A DNA stretch of 64,000 bases from Candidatus Latescibacterota bacterium (GTDB taxonomy: Bacteria; Latescibacterota; UBA2968), in the NCBI GenBank assembly GCA_965204375.1, contig OZ241986.1:5568001-5632000 (forward strand), given 5' to 3'. The notes below the pieces were generated by a model. It was given only the letters and a program-made list of their open reading frames with translations. It did no database searches and was not told where the DNA came from. A program made the translations under genes and the position numbers. Positions 1 through 64,000 of this stretch are shown here, piece after piece. The first letter of the stretch is position 1. Each line of letters starts with the position of its first letter.

Positions 1-1
1 C

Positions 2-280
2 GGTGTAGACGGGACTTTTCGCCTCGCTCTCGCATGTGGCGTCGGCGGCCTGAGCGTATATGTGGCGGACGCCGTGGTGCTCGCCGTGGCGTTGTCCGAT
101 GTGACAGCGCCTGCGACGACCTTCGGCGCGGTGCTGCTCGGGTTTGCCCCTGTCCAGATCCCCTTGGCGGTTCTTGAAGCCGTCGCCTCCGTCGGCATTG
201 TACGGCTGTTGGTCACACGTCGGCCAGACCTCCTGCCGAACTCGCTGAGTGCATCGTGGCGTAAGTCTTTCAGCATATAG
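2..280 (+). CDS. cbiM: CbiM-type cobalt ECF S-component, C-terminal part (5' end outside window)
   Basis: Frame open from nt 2. Hydrophobic ...FAPVQIPLAVLEAV... resembles the CbiM C-terminus. Followed by CbiN/Q/O-like genes. Confidence 0.75.
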   Translation, partial: GVDGTFRLALACGVGGLSVYVADAVVLAVALSDVTAPATTFGAVLLGFAPVQIPLAVLEAVASVGIVRLLVTRRPDLLPNSLSASWRKSFSI

Positions 281-381
281 ATTGCAGTCACTCTTGCACA
301 CTGACGGTTTAAAACCTTCTGGACTACCTGCCTGTTGGCAGACAGGCGGCTTAAACCATGCCGTAATGACATAGGATTTAT

Positions 382-687
382 ATGCACAATTTTTTTTGCC
401 GAGATGCACTGAGGAAGCTTCGCACCGTGTCCGCGCCCCTTGTGTACGTCATGCTTCTGTTGCTCGTGATCGGCCTGTCGGGATGTGGCTATGAAGGCAT
501 CGATGGAACCGTATTCGGTGCGACCGCGGAGGAGGGGGGGCGACCGCCTACAGAGAGCATCTTCGACCTGAGCCAGGGGGAGATCGGGCTCGCGATGTCG
601 ATCCTCATACTCTTCGGAATGGGATTTATCGCAGGGCGCTGCTGGGAACGAGTGCTCGGAGGAAAGCGCGATGCACCTCCACGCTGA
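382..687 (+). CDS. Small CbiN-like cobalt transport membrane protein (start may be 451)
   Basis: Two hydrophobic segments flank GIDGTV...GGRPP...QGE. Lies between cbiM and cbiQO. Confidence 0.6.
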   Translation: MHNFFCRDALRKLRTVSAPLVYVMLLLLVIGLSGCGYEGIDGTVFGATAEEGGRPPTESIFDLSQGEIGLAMSILILFGMGFIAGRCWERVLGGKRDAPPR

Positions 688-2005
688 GCACTCTCTGTTC
701 TTCGAGTGCCGCCAACCGCTATGGGTTGCGGCATTGGGTATCGCGCTGACCAGCAGCGTACTGATCGTCAACGCAGGCGCACGCAGTACCACCTTGTCCC
801 TGATCGGCTCAGGGATCGGCGCGGTGCTTCTGCTGTTCGCACGTGCCCGTGGACACCGAAGGATCAAGCCTGCCCTCGCGTGGATCTTGGCCATCGTGGC
901 GCTCGCACTGCTTGGTGGGGTCGCCCTGGATTCCAACGCGGATGTCATCGTCCAAACGAGCGTCAGGGTCTTGTGTGGCACTATCTGGATCCTCTGGCTT
1001 GGCACTCAGGTTGACTGGGCGTCGTTGCGACAACTCCTGCTTTGGCTTCGGATTCCTGAGGGCGTCGTGGCCAGCCTTGACCACGCGCTCATGCACGGTG
1101 TTCTCACCCAGCGTGAGTGGATTCAGCGGCGTGACGCGGCTCGCCTCCGCCTGGGGTCCCCGCGTTTGCCTCTGGCCGCCTGGGGACCGCTGCTCGGCGA
1201 AGGTGCCCTGCATGCCTTCGCGCGCCTCGAACGTGCTGAGGAGAACGCACTGCTGCGCAGTGCCTCTTGCGAAGACGTTCGGGCTCATGACGGCGTCCAC
1301 CTCGATGCCATCGACGTCGAACGCAGTGGGCAGTTGGTGCTTGAGCAGCTCGAACTTCGCTTGGCAAGAGCGGAGTGGCTGCTCGTGTGTGGGCCAAGTG
1401 GAGCTGGAAAAACGAGCTTATTGCGCCTGCTCGCGGGGCTCGACGGACCCGCGCAAGGGACCATGACTCGCCTCGGAAACCACGTGTCGCCCGATGCGAC
1501 GCTCCGCGCCCGGCTCCACGGACGCGTGGCGCTTCTCGACCAGAACCCAGAACACCACTTCATCGCAAGCACCGTCGCCGAGGACATTGCTTGGGGCCTG
1601 CTTCGTCGTGGCGTTGAGGCAGGCGAGGCGCGATGTCGCTCCCGCGAGGTGGCGATGGCCTTGCGCATAGACCATCTGCTGGAGCGTCCGTGTCATCAGC
1701 TCAGCTTCGGGGAGCAACGCCGGGTTGCGCTCGCCGGTCTCCTGGTGCTCGAGCCCGCGTTGCTGCTCCTCGACGAGCCCACGGCCGGGCTCGATCCCGT
1801 CGCGGCCCATGAGCTCCGCACGCTCGTTGTAGAGTCTGTTCGTCGGACGAGCGCAACGTGCGTCTGGGCAACCCACTGCCTTCATTCACTGCCATCCCAG
1901 GCAACGCGCGTCGTCTTACTGCGAGACCGGCGGCTGCTCTTCGATGGATCTACGGCAGAAGGGCTGTCGAAACCGTGGCTCATCCGGGCTGGTCTCGCTG
2001 TCTGA
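671..2005 (+). CDS. Fused ECF T-component (CbiQ-like) and ATPase (CbiO-like)
   Basis: N-terminal TM region with the T-component AxxLR motif. C-terminal GPSGAGKT, QNPEHHF, LSFGEQRR, LLLDEPT. Confidence 0.8.
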   Translation: MHLHAEHSLFFECRQPLWVAALGIALTSSVLIVNAGARSTTLSLIGSGIGAVLLLFARARGHRRIKPALAWILAIVALALLGGVALDSNADVIVQTSVRVLCGTIWILWLGTQVDWASLRQLLLWLRIPEGVVASLDHALMHGVLTQREWIQRRDAARLRLGSPRLPLAAWGPLLGEGALHAFARLERAEENALLRSASCEDVRAHDGVHLDAIDVERSGQLVLEQLELRLARAEWLLVCGPSGAGKTSLLRLLAGLDGPAQGTMTRLGNHVSPDATLRARLHGRVALLDQNPEHHFIASTVAEDIAWGLLRRGVEAGEARCRSREVAMALRIDHLLERPCHQLSFGEQRRVALAGLLVLEPALLLLDEPTAGLDPVAAHELRTLVVESVRRTSATCVWATHCLHSLPSQATRVVLLRDRRLLFDGSTAEGLSKPWLIRAGLAV

Positions 2006-2090
2006 AGGGAGAATAGAACGTATGTTGATCGGCACATCACACCCGAACCTCGAAATTCCAATATTCGTACCTCTGATCCAGGAGAACTAG

Positions 2091-3437
2091 ATGAACACAC
2101 CACGAAAAGTACCTGTTTCCATCCTCACCGGCTTCCTCGGCTCTGGCAAGACGACCCTGCTCAACCGGATCTTGAGTGAAGAGCATGGCAAGCGCATTGC
2201 TGTGATCGAGAACGAGTACGGGGAGGTCGGCATCGATAATGCGCTCGTCATCAATGCTGACGAGGAGATCTTCGAAATGTCGAACGGCTGCATCTGCTGC
2301 ACGGTGCGCGGAGACCTGATTCGCGTGCTCGGCAACCTCATGAAGCGCCGAGACAAGTTCGACTACGTGTTGGTGGAGACCACGGGGCTCGCCGATCCCG
2401 GTCCGGTCGCTCAAACCTTCTTCATGGACGACGAGATTCGCGCGGAGTTCGCGCTTGACGGGATCGTCACGCTCGTCGACGCAGCCCACATCGAGCAGCA
2501 GATCGGACGAAGCGACGAGAGCACGGAACAGATCGCGTTCGCGGACGTCCTTGTTCTTAACAAGACGGACCTCGTCGACGGCGAGGTGCTCGACAGGCTC
2601 GAGGCTCGGCTCCAGGACATGAACCGAATGGCGCAAGTCGTGCGTAGCGAGCGGGCGAACGTCTCCATTGACACGGTACTCAACCTCGGTGCCTTCGACC
2701 TGGACCAGGTGCTCGAGCGTCGTCCCGCCTTCCTCGAGCCGGAGTATCCGTTCGAATGGACTGGCGTCTATTCGCTCGATAGCGGCCGCTACGAACTCAG
2801 CCTCGCCGATGGACCTGATCCGGCGATGTCGCTCGTCGTCGTGTCCGACCAGGGCACGGATGACGTTGCCCTCCGTGAGGGTGCGGAGTGGTGTGTGCGG
2901 CGGTACGCCGAACCTGCGGAGCTCATTCGCCCGGGGGAAGAGATTCCTGTCGGAAAGCATGTGAACCTCCGGCTCGATTCCGCAGGGCGCAAGTCGTTCT
3001 TCTTCGAGGTCGATACACAGGTGCGGGTTGGCCTCTACGCCCAGCATACCGCGGAGGAGTTCGATCTCCAACTGACGAACGCGGAAGGAGCGACAATCAA
3101 GCAAGAGGTCGAGCGCACCTGGATCGCACAGCACGAGCACGACGACGAGGTGGGCTCGTTCGCGATCGAGAGGGACGGCGACGTAGATCCCGAAAGGCTG
3201 GACGTCTGGCTTGGCGAACTGCTCCGTGAGCGCGGGGTGGACATCTTCCGAATGAAGGGTTTCATCAGCCTCGCGGGTGAGTCGTGTCGCTTCGTCTTCC
3301 AGGGGGTTCACATGCTCTTTGACGGCCAGCCGGAACGCCCATGGGGAGATTCGCCCCGGCGCAATCAACTCGTCTTCATCGGCCGCAACCTCGATGAGCA
3401 GAGCATGCGGCAGGGATTCGAGGCATGTCTGATTTGA
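2091..3437 (+). CDS. COG0523/CobW family metal-chaperone GTPase with internal insertion domain
   Basis: GFLGSGKT, GCICC (CxCC), ETTG, NKTD. CobW_C motifs RMKG, FQGVH, LVFIG. Confidence 0.95.
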   Translation: MNTPRKVPVSILTGFLGSGKTTLLNRILSEEHGKRIAVIENEYGEVGIDNALVINADEEIFEMSNGCICCTVRGDLIRVLGNLMKRRDKFDYVLVETTGLADPGPVAQTFFMDDEIRAEFALDGIVTLVDAAHIEQQIGRSDESTEQIAFADVLVLNKTDLVDGEVLDRLEARLQDMNRMAQVVRSERANVSIDTVLNLGAFDLDQVLERRPAFLEPEYPFEWTGVYSLDSGRYELSLADGPDPAMSLVVVSDQGTDDVALREGAEWCVRRYAEPAELIRPGEEIPVGKHVNLRLDSAGRKSFFFEVDTQVRVGLYAQHTAEEFDLQLTNAEGATIKQEVERTWIAQHEHDDEVGSFAIERDGDVDPERLDVWLGELLRERGVDIFRMKGFISLAGESCRFVFQGVHMLFDGQPERPWGDSPRRNQLVFIGRNLDEQSMRQGFEACLI

Positions 3438-4465
3438 ATGTCGCCAGACCAAAGGGTGTTCTTCGTCGAGGCTGGTCTGCGGTGGTCGGCGACTACGCCA
3501 TCGCCGGGGGCTGGGCCCTCCGCGGTGAGGCGCTGGTGGTCGGTGACTCCGCAGGTGGCATCTACGCGTTCGACGGCAAGTCCGGCGCAAGTGCCTGGCA
3601 GGGGGCTCATGATGGCGGTGTGCTCGCGATGGCGATCCACCCAAGCGGAACCGCGTTCGCTACGGCTGGTCAGGACGGGCGAGTCCTTATCTGGGGTGTC
3701 GCCGAAGGTCAGGTAAAACAGGCTATTGATGTCGGCAGCGATTGGGTGGAGAACGTGGCGTGGTCGCCGGACGGCCAATGGCTGGCGGCCTCCTGCTCCC
3801 GGCAGGTTCGCGCGTATGGTGCGGACGGCGGAGAAGTCTGGCGATCTGATGATCACCCCAGCACCGTCAGCGCGATCGCCTGGTCCAGTGCAGAGGAGCT
3901 GGCGACGGCCTGTTATGGTCGGGTGACGTTCTTCGACGCATCTACTGGAGAGCTGTGCCAGACGCTGGAGTGGATGGGATCCTTGGTGTCGATGGTACTG
4001 AGCCCGGACGGGGATATCGTGGCCTGCGGCAGCCAGGACAAATCGGTGCATTTCTGGCGTCGCTCCACGGGGCAGGACTCGATGATGTCGGGATATCCTG
4101 CCAAGCCATCGGCCCTGGCCTTCGATGACACTGGCACCCTTTTGGCCACCGGCGGAAGCGAGGCGGTGACGGTCTGGAGCTTCCAGGGAAGAGGTCCCGA
4201 AGGCACGCGGCCCGGCGTTCTAGAACTTCATGTTCAAACTGTTACAACGCTCGCCTTCGCTCGCCGCGGGATGCGTTTGGCCTCGGGAGGTCGGGATGGC
4301 GGCGTAGTTGTGTGGTCACTTAGGCGCGACGGACAAGGCCTTCCGATAGGAGCTGCGCCTGTGGCAGATGTTGTCGGTGCCTTGTACTGGCGACCAGATG
4401 GACGCGCGCTTGCTGCGCTCGACGCTCAGGGTGGCGCGACGGTTTGGCGAGTGGGCAACAGGTGA
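3425..4465 (+). CDS. WD40-repeat protein (COG0523-associated)
   Basis: Repeated AWSPDG/ATAGQDG..IW units. Overlaps the upstream GTPase gene. Confidence 0.9.
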
Positions 4466-4545
4466 AGCGCGACCGCAAACTGAATCGCCACCGGTTTAAA
4501 CGATTCGCTGTTGGATGTTATCACCCTTTAAGTGAGGAAACTAAA

Positions 4546-5766
4546 GTGCCCCTATCAGAGAGACTTCCCGTTACTGTCCTGTCCGGCTTTCTCGGCGCAG
4601 GCAAGACCACTCTTCTCAACAACTTGCTCAACAACCGCGAGGGCAAGCGCGTCGCGGTCATCGTCAACGACATGAGCGAGGTCAACATCGACGCGACGCT
4701 CGTTGAGCGCGGCGGTGCGGAACTCTCGCGGACCGAGGAGAAGCTGGTCGAGATGTCGAACGGCTGCATCTGCTGCACGTTGCGAGACGACCTGCTCGCC
4801 GAGGTCTCACGGCTCGCGCAGGAGGGACGCTTCGACTACCTGCTCATCGAGTCCACGGGGATCTCGGAGCCTATTCCCGTCGCGCAGACCTTCACCTTCG
4901 AGGACGAGAACGGTGTGAGCTTGGGTCAGGTTTCGCGCCTCGACACGATGGTCACAGTCGTGGACGCGGCGAGCTTCCTGCGGGACTACAACGCCGCCGA
5001 GGCGCTCCAGGACCGCGGTGAGTCGCTGGGCGAAGAAGATCACCGGACGGTGACCGACCTGCTTATCGACCAGATCGAGTTCGCCAATGTCATCGTGCTG
5101 AACAAGCTCGATCTCGTGAGCAACGATCAGGCTCTCGAGGTCGAGGCCATCGTGAAAGCGTTCAACCCCGGCGCGAAGGTCCTCCCGGCGACGCGCGCAC
5201 AGATCCCGCTCGAATGCGTGCTCGATACGGGCCTGTTCGACTACGAGAAGGCGGCGAGCTCCGCCGGCTGGATTCGAGAGCTTCAGGGTGAGCACACGCC
5301 GGAGACCGAGGAGTACGGGATCTCGAGCTTCACTTATCGGACGTCGCAGCCCTTCGACGCCGAGAAACTGTGGGCGCTCCTGCACGACGACGAGAACTGG
5401 AGCGGCGTGCTCCGCTCGAAGGGCTTCTTCTGGGTCGCCGCTGACCATCGGGTCCTCTACGAGTGGTCTCAAGCCGGCGGCGTCATCAACGTGAACCCCG
5501 TCGGGATGTGGTGGGCGGCCGTGCCTCGCGAACACTGGGGGCACCCCGAGGGTCAGCGACCTGACCAGCAGCCGGGCTGGCATCCTCGCTTCGGCGATCG
5601 CTCGCAGCAACTCGTATTCATCGGCCGGCAGATGCACGAGGCGGCGATGCGCGCTCGCCTCGACGCGTGCTTGCTCGACGAGCACCTCGCCGCGGCTAAC
5701 AGCAAGACCTGGGCAGGGTTCCGGAACCCGTTTCCGGAGCTTCTCATGGCCGAGGGGTCAGCATGA
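4546..5766 (+). CDS. COG0523 zinc-chaperone GTPase (YciC/ZigA-like)
   Basis: GTG at 4546 after [51 protein letters not shown]. Confidence 0.93.
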
Positions 5767-5847
5767 CCGAAACTGCCTCATCCGTTCGATTTTGACGGCC
5801 TCGTAACATTTTGAAGTCACACATCGCGTTTTTTGAATACTATACTC

Positions 5848-6501
5848 ATGTTTGCACTTAAACACGTTGGGCATGTTTATGGCAGTCGTCTTGTATTGGA
5901 CTTGCCAGAATATATTGAAGCCAATCCCGGCGAAAAATGGCTGTTGCACGGGCCATCGGGGAGCGGCAAGACGACGCTTTTGCATATTATCGCCGGTTTG
6001 TTAAAGCCCTCACAGGGCAGTGTGCATATTGCCGAACAGGATATTTATGCACTGACAGAGACCGCTCGGGATCGATTTCGCGGGCAACGCATTGGCATTG
6101 TTTTTCAACAATTTCACCTGTTGCCCGTTTTTACGGTGCTGGAAAATTTGCTCATGGCGCATTATATGGCCGGTGTACCGCAGGACAAAACACATGTTCA
6201 ACAGGTGCTTGCGACACTCGGTCTGGCAGGTCGCGAACACGCCTATCCATCGGAACTGAGTTTTGGTCAACAACAGCGCGTGGCTATCGCCCGGGCTGTT
6301 ATTAACCGCCCCCAATTGTTGTTGGCCGATGAACCGACATCTGGATTGGATGACACGCGCAGCGAACAGGTGCTGGATTTGCTCACGTCATCGGCGCGCG
6401 AGGTTCAGGCAACTCTGGTGGTGGCTTCACATGATCATCGCATTACCGACAGGTTTGACCATTGTATTGCGCTCGATGAACAGATGGAATTGCCCGCATG
6501 A
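5848..6501 (+). CDS. ABC transporter ATP-binding protein (LolD/ZrgB-like)
   Basis: GPSGSGKT, LSFGQQQR, LADEPT. Confidence 0.9.
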   Translation: MFALKHVGHVYGSRLVLDLPEYIEANPGEKWLLHGPSGSGKTTLLHIIAGLLKPSQGSVHIAEQDIYALTETARDRFRGQRIGIVFQQFHLLPVFTVLENLLMAHYMAGVPQDKTHVQQVLATLGLAGREHAYPSELSFGQQQRVAIARAVINRPQLLLADEPTSGLDDTRSEQVLDLLTSSAREVQATLVVASHDHRITDRFDHCIALDEQMELPA

Positions 6502-7772
6502 ATCTCTTCAAAATTAGTCTGGCCTATATTTATCGGCGGAAGTTGAATACATTGCTCAATATGGTTTTGTTGGGGCTTGGAACGGGTATTGTCGTTGTTT
6601 TGTTGCTTTTTGGCGAACAATTTGAAGAGAATTTGCACCGCAATGTTCAAAATATCGATGTTGTTGTGGGTGCGAAGGGCAGTCCCCTGCAATTGATTTT
6701 GTCCAGCGTTTTTCACGTTGATGTGCCAACGGGAAATATACCGCTTTTAGAGGCGCGTGAACTGGCAAAAAACAGAGCGGTTGCACAGGTGATACCTCTG
6801 GCGTTGGGGGATAATTATCGGGGATATCGCATTGTGGGAACGACCCCCGAATACGCCAAACACTACCGGGCGGAATTGGTTGATGGTACTTTTTGGGATG
6901 CACCATACCAGGTGGTCATAGGCGCGCAGGTTGCCAGCGAGACAGGTCTTGCACTGGGTGATGAGGTTATTAGTTCGCATGGTTTGACCGCAGAAACGGC
7001 TTCTGAACAACACGAGTCGCAACCGTTTCGCGTGGTGGGTGTTTTGCAACCAACGGGTTCGATTATCGACCGTCTGTTACTGACTGCTGTTGAGACTGTC
7101 TGGTTGGTTCACGAACCGCATGAAGAAGAGGGCGATGAGCAGGATCACCACCTGGAGAGCCAGGCCGATGAGGATCGCGCGCGCGATGTTCTCGGTTTGC
7201 CGATGGACAGTGAAGCCGATGCCGAGCGCGAAGTTACGGGTCTTTTAATTCGCTATCGTTCACCTATTGCAGCCGTGTCATTTCCGAGGTATGTGAACAA
7301 AGAGACCAAATTTCAGGCTGCGTCCCCCGCATTTGAGACAACGCGCCTTTTTGCATTGCTCGGTGTGGGGTTGGAGGTGGTGCGGGTTTTTGGTGGGGTT
7401 CTGGTATTTGCAGCGGCGTTGAGCATTTTTGTGGCACTTTATAATGCGATGAAAGATCGGCGATACGATCTGGCTATGATGCGTGCTCTGGGGGCAAGTC
7501 GCGGTAAACTTTTTTTTCAGGTGCTTTTGGAGGGGGTTTTGCTTACACTTATGGGTACGGGGTTGGGTTTTGTGCTTGGGCATGCCAGCACTGAGGTGAT
7601 TGGCGCATGGGTGCGCGAGGCACAGCATATAAATTTGACGGGGTGGATTATTTTGTCCGATGAATTCTGGCTCATTGGTCTGGCGCTTGTGTTGGGTAGT
7701 GTATCGGCTCTTATACCCGCGCTTCAGGTCTATCGGACAGATGTTGCACAAACACTGGTGGAGGTGTCGTGA
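6498..7772 (+). CDS. FtsX/MacB-type ABC permease with His/Glu-rich loops (ZrgC-like)
   Basis: VGAKGSPLQLILSSVFH, C-terminal TM helices with MRALGASR. ATGA overlap with the ATPase. Confidence 0.88.
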   Translation: MNLFKISLAYIYRRKLNTLLNMVLLGLGTGIVVVLLLFGEQFEENLHRNVQNIDVVVGAKGSPLQLILSSVFHVDVPTGNIPLLEARELAKNRAVAQVIPLALGDNYRGYRIVGTTPEYAKHYRAELVDGTFWDAPYQVVIGAQVASETGLALGDEVISSHGLTAETASEQHESQPFRVVGVLQPTGSIIDRLLLTAVETVWLVHEPHEEEGDEQDHHLESQADEDRARDVLGLPMDSEADAEREVTGLLIRYRSPIAAVSFPRYVNKETKFQAASPAFETTRLFALLGVGLEVVRVFGGVLVFAAALSIFVALYNAMKDRRYDLAMMRALGASRGKLFFQVLLEGVLLTLMGTGLGFVLGHASTEVIGAWVREAQHINLTGWIILSDEFWLIGLALVLGSVSALIPALQVYRTDVAQTLVEVS

Positions 7773-8302
7773 TGTATATACAACGCACGGTAATGTTTAT
7801 TTTGTTATTTGCTGTGGTTTTGAGAATAGATACTGGCAGTGAGGCACCGCCCTCGTCAACAGACCATCGCCCAGAGCTTCAGGCGTCTCCATTGCCCCAG
7901 ATGATGAAGGGTTCGCTTTGGGAAACCTTTGCGACGGTGAGTTATGATCCCTATGCGCCGACCTTTATACCCATATTTTCCGATACGTTGAAAAAAATGA
8001 ATGGCAAACACGTCGAGCTTGTCGGGTTTATGATTCCGCTGTCGGCCCAAAGAAAACAAACGCGTTTTGTTTTGACTCCGTATTCACTTGGGGGCTGTTC
8101 GTTTTGTGTAGGCGGGGGTGGGCCTGAGTCTCTTGTAGATGTTCACCCGAGCAAACCGATTGATTTTACTTATTATCCCGTTACTATTACAGGTCGTCTG
8201 GAATTGTTGCAAAAAGATCCTTCCGAACTCTTTTTTCGCATCAGCAAAGCCAAGGTGATGGATAAGCGCGATATGAAAAACAATCTGGATAATGCATATT
8301 AA
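7769..8302 (+). CDS. DUF3299-like periplasmic protein (ZrgD-like)
   Basis: LVGFMIPL, FVL..., CSFC, ITGRLEL. Follows the ABC pair. Confidence 0.75.
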   Translation: MMYIQRTVMFILLFAVVLRIDTGSEAPPSSTDHRPELQASPLPQMMKGSLWETFATVSYDPYAPTFIPIFSDTLKKMNGKHVELVGFMIPLSAQRKQTRFVLTPYSLGGCSFCVGGGGPESLVDVHPSKPIDFTYYPVTITGRLELLQKDPSELFFRISKAKVMDKRDMKNNLDNAY

Positions 8303-8337
8303 GTGTGTATTTATGAAAAATAAAAAGGAGATAATAA

Positions 8338-8736
8338 ATGGCGCGTTTGAGCTATCAAACCGCAGGTGACAAAATCGCCATTGTTCTTTCAACAATGTGT
8401 GCGGTGCATTGTTTGACATTGCCTGTTGCACTTATTGCGTTTCCGTTGTTGGCAACTACATTTGTTGGCGATGAACATTTTCATGGGTTTTTGATGTGGC
8501 TGATTCTGCCCACCAGCATTCTTGCTCTTGGATTGGGGTGTCGCCGTCATAAAGATCAATTTGTCATTGGCTTTGGTATTCTGGGGTTGTCCCTTCTCGT
8601 CGTAATGGTTGTGGTTGGCCATGATCTTTTTGGGGAAATAGGGGAACGGATGGGGACCGTTTTAGGGTCGGGATTTTTGATCTCAGGCCATATTCGGAAT
8701 CATCATTTATGTCGCAGAGATGATTGTGAAAAATAG
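8338..8736 (+). CDS. MerC-domain membrane protein
   Basis: DKIAI..S.MCAVHC, E.FH, GCRRH, GH.RN..LC. Confidence 0.85.
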   Translation: MARLSYQTAGDKIAIVLSTMCAVHCLTLPVALIAFPLLATTFVGDEHFHGFLMWLILPTSILALGLGCRRHKDQFVIGFGILGLSLLVVMVVVGHDLFGEIGERMGTVLGSGFLISGHIRNHHLCRRDDCEK

Positions 8737-8764
8737 GATAAACATGTGAAAGGAGACGTAAAAT

Positions 8765-9217
8765 ATGGAGAAACAAAATCCAATGCGGCTCAAAGTGATA
8801 AGTGTTATAGTGTTTGCGTTCTTTGTTTCTTGCCATGGAGAAAATAAAGAAGATGCACACCACTTGCAACAGGCGGCGGATATTCACAAGGCGATGATGG
8901 AAATTGAAGAGCAATTTGAGAACCAACTGGATAGTCTAAAGTCATTTTCACATCATGCTGTGGAAATACGCGATAGTCTTCAAGTCATTGAAAAAGACTT
9001 TGAGTTGTGGGAAAAAAATGTGGTTGAAGTGCCGGGAGATGACTCGGCGGAGGCCCATGACCACGGCCATGAACACCATCACGAAAAAGAAAATCTACAG
9101 GTGACTCCCGAGCAAATGGTCGAGATCCAGAAAGAGCTAAAATCAAATCTCGAAAAATTGCTTTTGCGATTGCAATCGATTAGACAATTGCAGGCGCGTT
9201 CCTCAGAGGACGAATAG
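8765..9217 (+). CDS. His-rich putative lipoprotein
   Basis: Lipobox-like FFVSC; HDHGHEHHHE tract. Confidence 0.7.
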   Translation: MEKQNPMRLKVISVIVFAFFVSCHGENKEDAHHLQQAADIHKAMMEIEEQFENQLDSLKSFSHHAVEIRDSLQVIEKDFELWEKNVVEVPGDDSAEAHDHGHEHHHEKENLQVTPEQMVEIQKELKSNLEKLLLRLQSIRQLQARSSEDE

Positions 9218-9269
9218 ACGTACTGATAGACAACTATTTTGCTCGAGGTAGCTCCATATAGTATTAAAA

Positions 9270-9548
9270 ATGAATTTCTACACCAGACACCCGCTCGTTA
9301 AAACGCTGATGGTCATATTGCTCGTCGGCGCATTTGCCCTTGTCTTTGGGCATGCAGTTGACCATGTTGAACATGACACCCATTGCCTCGTTTGCCATTG
9401 GGTTTATAGCTTTAGTGGTCTTATCAGTGCTGTATTGACTTCTGGTGTATTATACGCCTGTTATTTTTTCGCTTCGCCGAAAGCCACATTATTGTCTCAC
9501 CAGTTTCCCATCTCGCATCAAAGCCGTTCCCCTCCAGTATTTTCCTGA
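9270..9548 (+). CDS. DUF2946/CruR-like small protein (HxxxHxxHxxHCxxC; C-terminal RSPP)
   Basis: N-terminal TM segment, CLVC, ends SRSPPVFS-stop. Upstream of a lipoprotein and TonB receptor. Confidence 0.65.
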   Translation: MNFYTRHPLVKTLMVILLVGAFALVFGHAVDHVEHDTHCLVCHWVYSFSGLISAVLTSGVLYACYFFASPKATLLSHQFPISHQSRSPPVFS

Positions 9549-9685
9549 ATCTTTCGAGAATAAACGTTGTATAAACCATCTGTCTATGTGTTCTCTCATA
9601 GGGGATAGATATTCTATCGCAATAGCTACTTTACAATTAAATCTGTACAAGTCTTATTCTTTCGCGTAATATTCAGGAGACTATC

Positions 9686-10174
9686 ATGTTTTTTAGAAGA
9701 AATTCGTTTCAAGGCATTCTTGCCGCTGTGGCAGTTCTGGCTTTGTTTGTGATCGGTTGTGGTCGTGACGATCCAATGGCTCACCAGGAAGAGCATTTCG
9801 AACCCGAGGGTCTGGTCATCATAGATTCGGGCAATCGGTTTTTCCGCTATTTTCGAGGGCAGATTGATGCCAGCGGTGGTCGGAAAGATCATCTCGATGC
9901 CCCCCTCAATGAGGAAACACCGCACTGGAGCATCCGTTTTCTGGATGAAGATGGCGATGAGATTCCCCCGCCAGATGATCCCGATTTCAAATTTACATGG
10001 GCGATTGCCGATCCCACGGTTTTGGAAGTTGTTCAGGATGCCGACGATGTCGGCAAGTTTGATTTTCACCTGCGTGGTCTCAAGGTAGGCGAAACTACGA
10101 TTGAGCTCCAGGTCACGCACGACGATCATGTAGATTTTCGCACCATTCCCATTCCCGTGCACGTCGGAGAGTAG
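9686..10174 (+). CDS. Putative lipoprotein, TonB-receptor partner
   Basis: AGGAG RBS, lipobox VIGC, His-containing N- and C-termini. Confidence 0.7.
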   Translation: MFFRRNSFQGILAAVAVLALFVIGCGRDDPMAHQEEHFEPEGLVIIDSGNRFFRYFRGQIDASGGRKDHLDAPLNEETPHWSIRFLDEDGDEIPPPDDPDFKFTWAIADPTVLEVVQDADDVGKFDFHLRGLKVGETTIELQVTHDDHVDFRTIPIPVHVGE

Positions 10175-10184
10175 TAACTGCTTT

Positions 10185-10223
10185 GCCCTCACCCGGTCTT
10201 TCAGACACAGGGTGAGGGCTTTT
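10185..10223 (+). terminator. Intra-operonic hairpin with U-tract
   Basis: GCCCTCACCC...GGGTGAGGGC followed by TTTT. Confidence 0.6.
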
Positions 10224-10242
10224 GGTTTATTGGAGGTTCATT

Positions 10243-12444
10243 TTGAAATTCACACCTTCTATTCTAATGGTTGTGCTCTTCTTTTCTGTGATCGGCGCGT
10301 CGGATGAGACGCGTTTGCTCGAGGGATATGTTTTTGATCACAAGACCCAACGCACAATTGGCAATGTCGATATCAAAGTCGATGATGGCGCGGTGGGCAC
10401 GACAACCGATGAACGGGGCCGTTTTGTCTTGCGTCTGTCGGAGGGCGTTCATCGCCTGTCTTTTTTTCGTGTCGGCTATGGATTGGTGAGTCGGGAAGTG
10501 AGGATATCAGGTTCGAAACTTTCCATTCTGTACGTGGAAATGGTTGCCCAGGAAATTGTTATGGATACCATTGACGTGGTCGCTAAAAGTGTGGAAACGC
10601 GTTTTGAAGAATTGCACGAAGCCACGGGCGTGCTTTCTGGAGATGAACTTCAGAAGAAATACAGCCTCACGCTTGCCGAGACGATGAAAAACGAAATCGG
10701 TGTCGCCATCCGCAGCATGGGGCCTGCACCTGCTCGCCCTGTTATACGCGGCCTCAGTGGTGACCGTGTGCAGATCAATATAGATGGTATCGAGACCCAC
10801 GATCTCTCCGCGACCTCTGCCGATCACGCGGTTACTGTCGAGCCTTTTAATGCGGAACGCCTCGAAATTATCCGGGGACCGCGCACGCTGCTTCACACGG
10901 CATCGGCCATTGGCGGGGTTATCAATGTGGTGAAACAGAAGATTCCCGAAGACCATCCGCAGCGCGTTTTTGGCAGTGTTGGTGCTTATGGAGAGACGGC
11001 CAATCGGGGGTATCTCTCCGCCGCTGGAATCACAGTGCCCGTGGGGCCACTCGCGCTGTATGCCGAGACCACGTACCGCAATACCCGGGATGTGCAAACA
11101 CCCATTGGCAGGCTCGCCAATACGCCTATTGACACGCGTACGCTTCTGCTTGGTCTGTCATATCCCACTGACCGGGGGTATATCGGTGCTTCTTTTGATC
11201 AGTTTGATACCCAATACGGCATTCCCGGCGGATTTATTGGCGGGCATCCCAATGGCGTAGATCTGGATATTGATCGCCGGGTATTTGATGGCAAGGCAGC
11301 CTTCCATTTTGATCGCCAGATGCTCAGTAGTGTAGAGATGGATTTTACCAGGACCTTCTATCACCACTTCGAGTACGAATCCAGCGGCAGTATTGGGTCC
11401 GAGTTTTTGTTCCACGACTACCGCGGTGATCTCAAATTGCTTATGAATACACAGGGCCAGACGCGAAATACCGTTCTCGCTCTCGGCTTTGGTCATCACA
11501 ATCTCAAATTGGGGGGGTTTGTTTTTACGCCGCCCACGCGAGAGCAATGCGCTTCATTAGGTCTTTACCACGAATTTATCTATCGCGACATTGAATTTCA
11601 GGCTTCTGCGCGTTATATTTATACCGACTTTGATCCGCGTCCGAGTACAAGGAGTCTTGCGGCTCTCGGTGTAGATCGCACCTTTCACGCCTGGTCCGCG
11701 GCGATTAGTCCGCTTGTGACCATTACCGACCGGCTAATTGGCGGTTTCAATTTCAGTCGATCCCAGCGCGTGCCCAGGATTGAAGAGCTTTACAACCATG
11801 GGCCGCATCTGGCTGCGTACACTTTTGAGGTGGGCAATATCGATCTCGAGGCCGAGACGAGCCTGGGCTTTGAGGTCTTTTTTCACTATTTGCAACCGGG
11901 TGTCGATTTTGTTTTGAGCGGCTATTGGAACGAGTTTGATACTTATATTGCTCCGCGCAATACCGGAGAGATCAATTTTGCCCAACTTCTGCCGATTTAT
12001 GCTTCCGATGGTGTTGCCGCGCGATTTTTGGGTCTGGAGATGCATCTGGGGTGGCGTTTGAATACCCGTTTGAATTTGGAATTAGACGGTAGTTATGTGC
12101 GCGGTGAGAATAGGGATGAGCATTTGCCTTTGCCCGAGATGCCGCCGCTCAAGTTTGTCGGCAGTACGACATATCAGCATCCCTATCTTACGGTTGGCGG
12201 GACTGCGGAATTTGTCGCAGGACAGGAGCGCGTGGATATATTTGAAGATCCTACGGATGGCTATGCTGTTTTCGGTGTGTATGCCCGGCGCGACATTAAT
12301 ACCGATCATACCCGCCATAGTATTATTCTGTCTTTGGACAATCTTTTGGATACGGAATACCGCAACCATCTCTCTCGCATTCGGTCTGTGATGCCCGAAA
12401 CAGGACGGAGCGTTAAAGTGTATTACAAGATGTTTTTCTTTTAA
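10243..12444 (+). CDS. TonB-dependent receptor, ZnuD-like metal uptake
   Basis: TTG after GGAGG. Carboxypeptidase-like N-domain, plug RPVIRG...SADHAV, RGP..LL, NLLDTEYRNH, terminal Phe. Confidence 0.9.
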   Translation: MKFTPSILMVVLFFSVIGASDETRLLEGYVFDHKTQRTIGNVDIKVDDGAVGTTTDERGRFVLRLSEGVHRLSFFRVGYGLVSREVRISGSKLSILYVEMVAQEIVMDTIDVVAKSVETRFEELHEATGVLSGDELQKKYSLTLAETMKNEIGVAIRSMGPAPARPVIRGLSGDRVQINIDGIETHDLSATSADHAVTVEPFNAERLEIIRGPRTLLHTASAIGGVINVVKQKIPEDHPQRVFGSVGAYGETANRGYLSAAGITVPVGPLALYAETTYRNTRDVQTPIGRLANTPIDTRTLLLGLSYPTDRGYIGASFDQFDTQYGIPGGFIGGHPNGVDLDIDRRVFDGKAAFHFDRQMLSSVEMDFTRTFYHHFEYESSGSIGSEFLFHDYRGDLKLLMNTQGQTRNTVLALGFGHHNLKLGGFVFTPPTREQCASLGLYHEFIYRDIEFQASARYIYTDFDPRPSTRSLAALGVDRTFHAWSAAISPLVTITDRLIGGFNFSRSQRVPRIEELYNHGPHLAAYTFEVGNIDLEAETSLGFEVFFHYLQPGVDFVLSGYWNEFDTYIAPRNTGEINFAQLLPIYASDGVAARFLGLEMHLGWRLNTRLNLELDGSYVRGENRDEHLPLPEMPPLKFVGSTTYQHPYLTVGGTAEFVAGQERVDIFEDPTDGYAVFGVYARRDINTDHTRHSIILSLDNLLDTEYRNHLSRIRSVMPETGRSVKVYYKMFFF

Positions 12445-12476
12445 TTTAGGTCAGATATGTTGACCCTTTACCTAAC

Positions 12477-12515
12477 GCCCCAGATTAGCAGACTGATCTG
12501 GGGCTTGCTCTTTTT
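12477..12515 (+). terminator. Likely intrinsic terminator after TonB receptor
   Basis: GCCCCAGAT...ATCTGGGGC, then T-rich. Confidence 0.55.
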
Positions 12516-12574
12516 GAGGTCAAGCCCTATCTTTCCACGTTGCGAATTGTACGATTAAAATTAGGAGCCAGTAC

Positions 12575-13285
12575 ATGCATCATCCCACTGAATCAAAAGA
12601 AAAACTCGATATCCTCGAACACGGCGCGCCTGTTGATGGGGTGCCGCAAACGAGCGACCGGCGGCTTTACATGCAGTTGCAGGTTTTTACGGATGTCAGG
12701 GATGTCGATGCCGTATCTGAGGTGCTCGATCAAAGCGGTCTCGATGTCGCGCTCTATCTCGATGTGCACGATCCCTGCGGTATTGGTATTGTGTTTTTGA
12801 CGGAATCGCCGGATTTATTTGTGACTGATATTCGCGCGTTGCTCAATAGTGATCCATTTTTTGCCTTTACACGTCGTCCTGAACTCACGATGCTCGGGCG
12901 CACGTATGCCACGGGTTACGAGCCGGATCTCGAATACGCTCTTATTGCCCGACCGCGCGATAATGTGCTCAATTCCGAATGGCCCTGGGCGATCTGGTAC
13001 CCGCTGCGGCGCAATGGGGCTTTTGCTCGTCTCGATCACAGGGAACAGCGCAAAATTTTGATGGAGCACGCTTCTATTGGGCGCGCTTATGGACGCGAAG
13101 ATTATGCACACGATGTTCGCCTGGCCAGCTATGGTCTCGATGCCGATGATAATGATTTTGTCATTGGTTTGATCGGTGCAGAACTCTATCCGCTCTCTCG
13201 CGTTGTGCAAGATATGAGAAAAACCCAGCAAACCGCGCTTTATGTCGAGTCGCTGGGTCCTTTTTTTGTGGGGAAAAAACGATAA
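12575..13285 (+). CDS. Chlorite dismutase family protein / coproheme decarboxylase (HemQ/ChdC)
   Basis: YPLRR, MEH..IG, YGLD..D.DFVI, GPFFVG. Confidence 0.8.
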   Translation: MHHPTESKEKLDILEHGAPVDGVPQTSDRRLYMQLQVFTDVRDVDAVSEVLDQSGLDVALYLDVHDPCGIGIVFLTESPDLFVTDIRALLNSDPFFAFTRRPELTMLGRTYATGYEPDLEYALIARPRDNVLNSEWPWAIWYPLRRNGAFARLDHREQRKILMEHASIGRAYGREDYAHDVRLASYGLDADDNDFVIGLIGAELYPLSRVVQDMRKTQQTALYVESLGPFFVGKKR

Positions 13286-13303
13286 CTGTTAATAAGAGTT
13301 TCC

Positions 13304-14050
13304 TCACAACTTTTCCAAAATCACCTTGCGCATCGCGTATGCCATCAGGGGTGGACAACTTATGCCCAGGAGGGCGAGGATTCGATTGGTAGCACCTGGT
13401 ATGATCAGGTGCTTTTTCTTTTGTACGCCTCGAAAGATGTGGTGCGCCAATGTTTCGGGTGGCATGCGTTTTTCTTCGCGTGTGTTGTGCGGGCTGTGAC
13501 GCCGCGCATGGGCTGTGCGCGTTGGACCGGGAAAGACTGTCATGACGTGAATATTCTGCGGCGCGAGAGCGATGGATAAACTGCGTGCGTAGGAGGCCAA
13601 TCCGCTTTTGGTCGCGGCATAAGTTGCAGCACCCGGATAGCTCGTGTAGTGGGAGAGGGAGGAGATGAAGACTATGGACGCGCCTTTTGCTATCAGGTCA
13701 GCATTTAGCAATGCTGCGGTGAGTAACATAGGTGCGTAGAAGTTTACTGCGACCACCTGTTCGTGATTTTCTATGTTTATATCGAAAAACCGCCCCACGG
13801 CGTTGATGCCGGCGTTGTGTATCAATACGTCAATGGCTTTGCCCTGGGTCAGTTCGGGGAGAGCACGGGCGATGTCCGCTTCTGAGCGCAGGTCTGTGAT
13901 GACAAATCGCGCATCCAATTCCCGCTCAACTATTGCCGCGCCCGCGGCATCTATATCAATGCCTGTGATGGCATATCCTTCCTGTGCAAGACGATGGGCG
14001 AGTGCTTTGCCGATTCCATGCGCCGCGCCTGTGATGACCGCGTGTTTCAC
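13304..14050 (-). CDS. Short-chain dehydrogenase/reductase
   Basis: TGAAHGIG, NAG, YAATK. GTG start overlaps the upstream SDR stop. Confidence 0.9.
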   Translation of the reverse strand: MKHAVITGAAHGIGKALAHRLAQEGYAITGIDIDAAGAAIVERELDARFVITDLRSEADIARALPELTQGKAIDVLIHNAGINAVGRFFDINIENHEQVVAVNFYAPMLLTAALLNADLIAKGASIVFISSLSHYTSYPGAATYAATKSGLASYARSLSIALAPQNIHVMTVFPGPTRTAHARRHSPHNTREEKRMPPETLAHHIFRGVQKKKHLIIPGATNRILALLGISCPPLMAYAMRKVILEKL

Positions 14051-14781
14051 GTTGCTCGCACTATGGCGTTGACTATGCCTTCGCAATAGCGTCCCAAAAA
14101 TCGCGCCCATGCATTTCCCCATCCAATTGTCGCGATAAAACGCCGTCCATCTATCGCTTGTGTGATTTTTTGGGCGACCCTTTCTGCTGACGGAAATCCC
14201 TTTGTCTTTTCGTTGTCCATGCCAATTTTTCGATGCAATCCCGTGCGCGTCGCTCCCGGGTGAATGATTTGTACATTTATGTCGCCCTCGATTTGTAGAT
14301 TGCGCCCCAGGGTGTTAAGTGCTTCTTTGCTCGCTGCGTACACGGCGTAATCCGGACAGGGAAAGGCATGTGTGATTGAGCCGATCAGTACGAGTTTTCC
14401 ATTGGTTTTTTTCAGGTATGGCATCAGGGCGTGTGTCAAGCGCAAGGGTGCCATCAGGTTGACTGCTGCGATCTCTCGAATGCTTTCCGCACTTTGTTCT
14501 GCGATGGTTCCAAAATATCCGGTGCCAGCATTTTGAATCGCCAGGTCTATGGCGTCGATTTTTTGCGCGTTCAGAAATTCACATACCCGTTCTGCACACT
14601 TGTCCTGCGATAGGTCTGCACGACAATATGTGTCTTTGGTGTACAACGCATCATTGAGTGTGTCCAGTGTGCGTCTGCCCACCAGTACTAGCCTATCTTC
14701 TCGCGTCCGATAGATTTTTGCAAGTGCCCGGCCAATCCCGTCTGTTGCGCCAGTGATTAAGACTGTTTTTTTAGATTGCAT
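14047..14781 (-). CDS. Short-chain dehydrogenase/reductase
   Basis: TGATDGIG, NAG, YAASK. Confidence 0.9.
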   Translation of the reverse strand: MQSKKTVLITGATDGIGRALAKIYRTREDRLVLVGRRTLDTLNDALYTKDTYCRADLSQDKCAERVCEFLNAQKIDAIDLAIQNAGTGYFGTIAEQSAESIREIAAVNLMAPLRLTHALMPYLKKTNGKLVLIGSITHAFPCPDYAVYAASKEALNTLGRNLQIEGDINVQIIHPGATRTGLHRKIGMDNEKTKGFPSAERVAQKITQAIDGRRFIATIGWGNAWARFLGRYCEGIVNAIVRAT

Positions 14782-14787
14782 TTGCTC

Positions 14788-14816
14788 TTGACGCCTTTCT
14801 TTCTGTCATGTACTAT
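14788..14816 (+). promoter_or_regulatory. sigma70-type promoter candidate
   Basis: TTGACG-17 bp-TACTAT. Confidence 0.5.
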
Positions 14817-14843
14817 GCTCCTAACTTAACACAGGAGTTCCAC

Positions 14844-16055
14844 ATGATCCAGCGTCTTGAGACCCTTTATTACCAGTGTTTGCGTCATATCGAACAGGAT
14901 CTCGCGCCTTTTCACATGCTGGTTGGTGCGAATGGCAGCGGTAAAACGACTTTTCTCGACGCGATTGCGTTTCTCGGAGATTTTGTGCGCGATGGCCTCG
15001 ATGCAGCGATTTACAGTCGGGCGAATGATTTGCGCGATTTGACCTGGCACGGCTTTGCAGATCGATTTGAAATTGCTGTTGAATTGTCCGTGCCCGCGCA
15101 CGAATCCAATCTGTTTTCCGATCGGGATTTTTCGCGGTGCCGATACGAAGTCGCCATTGGCGCAACCGAAGAAGACAGTGATGTCGAGATTCTGTCCGAG
15201 CGGGTGCTTTTGCTCACAGATATTCAGCGAGATGATCGCGCTGTTCAAGAATCGCTCTTTGCCGTAGAAGGCCCCACACCGCAAACTCTGGCGACGCCCA
15301 GGCTGCGCGGCGTCAAAACCATTGTCAATAAAGTGCCCGGTGGTAATGATAAATTTTACGATGAATCCGGTGCGGGATGGGATCCTTCTTTTAAGCTCGG
15401 TGCGAGGCGTTCCGCATTGGGCAATTTGCCCGAGGATGAAACGCGTTTCCCCGTCGCTACATGGCTTAAACACACGCTTTCAAATAGTATTTGCAAATTC
15501 GATCTCAACGGAGAACGCATTCGCCGCCCCAGTCCGCCAGGACAACCGCATAATCTGTTGTCCGATGGTGCCAATCTGCCCTGGGTGGTCGCTGCCCTGA
15601 AGGAAAATGAGCCGGATATCTATGCTGCTTGGCTAAAGCTTTTGCGCACTGTTTTGCCGGGTTTATCGGCTGTTTACACGGTTGTGCGTCCCGAAGATCA
15701 GCACTGTTATCTCGTGGTTAAGCACCACAATGATCTCGAAACACCGTCGTGGATGTTGTCCGATGGGACCCTGCGATTGCTGGCTCTAACATTGTTGGCT
15801 TATGTGCCCGATGGCGATGGGATATGTTTGCTCGAAGTCCCGGAGAATGGTCTCCATTCTGGCGCAGTAGAAGCGGTTTTCAAAGCATTCAGTGCTGTAG
15901 CACAGCACGAGGACAAGACGCGTGCCCAAATTTTGACCACTACGCATTCGCCCGTTGTTCTCGACCTGGCTGATCCCGAGCAATTGCTCTGTTTTGTGAC
16001 CACTAAAACAGGTGCTACGGAAATTGTATCGGGGAGTGACAGAGAGTCGAATTGA
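14844..16055 (+). CDS. AAA_21/ABC-type ATPase (MAD3-like, stand-alone)
   Basis: GANGSGKT, LSDGTLR, variant Walker B LLEVPENGLH, TTHSP. Confidence 0.8.
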   Translation: MIQRLETLYYQCLRHIEQDLAPFHMLVGANGSGKTTFLDAIAFLGDFVRDGLDAAIYSRANDLRDLTWHGFADRFEIAVELSVPAHESNLFSDRDFSRCRYEVAIGATEEDSDVEILSERVLLLTDIQRDDRAVQESLFAVEGPTPQTLATPRLRGVKTIVNKVPGGNDKFYDESGAGWDPSFKLGARRSALGNLPEDETRFPVATWLKHTLSNSICKFDLNGERIRRPSPPGQPHNLLSDGANLPWVVAALKENEPDIYAAWLKLLRTVLPGLSAVYTVVRPEDQHCYLVVKHHNDLETPSWMLSDGTLRLLALTLLAYVPDGDGICLLEVPENGLHSGAVEAVFKAFSAVAQHEDKTRAQILTTTHSPVVLDLADPEQLLCFVTTKTGATEIVSGSDRESN

Positions 16056-16061
16056 TGGCTG

Positions 16062-16090
16062 TTGACATATATGTAGTCTCCCGTTATATT
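16062..16090 (+). promoter_or_regulatory. sigma70 promoter for the riboswitch-purH transcript
   Basis: TTGACA-17 bp-TATATT just upstream of the aptamer. Confidence 0.7.
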
Positions 16091-16104
16091 GATTCTACCA
16101 ATAG

Positions 16105-16187
16105 TATCTGACGCAACTGGCGAATATCCGGAAATAACCGGAGGGGAGCGTTAGAAACAAATATTCAAGGGGTCGATCGCCTGGGCT
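16105..16187 (+). ncRNA. ZMP/ZTP (pfl) riboswitch
   Basis: P1 TCTGACGC/GCGTTAGA, ACTGGCGAA, P2 TCCGG/CCGGA, GGGGAGCG, A-rich linker, 3' CGCCTGGGC. Upstream of AICAR transformylase. Confidence 0.92.
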
Positions 16188-16215
16188 CAATCCGTTAGAG
16201 GATTGGGCTTTTTTT
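16185..16215 (+). terminator. Riboswitch expression-platform terminator
   Basis: GCTCAATCC-GTTAGA-GGATTGGGC-TTTTTTT, overlapping the aptamer 3' end. Confidence 0.85.
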
Positions 16216-16238
16216 ATTATTTCCCAAAGGATTGTCTT

Positions 16239-17414
16239 ATGTCTCAAGATGGACTGATTCTTCGTTATGGTTGCAATCCGCATCAATCCGATGCGCGTGC
16301 GTACTCTCCCAGCGGCAAACTACCCTTCGCGGTGCTCAATGGCACGCCGGGTTATATCAATCTGCTCGATGCGCTCAATTCCTGGCAACTCGTGCGCGAG
16401 CTTAAAGAGGTGCTCAATCTGCCAGCAGCTGCCTCTTTTAAGCACTTAAGCCCTGCTGGTGCGGCTGTTGCCGTTCCCATGTCTGGCGCTTTGCAAAGGG
16501 CGTATTTTGTCGATGATCTCGATCTTTCGCCTGTGGCTACGGCTTATGCCCGCGCGCGGGGTGCGGATAGGCTCTCTTCATTTGGCGATTGGGTGGCTTT
16601 AAGCGATGAGGTGGATCAATCGACTGCGCGCTTGCTCAGCCGCGAAGTGTCCGATGGCATTATTGCTCCGGGGTATCAACCAGAGGCGTTCGATGTTCTC
16701 AAGAAGAAAAAAGGCGGCAGTTATCCCATTCTCGAGATGGATGAATCGTACGCGCCTGCTGGTCCGGAAACCCGCGATGTTTTCGGTGTTGTTCTGGAAC
16801 AGACGCGCAATACCAAAGCCATTAATACAGACATTTTTACGAATATTGTGACTGAGAATAGAGAGGTTTCTCCCGAAGCAGAGCGCGATATGCTCGTGGC
16901 GACTATTGCTCTGAAGTACACGCAATCCAATTCGATGTGTTTTGCCTTTGATGGACAGGTGATCGGAAATGGCGCTGGGCAGCAAAATCGTCTGGCGTGT
17001 ACGGATATTGCTGCGGGTAAGGCCGAGGCGTGGTACCTGCGCCAGCACCCGGATATTCTCAATTTCAAATTTAGAAGAGGTCTAAAACGCCCTGAAAAAA
17101 TCAATGCTATTGAAGCTTTTTTGCGCGGCAATATGACCGATGAGGAACGTCGAATATGGGAGGGTTGTTTCGATACTGTGCCTTCTCCTCTGGGCGATGA
17201 TGCGCGGCGAGATTGGATTGGACAGATGGACGAGATTGTGCTCAGTTCCGATGCGTTTATTCCCTTTCGAGATAATATTGATCGCGCCGCTCGCACGGGT
17301 GTCAAATACGTGGTTGAGACCGGGGGTTCGGTGCGCGACGACGATGTTATCGCAGCCTGTGATGAATACGGTATGCTTCTGGTTGTGACCGGGGTGCGTT
17401 TGTTCCACCATTAA
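16239..17414 (+). CDS. purH: AICAR transformylase (PurH formyltransferase domain only)
   Basis: Begins LRYGCNPHQ. SFKH, SSFG, KYTQSNS, SDAFIPF, GGSVRD, RLFHH. No N-terminal IMP cyclohydrolase domain. Confidence 0.92.
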   Translation: MSQDGLILRYGCNPHQSDARAYSPSGKLPFAVLNGTPGYINLLDALNSWQLVRELKEVLNLPAAASFKHLSPAGAAVAVPMSGALQRAYFVDDLDLSPVATAYARARGADRLSSFGDWVALSDEVDQSTARLLSREVSDGIIAPGYQPEAFDVLKKKKGGSYPILEMDESYAPAGPETRDVFGVVLEQTRNTKAINTDIFTNIVTENREVSPEAERDMLVATIALKYTQSNSMCFAFDGQVIGNGAGQQNRLACTDIAAGKAEAWYLRQHPDILNFKFRRGLKRPEKINAIEAFLRGNMTDEERRIWEGCFDTVPSPLGDDARRDWIGQMDEIVLSSDAFIPFRDNIDRAARTGVKYVVETGGSVRDDDVIAACDEYGMLLVVTGVRLFHH

Positions 17415-17429
17415 GCCCACTGATTACCA

Positions 17430-17518
17430 AACCTTAACGTAACGTCAAAGTTTTTTGTTGACATTGATGTTGTGTTGAGGTATATTTTTTCGTCCAACTT
17501 TAACGTAACGTCAAAGTT
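17430..17518 (+). promoter_or_regulatory. Promoter flanked by two 23-bp palindromic MerR-type boxes
   Basis: AACCTTAACGTAACGTCAAAGTT (17430-52) and AACTTTAACGTAACGTCAAAGTT (17496-518). TTGACA(17458)-17 bp-TATATT lies between them. Confidence 0.8.
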
Positions 17519-17553
17519 TGTCTGTTTCGCTTATAGAAACGAGGTGATTTGTT

Positions 17554-18060
17554 GTGTCAAAATGCGATGATGGTTTGATGCATATTGGGAAATTGGCGAA
17601 AGAAGCCGGTACGACCACTCGCACAGTGCGCTATTACGAAGAGATGGGTCTGATATATCCCGAATGTCGAAGTAGCGGCGGTTTTCGATGTTATTCCCAC
17701 GAGCAACTGACGCGGTTGCGCATGATTTTGAGTCTTAAAGAGATGGAATTTGATCTCGAACACATCAAGGTCATTATTGACAAGCGAGAGCAAAACAAAA
17801 CTGCAGGTGAACTCGCGCATGATATTCTCGAAGATCTCAATGAACGTCTTCGTGAAGTTGAAGAACAGATTGAACACTACAAGCATATACGCGAAACGCT
17901 GACCCAAACTATAGCCAGTATCTGCGCGTGTTTGCCCTGTGATCTCAGAGTTGAAGAGCGTCTCTGTCCAGCGTGTCAAACGTTCAACCAACCGACGTGT
18001 CAGTCCGTACCATTTTTTCACTCTACATCAACTACCGAGACACTGGAATTAAAGCTATGA
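17554..18060 (+). CDS. MerR family regulator with C-terminal Cys cluster
   Basis: IGKLAK...RTVRYYE.MGL, GGFRCY; CACLPC...CPAC...C. Confidence 0.92.
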   Translation: MSKCDDGLMHIGKLAKEAGTTTRTVRYYEEMGLIYPECRSSGGFRCYSHEQLTRLRMILSLKEMEFDLEHIKVIIDKREQNKTAGELAHDILEDLNERLREVEEQIEHYKHIRETLTQTIASICACLPCDLRVEERLCPACQTFNQPTCQSVPFFHSTSTTETLELKL

Positions 18061-18935
18061 AAAAAGAATTAAAAAAATCAGCAGAATCCTTAACTGGAAG
18101 CGATTCTCCTTCTCAGGCTCAACGCCAGCTTACAGATCTTTATTTGCGCGATATTCGCAAATATACCCCTCTTTCCCGCGAGGACGAAGTCAAAGCCATA
18201 AATGCCGCGCGCAAGGGCGATCAAAAGGCGCTGGATCACCTCATTACAGCCAATTTGCGCTTTGTTGTGCGCGTGGCTGGCGAATACACGGGGCGCGGGT
18301 TGCCCCTATCCGATCTCATTGCCGAGGGCAATATGGGGCTTATACGCGCTACTCAGACCTATGATCCTGAGCGCGGGTACAAATTTATCACTTATGCGGT
18401 TTGGTGGATTCGCCAGGCGATTCTCTCTGCTCTCAATCGTCAGACGCATCCGGTCGCGTTTCCGGTCAATCAAATAGATGATCGCGATATGCTCAATAAA
18501 GTGTTTGCCGCACTTTCACAAGAATACGGTCGCGTTCCCACGATTGACGAGTTGGCTTCAGAAGCCGATTTTTCAACCCGACGGGTGCATAAGGCGCTTC
18601 AAACGAGCCGTGCTTCTGTTTCGCTCGACGAGCCGGTATATGAAGATGGGGACCGTCAGTTTGCCGATGTTGTTCCCGATGATGCGCCCCAGCCAGATGA
18701 GGATGTGCATGCCAGCCGATTGCGCGATCTTTTGCACAAGGGTCTGGCCGATTTGCCCGAGCGCGAAGCCGAGATTATCAATCGCTATTTTGGCCTGGAT
18801 GTCGATAACGCGGAATCGCTGGAGCAAGTGGGTAAGCGTTTTCACATTAGCCGCGAGCGCGTGCGCCAGCTCAAAGACCGCGCGCTTGGGCGGTTGCGCG
18901 AGCATATGGACATAGAAGAAGAAGTTGTACTATAG
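18057..18935 (+). CDS. sigma70-family (RpoD/SigA-like, no region 1.1) sigma factor
   Basis: YLRDI, NLRFVV, DLIAEGNMGL, YAVWWIRQ, SRERVRQ. ATGA overlap with merR. Confidence 0.93.
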   Translation: MKKELKKSAESLTGSDSPSQAQRQLTDLYLRDIRKYTPLSREDEVKAINAARKGDQKALDHLITANLRFVVRVAGEYTGRGLPLSDLIAEGNMGLIRATQTYDPERGYKFITYAVWWIRQAILSALNRQTHPVAFPVNQIDDRDMLNKVFAALSQEYGRVPTIDELASEADFSTRRVHKALQTSRASVSLDEPVYEDGDRQFADVVPDDAPQPDEDVHASRLRDLLHKGLADLPEREAEIINRYFGLDVDNAESLEQVGKRFHISRERVRQLKDRALGRLREHMDIEEEVVL

Positions 18936-18946
18936 AGGAGTAATAG

Positions 18947-19777
18947 ATGATTATTGATACGCATATCCATATTTACGATCCCACTCGTCCAGAGGGTGTG
19001 CCTTTTCCCGAGCCGGATGACGAGATTTATCGCCGCGTTATGCCCGAAGACTACAGAGCACTGGTCGCGTCTGAAGGTGTTACGGGGGCTATTATTGTCG
19101 AGGCGAGTACATGGGTTGAAGACAACCAATGGGTGCTCGATGTGATCGAGGATGATCCGTTTATCGTGGGGCTGGTTGGCAATCTCGATCCGCGCGCTGA
19201 GGATTTTGGCGATCATCTCAATCGCCTGTCTCCCAATCCGCTCTTTTTGGGTATTCGCCCGCGCACCCATCCCTGGGAGCGCGAAGATTTGGGCAAGATG
19301 GCGGGGGCTTTTGAAAAGCTCGTCGAACACGATCTCGAACTCGATTCTGGGATCAATGATGCGGTTATCGAAATCGCGCGTCGGTTGCCCGATCTCCGCA
19401 TTGTGATCAATCACTGCGGCAATGTTCCGGCAGATGGCAATCCCATTGCGCCCGAGCATTTGGAGCTTATGCAAAAAGCTGCGGAACAGCCGAATATTTT
19501 TTGTAAGGTGTCGGGTTTGATGGATTTGCGCTGCCAGGTTATTCCGGCGCCCACAGATCCCGATTTTTATGTCTATTTGCTCGACGCGCTCTGGCATCTT
19601 TTTGGTGAAGATCGCGTGATTTACGGCAGTGATTGGCCGGTTCTCGAACGCAGCAAGCGCACCCCTGCTGAGGCGCAACGCCTCGTGTATGATTATTTTT
19701 CTCAAAAGGGTGACGCGGTGCTGGAGAAGTATTTTTGGAAGAATGCAAAGGTCGCGTATAAATGGCCGGATAGATGA
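18947..19777 (+). CDS. Amidohydrolase_2 family (sugar-lactonase-like)
   Basis: IDTHIH, VINHCG, KVSG, GSDWPV. Confidence 0.88.
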   Translation: MIIDTHIHIYDPTRPEGVPFPEPDDEIYRRVMPEDYRALVASEGVTGAIIVEASTWVEDNQWVLDVIEDDPFIVGLVGNLDPRAEDFGDHLNRLSPNPLFLGIRPRTHPWEREDLGKMAGAFEKLVEHDLELDSGINDAVIEIARRLPDLRIVINHCGNVPADGNPIAPEHLELMQKAAEQPNIFCKVSGLMDLRCQVIPAPTDPDFYVYLLDALWHLFGEDRVIYGSDWPVLERSKRTPAEAQRLVYDYFSQKGDAVLEKYFWKNAKVAYKWPDR

Positions 19778-19787
19778 GGTACGAACT

Positions 19788-20594
19788 ATGCAAGTCATAC
19801 CTTCTGGCGGCGCACTGGGCGCGGAAATTCGGGGGCTTGATCTTTCGCAGGCACTCGACGATGATACCGTCCGGGCGATTCGCCAGGCATTGCTCGATTA
19901 CTGTGTGGTGTATTTTCGCGATCAGGATTTGAGTGAGGAAGATCAGATTCGCTTTACCAATTATTTTGGTCGCGCGGTAGAACACGTTCGCAAACAACTC
20001 GACCGAGAACACAAAGAGATTTTTATTGTTTCCAATATCGAGGAGAACGGCCAGCCAATCGGTGCTCTGGGCGATGGGGAGGTTAGCTTTCACTCCGATT
20101 TGTCGTATCTCAAGCGACCGGGCACGATTTCCGTTCTCTATGCGCTTGAGATTCCCAGTACTGGGGGCAATACCCAGTGGTGCAATTGTTATGCCGCGTA
20201 TGAAGCGTTAGATGAAGATATGAAAAAACGGCTCACAGGGTTGCGAGCCGTGCATCGCCATTATGTTGAGGAACAAAACCCACCCGAGCGCATTGACCAT
20301 CCGGTCGTGCGCACCCATCCAGAGACCGGGCGCAAGTCGCTTTATGCAGGTCCCCATCTGACCAAATATATTCTCGATATGCCTACCGATGAAAGCGACG
20401 CGCTTCTCAAGACACTTTTTGAGCACGCCGCCCGTCCCGAATTTTTGTGGACCCATATCTGGCAGATCGGCGATCTGGTGATGTGGGACAACCGCCCCAC
20501 AATGCATCGCCGCGAACCCTTTCCACCATCGGAACGCCGTATGATGAAACGCACGCAGGTTTTTAATGCGGATGATATTCCGTTTGAAGCGTGA
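19788..20594 (+). CDS. TauD/TfdA family 2-oxoglutarate dioxygenase
   Basis: HSD, HPVVRTHPETGRK, WDNR..MHR. Confidence 0.92.
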   Translation: MQVIPSGGALGAEIRGLDLSQALDDDTVRAIRQALLDYCVVYFRDQDLSEEDQIRFTNYFGRAVEHVRKQLDREHKEIFIVSNIEENGQPIGALGDGEVSFHSDLSYLKRPGTISVLYALEIPSTGGNTQWCNCYAAYEALDEDMKKRLTGLRAVHRHYVEEQNPPERIDHPVVRTHPETGRKSLYAGPHLTKYILDMPTDESDALLKTLFEHAARPEFLWTHIWQIGDLVMWDNRPTMHRREPFPPSERRMMKRTQVFNADDIPFEA

Positions 20595-20716
20595 TCCACA
20601 GATGAACGCAGATGAACGCAGATGAAAAAGAGGGGCTGTGAAGCGTGAAGAAGGGACAAAAATCTTTCGTCCGATTCTCTCAATTCTTAATTCCTAATTC
20701 CTAATTCCTAATTCCC
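20585..20716. repeat. Mosaic short tandem repeats between convergent genes
   Basis: (CAGATGAACG)x~3 flanked by TGAAGCGTGA copies at 20585 and 20639; (TAATTCC)x4 near 20688-20716. Confidence 0.8.
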
Positions 20717-21606
20717 TACACCCGATGCAGATGGGTTCCCTTACTCTCCCGCAGGTCTGTTATCCACCGCGTACACCATTCGTCAAAGCTGTTTTGTACA
20801 GATGCGGGATTTTCTTTGCTCTGGACGATAAATTCGGGCCAGAATGGTCGTCCCGTAGGTGTGCCCGTTTTTTGAAATCGCAGGTCCATGCTCCAGCGCA
20901 CCAGATTGGAGCGGTTTGGCTGGCCTCTGTGCGGGGTGTACGCACTCATCATGAGTACGTCGCCGCGTTTCATTATGCAGTTTACGGGTTCGATTTCCGG
21001 CATGTACATGGGTTTGATCATGGTGCCGCCTTCGCGCTGGTGTTCGAGCAGTCCCATGGGTACTACACCCGGCAGTACCTGTAGGCATCCGCGTTCTGGG
21101 GTGACATCTACCAGAGGGATCCAGCAGGTTATGATTTCCGAGATGTCCGCTTCTTCTTTTGTTACGCCTTGGTCCTGATGCCAGGGTACCTGTCCTGGTT
21201 GTTTGTCGCGCGCGGGCAAGTAGGGGCGGAAATGCTGAATTGGACTCAGGGTTATTTCTGGTCCAATGAGGCATTCGACTGCGGATAATAATTGTTCGTT
21301 GAAGAAGATGTCGAACATTGGTTTCACACGCGCGCGCATGATGTCGAATCCACCCGCAAAACTGCGCAGTGCGTCATATCCCTCATCGTCTAATTCCCGT
21401 GCAATCGCGGCTAAGCGATGGCTAAAGGATTTGTCTGCATGTACGGATGAGATCGACCCTTCTTCCAATAGTTCTTGCGCTTTTTGATTGATTAGTACGT
21501 CATAAGCGTGTTCAATCGGTTCAAAGGCCGCGTCATCTAATACATTTTCCGCAATCGTGAATCCCCGATCGCGATACTGATTAATTTGATTTTGTGTCAG
21601 TGACAT
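20716..21606 (-). CDS. Phytanoyl-CoA dioxygenase (PhyH) family
   Basis: PWHQD, WIPL..., GCL.V.PG, TPH, RWS.DLR. Confidence 0.9.
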   Translation of the reverse strand: MSLTQNQINQYRDRGFTIAENVLDDAAFEPIEHAYDVLINQKAQELLEEGSISSVHADKSFSHRLAAIARELDDEGYDALRSFAGGFDIMRARVKPMFDIFFNEQLLSAVECLIGPEITLSPIQHFRPYLPARDKQPGQVPWHQDQGVTKEEADISEIITCWIPLVDVTPERGCLQVLPGVVPMGLLEHQREGGTMIKPMYMPEIEPVNCIMKRGDVLMMSAYTPHRGQPNRSNLVRWSMDLRFQKTGTPTGRPFWPEFIVQSKENPASVQNSFDEWCTRWITDLRESKGTHLHRV

Positions 21607-21656
21607 GGTGTGTTTTCTCCTGAGGAAAATGGCGGGTTGACGCATCGTTATTTTAG

Positions 21657-22370
21657 CTATCGCAATACGATTTCGACCCGCGCTACGCCTTTTACATTTG
21701 CACAGCGGTCGTCGTGTCCAGGTATGATCAGTCGCAGGGGTCCGCCATAGCTGGCGGGCAGGGGTTGTCCTTCCAGTCCGTAGATTAATAATCCCTGTTC
21801 TCGGACGAGGGCGAGATCGACGGTGGCGGAAAAACGGTCGGCGTCTGCGTAAAAGATTGCGTCTGCATTGGGTGTGTGGTCCAATACTTCGCGTACCCAA
21901 ACGCCCTGTCCCTGACGGTCGGGGACGAGTGTGCTTATATCGGCGATCTGATCTGGTAGTGTGGCGAAATTTTCAAAGTCGAGGGTTCGAGAGGTATTCG
22001 GTGTCTCTATTGTTAATATGGGTGTGTTCCGCGTACTTTTCAGTGCTGCTGCCATGCGGTCCTGGATCATGTCGAATAAGCGGGGGTCACCGCCCAATGG
22101 ATTGGTGAGGAGGATGCGTGTTTGTGGGTTTTCATTTTGGAGAGATGCGATGCGTTGTAACAGGTTTTCGCGTATTGCATCGGGCAGGGCGATTAGTGCG
22201 GGGAATATGAGGATTTGGTCGATGCCTTCACTGGTACGCACGCTTTCTTCCCATTTATCAAATGATGTGGCTACTACCTGATCGGCGATTTTGGCGTCGG
22301 TTGCCGCGTTGATAAATTGGCGAGATATCTGCGTTTCGCTTTCCACACATATTAAGAGTAATATTTTCAC
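21657..22370 (-). CDS. CbiX-like N-domain fused to a molybdopterin-oxidoreductase-like domain
   Basis: N-terminal ...LTNPLGGDPRL (CbiX-like); C-terminal YGGPLRLIIPG..NVKGV. Confidence 0.55.
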   Translation of the reverse strand: MKILLLICVESETQISRQFINAATDAKIADQVVATSFDKWEESVRTSEGIDQILIFPALIALPDAIRENLLQRIASLQNENPQTRILLTNPLGGDPRLFDMIQDRMAAALKSTRNTPILTIETPNTSRTLDFENFATLPDQIADISTLVPDRQGQGVWVREVLDHTPNADAIFYADADRFSATVDLALVREQGLLIYGLEGQPLPASYGGPLRLIIPGHDDRCANVKGVARVEIVLR

Positions 22371-22428
22371 GATATTCGCGTCCTATTCAGACGACGCTCG
22401 GCAAAAGTGATAATAACTGGTTACCATC

Positions 22429-22566
22429 ATGCATCCGATTATTCCATTTGAAAACCTGCCTTTAGGCGTCCAGATTTTTTTTGTTCTCACGTCCGCTTTC
22501 ATCTTAGGCGGTATTGGATATATCTTGTGGCAGATGATCCGCGCAATTCGCGATAAAAGAGAATGA
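22429..22566 (+). CDS. 45-aa single-TM small protein (not in ORF track)
   Basis: MHPIIPFENLPLGVQIFFVLTSAFILGGIGYILWQMIRAIRDKRE; fills the intergenic gap. Confidence 0.5.
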   Translation: MHPIIPFENLPLGVQIFFVLTSAFILGGIGYILWQMIRAIRDKRE

Positions 22567-22591
22567 TGGTCGCTCTACCTCTTACTTGCTT

Positions 22592-23431
22592 TCAAACAGC
22601 CATTTCCGCGCGGATGGTGTCGTGGTGCTGATAGTTGATGAGTTCAAAGTCGTCCATTTCAAAATGGTCGATTTCGGTTTGTCCGCGGTCTTTTATCCGC
22701 AATTTGGGCAGGGGATATGGTTTGCGAGATAGTTGTTCTTTTACTGCGTCGAGGTGGTTTAAGTAGATGTGCGCGTCGCCGAGGATATGGATAAATTCGC
22801 AGGGTACGAGGCTCGTAATTTTTGCGACCATGTGCAATAACACGGAATAGGATGCGATGTTGAGCGGTACGCCTAAAAACATGTCGCACGACCGCTGGTA
22901 CATTTGTAGGGATAATTTGCCTTCTGCGACGTAAAATTGGTAGAAGTTGTGACACGGGGGCAGGGCCACGTCCCGAGTGCCTATTTCTGCTGCGTTCCAG
23001 GCATCGACCATGATGCGTCGGGATTCGGGGTTTTCTCGGATTAAATTAATCGCATTTTGAAGCTGATCGACCACTTTGCCGTTGGCGCCTTTCCATCGCC
23101 GCCACTGTACACCGTAAATGCGCCCCATGCTGCCGTCGTTTTTGTCTATTCCCAGGCGGTTCAAATAGTCCTCGTAATTGCCATCCCACAGTCGGTTGCT
23201 TTTCAAATAGGTTTTTAAGTCGTAGATGTTGTCGGATCCGGATATAAACCACAGGAGTTCCGATAGGATTGATTTCCACACCAGTCGCTTGGTGGTTACT
23301 GCGGGAAATCCATCTGCCATTGCATAGCGCGCATGCAGACCAAAACACGAGATTGTGCCCACGCCCGTGCGGTCCCCCTTTTTGATGCCGTGGTTGAGGA
23401 CATATTGCAGTTGATTGAGATATGTGTGCAT
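22592..23431 (-). CDS. thyA: Thymidylate synthase
   Basis: DRTG.GT, YGVQWR, LPPCH, YQRSCD..LGVP.N, HIY.NH. Confidence 0.98.
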   Translation of the reverse strand: MHTYLNQLQYVLNHGIKKGDRTGVGTISCFGLHARYAMADGFPAVTTKRLVWKSILSELLWFISGSDNIYDLKTYLKSNRLWDGNYEDYLNRLGIDKNDGSMGRIYGVQWRRWKGANGKVVDQLQNAINLIRENPESRRIMVDAWNAAEIGTRDVALPPCHNFYQFYVAEGKLSLQMYQRSCDMFLGVPLNIASYSVLLHMVAKITSLVPCEFIHILGDAHIYLNHLDAVKEQLSRKPYPLPKLRIKDRGQTEIDHFEMDDFELINYQHHDTIRAEMAV

Positions 23432-23478
23432 GATGACCCCCAGTGCTAAGAATATAATAATAAAGAGGTTTTGCCTAA

Positions 23479-24249
23479 TTATCCATTGACCGTTTTGCCA
23501 AAAGATTCCACGAAGATGAGGAAGTCGGAAATGTCAATGGTTCCATTGTTGTCGAGGTCAAATTTTGGATCGAAGTTCTCCTGTCCGCTCTGGGTTCCAA
23601 ACACTTGAACAAAAAGCAAAAAGTCTGTGATCCCGACCTGTCCATCGCCATCAAAGTCGGTAGTTAGCATACTCGGCGTTCCCGTATCTGTCGTTTTCGA
23701 AAAAGTGATCACGATCTTAATGGGATCATCTGGTGGAACGTGCTGAGAAAGTGCGCCCATTGCCAGGCCTCTTACAGATTCGGGTAATGAAGCCAATAAT
23801 TCTTCTAAAAGAAGTGGGCGTATGATATGCAGTGAATCCACCGTCGCTGTGTACGTATAATTGAGTGGGTCTTCATTTTCCCGCATTATGGTGAGTGCAT
23901 GGGTATCGGACGCAATCGTGTAATTACCTGTGTATTGGCTCGTATCGAGGACAGTGACCGTAAGCGGAACCAATAATACCGCAGAGATATTGGTCGCTGT
24001 TCTGTAGTCCGCTTGGACCTTGCCATCGGCACTAAAAGCTATTGTGCCGTTGATCCCGCCTTCAACTGTAAGAGGCGATACAAACTGCACGAGCCCGGCG
24101 GGGACATAAGCGTTTAGCGCAATCTTCTCAGCTACCCAGGAACCGACGATATCGCCGCCTTGAGGCGTGGGGGTTTCTGGCAGTAATCCCGCGTCTGCCT
24201 GTCCAAATGTTATGACTGTCATCACAAGTAGAACACAGTTTCTCAGCAT
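23479..24249 (-). CDS. Secreted protein with C-terminal EF-hand/dockerin-like repeats
   Basis: Signal peptide; DFDGDGQVGITDFL.F and DLDNNGTIDISDFL.F. Confidence 0.75.
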   Translation of the reverse strand: MLRNCVLLVMTVITFGQADAGLLPETPTPQGGDIVGSWVAEKIALNAYVPAGLVQFVSPLTVEGGINGTIAFSADGKVQADYRTATNISAVLLVPLTVTVLDTSQYTGNYTIASDTHALTIMRENEDPLNYTYTATVDSLHIIRPLLLEELLASLPESVRGLAMGALSQHVPPDDPIKIVITFSKTTDTGTPSMLTTDFDGDGQVGITDFLLFVQVFGTQSGQENFDPKFDLDNNGTIDISDFLIFVESFGKTVNG

Positions 24250-24250
24250 C

Positions 24251-24877
24251 TTAAACCGCTCCAGGCCTGGGATTGATTCCATACAGCTTGAAATATTTTT
24301 CTATTTCTTGCCCCAAACGACGTTTGGCATAATCATCTATTCTTCCTATGAATCCTGAAAGAACGACTGCAAAATCGTGCTTGCCGTTTTGCACTCTATA
24401 TGAAGTGTGTTTCTGTCGTGTTGTCTCAGGTGGATATAATTCAAGTAATTTGCGACTTACGTCTGCGCCATTACAGATAATAATCTTCGGTTTGTACGTT
24501 TCAATCTGTTGTTCCAAATACCCGCTACAGTTGGCGATGATTTCCTTCCTACCACCTCTTTGCATTTTTTTGGGTGGAAATTCGTTGGCGTAACACTTTA
24601 CCAGATCTGTATGTGCGGCGCCATTGGGGTGGCCCAAAATTTTATGGAGGCCTGGAGATACTTTCTTGAAATCATCAAAATATTCGTGAACGTTATTGCT
24701 TTGAAAATATTCTCTCAATTGGAGGATATCCTTCTTGTCATTATGCCCTTCAGTGCCCTTGGGGTTGAGACCTATTATCCAAACAGGTGCTTCACTTGCA
24801 CCATCAACTGCTTCTATGGGAGAATATTGTCGCTCAAAAAAGAGGCCGTGTTTTTTACACTTCAAGCATCTTTCCAT
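24251..24877 (-). CDS. Uracil-DNA glycosylase superfamily protein
   Basis: CxxC, IIGLNP, TDLVKC, C..YLEQQI...PKIII..G. Confidence 0.75.
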   Translation of the reverse strand: MERCLKCKKHGLFFERQYSPIEAVDGASEAPVWIIGLNPKGTEGHNDKKDILQLREYFQSNNVHEYFDDFKKVSPGLHKILGHPNGAAHTDLVKCYANEFPPKKMQRGGRKEIIANCSGYLEQQIETYKPKIIICNGADVSRKLLELYPPETTRQKHTSYRVQNGKHDFAVVLSGFIGRIDDYAKRRLGQEIEKYFKLYGINPRPGAV

Positions 24878-24931
24878 TGATATTGGTCCTTTGCGAAAAA
24901 AATATATAGGCCACATTTACCCAAAATGACA

Positions 24932-25031
24932 ATGCCTACACTTCTTGTAGAGATTTGGCGGCAAAGATCGTTAGGCGCAATTCTTCGTCGAACAATTCAT
25001 AAACAGGCGTTTGCTCGCTGAGGGTCTCGCT
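24932..25031 (-). repeat. 100-bp copy of the 3' end of the AlbA_2 ATPase gene (26663-26762)
   Basis: 96/100 identity by manual alignment, same orientation. Confidence 0.92.
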
Positions 25032-25244
25032 GAGGTAACAGCGTACGATCACTTACTGGGCGTACGATCAGCCACGAAAGATCTTCCAGCGCAGGTAGAA
25101 GTACATTCCGACGTTGTCCCTCTTGCAACTCTGCCACTACCGCTTCCGGGATGTACACTTGCCCGGCGGTGCGGGTAGCAATTCCAACACGTCAGCTTGG
25201 TACAGATACTGAATTGGAGACGTATTACAGATGACGACGGGCAC
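25032..25244 (-). pseudogene. DUF3368-like PIN toxin remnant
   Basis: VPVVICNTSPIQYL...YIPEAVVAEL, with a frameshift near 25170. Truncated at the 100-bp repeat. Confidence 0.7.
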
Positions 25245-25487
25245 TGTCTAAGTCCTGTTGGAGGTCGTCCTCGGTCAGTTGGAAGGTATCGACGCCATAT
25301 TCGGCGAGCTTTGTCAAAAATAAGGGTTTGGGAATACCAGCGAGCTTGGCTGCCCCTCCCGAGGACAAACGGCCCAACTCGTAGAGCTTGATGGCGATGA
25401 GGAGCTTGGCCTCTTCGCTGAACTGCTTGGGGGTATATCCGCTAGCAGGACCTCGTCACTGTAGTCAATGGTCAATGTTCTCTTCAT
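25225..25487 (-). pseudogene. UPF0175-like antitoxin, frameshifted
   Basis: MKRTLTIDYSDEVLLA / KLYELGRLSSGRAAKLAGIPK..FL split by a frameshift near 25440. Confidence 0.75.
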
Positions 25488-25600
25488 CGCGTCGTGCCTC
25501 TTTGAATGCGCTGTTGAATTGGGCGAATCAATCACCCGCCGCGCCCTTTAATTTGCACAGCGGTTGCCAACTCTTAAAGTTGCGTAACATCAGTGAGGAA

Positions 25601-26659
25601 TCAAGCGTCTTCTTCATTGCGTTCGTCCATAAAGGTATCCACTGCTGGGGTGGCAACCTCAATGAAACGCCTGAGTGTATCAGCCAGCGTTTCAGCGAAA
25701 TCGTCGTTCAGTTCATGACTGCCGAAATCAACTCGGATTCGACTCTCTTTTCTGTCGTGTAATTTGTCTTCTTGAATATCCAGGTTATCTAGGATGCTTA
25801 TCAGTGTATAGGCTTCATCTCCTAAACTTTTTTTTACGTAAAAGATGTGGTATTTGATTGCGACGAATGCATCGGTGCAGGATTCTGTATCCCCAGATGG
25901 ATTGATCCCGATTTCGTAGCTGAGTGCCCAAGGTGCCCCTTTTTCCCAGGGTGATCGCGAATACCATAAACGGTAAGAGCGGTGGCCTTCCTTGTGTTCG
26001 TTTGCCTGGGTGCTATTCTTGTCCGGCTTGATTTTTTCAGGCAGTCCGTCAGTAGCCAATAATGCGACTTTCCTGACAAAGTGCGTCACATCACCATTTG
26101 TTAGGTCGCTGTTTCGCATCGCACGATCCTCACGCCTCTGGAGATGTGTGCGAAAGTCATCTACGATGGTATTTTGCGTATCCTGAAATCCGTTCAGAAC
26201 ATCAAGGAGATCACGACGTAGAAAGTGGCCGCATTTGTCTTTGGGCGGGAGTTCTTCTTTTGATACGTTTCCTGTCTTGAGATACACTGGGACCAAATGA
26301 TCATAGCTACCCCTGTACCTTTTTTCTACGGTCTCTGTATAGCGTTCAATCTGGTTCGAGTGCTCTGTAGTGCTTACTTTGTCTTCGATGAGCAGGATGA
26401 TCCTGTTGGCATTTTTATCTATGTTGATTTCGACGAGAATGTCAATGTCGTTAACCTGAGTTTTAATATGAAGCGTCTCGATGAGTGGGAGACCTACCTC
26501 TTGAGTCCGAAGAAGTGAACGCAACAGTTCGGTGCCGAGGGCATGGAAATGCGGATGAGATTCGCGATATGTCGGGTCGGCCCACGCCAATATGTAGGCG
26601 ATGGTGGCGTCTTGTGCAAGTTCCTTTGTTGCGAATTCGTATAGATTAGGGATAGTCAT
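25601..26659 (-). CDS. PD-(D/E)XK nuclease (PDDEXK_4-like)
   Basis: KELAQDA, IDILV, LLIEDK, NQIERY. Confidence 0.8.
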   Translation of the reverse strand: MTIPNLYEFATKELAQDATIAYILAWADPTYRESHPHFHALGTELLRSLLRTQEVGLPLIETLHIKTQVNDIDILVEINIDKNANRIILLIEDKVSTTEHSNQIERYTETVEKRYRGSYDHLVPVYLKTGNVSKEELPPKDKCGHFLRRDLLDVLNGFQDTQNTIVDDFRTHLQRREDRAMRNSDLTNGDVTHFVRKVALLATDGLPEKIKPDKNSTQANEHKEGHRSYRLWYSRSPWEKGAPWALSYEIGINPSGDTESCTDAFVAIKYHIFYVKKSLGDEAYTLISILDNLDIQEDKLHDRKESRIRVDFGSHELNDDFAETLADTLRRFIEVATPAVDTFMDERNEEDA

Positions 26660-26666
26660 GCGATGC

Positions 26667-27911
26667 CTACACTTCTTGTAGAGATTTGGCGGCAAAGATC
26701 GTCAAGCGCAATTCTTCGTCGAACAATTCATAAACAGGCGTTTGACCGCTGAGGGTCTCGCTTTCGTTTAAGATGATGCCTACGCCCTCGCCTCGTCGCT
26801 CCAAAAAGTGTCGCCGGGTTACTTGTCTGCTCATTGTGTCATGCAAGGTGATTTCCGAGAGTAAGCGGGCGAGCAACTCATTGCGGGTGGCCTGTGCATA
26901 ACGCAAATTTTCTACTGTCACGGTGTTTGCCAATGCGCCAGGCGAATAGAGTTCGAGCCTGTCTGAAAACATGAACAACCGAATTTTCGAGCCAATTTTT
27001 GAGTAATCTCTGTGTACAACAGCGTTCACCAGGGCTTCAAAAACGGCTCGCATGCTGTATTGTGGTCGCTCAATTCTGCCAATGTCTTTGCGCGCTGATA
27101 CCTCATTGAATTTTTCGACAAATTTGAAGGCGTCTATGATCTGTTGGTCCAGGGGGCCCTTACAATCTTTGGCATCGATCTGGTAGTTTGCGTCCCTTTC
27201 CTTACTCCGATAAAAAACAGCTTGAATGAAACTGTTGTAGAGGTATTCATCGGGATTGTCATGGCACATTAACACACCGGCGACCGATGCGCGGTATTCT
27301 CGACCCTCTTTCACGAGCAAACGCCTTTTAAGCAGATCTTCGACTTCCTGATCGGGGAAGCCTTTGGGGATAAATCGCTGATAGAGGTCTTGTCTTAGTG
27401 TGTCTTTATTCGTGTTCGGTACGAACTGTTCATCAAAAGAGATAATACGCGCTTGTGAGCGAGCTTGTAACAATCTGCCCAATTGCTCCGTCGTCATTTT
27501 GCGCCTGGTATCCCCTTGTCGTAAAAAGAATCCGTTGCTGCTTTGATGTGCCCACAAGCTCCGTGTAATATTGATATAAACCAGTGTTTTTTGTTCTCCT
27601 GTCTCATCGGAAACCCGGATACTATCTACGAAATAATCTATGAGAGGAGGTTCTACAAGGTCGTGGCATATTTCCGTAATAAAATGAATCAGTTTCGGAA
27701 CATTTTCGATATCGATACCGAGGATTTCCCGATTATCGGAAACGCCGAAGATCACGACTCCCCCTTGCTGATTCGCAAAAGCTGCGATCTCATCGGATAG
27801 CCCATCCCGATGCGGCCTGAATTGTCCACCAACAAGTTTTACTTCTTTGAATTCAACACCGGAGCTTTCTCCCGATTGGATTTTTTCCAATATTTCTCGT
27901 TCGCTGAGCAT
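26667..27911 (-). CDS. AlbA_2 (Schlafen-like) + HATPase_c_4 protein
   Basis: GES..VEFK, AFAN..GG...FGV.D, EALVNAVVHRDYS, RLELYSPG, ERRGEGV. Confidence 0.9.
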   Translation of the reverse strand: MLSEREILEKIQSGESSGVEFKEVKLVGGQFRPHRDGLSDEIAAFANQQGGVVIFGVSDNREILGIDIENVPKLIHFITEICHDLVEPPLIDYFVDSIRVSDETGEQKTLVYINITRSLWAHQSSNGFFLRQGDTRRKMTTEQLGRLLQARSQARIISFDEQFVPNTNKDTLRQDLYQRFIPKGFPDQEVEDLLKRRLLVKEGREYRASVAGVLMCHDNPDEYLYNSFIQAVFYRSKERDANYQIDAKDCKGPLDQQIIDAFKFVEKFNEVSARKDIGRIERPQYSMRAVFEALVNAVVHRDYSKIGSKIRLFMFSDRLELYSPGALANTVTVENLRYAQATRNELLARLLSEITLHDTMSRQVTRRHFLERRGEGVGIILNESETLSGQTPVYELFDEELRLTIFAAKSLQEV

Positions 27912-27969
27912 ATCAATTCTCCAGATGAATACGCTTGGCACATGCTCAAACGCCTACACTAAGAAGATC

Positions 27970-28434
27970 TTACTTCCTACGCTCATAATATACGACTGTG
28001 AATTGATCATACACCTCTTTTTTTGATATGATCCATTCATTTTCGTCAAATTCGGGGAAGTATTCATCGCCTGGGTATTCATCTTCGATGTACGATAGGA
28101 TCATCCGGTCGGCTTTTGATAGCGTGGCACGATAAATTTCGCCGCCTCCGCAGATGAATACTTCGCGGCTATAGGACCTGGCTTTTTCGATGGCTTCTTC
28201 GAGCGATCTGCACACATCTACGCCTTTTGTGTCGGGCATGGTTCGGCTCACGATGACATGCAGGCGGTCCGGCAGGGGTTTGCCGCCCCAGGATTGATAT
28301 GTCTTGCGCCCTACCAATAAGATATGTCCGGTTGTTGTGCGCCGAAAGTGCTTCGATTCTTCAGAGATGTGCCAGGGCATTTTGTTGTCCCGGCCTATGA
28401 CGCGGTTTTTGTCCATTGCAGCGATAATGGTCAT
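27970..28434 (-). CDS. folA: Dihydrofolate reductase
   Basis: VIG..NKMPW, GRKTY.S, PLPDR, GGGEIY, GD.YFP. Confidence 0.97.
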   Translation of the reverse strand: MTIIAAMDKNRVIGRDNKMPWHISEESKHFRRTTTGHILLVGRKTYQSWGGKPLPDRLHVIVSRTMPDTKGVDVCRSLEEAIEKARSYSREVFICGGGEIYRATLSKADRMILSYIEDEYPGDEYFPEFDENEWIISKKEVYDQFTVVYYERRK

Positions 28435-28445
28435 GTTTTCTCCTG

Positions 28446-28585
28446 TTAGCGATCAGCTTTCAGCCCCAGTCCCTCGTCTTTAATCCGCGTCATCCTTTAA
28501 TCCGTTTAATCCGCGATCCGCCTTTCATCTGTGTGTATCTGCGAAAAACGCTCAAATTACTCGCGTTTTTTTCTGCGGATGCTTT
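28446..28585. repeat. Mosaic repeat tract at cassette end
   Basis: AGCGATCAGCTTTCAGC, (TTAATCCG)n, TCATCTGTGTGTATCTGCG, TCTGCGGATGCTTT. Confidence 0.7.
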
Positions 28586-29778
28586 TCGCTCTTCGCCCAC
28601 AGTGTCAGTCGGAGTTCGTCGCCGAATAGTTCGTACTCTGGGCGTCGGCCCGAATGTGCTTCGCCATCTTCCAGGATTTTCCGCACGCCTTCGCCGCGGG
28701 ATTCGAGGAATACCTGTCCGGTGCGCTTGCTGCGGATCCGCGATAGGAAATTGACCAACAATTGGTTGCGCGTGAATGTACGGTAAGGCATGTCGTCGAG
28801 CGTGATGGTGTTGGGCAATTTGCCGGGGCTGTATAGCTCCAGCCGGTCGGCGAACAGGAACAGGCGGATTTTCGAGCCAGCAATGGCGTAGTCGCGGTGG
28901 GCGACAGCATTGACTATGGCTTCGTCAACAACATCGAGGTCGTACGGGGGGGCAGCGTCGCGGTGCGGATGATGGCCAGCGACGAAAGCGATTCCGGCGT
29001 CGATTTGATCGGATACGGGACCGGCGAGGCGTTCGGCATGCACCAATTCATCGGATGACAGCCGGGTTCCTTCATAGCACGCGGCTTCAATGGCCCCGGA
29101 GGGGAGGAATTCGGTCGGCTCATTGGCAAAGACAAGCAGGCCAGCTATGGTCGGACGATCTACGCCGTTTTCGTCCTGGAAGGTCACCCGGGTGTTGCGC
29201 AGCAAGTCGAGATAGGGAATCGTTGGCGAGCGTCCGAAAAACGCTTCGAGCCGATTGCGGCTGAGGTCGTCAACTGTAGCGGTGAGTACAGGTTGCTCGT
29301 CGAATATGTACTCTCGGCCTCGCTGCTGGAATAGCCGTGCGAGTTCTGACGGTGTGAGGTCGCGTTTCGTGGAACCGATCCGCAGGTAATAACGCCCGCT
29401 TGATGTTCGGTGGACGTAAAGCCCGCGTGGAATTTCGGTTAGAAGTACGCATTGATCGTTTCCTGTGGTGTCCGGAAGCAATACCTTGCGCAAGATCGGT
29501 CGAATCGGCGGGTCGCAGTTGTGCGTTGCGATATTGATGACCCACTGTTCGACTGCATTGACACGCGCTGCTGGTATCCCACGCACGGTGCCCGAATCGT
29601 CGATGCCCAGAAATATCACGCCACCAGCCGCATTTGCCAGCGCAACCAACTCTGCGGCCATATCTTCGGTATTGGGTGAGATGACGCCGCGTGCCCCAAA
29701 GCGCACCTCTTTGAACTCGGCGTAGCCATCTTCCCCAGCGCGAAGTTGGTCTATAATCTGCTCTCTGCTGTCGAACAT
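28552..29778 (-). CDS. Second AlbA_2 + HATPase_c_4 protein
   Basis: GED..AEFK, ALAN..GG, EAIVNAVAHRDY, RLELYSPG, ESRGEGV. Confidence 0.9.
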   Translation of the reverse strand: MFDSREQIIDQLRAGEDGYAEFKEVRFGARGVISPNTEDMAAELVALANAAGGVIFLGIDDSGTVRGIPAARVNAVEQWVINIATHNCDPPIRPILRKVLLPDTTGNDQCVLLTEIPRGLYVHRTSSGRYYLRIGSTKRDLTPSELARLFQQRGREYIFDEQPVLTATVDDLSRNRLEAFFGRSPTIPYLDLLRNTRVTFQDENGVDRPTIAGLLVFANEPTEFLPSGAIEAACYEGTRLSSDELVHAERLAGPVSDQIDAGIAFVAGHHPHRDAAPPYDLDVVDEAIVNAVAHRDYAIAGSKIRLFLFADRLELYSPGKLPNTITLDDMPYRTFTRNQLLVNFLSRIRSKRTGQVFLESRGEGVRKILEDGEAHSGRRPEYELFGDELRLTLWAKSEKHPQKKTRVI

Positions 29779-29791
29779 CGCTCTATCTCCT

Positions 29792-29818
29792 GGGCAGGCA
29801 CAAGGCACTGCCCCTACA
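29792..29818 (-). repeat. GTAG-type REP palindrome
   Basis: Minus strand TGTAGGGGCAGTGCCTTGTGCCTGCCC. Confidence 0.8.
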
Positions 29819-29828
29819 TCATCTGTGT

Positions 29829-31187
29829 CTATCTGCGTCCATCTGCGGATGCTTTAACAGGCGCAATGTCCAATAGGGCGTTGGTTTTGACGACGTGTCC
29901 GATCAGGTCGTGTTCGGTTGCATCGGTGATTTCGACTTCGACAAAGTCGCCGATGTTTGCAGGGCCTGTGAAGAATACGGCGCCGTCGATTTCTGGGGCG
30001 TCCATTCGCGTGCGTCCGATGTAGTGATATGCCGGGTCGTCTGAGACTTCATCTACGAGTACTTTGAAGGTGCTTCCCAAATGTGCGGCGTTCAATTCGC
30101 CCGATATTTGCGCCTGCAATGCCATCAGGTCGTTCAACCGTTCGCGCTTGATGTCTTCGGGTACGTCGTCTTCCAATGCGCCCGCCTGCGTGCCTTCTTC
30201 GTGTGAATAGGTGAATCCGACGAGGCGGTTGAATTGCATTTCATCGACAAAGTCCATGAGTTCTGCGAAGTGTTCATCGCGTTCGCCGGGAAATCCGGTG
30301 ATGATTGATGATCGGATGGTCAAATTTGGTATGCGTTCGCGCAAGGTGTGGATGAGTTTTCGAATGCCCGCTTTTGTGGTGCCCCGGTTCATGGCTTTTA
30401 GTATGGGGTCTGATGCGTGCTGGATGGGCAGGTCGATGTAGGCGCACAATTTTTCTTCGGTTGCCAACAGGTTGATTAGCTCGTCGCGCCAACCGGTTGG
30501 ATAGGCGTATAACATCCGCACCCAGTCGAGTTTCTCGATTTGGATTAGTTCTTCTATCAGGTCTATCAGCCGGGGTTTGCCGTACAGGTCTGCGCCATAT
30601 CGCATGGTGTCCTGGGCGATGAGGGCGATTTCGCGGACGCCGTTGCCGACCATGCGATAGGCTTCGGCGATGAGACGATCCAGGTTTTCACTTTTGTTTT
30701 TTCCGCGAAAACTCGGGATGGCGCAAAATGCACATGTTCTGTCGCATCCGTCCGAGATTCGCAAGTACGCCCAGTGTTTTGGGGTGAGTAGATGGCGCGC
30801 TTCTGCATCTCGAATGGTGTGTATGCGCGATGTGCCCAACAGGTTATCACAGTGTGCGACGATTTCGCGTTCCCCGGCAAGGCCCACGATCATGTCTGCT
30901 TCGACGAGTTCGGTTTCCAATTCTGTTCGGTATCGCTCGGCCAGGCAGCCCGTGACGATGACGCCGCGACAGCGTCCGTTTTTTTTGTATTCGGCGGCGT
31001 CCATCACGGTTGCTATTGATTCTTCTTTGGCTGGTTCGATGAATCCGCAGGTGTTGACGACGATGATGTCGGCGTCTTCAGCGTCGTCCGAGATGTCGTA
31101 GCCATTGAGCTGGAGGAGGTGGTGCATGCGCTCGGAATCGACGGTATTTTTGGGACAGCCCAGGGTGATGAGGTTGATTGTTGGCAT
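29829..31187 (-). CDS. rimO: Ribosomal protein S12 methylthiotransferase
   Basis: LGCPKN.VDSE, NTCGFI, GCL, CDRTCAFC, DAPEIDG, TRAM domain. Confidence 0.95.
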   Translation of the reverse strand: MPTINLITLGCPKNTVDSERMHHLLQLNGYDISDDAEDADIIVVNTCGFIEPAKEESIATVMDAAEYKKNGRCRGVIVTGCLAERYRTELETELVEADMIVGLAGEREIVAHCDNLLGTSRIHTIRDAEARHLLTPKHWAYLRISDGCDRTCAFCAIPSFRGKNKSENLDRLIAEAYRMVGNGVREIALIAQDTMRYGADLYGKPRLIDLIEELIQIEKLDWVRMLYAYPTGWRDELINLLATEEKLCAYIDLPIQHASDPILKAMNRGTTKAGIRKLIHTLRERIPNLTIRSSIITGFPGERDEHFAELMDFVDEMQFNRLVGFTYSHEEGTQAGALEDDVPEDIKRERLNDLMALQAQISGELNAAHLGSTFKVLVDEVSDDPAYHYIGRTRMDAPEIDGAVFFTGPANIGDFVEVEITDATEHDLIGHVVKTNALLDIAPVKASADGRR

Positions 31188-31209
31188 AGGATATTTTTGG
31201 TTTAAAGGT

Positions 31210-31737
31210 TTATCGCATTGCCATCCAAATAGCCCATGCGTAGCTTGCGATGAGTAGTGCGATTATCGCGGCAAATACAATCGCTTTTGGTTTGCGCGCT
31301 GGTATGTTGAGGAGCATGGCTGCGGTCATTAAAAGATATGTGACGAATAAAATTTGTCCAACGCGTTCGTCGGGCAGGATAAAGCGCGTTGTGAATGCCA
31401 GCGGCAGGAGTAATACCGATGATGGCATTTCGTCCCGGTCTGTGTCTGACAATTTTATGGCGTAAATACCTGTATATCCGATGAGCAATGCGACGGATAA
31501 GGCGCCTTTTAATCCAAAGCAATAGGCAAAAATAGCGGGTGCAAAACCATAGGTGCAAATTGCAATGAGGCGGTTGAGGGCGACGTGTTTTGGGTCGCGC
31601 CAGATATTGAGCAGGGCGGCGAATAGCAGAGCTATGAGGGCGGCTTCGTATTGCGCGTGTATGGCATAGATCGCGATGCCAAAGGCAAAGAACAGGCCCG
31701 ATAGCGCGATTAATCTGGAGGGTGTTTTCGACTTCAT
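31210..31737 (-). CDS. Membrane protein resembling a degenerate PssA
   Basis: YGFAPAIFAY, MPS and LLNIP.RKP resemble the PssA C-half. The CDP-alcohol DGxxAR motif is absent. Coupled to psd. Confidence 0.5.
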   Translation of the reverse strand: MKSKTPSRLIALSGLFFAFGIAIYAIHAQYEAALIALLFAALLNIWRDPKHVALNRLIAICTYGFAPAIFAYCFGLKGALSVALLIGYTGIYAIKLSDTDRDEMPSSVLLLPLAFTTRFILPDERVGQILFVTYLLMTAAMLLNIPARKPKAIVFAAIIALLIASYAWAIWMAMR

Positions 31738-32633
31738 GATACGGCCTGTACGCCCAGTTGTGATCCCGCGTGTACCTGGACTTCGATGCCTGCTTGTGTG
31801 TCGCGGGTCAGGTCATTGTCAAAGACAATGCGCCCAGACTCAAACAGGAGTACCAGAGTAGATCCTCCAAATTGGAAGTAGCCCTTTTCCTGCCCTCGCT
31901 CTACATTGCCCGGCTGGTATGTTTGGACGATGCGCCCCACGCCCCAGCCCGCTACTTCCATGATCATGATGTGGCCAAAGTGTTCGGTTTCGAGGTATGT
32001 TATTTCGCGTTTGTTGTGGGCAAATAAGTCGGGTTTTACGTCGAGGGCAATGGGGTTGACGAGATAATAGCGTCCAGAGATTTTAGCAGATGCTGTGGCG
32101 ATGCCGGCGACGGGAAAATGGTAGCGGTGGTAGTCTGCGGGGGCCAATCGAATGACGAGTGCAGCGCCATTTCTATAGGGGATTGCGGATTCTTTTGATG
32201 ATAGGAGGTGTGCAATATCGACATGGGATCCTTTGACTGGTAAACGGGTTTGTGCATTCAGTTTGGGATATGCGAGTACTTTTCCGTCGGCGGGTGAACA
32301 GAAGATGTGGGGATCTGCGATAAAGGGGCGTGCGTCGGGTTTGAGTTTGCGCGAGAAAAAGGCGTTTAGATTTTTGTATTGGTTCAGGGGCAATTCGATT
32401 TCGTCGAGGTTGATGTCGTATTTTTGGACGAATGGTTGGATTTTTTTTTGCGATCCCGATAGGTCCATCCATTTGCCGAGTAGCCAGCAAAATGGGTATG
32501 TGTTCAGGAGGATGTTGTATATAAATATCGCGATGCGAGATCGCGCAACAGCATATTGAACGCGGGGCAATATGAGCGGTTCGGAGATCATTTCATCTGT
32601 TTTGCGGTTGCGATAGGTTATTTGCTCGGTCAT
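31734..32633 (-). CDS. psd: Phosphatidylserine decarboxylase proenzyme
   Basis: FFSRKLK, SPADG, RLAPADYHRYHFP, FGGST cleavage motif. Confidence 0.93.
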   Translation of the reverse strand: MTEQITYRNRKTDEMISEPLILPRVQYAVARSRIAIFIYNILLNTYPFCWLLGKWMDLSGSQKKIQPFVQKYDINLDEIELPLNQYKNLNAFFSRKLKPDARPFIADPHIFCSPADGKVLAYPKLNAQTRLPVKGSHVDIAHLLSSKESAIPYRNGAALVIRLAPADYHRYHFPVAGIATASAKISGRYYLVNPIALDVKPDLFAHNKREITYLETEHFGHIMIMEVAGWGVGRIVQTYQPGNVERGQEKGYFQFGGSTLVLLFESGRIVFDNDLTRDTQAGIEVQVHAGSQLGVQAVS

Positions 32634-32652
32634 GGGTGAGGTGTGCCTGAAG

Positions 32653-33300
32653 CTATGTGAAAGATTTGGGCCAAAATTTTTCTGGCCGGGTTTCAAAGGT
32701 CATGCGTTCCTTTTTTGTCGGGTGCGTTATGGTCAGGGCCTGTGCGTGGAGGGCGATGGCGCGGTTGGGAAATGGTTTGCGCGATCCGTACTTAAAGTCG
32801 CCCATTACGGGGTGGCCTATGTCCGCGAGTTGTACGCGTATTTGATGATGGCGCCCGGTGGCGAGGTCCACGCGCACTGAGGATATGCCTTTGTGGTATG
32901 CCAGTCGCTCGTACGTGAGTTCTGCGCGTTGTCCATGAGGGGCGTTTACGATGCGGCTTTTTGTCTGTCGCCGCGCGATGTGGTTTACGAGGTGGCCGTT
33001 TTCGGGAATTTTGCCGTGGACGAGAGCGATATAGCGTTTTTCTACGGTTCGCTCTCGAAATTGTTGCGATAAGCGGCGCGCTGATGTCGATGTGCGCGCA
33101 AAGACGACGACACCTGATACGGGACGGTCCAATCGGTGTACGAGTCCGAGAAATACGTTGCCGGGTTTGTTGAATTTGACTTTGAGATAGGCTTTGCCTA
33201 TGTCCAGCAAGTTTTCGTCGCCGGTGTGGTTGCCCTGTACGAGTATGCCAGCGGGTTTGCGTACGACCAGCAGGTGATTGTCGAGGTAGAGGATGTCCAT
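32653..33300 (-). CDS. RluA-family pseudouridine synthase
   Basis: KPAG, HRLDRPVSG, TGRHHQIR, GD.KYG, LHA. Confidence 0.93.
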   Translation of the reverse strand: MDILYLDNHLLVVRKPAGILVQGNHTGDENLLDIGKAYLKVKFNKPGNVFLGLVHRLDRPVSGVVVFARTSTSARRLSQQFRERTVEKRYIALVHGKIPENGHLVNHIARRQTKSRIVNAPHGQRAELTYERLAYHKGISSVRVDLATGRHHQIRVQLADIGHPVMGDFKYGSRKPFPNRAIALHAQALTITHPTKKERMTFETRPEKFWPKSFT

Positions 33301-33426
33301 TGTGATTGAAATTTACATGCTAAATAGTAAATGCGCAACTGATGTGGGCATTTTGCGGTTGACCGCAGGATGTGAATGGGATAGCTTGCAGCGGTTGGTG
33401 GATGGTGGTTTAGCTTCTTGCGAGAG

Positions 33427-34872
33427 ATGAAGATGAAAAATTTTTTTGTTTTGTTCATGATAGTCAGCGCGCCTCTCAGTGCAGATGAAAGTCTTCATCG
33501 GGCTGCGATTGATGCGATGGTTGTGGCGACGCGCTATTTTCGCACCGATGTTGCGTCTCATGGCGGTTATCTGTGGCGGTATAAGACCGATTTTTCTATG
33601 CGCGAGGGCGAGGGTACGGCGTCGCCTTCGACGATCTGGGTGCAGCCGCCGGGTACGCCTGCTGTGGGTATGGCGTTTTTGGAGGCGTATGAGGCTACGG
33701 GCGATACGCTGTTTCTCAATGGTGCTGTTGAGACGGCACGCGCGCTTGTGTGGGGACAACTCGCTTCTGGCGGTTGGGATTATCGCATTGATTTTGATGC
33801 CGAAGGAAGTAAGCGCTGGCACTTTCGGCGCGATGTGGAACGGGGCGATGTGCATAGGGGTGATCGCCGCAATCGCACGACGCTTGACGATAATAATACG
33901 CAGAGTGCCTTGCAATTGTTGATGCGGGTGGATAAGGTGCAAAATTTTGAGGATGGGGATATTCACGCGGCGGTGCTATTTGGTCTCGATGCGCTTCTCA
34001 AGGCGCAGTATCCAAATGGCGCGTGGCCGCAGCGGTTTGAGGTTTTTCCCGATTTGGAAAAATTTCCGGTGAAGAGGGCGCGTTATCCCGAAACGTGGTC
34101 GCGGACCTATCCCAATACGCGGTATTTGGATTATTATACGTTTAATGATAATGCGATTGCCGATGTGATCGAGACGATGGTTGAGGCGTACGATGTTTAC
34201 GGGGATGATCGCTTTCTCGATGCGGCTAAGCGCGGTGGCGATTTTATTATTCTGGCGCAGATGCCCGAGCCACAGCCCGCGTGGGCGCAGCAGTATAATC
34301 TGGATATGGAGCCGACATGGGCGCGTCGTTTTGAGCCGCCTTCTGTTACAGGTGGCGAGAGTTTTGGGGTTTTGCAAATGCTTTTGGATTTGTATTTGGC
34401 GACTGGGGAGGAACGCTTTTTGGATCCGATTCCCAGTGCGCTGGATTGGGCAAAACGCTCGCGTTTGCCCGATGGTCGCCTGGCGCGGTTTTACGAGCTT
34501 CAGACCAATCGCCCGCTGTTTTTTACCCGCGATTATGTGCTTACGTATGACGATTCGGATTTGCCCACGCATTATGCGTTTAAGGTGAGTGGAAATCGGA
34601 TTGAGAGGGTTGAGGTTCTGTACAATCGCGTGATGGCAGAGGGGCGGGAGAAGATTTTATCTGAGCGCGGGCGCGTTACAAGCCCGGGTGCTGATCGCGT
34701 GAAAGAAGTTATTGACGCGCTCGATGACCGGGGTCGCTGGGTCGAGCAGGGGACGTTGAGAAATCCAGAGAACCGGCGCGAGCGCATTGAGGCGGAGATT
34801 CTTTCGTGTCGCACTTTTATTCGAAATCTGAGCTTGCTGGCGCGTTATGTGAGAAGTGTGATCCGCAGATGA
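33427..34872 (+). CDS. Secreted PelA/PL10-like (alpha/alpha)-barrel lyase
   Basis: Signal peptide; TLDDNNTQ, QYPNGAWPQ, TFNDN, WAQQY, ARRFEP. Confidence 0.75.
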   Translation: MKMKNFFVLFMIVSAPLSADESLHRAAIDAMVVATRYFRTDVASHGGYLWRYKTDFSMREGEGTASPSTIWVQPPGTPAVGMAFLEAYEATGDTLFLNGAVETARALVWGQLASGGWDYRIDFDAEGSKRWHFRRDVERGDVHRGDRRNRTTLDDNNTQSALQLLMRVDKVQNFEDGDIHAAVLFGLDALLKAQYPNGAWPQRFEVFPDLEKFPVKRARYPETWSRTYPNTRYLDYYTFNDNAIADVIETMVEAYDVYGDDRFLDAAKRGGDFIILAQMPEPQPAWAQQYNLDMEPTWARRFEPPSVTGGESFGVLQMLLDLYLATGEERFLDPIPSALDWAKRSRLPDGRLARFYELQTNRPLFFTRDYVLTYDDSDLPTHYAFKVSGNRIERVEVLYNRVMAEGREKILSERGRVTSPGADRVKEVIDALDDRGRWVEQGTLRNPENRRERIEAEILSCRTFIRNLSLLARYVRSVIRR

Positions 34873-34920
34873 ACGCAGATGAACGCAGATTTGTAAACGC
34901 AATACAAATAAGGAGATGCT

Positions 34921-35841
34921 ATGCCCGAACTCGAAACGCGACGTCTTGGTCGCACTGAACTTAAACCTAAAGCGATTGGTCTTGGTTGTGCTTTTCTCGG
35001 TAGTCCGCAGCGGGTTGCCGATGATGAGGGGATTGCGACTGTGCGAGAGGCGATTGATCGGGGGATTAATTTTATCGATACGTCTGCTGCTTATGGCGGG
35101 GGCGAGAGCGAGCGGCGCGTGGGTCTGGCGCTTCAAGGGGGGTACCGGGAGAAGGTTTATTTGCAGACTAAGGCGGGTACCCATCGGGATAGGCGGCACG
35201 ATTTTTCGGCCGAGTCGATCCGGTGGACGGTGGAGAATAGTCTTAGACAACTCAAGACGGATTATATCGATGCGGTGCTTATCCACGATCCACGGGATAT
35301 TGAAGAGGCTTATTCCCCGGGGTATGCTTCGGATGAGCTTTTGAAGATGCGGGATGAGGGGCTGATCGGATATACGGGTGTTGGCTGTCGTTCGCACGAT
35401 TTTCACCGCTATGCGATTGAGACGGGGGGTTGCGATATTGTGATTACGTTTCTCGATTATACGTTGCTGAGTCAGACGGCTGCACAGACGACGATTCCTC
35501 TCGCGCTTGAACACGATGTGGGTGTTATTCTGGCGAGTGTGCAGGGTATGGGCTTGCTGGCGGGTCCCAGGCCCGATGTCGAGTTGTCTGGCCGCCGGTA
35601 TCCGGGACAGGGTGATCGCGCTGTTGCGATGTGGGAGTGGTGCAATGCGCGTGGGATTAGTATTCGCCGATTCGCTCTGCAGTTTTGTCTGGCTGCACCT
35701 TTAAATGGAAATGGTATGCTTCTGGTGGGACCAGCTTCTCCCCAAGAACTCGACGAGGTGCTCTCCGATGCCACCGCCGATGTCGATCTCGATCTGTGGG
35801 GGGAATTTGAGAGGACGTTTGGCGTGGGGTTGGAAGTGTGA
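34921..35841 (+). CDS. Aldo/keto reductase
   Basis: RRLGRT, IDTS..YG, QTK, SL..LKTDYID...IH. Confidence 0.9.
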   Translation: MPELETRRLGRTELKPKAIGLGCAFLGSPQRVADDEGIATVREAIDRGINFIDTSAAYGGGESERRVGLALQGGYREKVYLQTKAGTHRDRRHDFSAESIRWTVENSLRQLKTDYIDAVLIHDPRDIEEAYSPGYASDELLKMRDEGLIGYTGVGCRSHDFHRYAIETGGCDIVITFLDYTLLSQTAAQTTIPLALEHDVGVILASVQGMGLLAGPRPDVELSGRRYPGQGDRAVAMWEWCNARGISIRRFALQFCLAAPLNGNGMLLVGPASPQELDEVLSDATADVDLDLWGEFERTFGVGLEV

Positions 35842-35884
35842 AGTGGGATACAGGTGAGACGTTAAAGACCGTCCAGTGTATAAT

Positions 35885-35971
35885 TGTAGGGGCGGGTCCC
35901 CGTGCCCGCCCGTCATCGCGGCAGGATTAAAGCCGCGATTCAGTATTTGTTGTAGGGGCGACCCCTTGTGG
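35885..35971 (+). repeat. REP cluster (full REP, GTCATCGCGG hairpin, half REP)
   Basis: TGTAGGGGCGGGTCCCCGTGCCCGCCC; ATCGCGGC...GCCGCGAT; TGTAGGGGCGACCCC. Confidence 0.8.
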
Positions 35972-35983
35972 ATATCTAACAAC

Positions 35984-36205
35984 ATGGCAACCAGCAGAAC
36001 CTTTTACAAATATCACTTTAAGTTGGGCAATCGTATTGTCCACACAGGCATCACCAGAGACATTGATCGCCGCGAGGCCGAGCATCAGCGAAAACCCGGC
36101 TGGAGCAGAGGCCACATTTTTCAGGTCGGTTTTCGTACCACCCGAGAAGCTGCGCTACAATGGGAAGCGGAACAACGGCGACTGGGCAAGCCAACAGGGC
36201 CGTAA
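35984..36205 (+). CDS. 73-aa minimal GIY-YIG-like protein
   Basis: YKY...HTGITRDIDRREAEH...A..WE. Confidence 0.6.
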   Translation: MATSRTFYKYHFKLGNRIVHTGITRDIDRREAEHQRKPGWSRGHIFQVGFRTTREAALQWEAEQRRLGKPTGP

Positions 36206-36224
36206 TGTCTGAGAAAATCCCCTA

Positions 36225-36653
36225 ATGGAGTATGCTATGATATCGCCCCTGAAGAAGATTTTGTTCCATCAGGGCGGACTGAAGCACCTTCGCACCCCCC
36301 AAGATGAGACGGCTGAATTTTTGGTGCGACACCGCAATCTGGATGTGGGGCATCTCACGCTTCGAGGCGGAAAGTGGCATTTCGAGTACACGGAAAGTTT
36401 CCGGGGAAAGAAAGACATCTGCCCAATCATAGACTTCCCGCATCTCGACAAACACTACGAATCTGATGTATTGTGGCCGTTTTTCGTGATTCGCATTCCC
36501 GGCTTAGGACAACCGGCTATTCAGCGCGTGATCCGCGAGGAGAATCTCGACCCACACAATGAAGTCCAACTGCTCAAGCGTTTTGGCAAAACCACAATTG
36601 CCAATCCGTTTATCTTGATCCCCAAAGACAATCCCGCCAAACCCGAAGAGTGA
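36225..36653 (+). CDS. HipA N-terminal domain protein (HipS-like), no kinase partner
   Basis: VGHL...W.FEY, FP...K.Y.S..LWPFF..RIP. Confidence 0.75.
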   Translation: MEYAMISPLKKILFHQGGLKHLRTPQDETAEFLVRHRNLDVGHLTLRGGKWHFEYTESFRGKKDICPIIDFPHLDKHYESDVLWPFFVIRIPGLGQPAIQRVIREENLDPHNEVQLLKRFGKTTIANPFILIPKDNPAKPEE

Positions 36654-36672
36654 TTATCTCCTTCAAGCTATT

Positions 36673-36710
36673 TAAAGCCCAACGGCATCTTCTAAACCGT
36701 TGGGCTTTTT
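36673..36710. terminator. Hairpin terminator
   Basis: AAAGCCCAACGG...CCGTTGGGCTTTTT. Confidence 0.7.
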
Positions 36711-36904
36711 CTTTTGGGGCTTCACTGATGGTTTCAGTAGATTTGTTGCTGAGCATGAGAGCAGAGGACCACGAGCAAAATCGGTCTTGATAAATTCCGA
36801 TTCTCAATGTATTCTGATTGGGAATGCGACAGAAGACAGCGAGTAATTTGAGCTATCCAGCGAGTCTGATAACCTGAAATGGACACAGTCGGTTTGAATA
36901 TAGC

Positions 36905-37114
36905 TCAAGTCGGCGGAGGTTGCATTTCCGGCTCTTTCAACACTTGGTCGAGTGAAACCCGACCCGATTCAATGGCCAGAACGGCTCTTAGAACGTGCAG
37001 TTCAAACATCATTTCATCGTCGGGAAATTCAGATCTGACTTGATGGCATATTTGATCCAGATGCACGTTTTTGATGCCGGTTCGGCGTGCAGCCCTGAGA
37101 TAGTCAAACATCAT
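36905..37114 (-). CDS. Small protein downstream of PIN toxin, putative antitoxin
   Basis: EFPDDEMMFELH motif; 11-bp gap from the PIN gene. Confidence 0.55.
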   Translation of the reverse strand: MMFDYLRAARRTGIKNVHLDQICHQVRSEFPDDEMMFELHVLRAVLAIESGRVSLDQVLKEPEMQPPPT

Positions 37115-37125
37115 AATTGGAATCC

Positions 37126-37572
37126 TTAAACCTCGGGTGGTGCAATAATTTCTATCGTGGGGTATCCGTTAAAAATGTTGACTTCATTGACCCTTGCCCG
37201 GCGGCGGTTGACCAGATGCCTGAAATTCCAGCTTACCAGAATATCCTGGCGAGAAATTGTAGCGGTAGCAACATGAAGTGCATCGTTCAAAGTTGCGGGA
37301 GAAAAAATACCGTTTTCCAGATAAAGGTTTGCAAGATACTCGACCGAATCGTCAATTGGGACAAGAATTAAATTGCCAATGTGGTTTAGCATCTGATTTT
37401 TGCGGGTTTCATCCTGGGTATTCTGGATCTCTGTTTTTGTGAGTTCAGAGATGCTGAACTCATGCTCAACCGACAGTTTCCAGAATGCAACTGTGTCTTT
37501 TTGTCTTTCGGGATATCGGTCATCAAAATAGGTGCTGACAACCGAAGTATCCAAATATATCTTAAGTGCCAA
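37126..37572 (-). CDS. PIN-domain (VapC-like) ribonuclease
   Basis: TTG start after AGGAG. IYLDTSV, DALHVA, LVSWNFRHL. Confidence 0.85.
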   Translation of the reverse strand: MALKIYLDTSVVSTYFDDRYPERQKDTVAFWKLSVEHEFSISELTKTEIQNTQDETRKNQMLNHIGNLILVPIDDSVEYLANLYLENGIFSPATLNDALHVATATISRQDILVSWNFRHLVNRRRARVNEVNIFNGYPTIEIIAPPEV

Positions 37573-37686
37573 ACGATTCTCCTGTTTGTTACAAATATAC
37601 AAAAAAAAGAGACCAAGACAAAGGGCGAGCTAATTGGTCATTCACAAGGTCCTCCTACAACAAGGACATATAACAAAGGAATACAC

Positions 37687-38433
37687 ATGAAAAAAATTCT
37701 CATTACAGGCATGAGTGGGCTTATTGGCGGGGCTGTTCGCGAGCAGCTTGAGGGCAAGTATGAGTTGCGTGCGCTCAATCGCCGCGATGTGGCTGGGGTG
37801 GATTGTCGTCGCGCTGATATTTCGGATTTTGACGCGATTTGTCCTGCGTTTGAGGGGGTTGATACGGTTGTGCATCTGGCTGCTGCGATTAGAAGCGATT
37901 TTGAGGGGTTTGTCGCGCACAATATCGTGGGGACTTATAATGTTTTTGAAGCGGCACTTTGCGCCGGGGTCAAGCGCGTTATTTTTGCCAGTAGCGGTTC
38001 GGTGACAGCGGGTTGGGAGAATGATTCGCCTTATGATGCGATTGTGTCGGGGCGATACGATGAGGTGCCCGAGTCTTGGGATAAGTTTTCACACAGGACG
38101 CCTACGCGCCCGCGCGGGATTTACGGCTGTACAAAGGTCTGGGGCGAGGCTTTGGCACGGCATTATGCCGATAGTACGGATCTGTCTGTTATTTGTCTGC
38201 GTATTGGTGCGGTGAATGCCGAGGATCGGCCCAATGGGACGCGCGGTTATTCTGTGTGGTGCAGTCAAAGTACGATTGCTGGCATGGTTGAGTCGTGTAT
38301 TGAGGTGTCCGCTGATCTCAAGTTTGATATTTTTTATGTTGTTTCGAATAATAAGTACAGTTATCGGGATATGACGCATGCGCGCGATGTGCTGGGTTTT
38401 GAACCCGAGGGTGATGCGGAGGCGTATCGGTGA
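37687..38433 (+). CDS. NAD-dependent epimerase/dehydrogenase (uronate dehydrogenase-like)
   Basis: TGMSGLIG, HLAA, FASS, YGCTK. Confidence 0.88.
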   Translation: MKKILITGMSGLIGGAVREQLEGKYELRALNRRDVAGVDCRRADISDFDAICPAFEGVDTVVHLAAAIRSDFEGFVAHNIVGTYNVFEAALCAGVKRVIFASSGSVTAGWENDSPYDAIVSGRYDEVPESWDKFSHRTPTRPRGIYGCTKVWGEALARHYADSTDLSVICLRIGAVNAEDRPNGTRGYSVWCSQSTIAGMVESCIEVSADLKFDIFYVVSNNKYSYRDMTHARDVLGFEPEGDAEAYR

Positions 38434-39107
38434 ATTATACCACTATTTTTTTTGATGGGTATGGGACGCTTTTTGACAAGGCGTTTGACGCGCTGTACGA
38501 GACGTGTCAGGTTATTGTCGATGATTTGCAGATCGATATGAGCAAGGAGGCGTTTCTCGATCACTGGGACCGCTACTTTTTTCCCCTGTTGAGAGAGGGG
38601 GATTTTATTTCGTTTTGGGATGCGCATATTATCGGTCTGGAGAAGACGTTTGCGGATTTGAATGTGCGGGGGAATCCCGAGTCTTATATGACAGGTCTTT
38701 TTGACGCTTTTGGCCGCGTGCCCGTGTTTTGCGATGTGAAACCGGCTATTGATGCATTGTCCGATGTGAAAACCGGGGTGATTTCCAATGCGGATCACGA
38801 GCATCTTACTTTGGCTTTGCGTGCGAATGAGCTGAGTTTTCCGGTTGTGATTAGTTCGGAGTCCGCACGGTGTTACAAGCCGAATCCCGATATTTTCTTT
38901 TCTGCTTTTGAGGCTCTCGGTGCCGATCCCGATCAGACTCTGTATGTCGGAGATTCTCAGGAGGACGATATTGTGGGGGCAAGGCGGGCGGGTATTTCCG
39001 TTGCGTGGCTCAATCGGGATGGGGCTGTGCGGCGGGATGGTATTCCGGAGCCTGATTATGAGATCAGTAGTTTATCGGCGTTGTGCAATATTCTTGGAGA
39101 GGAATGA
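38430..39107 (+). CDS. HAD-family hydrolase
   Basis: FDGYGTL, ISN, KP.P.IF, VGDS..DDI.GA. Confidence 0.9.
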   Translation: MNYTTIFFDGYGTLFDKAFDALYETCQVIVDDLQIDMSKEAFLDHWDRYFFPLLREGDFISFWDAHIIGLEKTFADLNVRGNPESYMTGLFDAFGRVPVFCDVKPAIDALSDVKTGVISNADHEHLTLALRANELSFPVVISSESARCYKPNPDIFFSAFEALGADPDQTLYVGDSQEDDIVGARRAGISVAWLNRDGAVRRDGIPEPDYEISSLSALCNILGEE

Positions 39108-39910
39108 TGCAACCGACTGAAATGGAAGAGTATCTTTTTGATTTGCGCGGTTATATTGTGCTCAAGAATGCCGTGGATGCCGGACATCTCGTCGCGCTCA
39201 ATGAGATTATCGATACGTATGACGATCTCGAACCCGATGGATGGCGGGGGTGGGTTCATCGGAGCGGGGGCGCACGACATTTGCACAATATTTTTGAGAT
39301 GGGTGAATCTTTTGAACGCTTGATTGACCATCCGTCGTGGATTCATCACATGAGGCGTTTTGTCGGTGGGGATGATGGTCTTTTTATAGATGAATCATTT
39401 ATCGATATTCGGTCTCGGGGCGGTGCGACGCGCATTCATTCGGGCGCGCACAAGCGGCGTATCCGCACGCAGTTTCGCTTTCACAATAATCAGTTTCGGT
39501 GTGGGCAGATCAATATTTTGCTGGCGCTTAACGATATTGGGGATGGCGATGGGGCGACGATGGCGATTCCCGGTTCGCATAAGTCCAATTTGCTTCATCC
39601 CGCGTTTGAGGATCCCAAGGGTACGGGTAGTGGGCATTCGCTGGATCGCGTTGAAGCGGCTGTTCAAATTCAGCTCGATGCGGGTGATGCGATTTTTTTC
39701 GTGGATTGTATGGCGCACGGTTCGTCAGAGCGCACGCGCTCCGGGGAGCGTCGCGTTGCTATTATTCGCTATGGTCCGCACTGGGGCAATGATCGATATG
39801 GCTATCAGCCTTCGCCCGAGTTGATTGCGCGTTTGACGCCCGAACGACGTAAAATTGTTCAACCCCTGCCGCCCAAGATGCCGCCGGGTGTGCAGTGCGT
39901 AAGTTATTGA
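39104..39910 (+). CDS. PhyH family dioxygenase
   Basis: FDLRGY, IHSG, IPGSHK, AGDA..F...HG, RR. Confidence 0.85.
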   Translation: MMQPTEMEEYLFDLRGYIVLKNAVDAGHLVALNEIIDTYDDLEPDGWRGWVHRSGGARHLHNIFEMGESFERLIDHPSWIHHMRRFVGGDDGLFIDESFIDIRSRGGATRIHSGAHKRRIRTQFRFHNNQFRCGQINILLALNDIGDGDGATMAIPGSHKSNLLHPAFEDPKGTGSGHSLDRVEAAVQIQLDAGDAIFFVDCMAHGSSERTRSGERRVAIIRYGPHWGNDRYGYQPSPELIARLTPERRKIVQPLPPKMPPGVQCVSY

Positions 39911-39922
39911 GGAGTTACCCAC

Positions 39923-41113
39923 ATGATGAAAAATGGACATGCCCCTCTCGCCCGTTTTACTGTGCTCGATTTGACCCGCGTGCGTGCGGGTCCTACTGCT
40001 GTGCGTCAGCTCGCGGATTGGGGTGCGAATATTATTAAAATTGAGCCGCCCGAAAATATTGACGAGGCAAAGACTATGGGGGGACCGCGTCACGGGCCGG
40101 ATTTTCAGAATTTGCACCGGAACAAACGCGGGATGACCTTGAATCTCAAAGCCGATGTGGGACGCGAGGCGTTTTTCCGTATGGTTAAGCGCGCGGATGT
40201 GGTTGTGGAGAATTTTCGACCCGATGTCAAAGATCGCCTCGATATAGGGTATGAGAGGTGTAAGAGGGAAAATCCGGGTATTGTGTACGCGAGTATTTCG
40301 GGGTTTGGGCAGGAGGGGCCGTACAGGTTGCGACCGGGTTTTGATCAGATTGCACAGGGTATGGGGGGGTTGATGTGGATTACGGGTTTGCCGGGGCAAG
40401 GTCCGGTGCGCGTCGGGGTGCCGATTGCAGATCTCGCTTCTGGTTTGTACACCGCTATTGGTATTCTCACGGCTTTGCTTCAGCGCGAGGAGACCGGGGA
40501 GGGGCAGTGGGTGCATACGTCGTTGTTGGAAGCGCAAATTGCGATGCTGGATTTTCAGGCGGCGCGATGGTTGATTGCAAATGAGGTGCCAGAGCAGGCG
40601 GGTAATAATCATCCCACGAGTATTCCGACGGGTGTGTTTCAGACCCGCGATGGGTATATCAATATTGCCTGTAGCGGGGAGCTTATGTGGCAGCGTTTGT
40701 GCGATGTGCTGGGTGCTGGAGATTTGTACAGGGATGAGAGGTTTTCCAATGGCGGAGTGCGGTTGAGAAATCGGGATGCGCTGAATGAGTGTTTGCAAGA
40801 GCATTTTGCGACGCGAGATAGTGCCCATTGGATTGATGCGCTGAATGCCGCGGGTGTGCCGTGTGGGCCGATTTATAAGATGGACGAGATGTGGTCCGAT
40901 CCACAGGTTGCGCATTTGAAGATGTCGCGTTCGGTGAATCACAGTGTTATGGGGGATTGCGATGTGGTGAGGAATGCGACGAATTTGAGTAATGCGCCAG
41001 ACTTGCCCTACAGGGCGTCGCCCGAACGGGGTGAGCATACGGATGAGATTTTGCGCGAGTTTGGATTTTCAAAAGATGAAATTGCGGCTATGAAAGAGGA
41101 GAATGTCGTTTGA
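39923..41113 (+). CDS. CaiB/BaiF CoA-transferase family III
   Basis: VLDLTRVRAGP, RNKR, ENFRP, SGFGQ.GP, GFDQIAQ. Confidence 0.93.
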   Translation: MMKNGHAPLARFTVLDLTRVRAGPTAVRQLADWGANIIKIEPPENIDEAKTMGGPRHGPDFQNLHRNKRGMTLNLKADVGREAFFRMVKRADVVVENFRPDVKDRLDIGYERCKRENPGIVYASISGFGQEGPYRLRPGFDQIAQGMGGLMWITGLPGQGPVRVGVPIADLASGLYTAIGILTALLQREETGEGQWVHTSLLEAQIAMLDFQAARWLIANEVPEQAGNNHPTSIPTGVFQTRDGYINIACSGELMWQRLCDVLGAGDLYRDERFSNGGVRLRNRDALNECLQEHFATRDSAHWIDALNAAGVPCGPIYKMDEMWSDPQVAHLKMSRSVNHSVMGDCDVVRNATNLSNAPDLPYRASPERGEHTDEILREFGFSKDEIAAMKEENVV

Positions 41114-41133
41114 TGTTCTCTGTGGGGTATTCA

Positions 41134-41919
41134 ATGACAGATAAAATTATTGTTCAGAAAGACGGCGGTGTTGGGCATATTCGCCTGAATCAGCCGGAGA
41201 AACACAATGCCATTTCTTATGATATGTGGCAGGGTATGGCGCGGGCTATTGACGATTTTGAATCGGATGATGCGGTTCGCGTTATTGTGCTTTCGGGCGA
41301 GGGTGGCAGGGCGTTTTCTGCGGGGGCGGATATTTCGCAGTTTGAGGAGAGACGTGCGTCGGCAGATGCGGTGGAGGTGTATAATGCGACTATGGGGCGC
41401 GCTTATGAGAAGCTCGCGCATGTACTCAAGCCCACGATTGCAAAAATTGCGGGGTATTGTATTGGTGGAGGGCTTGCTACTGCGCTGTGTTGCGATTTGC
41501 GGATTGCGTCCGATGATTCGTCTTTTGCCATTCCCGCCGCGAAGCTGGGCCTGGGGTATGGGTACGGGGCACTCAAACCGCTTGTGGGTCTGGTGGGTCC
41601 GTCCAATGCGTGCGAGATTTTGTTTACGGCGCGCCGGTTTAATGCTTCTGAGGCATACCACATGGGTCTGATTAACCGGGTTTTGTCGCGGGATGAATTA
41701 GACGCTTATGTGGATGATTATGCGGAGACTATTGCGGGCAATGCACCGCTTACGATTAGCGCGAGTAAGCAGATTATTGCAGAGATTGGCAAAGACGCGG
41801 ATCAGCGCGATCTCGATTTGTGTCAGCGGGTTATTGATGCCTGTTTTGAGAGTGAGGATTACAAAGAGGGCCGCGCGGCATTTATGGAGAAGCGCAAGCC
41901 GGATTTTCAGGGGAAATGA
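41134..41919 (+). CDS. Enoyl-CoA hydratase/isomerase
   Basis: FSAGADI, KPTIA...GYCIGGG, EG..AF.EKRKP.F. Confidence 0.93.
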   Translation: MTDKIIVQKDGGVGHIRLNQPEKHNAISYDMWQGMARAIDDFESDDAVRVIVLSGEGGRAFSAGADISQFEERRASADAVEVYNATMGRAYEKLAHVLKPTIAKIAGYCIGGGLATALCCDLRIASDDSSFAIPAAKLGLGYGYGALKPLVGLVGPSNACEILFTARRFNASEAYHMGLINRVLSRDELDAYVDDYAETIAGNAPLTISASKQIIAEIGKDADQRDLDLCQRVIDACFESEDYKEGRAAFMEKRKPDFQGK

Positions 41920-41920
41920 C

Positions 41921-42826
41921 CTATTCCCAAAGTGCTTTTAGGCGCGGGATCAAAATTTCTGTGTCGCGGTCGTGGACTTCTCCTTGCCACATCTGATTTG
42001 TTTGTGTGGGTGAGCGATCAAAGGAGGCCTGCATCAGGTCGGGCAGATCCAGTGTGCGGAAGCGGGTTTTGAAATAGCCGTCTTCTGTGAGCCAGACTTC
42101 GCGGAAGCCCAATGGGAAGCCTATCAGGCAGGCGGTGTCAACGATGAGGAAGTCGCGATACATGCGGATGCGGTTGATGTGTCTGTGTCCGGTGAAGATG
42201 GCGATGACAGCGGGCTGGTCTTTTACGGTTTCCATGAGTTGCTCGGCGTTGGCTACAATACCGCCCGGTACAAAGTCGGCCTGTGCTTCGTATTGGGGGA
42301 AGACCCAGGGGTGAATGAACAGGATGAGCGCACAACGATCGCTATAAGCTCTTGCGGCGGCTTCGCGCAAGATGCGGTCGTGCGCTTCTGTCCATGTGCC
42401 CAAACTGTCTTCCAGCGGGCTGACGGGATACACGTTGGCGAGCGCCAGGCGCAGGCGCGGCGCAGCTTCGACGATGTCCAGGGTTTCGGGGATGGGAAAT
42501 TGTCTGGCAAAAGCCTCAAAGCTCCCTTCCTGGGCATCGCAGTCGTGATTGCCCGGGACGTAGTATGTGGGCGCGTGAAGGCCGTCAAATGCCTTTTTGG
42601 CTTCGTCTATGGTTTGCAAGTAAATATCAAAGGGCATTTCAAAGGCGCCACCGCCGCAGACCACGTCGCCGCCGTGTACGATGAAGTCCGCGTTGCAGGC
42701 GTTGATGGCGGGTGTCATTGCACGGTGTATTTCATGGCTGCGCGTTAGCATTTTGGGCGCGCCGAAGTCTTTTTCGGCTGCAGCGTGATGATGGCTGTCT
42801 GTGACAAAGACAAAGTGTGAGGGCAT
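41921..42826 (-). CDS. Calcineurin-like metallophosphoesterase
   Basis: TDSH, GGD, GNHD, H, GHRH. Confidence 0.88.
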   Translation of the reverse strand: MPSHFVFVTDSHHHAAAEKDFGAPKMLTRSHEIHRAMTPAINACNADFIVHGGDVVCGGGAFEMPFDIYLQTIDEAKKAFDGLHAPTYYVPGNHDCDAQEGSFEAFARQFPIPETLDIVEAAPRLRLALANVYPVSPLEDSLGTWTEAHDRILREAAARAYSDRCALILFIHPWVFPQYEAQADFVPGGIVANAEQLMETVKDQPAVIAIFTGHRHINRIRMYRDFLIVDTACLIGFPLGFREVWLTEDGYFKTRFRTLDLPDLMQASFDRSPTQTNQMWQGEVHDRDTEILIPRLKALWE

Positions 42827-42840
42827 GGGGTCTCCTTGGG

Positions 42841-44250
42841 TCAGGGGTGCTTTGTTTTGAATTGAAATGCGTAAAGTCGGGCGCAGAGAATATAAAATCG
42901 CAGTTTTACGGTTGTTCCGATCAGGGTGCGTACATCGCCGCCCGACCAGGAGACGCGATGGCGCACGGAGTCGCCGATTACGGGTTCGCACGATTGGCGA
43001 TCAAATCCTTCGATGACTTCATTTTCGTCGTTTAATATTTCGACGCGTATCTCTCCCCAGGTTGCATCTGCGTTTATTTCCAGGTGGGTGCCCGAGAATT
43101 GTATGGGTATGGTTGTGATTGTGCCGCCGCTCGGTTTTTCACCTGCGTCAATCGAGATGAATCCATCCAGGCGCAGTGTTGCCAGTCCTATTCCGCTCTT
43201 TTCTTCAAACGGACGTCCCATCCCGTTCCAGTGTGGTCGGTTGCTGCCGTGGTAGTAGATGTGGATTTGATCTTTTACGACTGATGGCGCGCCGACCATG
43301 ATTTCTGCCGATTCATAACTGTTTGGTTCTCCCAGTGGTATGAATATGTCGCGATTTCCCGATCGACGCCAGTTTACATTGTCCCGGCTCGTGGCCAATT
43401 GTACCTGAAGTTTTCCGGTTCGCCAATCAAAAAGGCTGGGCATCATAATATAGGCATAGTCCGCTTGCGGGTACTTAAATGCAGCGGATGTGTAGATGTC
43501 TGTGTCTTCGGGGTCGTGTTCGTCTGGTTTCAGGACGATTGTCGGTGTGGTCCAGTGGATGAAGTCTTCGGATTCGATGCGTCCCAATGCGCGGTGTCGC
43601 TTTCGCGGTCTCTGGTTTATGCGTACGTATGCGACGTATTTGTCGTTGTCCTGTACTGCGACGTTGAAGGTGTCAAAGACGCCGGGTAAGACGGTTTTGG
43701 GGTGTTTTGTCCAGTGGATGCCGTCCGAGGAGAATGCGACTTTTAGTCCGCCGCCTTCTTCGATGGTTTTGTAGAGCATTTTGTATTTTTTTTCGAGGTT
43801 CTTTTCACCAGGTGTTTTTAAGACGCATACGCCGCCACTTCCGCCAGGTCCGGGGTCCAGCAGGAGGTTGGTTTTTGCGGATCCCTCATGGGGCAGGATG
43901 TCGAGGGTGGGTTTTGTCCATTTGAGCCCATCTTCAGAGGTGGCATAGGCCATGAGTACTGCACTGTCTTTGCCGTATTTATGGGTTCGGTTTGTGTACC
44001 ACATTTTGTAGATTTGGTCTTCTTCATCCCAGAGGACGGAACCGTAGAGTTGTACCTGCAATTCCCAGGGCATGTCGGGTACGAGCAGCGGGTTGTGCGG
44101 ATGTTTTACCGGCTGGTGCATGACATAGCGAATCCCTTCGGCGCGTTCTATCAGGAATCCGTCGTCCAGAAAGAGTTGCTTCTGATCGCCCACGTCGATA
44201 TGACGCCCCACATGCCGGGGCCAACTTGCATAATTTATGTCTGATGCCAT
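42841..44250 (-). CDS. Five-bladed beta-propeller glycosidase-like protein
   Basis: QLFLDD, YKMWY, SxDGxxW repeats, LRLDGF. Confidence 0.7.
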   Translation of the reverse strand: MASDINYASWPRHVGRHIDVGDQKQLFLDDGFLIERAEGIRYVMHQPVKHPHNPLLVPDMPWELQVQLYGSVLWDEEDQIYKMWYTNRTHKYGKDSAVLMAYATSEDGLKWTKPTLDILPHEGSAKTNLLLDPGPGGSGGVCVLKTPGEKNLEKKYKMLYKTIEEGGGLKVAFSSDGIHWTKHPKTVLPGVFDTFNVAVQDNDKYVAYVRINQRPRKRHRALGRIESEDFIHWTTPTIVLKPDEHDPEDTDIYTSAAFKYPQADYAYIMMPSLFDWRTGKLQVQLATSRDNVNWRRSGNRDIFIPLGEPNSYESAEIMVGAPSVVKDQIHIYYHGSNRPHWNGMGRPFEEKSGIGLATLRLDGFISIDAGEKPSGGTITTIPIQFSGTHLEINADATWGEIRVEILNDENEVIEGFDRQSCEPVIGDSVRHRVSWSGGDVRTLIGTTVKLRFYILCARLYAFQFKTKHP

Positions 44251-44274
44251 GAGATTGTCTCCTGATTTTAATAT

Positions 44275-44436
44275 CTGATGTTACGCATAGGCACACTATA
44301 CTGCGCCTGTCATTCTGAGCGGAGCGCAGCGGAGTCGAAGAATCTTCTACCACATATTACTTTATGAGTAAAAGATGCTTCGTCAGCCTGTCGGCTTCCT
44401 CAGCATGACAGAAACGTAAGACAGGCGTAACGTCAG
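44275..44436. mobile_element. 162-bp MITE with 12-bp TIRs and 7-bp TSD, carrying nested palindromes
   Basis: CTGATGTTACGC / GCGTAACGTCAG; TTAATAT on both sides; inner GTCATTCTGAG...CTCAGCATGAC. Confidence 0.8.
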
Positions 44437-44670
44437 TTAATATTATGGGATCATTTTAATATTGTGGGATAAAGAAGTATAGCGTTTTTTCTATTGGTTG
44501 ATAGGGACAAATGGTTGATAGGGATAAGCCGCCGTCATCGCGGCAGGGTTTCAGCCACGATCCAGAAGGTTTTTTTGTCATTACTGTTGTTGTGGTTGTG
44601 TGTTGCACGATGCGCATGACGTCATCCAGTGGTTTTGAGTCGCCTGTAATATCAAATACAAGGGGTATCC

Positions 44671-46719
44671 ATGGCAAATAATTCGAGTACCCGTGCGGAT
44701 TTTGGTGAACATATCGGTTTTATCTGGTCCATTGCGGAACTTCTGCGGGGTAATTACAAGCAATCGGAGTATGGGAAGGTGGTGCTGCCGTTCACGGTTT
44801 TGCGACGGCTCGATTGCGTGCTCGTGCCGACAAAAGACGCTGTGCAGGCGCAGTTGGAAAATTTGCCTGAGAATATTGACGAGACGATGCGCGAAACCAT
44901 GCTCAATATGGCGAGTGAAAATAATTTTCACAATACCAGTCCGTTTACCTTTGAGAAGTTGCTGGATGATCCCGATAATATCGCTGCGAATTTGAACAAT
45001 ATGATTAACGGGTTTTCGTATGATGCGCGTGATATTTTTATCGATCGGTTTAATCTGCCCGAGCAGATTGCGCGGCTTGACCGGGATAATTTGCTCTATC
45101 TGATCGTCAGTCGCTTTGCACAGGCAGATTTGCATCCGGATCGCGTTTCCAATCTGCAGATGGGCTATATTTTTGAAGAACTCATCCGTAGGTTTTCCGA
45201 GCAGAGCAATGAGACGGCTGGCGAGCATTTTACCCCTCGTGAAGTTATCCGGTTGATGGTCAATCTTCTGTTTTTAGAGGATGAGGCCGCGCTTACCCAG
45301 CGGGGTATTATTCGCAAGTTGTATGATCCGGCGTGTGGCACGGGGGGAATGCTTTCTATTGCGGAGGAGTATCTCAGAGAACTCAATCCAGAAGCCAGTT
45401 TGATCGTGTATGGGCAGGAGTTGAATGATGAAAGTTATGCGACCTGTAAATCAGATATGATGATCAAGGGACAAGATGCGAAGAATATTCATCCCGGCAA
45501 TAGTTTTACAGAGGATGGCCTTCCCGATGAGCAATTCGACTATATGTTGTCCAATCCGCCGTTTGGGGTGGATTGGAAGAAGGTGGCATCTGAGATTAAG
45601 GATGAAGCCAATCTCTTCGGTTATAAGGGACGCTTTGGCGCGGGTCTTCCGCGTGTTAGCGATGGTTCTTTGCTTTTTGTGCAGCACATGATTTCAAAGT
45701 TCAATCAGAATGGCGAGTTGTCCCGCCTGGCTGTTGTGCTCAATGGGTCGCCCCTTTTTTCAGGTAGTGCAGGAAGTGGGGAGAGTGAGATCCGTCGCTG
45801 GATTATTGAGAATGATTATTTGGAAGCGATTATAGCTCTGCCTACAGATATGTTTTACAACACGGGTATTGCGACTTATATCTGGATTATTACGAATCAG
45901 AAGACGCCGCAGCGCAAGGGTAAAGTGCAATTGATTGATGCCGCAGATTTTCACGTTGCGATGCGCCAGAGCTTGGGTAGCAAGCGCAAGCAGATTTCCG
46001 ATCAACAGATTGAGGAGATTACGCAGTTGTTTGGCGATTTTGAGGTTGTGGAGGCATGTCCTGAAAAGGGTTTATCCAGAGATCGGGTGAAGATTTTTGA
46101 CAATGTTGACTTTGGGTATCAGCGCATTACTGTCGAACGGCCGCTCAAGCGCAATTTTCAGGTGTGTGAAGATCGCATTGAGATTCTCAAATCGGCGAGG
46201 AGCTTTATTCGTTTGCCGCAGGAACAGCAACAGCGCGTTCTTGAGGTTCTGGCTACGCTTGAGGGTGATTGTCTGTATAAAAATCGTGATGAGTTTATTG
46301 GCATTCTTACGGGTGCTTTTACAGAGGCGCAGGTGAATATTACTACGGCTCAGTTGAAGTTGATTTATCAATCGCTGGGCGAGTATGACGAGACCGCTGA
46401 GGTTTGTACCAATCGCAAGGGCGAGCCAGAACCCGATCCCGATTTGAGGGATTATGAGAATGTGCCGTTGCGAGAGGACATTGATGCGTATTTCGAACGC
46501 GAAATCCAGCCCCATGTGCCCGATGCTTGGATAGATTACAGCAAGACAAAAGTGGGTTATGAAATTCCCTTTAACCGGTATTTCTATACGTTCAAACCGC
46601 CCCGTGCATTAGATGAAATTGGTACGGATTTGATAGGTGTGACGGATAGTATTGTCGAGATGATTGAAGATGTGACGGATGGGATTGTTGAAACGGTTGG
46701 AGGGATTTTGAATGGGTAA
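44671..46719 (+). CDS. hsdM: Type I R-M methyltransferase subunit
   Basis: IWSIAELLRG, GEHFTPREV, YDPACGTGG, NPPF. Confidence 0.97.
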   Translation: MANNSSTRADFGEHIGFIWSIAELLRGNYKQSEYGKVVLPFTVLRRLDCVLVPTKDAVQAQLENLPENIDETMRETMLNMASENNFHNTSPFTFEKLLDDPDNIAANLNNMINGFSYDARDIFIDRFNLPEQIARLDRDNLLYLIVSRFAQADLHPDRVSNLQMGYIFEELIRRFSEQSNETAGEHFTPREVIRLMVNLLFLEDEAALTQRGIIRKLYDPACGTGGMLSIAEEYLRELNPEASLIVYGQELNDESYATCKSDMMIKGQDAKNIHPGNSFTEDGLPDEQFDYMLSNPPFGVDWKKVASEIKDEANLFGYKGRFGAGLPRVSDGSLLFVQHMISKFNQNGELSRLAVVLNGSPLFSGSAGSGESEIRRWIIENDYLEAIIALPTDMFYNTGIATYIWIITNQKTPQRKGKVQLIDAADFHVAMRQSLGSKRKQISDQQIEEITQLFGDFEVVEACPEKGLSRDRVKIFDNVDFGYQRITVERPLKRNFQVCEDRIEILKSARSFIRLPQEQQQRVLEVLATLEGDCLYKNRDEFIGILTGAFTEAQVNITTAQLKLIYQSLGEYDETAEVCTNRKGEPEPDPDLRDYENVPLREDIDAYFEREIQPHVPDAWIDYSKTKVGYEIPFNRYFYTFKPPRALDEIGTDLIGVTDSIVEMIEDVTDGIVETVGGILNG

Positions 46720-46820
46720 AGAGGTGATTCATTGTAGGGGCGAAAAACCTTTCGCCCCATGTGTGGATTTAGCAATTACATCCAGAAGCATTGTAGGGGC
46801 GAGGATGCGGGGGCCAAAAT

Positions 46821-47408
46821 ATGCGATATGATCCTAAACACCATCGCCGTTCAATTCGTTTGAAGGGGTTCGATTATACTCGGGAAGGTGCGTATTTCGT
46901 GACGATTTGTACCCAAAATCAGGCGTGTCTGTTCGGCGAAATTGTGAACGGACAGATGCAGTTGAGCGATGTGGGTGAGGTCGCCGATACATGTTGGCGG
47001 GCTATTCCCGAACATTTTCCCAGGGTTGTATTAGATGCCTTTGTGATTATGCCGAATCATGTGCATGGTATCATTTGGATAGGGCTAGCAAATAGGGTGA
47101 ATGTAGGGGCGAAAAATCTTTCGCCCCTACCGCCCCCACCACCCCGACCATCCCAACGGGACACATCGGCATTTCGGTCGCCATCGAAAACGGTCGGTTC
47201 CATTGTGCGCGGTTTCAAAATTGGCGTTACCAAATGGGTGCGGTCAAACAAAAATTTCTATACCGTATGGCAACGCAATTATTACGAACACATCATCCGG
47301 AATGACACCGCCCTGAACCGCCTTAGACAATATATTACAGACAATCCGGCACGCTGGGAGGATGACCGAGAAAACCCCATCCATCACAGCAAAGGACATA
47401 CATCATGA
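46821..47408 (+). mobile_element. REP-associated tyrosine transposase (RAYT, Y1/IS200-like)
   Basis: RRSIRL.GFDY, YFVTICT, MPNHVH (HUH), WQRNYYEHIIR, YI..NP. Confidence 0.93.
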
Positions 47409-47516
47409 TTCATACCATCAGACCCAAGACCAGTGCCGTAGGGGCGAACAATGCGGGTGAATTGGGTAATGTTGAGGCGAATGATGCAAATGTAGGGGCG
47501 AAAAACCTTTCGCCCC

Positions 47517-47589
47517 GTGCGTAGATTTACACGCCAAAATTTGTTTCGGGTGCGGCAATTTTACACAACCTATCGGGACGATGAAGAAG
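47517..47589 (+). pseudogene. Short fragment resembling DUF1016/YhcG N-terminal region
   Basis: FTRQNLFRVRQFYTTY, lying between two REPs. Confidence 0.55.
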
Positions 47590-47648
47590 GTAGGGGCGAG
47601 GCATGCCTCGCCCGATTTGCAATGCGAGTCCGCCGAGGAGAACGACAC

Positions 47649-48929
47649 ATGAGCTTTAAGAAGTATGAAGCATATAAGGAGAGTGGGGTTGAGTGGTTGG
47701 GAGAAGTGCCGAAGCATTGGGTGATTGGAAAAGTGAAATATGTTACTGAAAACTTGGATAAATCCAGAGTTCCTTTAAGCTCTCTGGAACGTGGAAAAAG
47801 ACCGGGTATATATCCCTATTATGGTGCATCAGGAATCATAGATTACATTGATGACTACCTATTCGACGAGGATACCATATTGTTTGGCGAAGATGGTGCA
47901 AATCTTTTGGCTCGCTCTACGCCACTTGCTTTTCTTGCCACGGGAAAATATTGGGTTAACAATCACGCCCATGTCCTTAAGGCAAAGGATGGTCTTAATC
48001 GCTTTTGGGTTATGGTCTTAGAAAATATTGATATTACACCCGTAGTAAGTGGTTCTGCTCAACCGAAATTAACATCAGAAGCATTGGGCAATTTGAATGT
48101 TGTTTATCCACCAAGTATTGATGAACGTCAAGAAATTCTCACATTCCTCGATAAAGAAACGATAAAGATCGACACCCTCATTGACAAGCAAGAGCAATTG
48201 ATCGCACTGCTTCAGGAAAAGCGACAGGCGGTCATTTCACATGCCGTTACCAGAGGGTTGGACCCGAATGTGAGGATGAAAGACAGTGGGATTGAATGGT
48301 TGGGTGAGGTGCCGGCGCATTGGGAGGTCTCCCTCCTCAAACGGTGGTATCAGGTCACATTGGGCAAGATGCTCAAGTCCAAACAAACATCACCTGATGA
48401 AACTGAAGATCCTTACCTGAGAGCAGCAAATATCCATTGGCAGGGTGTGGATATGACTGATGTCAAACGCATGTGGTTCACGCCAGAAGAAAAGAAGAAA
48501 CTGAAACTTTATAGAGATGATTTGTTGGTCAGCGAGGGCGGTGATGTTGGCCGAAGTTCGCTTTGGAATGAGGAGATTGAAGACTGTTATATTCAGAACT
48601 CAATCAATCGCATTAGAGCACGCGAGGATGCAGACACGCGGTTTCTTTTTTACTGGATGTATTTCATCAAGCACGCGGACTACATAGATATGATCTGCAA
48701 TAAAGCAACCATTGCCCATTTTACCGTTGAAAAGGTTGAGGCGACCCCATGCGTGTATCTACCATTGGAAGAACAAAAGCAAATCGCTGCGTTTCTTGAT
48801 AGCGAAACAACGAAAATCGATACTCTCATTGAAAAATGTGAAACGGCGATTGAGCTACTCAAAGAACGCCGCACCGCGCTGATTTCTGCTGCGGTGACGG
48901 GGAAGATTGATGTGCGGGATGCAGGCTAA
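47649..48929 (+). CDS. hsdS: Type I R-M specificity subunit
   Basis: Two SG.EWLGEVP.HW conserved regions, two TRDs, ends ALISAAVTGKIDV. Confidence 0.96.
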   Translation: MSFKKYEAYKESGVEWLGEVPKHWVIGKVKYVTENLDKSRVPLSSLERGKRPGIYPYYGASGIIDYIDDYLFDEDTILFGEDGANLLARSTPLAFLATGKYWVNNHAHVLKAKDGLNRFWVMVLENIDITPVVSGSAQPKLTSEALGNLNVVYPPSIDERQEILTFLDKETIKIDTLIDKQEQLIALLQEKRQAVISHAVTRGLDPNVRMKDSGIEWLGEVPAHWEVSLLKRWYQVTLGKMLKSKQTSPDETEDPYLRAANIHWQGVDMTDVKRMWFTPEEKKKLKLYRDDLLVSEGGDVGRSSLWNEEIEDCYIQNSINRIRAREDADTRFLFYWMYFIKHADYIDMICNKATIAHFTVEKVEATPCVYLPLEEQKQIAAFLDSETTKIDTLIEKCETAIELLKERRTALISAAVTGKIDVRDAG

Positions 48930-48943
48930 AGAGGCAGGGTAGT

Positions 48944-50581
48944 TTAAAGGTTGAAGTGATCAGCGATTGCATCCAGTTTCTCGCTTACTTCTGGGTGAAT
49001 TTCCTCTTTTGTCATTTGCTCGGCAATTTGGTAGTAGTCGTTTTCTTGTACGTCTATTTCCGATTCCTGCATGATTTTGGAAAGAATATTCTTTGCCTTG
49101 GTATCTTGCAAATAATCCGATGGGCTGAAAGGATCTTCATACAATGCAGGAGGGAATTGCTGCCTCATATAATTATCTGCTCTGTCTGCTGCTTCTTGTC
49201 CGCTGACGCTTTTCACAAAACGTACGATAGATTTGGGATGAATAAGATAGCTTTCAATTTCGTAACGGCCCCAGTGCATCCGTGCCAATCCATTTTGTAA
49301 ATTTTTCGGGTCTGTATTGACCTCACGTCCATCGCTGTCACGCAATTCTATGCCAGGGATACCTTGTTGTACCAATTTCAATGCTTCAAAGTGTCTTTCC
49401 GCCTTTATGCCATCTACGTCTGGATGCGTCTGGTAAATGGTTGGCTTCCAAAAAGGTTTATCAAGAAATGAGAAGAGGGGATGAGCCAATTTTTCTGCCC
49501 AAACGCGCAGAATGGCGATGTCGGAGTGTCCTTCCACGTATAAGATTCCTGGTGCGGTGAGTGCTAAGGCGATATCTACATTGTCTAGCGCGGTGAGGGA
49601 AGTAATCAAGGCGACACGTTCCGATTTGTCAGCGGCAATTTGGGGTCGTCCATCCATCAAGACGCATAAACGCTGTGGAGCAACGGCGTTAATAAGTCGC
49701 TCTGAATGCGTGGCAATAATCAGTTGTGTTCCGTTTTGATGGGCATAGTCGCGCAAATCTCGATACATTTTGTCCTGTAACAAGATATGCAAATGTGCAT
49801 CAGGCTCGTCAATTAACAATACCGATGCTTCTTTCGCCAGTAAAGCAGAGTAAACCAATAAAACCTGTAGAAACCCACTTGCCGCACTGCTCAAGTCATA
49901 AGTTTGGCCTTGCTCCGAATGACGGTAAGGGGCGTATATTTCAGCACCGGCACTTGGAGATAATAACTCATAACCAAAAAAAGACTTGACGACTTCTTGC
50001 AACTTCTGCCATTTCTGGGCATCCTGGCTGACGGCAAGAAGGAGATTACGCAACACGCTACCCGCCTGCGCTCGTGCTAATCGAGCTGGGATAACTACGG
50101 GATCAAAAGGAGACTCTTTAATCTCCACACCTGAGAGGGGCGGGATATAAGTGGGAATGAGCGGATCATTGATATACCGCTCTAGATCATTTTCGCTCAC
50201 ATCCTTCGCAGGACGAATAACCGCCAACTCTGTCTCTTTATAGACGATCTCAAAGCCGATTTTCCATTGGTTCGTATGCAACCAGACAGATGCGGATTCT
50301 TGAACGTTCTTATCTTTCCAAAGATGGCCAAAGTCTGCCAGTGGAACCGAATGGAAGCTCAACAAGTTAAGGTTAATTGGGGGATAGTTCTCGTCTTCTT
50401 CTCGGGCCAGATCCGGGTTATTTTCCGACCACTGGAAGGCGATTTCCGACCAGGCAGCGATAGCCTGGAGAAGCGATGTCTTACCAGAGTTGTTTGGTCC
50501 GGCGATGACGAGATGGGCTGGAAGATCAAATTCCAGGTGCTCGAATTTTTTAAAGTTATTGATGAGGACTCTACGGATCAT
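48944..50581 (-). CDS. ABC/AAA ATPase + TOPRIM (OLD-like) protein
   Basis: GPNNSGKT, ASGFLQ, LLIDEPDAHLH, ATHS; TOPRIM YVEGHSD, RDSD, YEIESYL. Confidence 0.85.
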   Translation of the reverse strand: MIRRVLINNFKKFEHLEFDLPAHLVIAGPNNSGKTSLLQAIAAWSEIAFQWSENNPDLAREEDENYPPINLNLLSFHSVPLADFGHLWKDKNVQESASVWLHTNQWKIGFEIVYKETELAVIRPAKDVSENDLERYINDPLIPTYIPPLSGVEIKESPFDPVVIPARLARAQAGSVLRNLLLAVSQDAQKWQKLQEVVKSFFGYELLSPSAGAEIYAPYRHSEQGQTYDLSSAASGFLQVLLVYSALLAKEASVLLIDEPDAHLHILLQDKMYRDLRDYAHQNGTQLIIATHSERLINAVAPQRLCVLMDGRPQIAADKSERVALITSLTALDNVDIALALTAPGILYVEGHSDIAILRVWAEKLAHPLFSFLDKPFWKPTIYQTHPDVDGIKAERHFEALKLVQQGIPGIELRDSDGREVNTDPKNLQNGLARMHWGRYEIESYLIHPKSIVRFVKSVSGQEAADRADNYMRQQFPPALYEDPFSPSDYLQDTKAKNILSKIMQESEIDVQENDYYQIAEQMTKEEIHPEVSEKLDAIADHFNL

Positions 50582-50936
50582 GTTTGTTCACCTCTGGCAC
50601 AAAAAGTGGAGGGGCTTCGCTCCAGACAATGCACCCTTCTCGTAGCCAGTAATGACATCGACAGGGGAGCCCGGTCACATGAACCGAGGGTAATAGCGAA
50701 ATTCGTCCGTCCGAGTGTTCTTTTATGCGCCACTTTTTGACTACCTGGGGCGATACATCAAGGTGAATAATCTGTTGGCATGCTTGACGTGGACAAACAA
50801 TTGCCGCATAGAAGGGATGGTCACGCCCCCCAATGATATACACTGTATTTTTCTCAGTGTTTTCCGGTAAATCCTCTACCCACTTTGTGCGGTAAGGATG
50901 GAAACGCGCCCACAAATTGAATAACCATCTAATCAT
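50571..50936 (-). CDS. DUF6527 family protein (Bub-associated)
   Basis: CPRQAC, SLLPSV, CRCHYWLREG. Confidence 0.85.
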   Translation of the reverse strand: MIRWLFNLWARFHPYRTKWVEDLPENTEKNTVYIIGGRDHPFYAAIVCPRQACQQIIHLDVSPQVVKKWRIKEHSDGRISLLPSVHVTGLPCRCHYWLREGCIVWSEAPPLFVPEVNKHDP

Positions 50937-52320
50937 GACTAATGTTGTTTTTTACAAGCAAACTTCTGTCGCCTGTTCCCTTATATCGTTTTAGTAACGG
51001 ATGCGGAATGCCCGTGTCCATATCGTTTTCATAGCACCCATGCACCAGACGAAACCTTTGAGTTCCAAATTCGTAGTTGTCGTCAAAACGGTAGGTGTGA
51101 ATCCTGGCCATAAAATCATTAAAAGCCATGCACGCCGCTTGCATATTGACAGACATGACAGCGGGTTGTTCCTCGCCGACTGCCGCCAAATATCCGGCCA
51201 CGCGCTGTTCCTGGTAGTATGATGGGTCTTTTCTCTGCCAATTTTCCGCTGTTACCTGTTCCATTGTGTACGCGCCTCGCGAAAGCAAGCTTCCGCCTTC
51301 CGGGTGGATGTAATGAGACACAGCATCAGCAGAGGTAATGCCACCTTTGCCATCGGCGTCGATATCAACGCCTACATCAAAGTATGGGATCAAGTACGCA
51401 CTCGCCAGGCAATCCAAATGGTATCTGCCAAAGGCGGAATCCACACAACCAAAAATCACATCGCAATCCACCAAAGCCTCTACAACATCCGGTGAGTCTG
51501 TTAATCCTTGGAGGGCTTTGACTTCTGTCTCCATTCCCATTGCCTGAATTGCCTGTTTAATTGCCAATACTTTCGGCTGTTTCTTACTCGCAGCGTTCAT
51601 TGTGCTGTTGATAATGCGGTTCAGATTTTTCTCTTCTAAAATATCGTTATCCACTATTACCAACTCTCCTACACAATTGCGGACGAGAAGTTCTATTATG
51701 ATGCTACCAGTGCCTGAGCAGCCGATAACTCCCACCCTCATATTGTGCAACAACTCCAGCGTTCCTTTACCAAAGGTTTGTGACAGCTTACTCTGGTACG
51801 CAGTGTGTTTTCTTTTTTTGCTCTGCTTCCAGAGGCGGATATTGTTGCCGACTACGGAAACCGTCGCCAGGTTAGCGAACTTACCATGCGCGTCAACGGT
51901 GCGTGCATTGATTGCGCCATTCGACAACATGATTGCGGACCCATTTGGGCGATTGTCGTCAAACCAGTTACAAACCGAAGGAAATAACTCTCGATCGTTT
52001 AGATCATCAATTTCTGAAAATCGGCCGTATCCCTTAGGATGTGAATGAATGGTAACGATAGACTGACCGCATAGGTCTATTTCGCTAATTTTTTCTGGTG
52101 GAAGGTGATCGCCAAAAGGCCAGGAAACAAAGTTTTTCTTTCTCCTGGAATCACTATGCGGCAAAGATAAAACATCCGTGGCCAGAAGACGGTGGGACTG
52201 TTTTCCCGTTCCTTGATTACACAGTAAAATCGCGGCGGCTTCCAGTCCATCGCCGGGAAACAGATGCTTAAAAACAGCCTCATGGAGGCACTCAGTCATC
52301 GCCAGAATGGCGGAGTTCAT
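50929..52320 (-). CDS. JAB/JAMM peptidase - ThiF/E1 fusion
   Basis: HLFPGDGLEAAA, HSHPx6SxxD; GCSGTGS, NLNR, GCVDS, AGY, PAV.SVN. Confidence 0.92.
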   Translation of the reverse strand: MNSAILAMTECLHEAVFKHLFPGDGLEAAAILLCNQGTGKQSHRLLATDVLSLPHSDSRRKKNFVSWPFGDHLPPEKISEIDLCGQSIVTIHSHPKGYGRFSEIDDLNDRELFPSVCNWFDDNRPNGSAIMLSNGAINARTVDAHGKFANLATVSVVGNNIRLWKQSKKRKHTAYQSKLSQTFGKGTLELLHNMRVGVIGCSGTGSIIIELLVRNCVGELVIVDNDILEEKNLNRIINSTMNAASKKQPKVLAIKQAIQAMGMETEVKALQGLTDSPDVVEALVDCDVIFGCVDSAFGRYHLDCLASAYLIPYFDVGVDIDADGKGGITSADAVSHYIHPEGGSLLSRGAYTMEQVTAENWQRKDPSYYQEQRVAGYLAAVGEEQPAVMSVNMQAACMAFNDFMARIHTYRFDDNYEFGTQRFRLVHGCYENDMDTGIPHPLLKRYKGTGDRSLLVKNNISHD

Positions 52321-53423
52321 CACCCTATCGCACCTTTCATCTCATTTTTGACATACTCAATGTGCGTCACAAGGGTATCAATTCCCGGTCTCCACTGATA
52401 GTGACGCGACCATCGTTGCCAGGTCCGACCAAAATGGATTTCAGACGCCAGCGCACCTATTGTCCCGCCATTCGCTGTATTGAGTGGTGGGGCAAAATAG
52501 AACATGTCCAAAGCCGATCCGGGATAACCGCTTGGAATGAGTAACATCAGTGTAGATTTTTCTATCGTATAGCCGTTCGGGATAGGGAAATCCTCTATGA
52601 GCAAACCAAATTTTCCGTTACCTTCAGATATTTTTTTCCATTTGGATGGAAAATTCCCATCCAAATACTCAGTATCTTCCGGCAACAGGCCATAGAGGGC
52701 ACCTTGTTGCGCTTGTCGTCGAACGGTTTCAAAGCGCTCAATGCCAGGACAAGCCAGGTTGACCTTCTCATCGGCATCGATTTTTTCTCTTTTACCGCCG
52801 CGTAGTTTCTGGTTGAGCGACCATTCATCAAAGTTTTTCCCGGCCAAGGCCAAAATTTCGGTTCCTATGATATCCTCGGTGGCCACGGTGTACTTGTCTC
52901 CGTCTATGCGGATGCGATATTTTTTTCCTTTGGGTGGACGGCGTCCGTGCTTTCCACACTCCTCTATATCGATTGAATCATCGCCATTGATGATGGGAGG
53001 GATAACAAAATACGAGTCCTCATCCTGAATAACAATTGTTATATCATCCGCAATTTCCACATCCACGCCGTCTTCGATATCCGCAAACAGGCGTCCCTGA
53101 GGGAATTTATCATCTAGTTCTTTTAGTGCTTTACCGGTAACTTTTGCAGTCGGTAGAGCAATGCGGGAACCGTTGAACTCAGGCTGTATTTCATTCCGTA
53201 ATAGGGGATTATTCTCTATACAACTTTCTCCAACCACAAATTTTTCTCCGCCGTGGATGATCAGATATTCCTTTGGCAAAAGAGGAATGTCTATGCCGTC
53301 TTCACGGTTCAAAAAAAGTCGTTTTCCGTTGCAGTCGGCAAGTTCACAAAGAACGGTAACGGGAATAAATCCCGAATGGATGGGCTTTTCCTGCCCGTCA
53401 ATTTGGATAAAAAGTTGATTCAT
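52320..53423 (-). CDS. Multi-ubiquitin-like (about 3 beta-grasp) - prokaryotic E2 (family E) fusion
   Basis: ATG after AGGAG. Three IDG/FNG-led repeats, PGIERF...AQQG, then IPSGYP..ALDMFY and WQRWSRH. Confidence 0.9.
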   Translation of the reverse strand: MNQLFIQIDGQEKPIHSGFIPVTVLCELADCNGKRLFLNREDGIDIPLLPKEYLIIHGGEKFVVGESCIENNPLLRNEIQPEFNGSRIALPTAKVTGKALKELDDKFPQGRLFADIEDGVDVEIADDITIVIQDEDSYFVIPPIINGDDSIDIEECGKHGRRPPKGKKYRIRIDGDKYTVATEDIIGTEILALAGKNFDEWSLNQKLRGGKREKIDADEKVNLACPGIERFETVRRQAQQGALYGLLPEDTEYLDGNFPSKWKKISEGNGKFGLLIEDFPIPNGYTIEKSTLMLLIPSGYPGSALDMFYFAPPLNTANGGTIGALASEIHFGRTWQRWSRHYQWRPGIDTLVTHIEYVKNEMKGAIG

Positions 53424-53499
53424 GACTATAAACTCCTTATGTTCTTCAGTGATAGATGGTTTTTGATCTATCAAGATTGCTTGACATTTTACAATTTTC

Positions 53500-53538
53500 G
53501 TCACAATTTTCGTGACGATATGTCATAATTATTATGAC
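53500..53538. promoter_or_regulatory. Two 17-bp palindromic operators in the divergent promoter region
   Basis: GTCACAATTTTCGTGAC (53500) and GTCATAATTATTATGAC (53522), 22 bp apart. TTGACA at 53481. Confidence 0.75.
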
Positions 53539-53570
53539 GTTCTGTATCAATTTAAAGGATTTACATCACT

Positions 53571-53909
53571 ATGTCAACCCCTACTACTGGTATATTTCCC
53601 GATAATCTGAAAAAGATACGAGAAATCAAAGGATTAAGCCAGACTGAACTTGCAAAAAGATCTGGACTTCAGCCATCCGCAGTCTCACATTTTGAGACGG
53701 GTAGGCGGGCACCTTCCTTTGATAACTTAAAGCGTTTGGCAGACACGCTTGAGGTCACAACTGACTTTCTTATAGGTCGTGAAATTGATCCAACTACGTC
53801 TGGCCCGACCTTAGAAAGCATTTTCAGAAATGCTCAAGAAATGGCAGATGATGACCGTCAGAAATTGGCTGAGTTCGCGGAATTTCTTGCCAGCAAAAAG
53901 AAATCGTAG
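53571..53909 (+). CDS. Xre-family HTH repressor (CapH-like)
   Basis: LSQTELA, VSHFETGRRAPS, LADTL.V.TDFL.G. Confidence 0.9.
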   Translation: MSTPTTGIFPDNLKKIREIKGLSQTELAKRSGLQPSAVSHFETGRRAPSFDNLKRLADTLEVTTDFLIGREIDPTTSGPTLESIFRNAQEMADDDRQKLAEFAEFLASKKKS

Positions 53910-53924
53910 TGGTAGGAGTAAATT

Positions 53925-54773
53925 GTGAATCAAAGATACCGGTTATTGCAAGCAGAAGCTCATGCTGAAAATTTGGTGAAACAGCTTGGTATTGCATCGC
54001 TTCCTATCAACCCTATTGAGATTGCCGAGCAACATGAAATCAGGTGTAAGCCTGAAAAGATACAGGGATTTTCTGGTTGTTTGATAAAACGAGGAGACGT
54101 TTTCGGCATTCTTTATTCATCTAAATTCAACAATGAAGGGTTTATTCGATTTACTGTGGCACACGAATTAGGGCACTATTTCTTACCAGGCCATCCAGAA
54201 CTTCTATTTCCAACAGGTAATGGTACTCACTATTCTCACAACGGATTTACAGCCCGTGACTTTCACGAGCTTGAGGCCGACCACTTTGCCGCAGGGTTAC
54301 TCATGCCTCGACATTTGTTTGGAGTAGCACTGGGGCAAGAGACAATTCCCGGATTTTATGCAATTGAATCACTTTCCGAAAAATGTAAAACATCAATTAC
54401 TGCTACTGCTATCCGATATGCGACCTTTGCAGATTATCCCGTTGCTCTCATTGTAAGTTCCAATAATAGAGTTGAGTACTCGTTTATGTCTGACACGATG
54501 AAAACAAAAATTCGAGGAGCCTCGTGGCTGAAAAAAGGAGAGGGCATACCTCCACAAAGCCAAACCGCTGCATTCAATGAAGATCAAAACAACATTCTAT
54601 CGGGTGCAAAAGAGGAAAGTAGCTCCTACTTGGATGCCTGGTTTGCAGGAGCACAGTCGGAGGAAATCAATGAAGATGTGATTGGACTGGGTGGCTATGG
54701 AAAGACCCTGACGGTTCTATTTTCCGAAGAACCACTAACAGATGATAACGAATTAAATTTTGGAGATTATTGA
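53925..54773 (+). CDS. ImmA/IrrE metallopeptidase (CapP-like)
   Basis: RFTVAHELGH, E.EAD.FA..LLMP, plus C-terminal GAF-like extension. Confidence 0.9.
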   Translation: MNQRYRLLQAEAHAENLVKQLGIASLPINPIEIAEQHEIRCKPEKIQGFSGCLIKRGDVFGILYSSKFNNEGFIRFTVAHELGHYFLPGHPELLFPTGNGTHYSHNGFTARDFHELEADHFAAGLLMPRHLFGVALGQETIPGFYAIESLSEKCKTSITATAIRYATFADYPVALIVSSNNRVEYSFMSDTMKTKIRGASWLKKGEGIPPQSQTAAFNEDQNNILSGAKEESSSYLDAWFAGAQSEEINEDVIGLGGYGKTLTVLFSEEPLTDDNELNFGDY

Positions 54774-54864
54774 TTACAAACTAAGTGAATTTATTCATGA
54801 TTTGATTGCAGAATCGGGACAGGGAAAAGGCGTCTCAACTGATATACTCCGTGAAGGGGTAAAA

Positions 54865-55314
54865 ATGCGACAAACCATTGAGGCTACGATTGATGAACAG
54901 GGCAATGTGCGGTTATTACAGCCCATCCAGTTGTCAAAACCACGACGCGCTTATGTGACAATTCTCGCTGATGAGCGAGATATTCCTGAAACGGCATTGC
55001 TCAGTGAAGCCGCACTTGCCGAAGACTGGAATCGTCCAGAGGAAGACGCCGCTTGGTCACATCTACACCCTGCGCCTGTTCGCCTCGACTGGCGTCAAGT
55101 GCGCTCCGTTGTCGAGGCAGCCGCTTCCGAGTTGAATTGGAATGTTGAAATCTCTATTGATACTGCTGAAAACCTCATTGTCGTGGCTGTGCCAGAGGAC
55201 CAGGACGACTTGATGGTGGAGACTGAGTTTGATTTCTACGCATTGATTATGAATCAATTAGACCAAGATGTCTTTAAGACAATTAATTTCTTTTTCGTTT
55301 CGGATTCTGACTGA
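54865..55314 (+). CDS. Chimeric antitoxin-like protein
   Basis: EATIDEQGNVRLL...LSEAALAEDWNRPEEDAAW followed by an unrelated acidic tail. Confidence 0.6.
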   Translation: MRQTIEATIDEQGNVRLLQPIQLSKPRRAYVTILADERDIPETALLSEAALAEDWNRPEEDAAWSHLHPAPVRLDWRQVRSVVEAAASELNWNVEISIDTAENLIVVAVPEDQDDLMVETEFDFYALIMNQLDQDVFKTINFFFVSDSD

Positions 55315-55350
55315 CCGAACTTCGTTCATCGAAATTCAGGAGGACCGCCC

Positions 55351-55521
55351 ATGTCTAAGAACACATCAGAAGAAGGACCGAAGATATATGTAACCTCAAG
55401 GGGAGCAAGGTATGTCAAAGCAGATGAGGTGCTCAAGAGTCCCAAGGTGCGCAAAGCAATTGAAAAAATGGCGCAGATTCCCATTGAGCGGAAGTCATCT
55501 GGCACGTCTCCGAGTAAGTAA
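55351..55521 (+). CDS. 56-aa basic protein (not in ORF track)
   Basis: AGGAGG RBS; MSKNTSEEGPKIYVTSRGARYVKADEVLKSPKVRKAIEKMAQIPIERKSSGTSPSK. Confidence 0.65.
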   Translation: MSKNTSEEGPKIYVTSRGARYVKADEVLKSPKVRKAIEKMAQIPIERKSSGTSPSK

Positions 55522-55555
55522 AAAACCAGTGTAATCATTTTATGAGGAGGCCCCA

Positions 55556-56251
55556 TTGGGTCTTGGATTACTTCTTATCCCTACTCTCGGAGGATACTGG
55601 TTTTTGGCAAATCTGTACCTCGCGCGCTACAGTATGCTTCGGGATTCGGGTTACCATGTCTTATTTAAATCTGCTATCGCAGGTTGCTTTTTGGTTGTCG
55701 TTGCACGCTTGATCGTTGTTAGCCTTCTAAATCCCTATCTTCCCTATGTCGGCGAATTTTGGAAGTTCTATGTACCTTTCGATTATTCTGGTACGGTTGC
55801 ATTAAGCCTTCTGTTAGGGCCTCTGTTGCCGATAGTGATCAATCGGCTCTACGGCGCAGAAAAGGCGGCGCAACGGACGGCGATAAGTAATGGCGACCTC
55901 ATCGAACTTTTAATCAGTGAATCCATAGAACGTGAAGAGTTCGTTGAACTCTCGCTAAGAAGCCGGAAATCCTATATTGGTGTGGCTCTTGTGAGTGGAA
56001 TAGCAAGTCATGGAGAATCTGATATTGCACTTATCCCTGTAGCAAGCGGTTATCGAAAAGAAGACACCCACGAGTTAGAAATTACGACTAATTATGCTCC
56101 TGTGCTTTGGGAATTTCTTGAAAAACAAGGGTCAACGGGTCTGGTTTATGAGGATTTTCGGATTGTGATTCCCATGTCCGAAATTGTGTCCGCGCGCATC
56201 TTTGATCCTGATGTGTACGAATTATTTCAGCAAGAAGGATCATCCGAATAG
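55556..56251 (+). CDS. Membrane protein with soluble C-terminal domain, unknown function
   Basis: AGGAGG + TTG; about 3 TM; SRKSYIG, P..SGYR..DT, TTNY, IP.SEI.SAR.FD. Confidence 0.75.
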   Translation: MGLGLLLIPTLGGYWFLANLYLARYSMLRDSGYHVLFKSAIAGCFLVVVARLIVVSLLNPYLPYVGEFWKFYVPFDYSGTVALSLLLGPLLPIVINRLYGAEKAAQRTAISNGDLIELLISESIEREEFVELSLRSRKSYIGVALVSGIASHGESDIALIPVASGYRKEDTHELEITTNYAPVLWEFLEKQGSTGLVYEDFRIVIPMSEIVSARIFDPDVYELFQQEGSSE

Positions 56252-56269
56252 CCAGTAGAGGCGGCCTGT

Positions 56270-56506
56270 ATGAGCCATATCAAATTTCAGGTTCGTATTG
56301 AACAAAATGAGGACGGCGTTTTTGTGGCCGAAGTACCCGCGTTGCCTGGGTGTATTGTGCAGGGACAGACGCGAAGCGACGCCTTGTTAAATGCCGAAAA
56401 AGCGATTGAAGATCATGGTCTCGCGCAATTGATAAATGAAGTACAGGATGAAGAACGTCTTAATGGAGAAGATGCCTATAATTACTATAGATCGCTGAAA
56501 AGTTGA
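56270..56506 (+). CDS. HicB-like antitoxin N-domain fused to a short tail
   Basis: EDG.FVAEVPALPGC..QG.T..AL.N..KAI. Confidence 0.7.
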   Translation: MSHIKFQVRIEQNEDGVFVAEVPALPGCIVQGQTRSDALLNAEKAIEDHGLAQLINEVQDEERLNGEDAYNYYRSLKS

Positions 56507-56526
56507 ATATTTCCTGATCTCTTACA

Positions 56527-59500
56527 ATGACCAGAAAACCCACATCTGAAAAAGACTTTGAAGACGCGATTGAAGCGTGGCTGGTAGGTCGCGCTGGATA
56601 TGCCAAAGCCGATAGTCGCCAGTTCGATTCCGAACTCGGTCTGGACAAACACACGTTGCTCGCGTTTCTCAAAGAGACGCAGTCCGATACAATGGACGCG
56701 CTCAAGAGAAGCTATGGCAACGCGGTGGAGGAGGCTGTTGTCAAGCGGATTGCCTCTGAGTGCGATAAGCGCGGGTTGCTCGATGTGGTGCGGAATGGCG
56801 TGCGTGACCGGGGGCAACATCTGCGTCTGGCTTATTTTCGCCCGCCGACCCGTCTGAATGTCGAAACGGAAAAACGCTATAATCAGAATCGCCTCACGGT
56901 GATGCGACAGGTGCGTTATGATGTGGAGAGTAATCATTCGATTGATATGCTCTTGTCGCTCAATGGTCTGCCCATTGCTACGGTCGAACTCAAAAACGCT
57001 TTCACGGGACAGCGTACGGGTCACGCTATTCAGCAATATATCAAGGATCGCGTCCCCACCGTCAGAACCCCTCTTATTCAGTTCAAAAAACGCGCGCTCG
57101 TGCATTTTGCCGTTGATACCGATGACGTGTATATGACGACGCGGCTTTCGGGTGATAAGACTTTCTTCCTGCCTTTTAATACGGGTAATAAAGGTGGTAA
57201 AGGCAATCCCGACGATCACCAGTATCAGACGGGATACAAGACCGGTTATCTCTGGGAAGAAATCTGGCAGCGCGATAGTTGGCTGGATATTATCCACAGG
57301 TTTATCCACCTTCATGTGGAAAAAAGTACCGATATCGCCACGCGCAAAACGACGACCAGAGAAACCCTCATTTTTCCCCGCTATCACCAGCTCACCGCTG
57401 TTCGCAATCTGATTGCAGATACCAGAGCCAAAGGTGTGGGTCACAATTATCTGATTCAGCACAGTGCCGGGTCGGGTAAGACCAATACGATTTCGTGGCT
57501 CGCCCATCAGCTTGCCAGTATCCACGATGATGCGGATGCGCCTATTTTTAATTCGGTTGTGGTTGTTTCCGACCGGCGCAATCTGGATAAGCAGTTGCAG
57601 GATAATATCTATCAGATCGAACACAAGCAGGGTGTGGTTGTCAAAATTGATGAGGACCGCAATTCAAGTGATCTGGCTGATGAACTCAATAAGGGGACAA
57701 AGATCATTATTACGACGCTGCAGAAATTTTCTTTTTTGATGGGCAAGGTGGAGGATCTGTCAGACAGGAAATTTGCGGTGATTGTAGATGAGGCTCATAG
57801 CAGTCAGGGTGGGCGAAGTGCGAGCAATTTACGCGGTGTGTTGGGTGGACTGGAGAAAGCAGAGGCTGAGGAAGAAGATCCGCCCGATATGGAAGATTTG
57901 ATTCTTGCGGAGGCCAAACGTCGAGGGCCACAGCCGAATATCAATTTTTACGCTTTTACGGCAACGCCGAAGCACCGTACGCTCGAGATGTTTGGCGTGC
58001 GCGATGCAGAGGGCAATCCGCAGCCGTTCCATCTTTATGCCATGCGTCAGGGTATTGAAGAGGGTTTTATCCACGATGTGCTCAAGCATTATACCACGTA
58101 CAGGACGTATTACAAATTGTCCAAAGCGATTGAAGACGATCCCGAGGTGGATGAGAGCAAGGCGAAGCGGGCTATTGCGCGGTTTATGAGTTTGCATCCG
58201 CACAATATCGCGCAGAAGACGGAGATTATGGTTGAGCATTTTCGGGCTTTTACCCGTAAGAAGATTAATGGCAATGCGAAGGCGATGGTTGTGACGCGCT
58301 CGCGGTTACATGCGGTGCGCTACAAACAGGCTTTTGAGAAATATATTGAGGCAAGAGGATATACCGGTCTCAAAACGCTTGTGGCGTTTTCTGGAACTGT
58401 TTTCGATCCAGATGTGGAAGATAAGCAGTACACGGAGGCGAGCATGAACGGCATTAGTGAACGAGAATTGCCCGCCTATTTTGCTACGCCCGAATATCAG
58501 ATTTTGATTGTTGCGGAGAAGTATCAGACGGGTTTTGATCAACCTCTTTTGCATACGATGTTCGTCGATAAGCGGCTTGCTGATCTGAAGGCTGTTCAGA
58601 CTCTGTCGCGGCTTAACCGCACGGCGGGTGGGAAGGTAGATACGTTTGTGTTGGATTTTGCCAATGAGATTGACGAGATCAAAGAGGCGTTTAAGCCGTA
58701 TTACGAACAGACGGAGATCGATGAACCGACCGATCCCAATCACCTCTATACGCTGGATGCAAGACTGAAAAGCGAACCTGTGCTGCGCGATGAGGAGATT
58801 GGGGAATTTGCCAGGACCTATTTTAAGCTCCAATCACTTCGAACAAGGGATGATCACGGACAACTCAACAAGTGGGTCGATCCCGCTGTGGAGCGATTCA
58901 AACAATCTTATGGTGTCTCGGGTTCGGATGGGGACGCATACACGGAAGAAGGCGAGATTTTTAAAAGCACCTTGCAGAGCTTTATACGGCTGTATGGCTT
59001 TTTGAGTCAGATTATCGAATGGCAGGATCCCGCGTTGGAGAAGCTCTATGCGTATGCGAGGCATTTGTTCACAAAATTGCCTCGGCGTTCGGGCGAGGGG
59101 ATGTTGGAACTCGACGATGAAGTTGCACTTTCGCACTATCGCAACGAGATGACATTTTCTGGTAGCGGAGCTTTGGAGGTGGGAGACAAAGATTTTGTGC
59201 AGGGCGTGGGTGATGTTGGTACGGCAACGGCCAAAGACGACCATACCGCACCGCTGTCGTCTATTATTGAAGTGATCAACGAGCGGTTTGGCACCAGTTG
59301 GACGGATGAGGATAGATTGTTGTTTGATCAGATTTCAGGCGATATGGTGCGAAATGCACGTCTTGCGGAGCAGGCGCAGGCCAATTCAATAGATCAGTTT
59401 AAGCAGGTTTTTGAACCCGAAGTGATGAAGGCATTTGTTCAACGGCAGGGCAGAAACCAGAAGATTGTGAACGATTTTATGTCTGATAGAGCACTGCGCG

Positions 59501-59553
59501 ATTTCATCATGGACGCATTGCTCAAAGAGGTCTATAACGCTGCCCGAGTTTGA
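56527..59553 (+). CDS. hsdR: Type I R-M restriction subunit
   Basis: NGLP..T.ELKN, QHSAGSGKT, DEAH, FTATPK, TGFDQP, QTLSRLNR. Confidence 0.97.
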   Translation: MTRKPTSEKDFEDAIEAWLVGRAGYAKADSRQFDSELGLDKHTLLAFLKETQSDTMDALKRSYGNAVEEAVVKRIASECDKRGLLDVVRNGVRDRGQHLRLAYFRPPTRLNVETEKRYNQNRLTVMRQVRYDVESNHSIDMLLSLNGLPIATVELKNAFTGQRTGHAIQQYIKDRVPTVRTPLIQFKKRALVHFAVDTDDVYMTTRLSGDKTFFLPFNTGNKGGKGNPDDHQYQTGYKTGYLWEEIWQRDSWLDIIHRFIHLHVEKSTDIATRKTTTRETLIFPRYHQLTAVRNLIADTRAKGVGHNYLIQHSAGSGKTNTISWLAHQLASIHDDADAPIFNSVVVVSDRRNLDKQLQDNIYQIEHKQGVVVKIDEDRNSSDLADELNKGTKIIITTLQKFSFLMGKVEDLSDRKFAVIVDEAHSSQGGRSASNLRGVLGGLEKAEAEEEDPPDMEDLILAEAKRRGPQPNINFYAFTATPKHRTLEMFGVRDAEGNPQPFHLYAMRQGIEEGFIHDVLKHYTTYRTYYKLSKAIEDDPEVDESKAKRAIARFMSLHPHNIAQKTEIMVEHFRAFTRKKINGNAKAMVVTRSRLHAVRYKQAFEKYIEARGYTGLKTLVAFSGTVFDPDVEDKQYTEASMNGISERELPAYFATPEYQILIVAEKYQTGFDQPLLHTMFVDKRLADLKAVQTLSRLNRTAGGKVDTFVLDFANEIDEIKEAFKPYYEQTEIDEPTDPNHLYTLDARLKSEPVLRDEEIGEFARTYFKLQSLRTRDDHGQLNKWVDPAVERFKQSYGVSGSDGDAYTEEGEIFKSTLQSFIRLYGFLSQIIEWQDPALEKLYAYARHLFTKLPRRSGEGMLELDDEVALSHYRNEMTFSGSGALEVGDKDFVQGVGDVGTATAKDDHTAPLSSIIEVINERFGTSWTDEDRLLFDQISGDMVRNARLAEQAQANSIDQFKQVFEPEVMKAFVQRQGRNQKIVNDFMSDRALRDFIMDALLKEVYNAARV

Positions 59554-59576
59554 GAATGCAGGAGTTTTACGCACGG

Positions 59577-59628
59577 AACGGGGCAATCAGTCCACAAGAG
59601 CGGGTCACTGATTGTCCCGTTATTTTTT
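59577..59628 (+). terminator. Terminator after hsdR
   Basis: AACGGGGCAATCAGT...ACTGATTGTCCCGTT followed by a T-tract. Confidence 0.65.
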
Positions 59629-59673
59629 GACTATTATATTGCTATCTCGACAAAAAATTGTTATTATTGCAAT

Positions 59674-60879
59674 ATGATTCATAAATTTTCCATATCCAAC
59701 TTCCATTCGGTCCGCGAAGAAGTCGTTCTCGATCTACGTATTCCGGGAACAGCTCCCGACCTGCCGCGGTTCCGCCAGAGCAAAGCAAAGCCGGATATTC
59801 GGCTTCCTTCTGCCGTCGTGCTCATAGGTCCCAACGGGTCGGGCAAGACAACGCTACTCAATGCGCTGGTCACTACCGCCATCATTGCCTCATTCGCATC
59901 ATCCACTGAAAAGACCAGCCCGCTCAAGACCTTTTTCCCCTTTTTTTCTGAAGAAACCAGAAACGAACCGACGCGGTTTTGTATGGAGTTCGAAACAGAT
60001 TGGCTGGACGAGACCCATCAGTTGTTCCGATACGAGTTGGCAGTGGTACGCGGTTCTACTGGCTCCGATGATCCTTTCTTCTCTTACGAAGCCCTGTCCT
60101 ACTTCCCAAAAGGCCGCCCCAGGCGCCTTTTCGAGCGCGGTGCTCCGGAAGAACCTATATACGTCTCTAACGAATTTGGTCTTAAACCCAGAGATGATCG
60201 CCTCCAGGCGGTTCGGGCAGACACATCGGTGATCGCCACGCTCGCCATGCTCAATGTGCCCCTGGCGATGCGTATTGCAAAATGGATGTACGGTTTTCTT
60301 TCGTCATCCAATATCATGATTCGTGAGAGATGGGCTCCTTCGACCCAAAGTGTGATTGACAGACTTGAGAGCGATCCCGATATGGGATCCTGGGTTAGAA
60401 ATCATATCCGATCCAGTGATTTGGGGATTCAGGATATAACTATTTCTGACCAGTCTGAGAAAAAGGAAGTGTTCTTTGACCATCACGGGCTTGATACGCC
60501 GATCCCCCTGCGTTTTGAATCCAGTGGGACGAAGCGCCTGTTCCATCTGTTGCCTCAGATCAAGGTCGCGTTCAGCCTCGGTGTTCCTGCTGTTTTTGAT
60601 GAGATAGATGGCGATCTCCACGTGGATATTGCTGGCGAGATTCTTAGCTGGTTCCGTTCCCAGGAGGTCAATCCTTCAGGCGCACAACTTTTTGTCTCCT
60701 CTCACAATGTCGGCTTGCTCGACCATCTGGAAAAGGAGGAGATTTTTATCGTCGAGAAGGACAGCAGTGGCGCAACCCGTGTACATGGAGCACAAGATGT
60801 GCAGGGTCTCCGCCGAGATACACGTCTCTATCCCAAATACCGGGCGGGGGTGCTCGGTGGTATTCCAAAGATTGGTTAA
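59674..60879 (+). CDS. AAA_21 ATPase (RloA/AbiLi-like), no RloB partner
   Basis: GPNGSGKT, ESSGTK, FDEID..LH, AQL..SSH, ends Y..G.LGGIP. Confidence 0.85.
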   Translation: MIHKFSISNFHSVREEVVLDLRIPGTAPDLPRFRQSKAKPDIRLPSAVVLIGPNGSGKTTLLNALVTTAIIASFASSTEKTSPLKTFFPFFSEETRNEPTRFCMEFETDWLDETHQLFRYELAVVRGSTGSDDPFFSYEALSYFPKGRPRRLFERGAPEEPIYVSNEFGLKPRDDRLQAVRADTSVIATLAMLNVPLAMRIAKWMYGFLSSSNIMIRERWAPSTQSVIDRLESDPDMGSWVRNHIRSSDLGIQDITISDQSEKKEVFFDHHGLDTPIPLRFESSGTKRLFHLLPQIKVAFSLGVPAVFDEIDGDLHVDIAGEILSWFRSQEVNPSGAQLFVSSHNVGLLDHLEKEEIFIVEKDSSGATRVHGAQDVQGLRRDTRLYPKYRAGVLGGIPKIG

Positions 60880-60935
60880 AAAGTGAACTGAAAAGACTTC
60901 TCGAAATCCTCGGTCTTTGATTTTTGTCAAAAAGT

Positions 60936-60974
60936 AAAAAGGACATGCACTCGATATGAATGCGTGTCCTTTTT
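60936..60974. terminator. Bidirectional terminator
   Basis: AAAAAGGACATGCA...TGCGTGTCCTTTTT between convergent genes. Confidence 0.7.
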
Positions 60975-60994
60975 GTTTAGATGGCAAATAGGAA

Positions 60995-61840
60995 TTAACG
61001 ATCCACCACACACCGAAATCCAAGTGTATCGGTTTGGAGATTGGATTGTCGAGCGTCGCGTGCTGTTGTGCGAATGAGGAATGCCGTGCTGAACCAGGAG
61101 CCACCGCGTACGACGCGTTCGATGTGTAAGTAATGAGTTCTGAGTTCGTAGTTGACGGGATTATCACGTGGGCTACGTTGATAGTACGCGCTGTCGTATT
61201 CGTCCTGTGTCCATTCCCAAACATTGCCTGCCATGTCCAATACGCCATAAGGGCTGCGCCCGTCGCTATTGCCTTCCCGATAATATGCAACAGGTGCTGT
61301 CCCGTTGTCAAAGGGATCGCCGCTGTTGAGGTAGTTGGCTCGGTTGGGGTCTGGCTTAGCACCCCAGGGATAGATGCGCCCATCGGTTCCGCGCGCTGCT
61401 TTTTCCCATTCGGCTTCGGTGGGCAAGCGTCCGCCGAGCCATTTGCAGTATTCGCCAGCTTGAAACCAATTGATGTTGACAACGGGATGTTCGGGCGGGT
61501 CAAAGTTGGGCAGTTGACGCTCGGCAATGGCGTAGGGGTTCCATTGGGCATTGGTGATTTCTGTGCGGTCTATGTAATAGGCTTTGAGATGGACGGTGTG
61601 TTCTGGGCCTTCGTTGCGTATGCCGTTGTTGGCGCCCATTTCGAACGGGCCTTCGGGTATTAAGATGAGGGTGTGCGTTGTGCCCACATGGGTTGTGATC
61701 TGGATACCTGTTTGCGTCTGGGATATAACGTGCGGTGGCGGCTCTGGTTCTTCTGGCGGTGCAGTGGGTTTGTCTTTGCATCCGGGCAAGGAGGCAGAGA
61801 GAATGATGAGATAGAAGGATATGCGGGTAAGGGGCTTCAT
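60995..61840 (-). CDS. Formylglycine-generating-enzyme-fold (SUMF1) lipoprotein
   Basis: LPGC lipobox; RLPTEAEWEKAARG, DMAGNVWEW, RGGSW, GFRC. Confidence 0.9.
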   Translation of the reverse strand: MKPLTRISFYLIILSASLPGCKDKPTAPPEEPEPPPHVISQTQTGIQITTHVGTTHTLILIPEGPFEMGANNGIRNEGPEHTVHLKAYYIDRTEITNAQWNPYAIAERQLPNFDPPEHPVVNINWFQAGEYCKWLGGRLPTEAEWEKAARGTDGRIYPWGAKPDPNRANYLNSGDPFDNGTAPVAYYREGNSDGRSPYGVLDMAGNVWEWTQDEYDSAYYQRSPRDNPVNYELRTHYLHIERVVRGGSWFSTAFLIRTTARDARQSNLQTDTLGFRCVVDR

Positions 61841-61939
61841 AGTGGATCAGGTAGAGAATGTGTGAAGAACGGAAAAGGAATATAATGTATCTGCGCCAAA
61901 AGAGAAACCATCTGCGACCTGAGTGTGTCCAATGGGTGA

Positions 61940-62005
61940 TGGTTTTTAATTCGTTTGCGAGAAGAAGGTGACGCTTATGAAATCGAAATTACAGACTATC
62001 ACTAA
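61940..62005 (+). pseudogene. C-terminal remnant of HigB toxin
   Basis: ...EEGDAYEIEITDYH-stop overlapping the higA start. In-frame stop just upstream, and no N-terminus. Confidence 0.7.
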
Positions 62006-62333
62006 ATTGACAAAGCGACGGCTTCCGATCAACCGACCGCCAACGCACCCGGGCGAAATGTTATTGGAAGAATTTCTCAAGCCTATGGGAATCAGTCAAT
62101 CGGCCTTTGCAGTGAAATTGGGCATTTCATTCCCGCTTTTGAATAAAGTTATAAACGGCAAGCGATGTGTCACACCAGATATCGCATTGCGCCTGGCACA
62201 AGTGCTTGGCATGTCAGCGGATTTTTGGCTTGATCTGCAATCAGATTGGGATTTGTGGCATGCGATGCGAACCGAAAAAGCAGAGAAAATTGCACAACTT
62301 GAGCCATTACCCGATTTGACCTGTTCTGAATAA
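61977..62333 (+). CDS. higA: HigA-family antitoxin
   Basis: PTHPGEMLLEEFLKP, TP.IALRL, FWLDLQ..WDL. Confidence 0.9.
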   Translation: MKSKLQTITKLTKRRLPINRPPTHPGEMLLEEFLKPMGISQSAFAVKLGISFPLLNKVINGKRCVTPDIALRLAQVLGMSADFWLDLQSDWDLWHAMRTEKAEKIAQLEPLPDLTCSE

Positions 62334-62364
62334 AAAGGTCTGTGACACTCGTCACAGACCTTTT
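62333..62364 (+). terminator. Intrinsic terminator
   Basis: AAAAGGTCTGTGAC-ACTC-GTCACAGACCTTTT. Confidence 0.8.
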
Positions 62365-62496
62365 GCTTTTTACGGGTGGTCGTTTACTCAGCGGGTTGCT
62401 GTATTACGCGCTGAAAGAGAAACTATATGAGGTTTAGGTGTGTCTAACGGGCGATGGTTTTTCAAGATGCTCTATTTGTAACGGAGGCGGGTTGTC

Positions 62497-64000
62497 GTGT
62501 TTAGAAATTATCTGATTATCGCGCTGAGAAATCTCAATCGGCAAAAGACTTTTAGTGCGATCAATATTTTGGGGCTTGCCATTGGTCTGGGAACGTGCTT
62601 TTTGATCGTGCTCTATATTCAAGACGAGTTGAGTTTTGACAGTTGGCATACAAAAGGAGATCGGATCTATCGCGTGGTCCGGGAGACCCGATCTGGGGGG
62701 CAATCGGATTATTTGCCATTTACGTCTGGCGCGCTGGCACGGGCACTTGCGCGGGACTTTCCCGAGGTGGAGAAAGCCGTTCGCGTGATAACGTGGAGTT
62801 CCGTAGATGTGCGTTTGGATGAAAAAAAGTTCGAGATGGGTGTCTGTGTTGCCGATCCCGAGATGTTTGAAATTTTCGATTTTCCATTTGTGCGCGGCAA
62901 TCTCGAAACCGCATTTTCCAATCCGAACGCTATTGCCATAACAGAGTCGGCGGCAAAGTTGTTATTTGGAGACGAAGATCCGATTGGGAAGACCATCACC
63001 GCTGAGAGCAATCACCACGGAGGCGAGCGCACCATCACTGCGGTATTAAAAGATGTGCCCCACAATTCTACACTGCAATTCGATTATGTTTCAACAGGTG
63101 GATTTACGTCCCCAGGCGCAAAATACGCCTGGGAAGATTGGATACCAACCGATGGCTGGCGTCCTGTCAATACGTATTTTTTGCTGCGAGAAGGGGCGGA
63201 TCCAAAGGCGCTGTCCGCAAAATTTCCCGAATTTATCGATCGCTATATGGGTGCAGAGATCGCGCGCACAAATGCATATCATCTCCAGCCTCTCAAACGC
63301 ATTTATCTCTATTCGAGGCAGGACTACAATCTGGATTGGTACTTCGGTGATATTGACCGCGTTTATCAATTTGGGGCTATTGCTGTTCTGGTGCTTGCGA
63401 TTGGATGTATTAATTTTACAAATTTGACCACGGCGCAATCTGCTCGCAGGGCGCACGAGGTGGGTTTGCGAAAGGTGTCGGGTGCGTATCGCTCGCAACT
63501 GATGGGGCAGTTTTTGGGCGAGTCTGTTCTCACGGCATTGGTCGCGCTTGTGCTCGCGCTCGTTGCTGTCAAATTGGTGCTGCCCGAGTTTAATGCCTTT
63601 TTCTTTAAGCAGATTGAGTTGAATTTGTCGAGTGATCCTTTGCTCGCCATTGCTTTGATTGGTATTGCCGTATTCGTCGGGCTATTGGCTGGTGTTTATC
63701 CCTCGTTTTTTCTTTCGGCGTATGAACCCACAGAGACGCTAAAGGGAGCGTTTCGCGCGGGTTCTCGGGGGCAGTGGATTCGAAAGGGGCTGGTGGTGGC
63801 GCAATTTGCTATTTCAATTATCCTGCTTGCGAGTACGGGGGTGATCTATCGCCAACTCGATTATATTAAAAATAAGAACCTGGGTTTTAATATGGAGCAG
63901 ATGGTGCTCATACCCATATTTGTGTTGGATCAGGAGACAAAATCGGATCCTGGACAAAAGCTCGCCGCCCGTTATACGACGGTGAAGGAAGCATTTCGCG
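62497..64000 (+). CDS. MacB/FtsX-type ABC permease (runs off window)
   Basis: GGAGG + GTG; MFRNYLIIALRNL..INILGLAIG, CINF.NL, EVGLRK..GA. Confidence 0.88.
   Translation, partial: MFRNYLIIALRNLNRQKTFSAINILGLAIGLGTCFLIVLYIQDELSFDSWHTKGDRIYRVVRETRSGGQSDYLPFTSGALARALARDFPEVEKAVRVITWSSVDVRLDEKKFEMGVCVADPEMFEIFDFPFVRGNLETAFSNPNAIAITESAAKLLFGDEDPIGKTITAESNHHGGERTITAVLKDVPHNSTLQFDYVSTGGFTSPGAKYAWEDWIPTDGWRPVNTYFLLREGADPKALSAKFPEFIDRYMGAEIARTNAYHLQPLKRIYLYSRQDYNLDWYFGDIDRVYQFGAIAVLVLAIGCINFTNLTTAQSARRAHEVGLRKVSGAYRSQLMGQFLGESVLTALVALVLALVAVKLVLPEFNAFFFKQIELNLSSDPLLAIALIGIAVFVGLLAGVYPSFFLSAYEPTETLKGAFRAGSRGQWIRKGLVVAQFAISIILLASTGVIYRQLDYIKNKNLGFNMEQMVLIPIFVLDQETKSDPGQKLAARYTTVKEAFR

Follow-up and report, generated by a model that had tools for sequence, protein, structure and literature searches.

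A predicted OLD-family nuclease gene overlaps bubE in one lineage of Type I Bub operons

The window (the whole 64,000-nucleotide stretch analysed) contains a Type I Bub operon in which the genes for BubAB, BubCD and BubE are followed by a fourth gene, predicted to encode an OLD-family ABC ATPase-TOPRIM nuclease. The pairing of Bub and ATPase is more than chance, because the same arrangement is kept in other genomes. The best explanation, which we hold to be about evenly poised, is that a Type I Bub operon under CapH/CapP control acquired the nuclease as its fourth gene and now forms a working module linked to BubA conjugation. The Bub literature examined, including the text and Table S1 of PMC11601596, does not mention an OLD-type ATPase pairing, in agreement with the earlier note. 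No Ubl system paired with an OLD nuclease was found in the literature examined. A nuclease that stays with Type I Bub across several phyla is a concrete candidate effector or target. The features of the cassette and its flanks are as follows.

44671..46719, + strand: hsdM, type I restriction-modification (RM) methylase, cassette flank (Pfam HsdM_N and N6_Mtase; PADLOC MTase_I, 9.8e-278)
47517..48929, + strand: hsdS, type I specificity subunit (Pfam Methylase_S; PADLOC Specificity_I, 1.6e-113)
48944..50581, - strand: predicted OLD-family ABC ATPase-TOPRIM nuclease, 545 aa, operon gene 4 (Pfam AAA_15/AAA_21)
50571..50936, - strand: BubE, DUF6527 serine protease, 121 aa (Pfam DUF6527, 1.4e-13)
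50929..52323, - strand: BubCD, JAB peptidase-E1 fusion, 464 aa (Pfam Prok-JAB and ThiF)
52320..53504, - strand: BubAB, Ubl-E2 fusion, ORF of 394 aa (Pfam Multi_ubiq and Prok-E2_E)
53424..53570, no strand: putative divergent promoter/operator region containing three perfect inverted repeats
53571..53909, + strand: CapH, HTH repressor (Pfam HTH_3; PADLOC capH, 3.1e-26)
53925..54773, + strand: CapP, IrrE/M78-type metallopeptidase (Pfam Peptidase_M78; PADLOC capP, 1.3e-62)
54760..55314, + strand: orf184, overlapping the CapP end by 14 nt
56527..59553, + strand: hsdR, type I restriction subunit, other cassette flank (Pfam HSDR_N, ResIII, SWI2_SNF2 and T1R_D3-like; PADLOC REase_I)

The four-gene operon and CapH/CapP are nested between hsdS and hsdR of the type I RM locus, and hsdS converges on the ATPase gene with the stop codons 14 nt apart. 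The ORF list and Pfam confirm the four consecutive minus-strand genes (Ubl-E2, JAB-E1, DUF6527 and ATPase) described in the earlier note. The junction sequences give the claimed overlaps of 8 nt for BubCD/BubE and 11 nt for BubE/ATPase, with the start codon of the ATPase gene falling within the 3' end of bubE. BubAB and BubCD overlap by 4 nt counted from a GTG start, and the claimed 1 nt holds only from the next ATG. The perfect inverted repeats lie at 53450-53473, 53498-53518 and 53522-53538 in the CapH/BubAB intergenic region; hexamers resembling promoter elements overlap the palindrome at 53522-53538 on both strands, though no more of them occur in the region than chance allows. The neighbour genes yielded no UvrD-like helicase or reverse transcriptase, and neither Pfam nor PADLOC matched a family to orf184. 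The orf184 gene is common to the closest related locus, and pieces 88-89% identical occur in L001/L011. Other AAA_21 ATPases and Schlafen-like genes lie elsewhere in the 64-kb window.

The three Bub proteins and their setting bear out the Bub-type assignment and specify it as Type I with divergent CapH and CapP. BubCD matches Citrobacter BubCD (PDB 9ea4, E 2.8e-73), and in a hand-indexed 9ea4 alignment its E28, D106, R236 and Y378 correspond to the published catalytic residues E28, D104, R227 and Y370. BubAB matches Citrobacter BubB (PDB 9eav_D, E 6e-21), with G268, D333, S366 and H368 invariant in all 12 aligned sequences. In all 22 aligned BubE proteins, residues S84, H95, C48, C53 and C92 do not vary. 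The true BubAB start is most likely the ATG at 53423, predicting 367 aa, because AAGGAG lies 9 nt upstream and because of homologue lengths (9 of 11 fused BubAB homologues in alignment A4 measure 367-372 aa). Judged from sequence, the catalytic residues are intact in all four operon proteins. The operon shares the BubAB, BubCD, BubE order with the Type I Bub operon of Citrobacter sp. RHBSTW-00271 (Ye et al., PMC11601596), and every published catalytic residue is conserved. It differs in the extra, overlapping fourth gene and in being nested in a type I RM operon. CapH and CapP, present here, also accompany 31% of the 544 published Bub operons (PMC11601596).

The fourth protein is by motifs and modelled fold an OLD-family nuclease, which upholds the original OLD-type ATPase-TOPRIM reading. 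Its conserved residues are K34, D258/E259, H292, E350, D354, D415, E441, E443 and K535. PADLOC, a check proposed in the earlier note, matched the families NsnB, AriAB (5.7e-24), AriA and GajA, and identified the divergent HTH and IrrE pair that the note had placed upstream as capH (3e-26) and capP (1e-62). The best PDB match to the ATPase profile is Thermus OLD (6p74, identity ~14%), which is also the top Foldseek match to the whole-protein AF2 model (pLDDT 86.7). The C-terminal domain modelled alone (pLDDT 94.8) has AriB as its best fold match (8v46_D, Z 10.7, rmsd 4.0, 187 of 212 residues aligned), followed by Burkholderia BpOLD (6nk8_B, Z 9.6, rmsd 4.2, 165 aligned). Pfam TOPRIM models do not match the ATPase C-terminus, and the commonest of the weak Pfam matches among family members is DUF4435 (7 of 30). 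The TOPRIM assignment therefore comes from motifs and the fold search of the isolated C-terminal domain, without a Pfam model.

The ATPase gene directly follows bubE in 21 of the 29 BubCD loci found, including those with a bubE remnant or deleted position, and ATPase remnants are present in 2 further loci. When searched from the ATPase side, 7 of 7 distinct loci bear Bub genes or a remnant. At all 19 junctions examined the two genes overlap (by 4-26 nt), the ATPase start codon falling within the bubE 3' end, and GAGG/GGAG precedes this start by 9-11 nt. These data support a conserved pairing and translational coupling. In the tree, one branch (SH-aLRT 100, stem length 0.78) separates the 23 Bub-linked ATPases from 20 non-Bub relatives, and by this sequence evidence the Bub-linked clade has one origin. 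ATPase and BubCD pairwise identities correlate with r = 0.91 over 20 loci, a value reached in 0 of 2000 permutations, and the Bub-linked ATPase and BubCD are inherited together in MAGs that carry the labels of at least five phyla. Neither the correlation nor the monophyly shows a mechanism, since neighbouring genes share history regardless of interaction. Bub parts are damaged in four loci, three of which have a damaged ATPase (D415A in L008, D417N in L028, and an N-terminally truncated, long-branched protein in L010). No ATPase motif changes were found in the 19 tree rows from Bub-complete loci. L013, L019 and L038 keep Bub but lack the ATPase, a deletion also present in one contig of RNA run X20. 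In L031, L032, L034 and L035, which form a sister Bub clade, the slot after bubE is taken by a BPTD_3080-family restriction endonuclease, an ATP-dependent helicase-nuclease (scored on L031 at 1117 bits, cut-off 800); the term BPTD_3080 was not found in the literature. A 3829-nt contig of a ~93% relative, from RNA library X19, spans ATPase, bubE, bubCD and bubAB, and three contigs from library X18 cover the ATPase-to-bubAB stretch; DNA carry-over is possible in both libraries.

The wider ATPase family is not Bub-specific. Across 168 genomes of the window's phylum it gave 77 listed matches in 49 genomes (a few genes are split in two), among which only 6 genes adjoin a DUF6527 gene; the corresponding figures for DUF6527 are 40 listed matches in 28 genomes (one gene as two pieces). 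None of the 20 other Bub operons retrieved from the phylum carries the ATPase, the published table of 544 Bub operons gives no extra gene, and Bub genes were absent beside all 80 metagenome relatives (32-44% identity). Of the 20 non-Bub relatives examined, about half are solitary genes with housekeeping neighbours, and the ATPase protein can therefore probably function independently. The closest relatives outside Bub operons are the middle genes of methylase-ATPase-restriction three-gene operons with 4-nt overlaps, and the family would therefore usually work within multi-gene systems. This unnamed operon encodes an ATPase of the same architecture in a sister clade (38-44% identity), joined to its neighbours by short overlaps as in the Bub operon, but its partners are a DNA methylase and a ~1040-aa ResIII helicase-nuclease, without Bub genes. 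This ResIII protein and the L031 endonuclease of the BPTD_3080 family are homologues. The earlier note had held that close homologues living mainly alone or beside hsdS without Bub genes would speak against the pairing. Homologues of at least 42% identity form one clade, and all are with Bub genes or remnants; distant full-length homologues (29-44%) are never with Bub and lie in methylase/restriction operons or alone.

In the preferred reading, one lineage of Type I Bub operons acquired the OLD-family nuclease, translationally coupled to bubE. From the known families, DNA damage or infection would activate CapP, which would remove the CapH repressor, and the four genes would be expressed as one transcript. 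The BubCD JAB domain would cut BubAB after G268, E1 (Y378) and E2 (S366/H368) would pass BubA via oxyester intermediates to target lysines, and BubE (S84/H95) would take BubA off again. The nuclease may be the nucleic acid-cutting effector arm of this Bub subtype, acting on DNA as in OLD or on tRNA as in AriB, with its activity or targeting tied to BubA conjugation, whether as a substrate or partner of BubA or as the substrate-recognition factor otherwise missing from Bub. The proposed co-folding of the ATPase with Ubl/E2 gave a weak signal. BubA + BubB + ATPase scored 0.43 (runs 0.46, 0.43 and 0.00) against 0.17 for the best control, and 0.00 with BubA replaced; contact agreement between runs is at least 0%, and partner pLDDT is at least 79. 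Of 157 solved complexes, 116 reached the mark, as did 2 of 215 mismatched pairs; at 0.60 or less it was reached by just 18 of the 157 and by both passing mismatches, and the tool rates passes of this weak kind as wrong more often than right. The module reading is supported by locus linkage, the coupling at 19 of 19 junctions, the one origin and r = 0.91, together with the family's operon habit, the same-slot nuclease in the sister clade and joint decay. Against it stand the family's lack of Bub specificity, its solitary relatives and the separate loss of each partner.

These opposing data would fit a self-sufficient, Class 1-like OLD nuclease that landed behind bubE, works in parallel to Bub on different targets and keeps its place for damage-inducible, CapH/CapP-controlled expression. 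We consider this quite possible, though we lean away from it. Full-length relatives sit singly among housekeeping genes (L080-L082, L089, L090 and L092-L097), and both the whole-protein fold and the best PDB sequence match point to the single-gene Thermus OLD 6p74. Each module has been lost without the other, an intact ATPase ORF persists in L008 beside a mere BubE fragment, and most Bub operons lack the ATPase. Defence genes also cluster anyway, as the AAA_21 ATPases and Schlafen-like genes of the window illustrate. However, a single capture was followed by retention of the start codon inside bubE at every junction examined, in MAGs of several labelled phyla, the nearest relatives are operon-internal subunits rather than solitary genes, L008 and L028 have DxD motif changes where Bub parts are lost, and the co-fold score, though weak, exceeds the best control.

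Two further readings are less likely. It is improbable that the ATPase serves the surrounding RM genes as a PARIS-like guard against anti-restriction proteins, with Bub merely inserted beside it. The AriB fold match and AriAB profile hit suggest such a role, and PARIS senses Ocr, an anti-restriction protein (PMC11464382). Relatives are found within operons of methylase and restriction genes (64 of 80 metagenome loci, L078, Hma-like L083, L085 and L087), and the window cassette lies between RM genes. Many Bub-linked loci have RM-type genes within 6 kb, namely type I genes in L011, L014, L015, L017, L020, L023 and L036, MmeI-like genes in L012 and L018, and DUF1156 methylases in L026, L027, L029 and L037. 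But RM type and side vary by locus while the bubE-ATPase junction is constant, the typed flanks of L016, L021, L024 and L030 hold no RM gene, the window ATPase is convergent with hsdS and not co-oriented, and the C-terminal profile retrieves no AriB sequence from the PDB even at E 10. Least probable is that the cassette is not antiviral but answers DNA damage or stress, with the ATPase-TOPRIM protein working in DNA processing or repair and Bub modifying host proteins. DNA damage is a CapH/CapP trigger, Bub operons have so far given E. coli no protection from phage (PMC11601596; PMC13373217), and an archaeal OLD-family ATPase is reported to take part in cell-cycle progression (PMC12796447). Against this, DUF6527 is patchy within the genus (4 of 20 other genomes), a Bub-clade-level ATPase match occurs in 1 of the 20 (G088), and the cassette is spread over MAGs labelled as different phyla and nested in RM loci near transposases and other defence genes.

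OLD classes are set by the partner gene, and a Class 1 OLD is by definition encoded by one gene lying apart from other defence genes (PMC10568477). The window ATPase resembles Class 1 OLD (Thermus scotoductus OLD, 6p74; P2 Old) in its best sequence and Foldseek match, but it is an operon-internal gene. With PARIS AriA/AriB and merged AriAB (Class 4) it shares an ABC ATPase, a DUF4435-type TOPRIM and an RM-related setting; AriB is best by C-terminal fold yet absent from the PDB sequence-profile matches, and the likeness is known here from sequence and models. Gabija GajA and the retron OLD effectors (Classes 2 and 3) are likewise OLD-family nucleases serving as subunits of multi-gene defence systems, whereas the partner in the window is ubiquitin-like conjugation machinery. 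E1/E2-type conjugation, reversed by a peptidase, also controls or constitutes the antiviral response in type II CBASS (Cap2/Cap3) and Bil (PMC11601596). In CBASS it is the signalling enzyme itself that is conjugated, and Bil targets a phage tail protein.

The cassette comprises three ubiquitin-like pathway genes and a fourth gene for an ABC-ATPase/TOPRIM protein (the ATPase), all on the minus strand, with a divergent regulator pair. Pfam and PADLOC place it, together with two other ORFs, between hsdM/hsdS and hsdR. The features are, in window positions:

44671–48929, hsdM/hsdS, type I restriction-modification (RM) genes, one flank of the cassette
48944–50581, minus strand, ATPase gene, 545 aa, Pfam AAA_15/AAA_21
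50571–50936, minus strand, bubE, 121 aa, Pfam DUF6527 (50.9 bits against a cut-off of 23.6)
50929–52323, minus strand, bubCD, 464 aa, Pfam Prok-JAB and ThiF
52320–53504, minus strand, bubAB, 394 aa, Pfam Multi_ubiq (196–260) and Prok-E2_E (273–390)
53571–53909, divergent, capH, PADLOC capH match (3.1e-26)
53925–54773, divergent, capP, PADLOC capP match (1.3e-62)
56527–59553, hsdR, type I RM gene, other flank of the cassette

A gap of 14 nt separates the hsdS stop codon from that of the ATPase gene. Overlaps of 1, 8 and 11 nt had been read from the sequence in the earlier note. The 8- and 11-nt overlaps were borne out, and the first junction measures 4 nt from a GTG start and 1 nt from the next ATG. 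The true start of BubAB is probably the ATG at 53423, because AAGGAG lies 9 nt upstream and 9 of 11 fused homologues are 367–372 aa long. This start would therefore leave a divergent control region of 147 nt, and the spacer between CapH and BubAB of that length holds three perfect palindromes. The divergent HTH and IrrE genes are confirmed as capH and capP by their PADLOC matches, and the predicted HTH repressor and M78/IrrE peptidase lie beside the operon promoter region, as would a CapH-CapP regulator pair. Scans of 48800–53700 gave 4 promoter-like sites against 7.3 ± 3.0 expected and 6 terminator-like sites against 4.4 ± 1.9 expected. Both counts are at chance level, so an internal promoter is neither shown nor excluded. 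An ORF of no assigned family, orf184 (54760–55314), overlaps the capP stop by 14 nt; its sole match is a weak one to a RelN-antitoxin domain (E 5e-4, below cut-off). In the closest related locus (L001:1918–3822), the orf184 counterpart is split by about 1.3 kb carrying a 415-aa ORF.

Type I Bub operons consist of BubAB, BubCD and BubE (Ye et al., PMC11601596), and CapH and CapP accompany 168 of 544 published Bub operons (PMC11601596). The three gene types and the catalytic residues of Type I Bub were all matched in the window, in agreement with the Bub-type operon first read there. The window BubCD matches the solved Citrobacter BubCD (PDB 9ea4) at E 2.8e-73, and the E2 domain matches Citrobacter BubB (PDB 9eav_D) at 6e-21. 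Residue equivalences were indexed by hand from these alignments against the published residues. The Citrobacter E2 catalytic residues are D299, S333 and H335 (PMC11601596); their equivalents D333, S366 and H368 are invariant (12/12), as is the C-terminal glycine of the BubAB Ubl at the cleavage site, G268 (12/12). In split-gene relatives BubA ends 2 residues past this conserved glycine. BubCD residues E28 and D106 (JAB), R236 (adenylation) and Y378 (E1 tyrosine) align with Citrobacter E28, D104, R227 and Y370 and are invariant in all four aligned sequences. The BubE Ser-His dyad S84/H95 and cysteines C48, C53 and C92 are kept by all 22 BubE compared, which are of both Bub types. From these structure matches and conserved residues, the first three genes are a Type I Bub operon of the usual kind that appears functional; BubA would be passed to its targets by way of oxyester intermediates. 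Within one Bub clade (L011–L037, region 4800–6004), the window and 11 of 23 listed loci have BubA and BubB as a fusion; 11 others have two separate genes, and L027 is unassigned to either form.

The fourth protein had been labeled OLD-like ATPase-TOPRIM, and its motifs and the fold search of its C-terminal domain show the label to be correct. Among PDB sequences, a profile of four orthologues matched 6p74, the OLD of Thermus scotoductus, best (2.7e-10); PtuA, a retron ATPase, AriA and GajA came next. The AF2 model of the whole protein has a pLDDT of 86.7, and its top Foldseek match is also 6p74 (1e-14). Z-scored comparison of the whole model covered residues 1–332 only, and these resemble PtuA and SMC/Rad50 heads (Z 18–21). 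In a 43-row alignment the Walker A K34, Walker B D258/E259 and H-loop H292 are conserved in every covering row. Of the TOPRIM residues, E350 and D354 are present throughout (43/43 rows) and D415 in all rows but one (42/43); D417 is present in 22 of the 23 Bub-linked rows. E441, E443 and K535 are likewise conserved. K190 is a lysine conserved only in the Bub-linked ATPase clade.

The TOPRIM call comes from the fold search because Pfam and the PDB sequence profile missed the C-terminal domain. Neither the whole ATPase nor its C-terminal 212 residues matched a Pfam TOPRIM model, and the C-terminal profile found nothing among PDB sequences, AriB included, even at E 10. Folded alone, the domain reached a pLDDT of 94.8. 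Two chains of 48,161 gave Z ≥ 8 with this model: PARIS AriB (8v46_D; Z 10.7, rmsd 4.0, 187 aligned) and Burkholderia OLD (BpOLD, 6nk8_B; Z 9.6, rmsd 4.2, 165 aligned). The C-terminal regions of Xanthomonas and Burkholderia OLD and AriB also ranked first in Foldseek. AriB is reported to cut tRNA (PMC12409363); because AriB is the best match, the substrate of the ATPase-TOPRIM protein could be DNA or tRNA. At residues 301–440 (about 49260–49680), the linker and TOPRIM part has diverged far more quickly than the ATPase domain: within the Bub-linked clade, the mean identity to the window is 0.31 for the linker and 0.49 for TOPRIM, compared to 0.63–0.74 for ATPase-domain segments. The window version of this part differs from those of all its closest relatives.

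OLD classes are defined by gene context and partner genes, and the OLD review lists none with a Ubl system (PMC10568477). A Class 1 gene stands singly, away from defence genes, whereas the ATPase gene overlaps bubE within a type I RM locus. It differs from Gabija (Class 2) in that its neighbors are bubE and the convergent hsdS rather than an adjacent UvrD/PcrA-like GajB, and GajA models match it only up to residue ~369. It differs from the retron class (Class 3), which has an adjacent reverse transcriptase and ncRNA, in that no RVT family was found among the window ORFs scanned.

The pairing of Bub genes and ATPase was scored from both sides. Pattern scans from the ATPase side, with one genome per species, gave seven distinct relatives of 42–76% identity. 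BubA/B, BubCD and BubE lie directly upstream in five of these. In the other two, the upstream Bub remnant is the C-terminal half of bubE only (L008), or bubE and the ATPase are parted by an IS66 transposase and a DruA-like ORF (L010). From the BubCD side, the count of how often this ATPase family follows the Bub genes, which the earlier note had proposed, came to 21 of 29 loci with the ATPase right after bubE; among them, L027 has a bubE remnant only, L028 has no bubE and L014 has the ATPase in two frames. The remaining loci are of several kinds. L013 retains 31 ATPase codons followed by an AAA_14/DUF4143 gene, L038 retains about 10 codons and a 42-nt internal piece, L019 is without bubE and without the ATPase, and the L039 sequence ends within bubCD. 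A different fourth gene follows bubE in L031, L032, L034 and L035. The ATPase start codon lies within bubE in 18 loci and the window (overlap 4–26 nt), with GAGG or GGAG 9–11 nt upstream of that start. The word-based homologue search with BubE reached only relatives of at least 54% identity and so could not sample distant Bub operons.

The ATPase tree contained 23 Bub-linked and 20 other sequences; L014, the two remnants and repeat fetches from one place were excluded. The Bub-linked ATPases fall on one side of a branch with an SH-aLRT of 100 and a stem length of 0.78. Pairwise identities of the ATPase and BubCD are correlated over 20 loci (r = 0.91), and none of 2000 permutations reached that value. 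The ATPase diverges faster than BubCD (mean identity 0.55 compared to 0.71), most strongly across its linker and TOPRIM part. Hosts of the Bub-linked loci are labeled as MAGs of Latescibacterota, Binatia, Thermodesulfobacteriota/Dadabacteria, Rhodothermales, and Gamma- and Alphaproteobacteria. A search of plasmids gave one distant match (27%, Nostoc) and a search of viral contigs gave generic ABC-ATPase matches only; thus, there is no sign that the ATPase is carried on known phages or plasmids.

The wider ATPase family is not specific to Bub. At 50% clustering, 361 representatives match at E ≤ 1e-30, and the best 150 of 361 (E ≤ 1e-56) are mostly full length. The window's phylum was sampled by 168 genomes, of which 28 have DUF6527 (at least 40 matches) and 49 have the ATPase family (at least 77 matches, E ≤ 1e-15); among the matches listed, only six ATPase genes adjoin a DUF6527 gene. 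Twenty relatives not adjacent to DUF6527 were fetched (29–42% identity), and about half of them sit among housekeeping genes. In L078, a type III-like methylase and a ResIII protein flank the relative. An Hma-like DUF499 ATPase is downstream in L083, L085 and L087 (PADLOC HmaC for L083), and a DUF1156 methylase is upstream in L084, L087 and L088 (PADLOC HmaB for L087). L084, L086 and L088 adjoin AAA_21 and DUF4276 pairs; in L085 the upstream gene is AAA_21/AAA_15 and the downstream one a DUF4276 fragment. From 484 relatives, 80 metagenome loci of 32–44% identity were kept; some neighbors here and in the flanks of Bub loci were typed by tblastn with already identified proteins. None of the 80 carried BubE (by HMM) or any Bub gene, an L078-type methylase and/or ResIII-type protein lay beside the ATPase in 64, and both did in 51. 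Overlaps in these methylase-ATPase-ResIII operons are typically 4 nt. From the gene contexts of these non-Bub relatives, the Bub-linked clade is one branch of a family that is usually the middle gene of methylase-ATPase-restriction operons. The three-gene operon (L078:1751–9266; L118–L197, e.g. L123:1224–8790) encodes an N6_N4 methylase of ~900 aa, an OLD-like ATPase-TOPRIM protein of ~550 aa and a ResIII helicase-type protein of ~1040 aa, the last with 32% identity to a BPTD_3080-family restriction endonuclease.

In other Bub operons, different genes follow bubE on the same strand, where any gene does. The ATPase is absent from 20 further DUF6527 loci of the phylum, all Type II or split Type I operons, one being the second of the window's genome. 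An EcoRI-type methylase and GmrSD follow bubE on the same strand in L116 and L117, and two small ORFs and a type IIG-like methylase do so in L098. In three Type II operons (L099:4901–5449, L100:6384–6905 and L101:6384–6911), a 173–182-aa protein with a weak HSDR_N_2 (restriction-endonuclease-like) match is directly after bubE on the same strand. The second Bub operon of the window's genome (L107, G000:C1:4042653–4054820), outside the window, is Type II (Multi_ubiq, DUF6791-ThiF, DUF6527), with an HTH and M78 peptidase pair upstream and a convergent SocA/Panacea-domain gene downstream.

L031, L032, L034 and L035 form a sister Bub clade whose BubCD is 55–58% identical to that of the window. The L031-type order (L031:412–10619), on one strand, is methylase, AAA_15 ATPase, small ORF, BubA, BubB, BubCD, BubE and a protein of ~966 aa. 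This last is a BPTD_3080 family restriction endonuclease in L031 (NCBIfam 1117 bits against a cut-off of 800), with counterparts 55–74% identical in L032, L034 and L035; a literature search found no paper using that family name. The methylase of the group is 38–40% identical to the L078 methylase, and its endonuclease is 32% identical to the L078-type ResIII protein. In the L031 group, Bub is inserted within an RM-like operon of the kind that appears to be the origin of the window's ATPase clade. Many Bub-linked loci have RM-type genes within 6 kb. The upstream AAA_15 ATPase and small ORF of L031 were considered as split orthologues of the ATPase and TOPRIM parts and rejected (hhalign probabilities of 59% and 0.1%).

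The most likely reading, which we hold with about even confidence, is that the nuclease is a working module of this Bub subtype. The main rival is an autonomous OLD-type gene that shares a CapH/CapP-driven transcript, and we regard it as a serious possibility, though short of an even chance. Losses of either partner bear on this choice. Bub is kept without the ATPase in L013, L019 and L038, the deletion of L038 recurring in a contig from RNA run X20; the ATPase ORF is kept without Bub in L008. Four loci have damaged Bub genes: the ATPase of L008 carries D415A, that of L028 (no bubE) carries D417N, that of L010 is N-terminally truncated with a branch length of 1.02, and only that of L027 is unchanged. 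Every motif is present in the 19 other tree rows, where all Bub genes are kept. The association of Bub damage with ATPase damage comes from a small sample, and general locus decay would look the same. As to a shared transcript, runs labeled sponge metagenome contain the stretch or close relatives. DNA run X4 gave a 4830-nt contig over the stretch with 131 other letters. A 3829-nt contig of RNA-library run X19 bridges ATPase, bubE, bubCD and bubAB, and run X18 of the same study covers the stretch in three contigs; the contigs of these two runs are 90–95% alike to the window, and RNA-library contigs are no proof of transcription or of a single transcript.

A direct BubA-ATPase link was modeled by co-folding BubA(28–268), BubB(269–394) and the ATPase with their alignments. 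The score was 0.43 (runs 0.46, 0.43 and 0.00), compared to 0.17 for the best control and 0.00 when BubA was replaced; runs shared at least 0% of contacts, and partner pLDDT was at least 79. Among solved complexes 116 of 157 attained the co-fold mark, as did 2 of 215 mismatches. Only 18 of the 157 passed with a score of 0.60 or under, and so did both passing mismatches. Co-folding the ATPase with Ubl/E2, as suggested earlier, thus lends weak support, and the model shifts the odds only slightly.

Two lesser rivals were weighed. The ATPase could guard the flanking RM system in the manner of PARIS, which we consider improbable. Merged AriAB of PARIS (Class 4) combines an AriA-type ATPase with a DUF4435 TOPRIM and is triggered by anti-restriction proteins. 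Here the PADLOC AriAB model matches residues 203–464 (5.7e-24) and AriB is the top fold match, the DUF4435 match is weak (best E 0.057) and the sequence profile finds no AriB. A non-antiviral stress function seems very improbable. A more specific mechanism strikes us as rather doubtful: BubA would be ligated to or assembled on the ATPase-nuclease to turn it on, with K190 as the first candidate site, and BubE would turn it off. If true, this would be the first example of a bacterial immune nuclease gated directly by ubiquitin-like modification, and it would give Bub systems their first physiological target. On a wider view, Bub cassettes would serve as second-line modules, induced by damage, that insert into RM operons and borrow their ATP-dependent nucleases, OLD-like here and BPTD_3080-type in the sister clade.

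The enzymology of Bub is solved, and the accessible parts of the published accounts give no known target, effector or demonstrated phenotype (PMC11601596; PMC11601603; PMC13373217); the 2026 CapK/CapS paper, in those parts, still has Bub without a shown phenotype (PMC13373217). The Bub-ATPase pairing is not known to have been described: ATPase, nuclease and effector go unmentioned in the accessible parts of two Bub preprints and Table S1. Judged by titles and abstracts, the literature search found no paper on an OLD-TOPRIM/ubiquitin-like anti-phage pairing, and it found none from 2025 on for bacterial oxyester ubiquitination-like pathways. The OLD-type nuclease welded to bubE is a specific candidate for a BubA substrate, a BubA partner or a killing arm, and it adds a genetic context for OLD-family nucleases. 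The position of Bub cassettes inside RM operons hints at layered defence.

Elsewhere in the window, another AAA_21/AAA_15 ABC-type ATPase of 401 aa (59674–60879) starts 120 nt past hsdR on the same strand, and a further one is at 14808–16055. At 22592–29808, a UDG-family gene, a PDDEXK_4 nuclease and two Schlafen genes (AlbA_2 and HATPase_c_4; 26667–27941 and 28552–29808) are interspersed with the genes for thymidylate synthase and dihydrofolate reductase. The G+C content is 0.61–0.63 in window positions 1–6000 and falls to 0.44–0.55 in 6001–64000.
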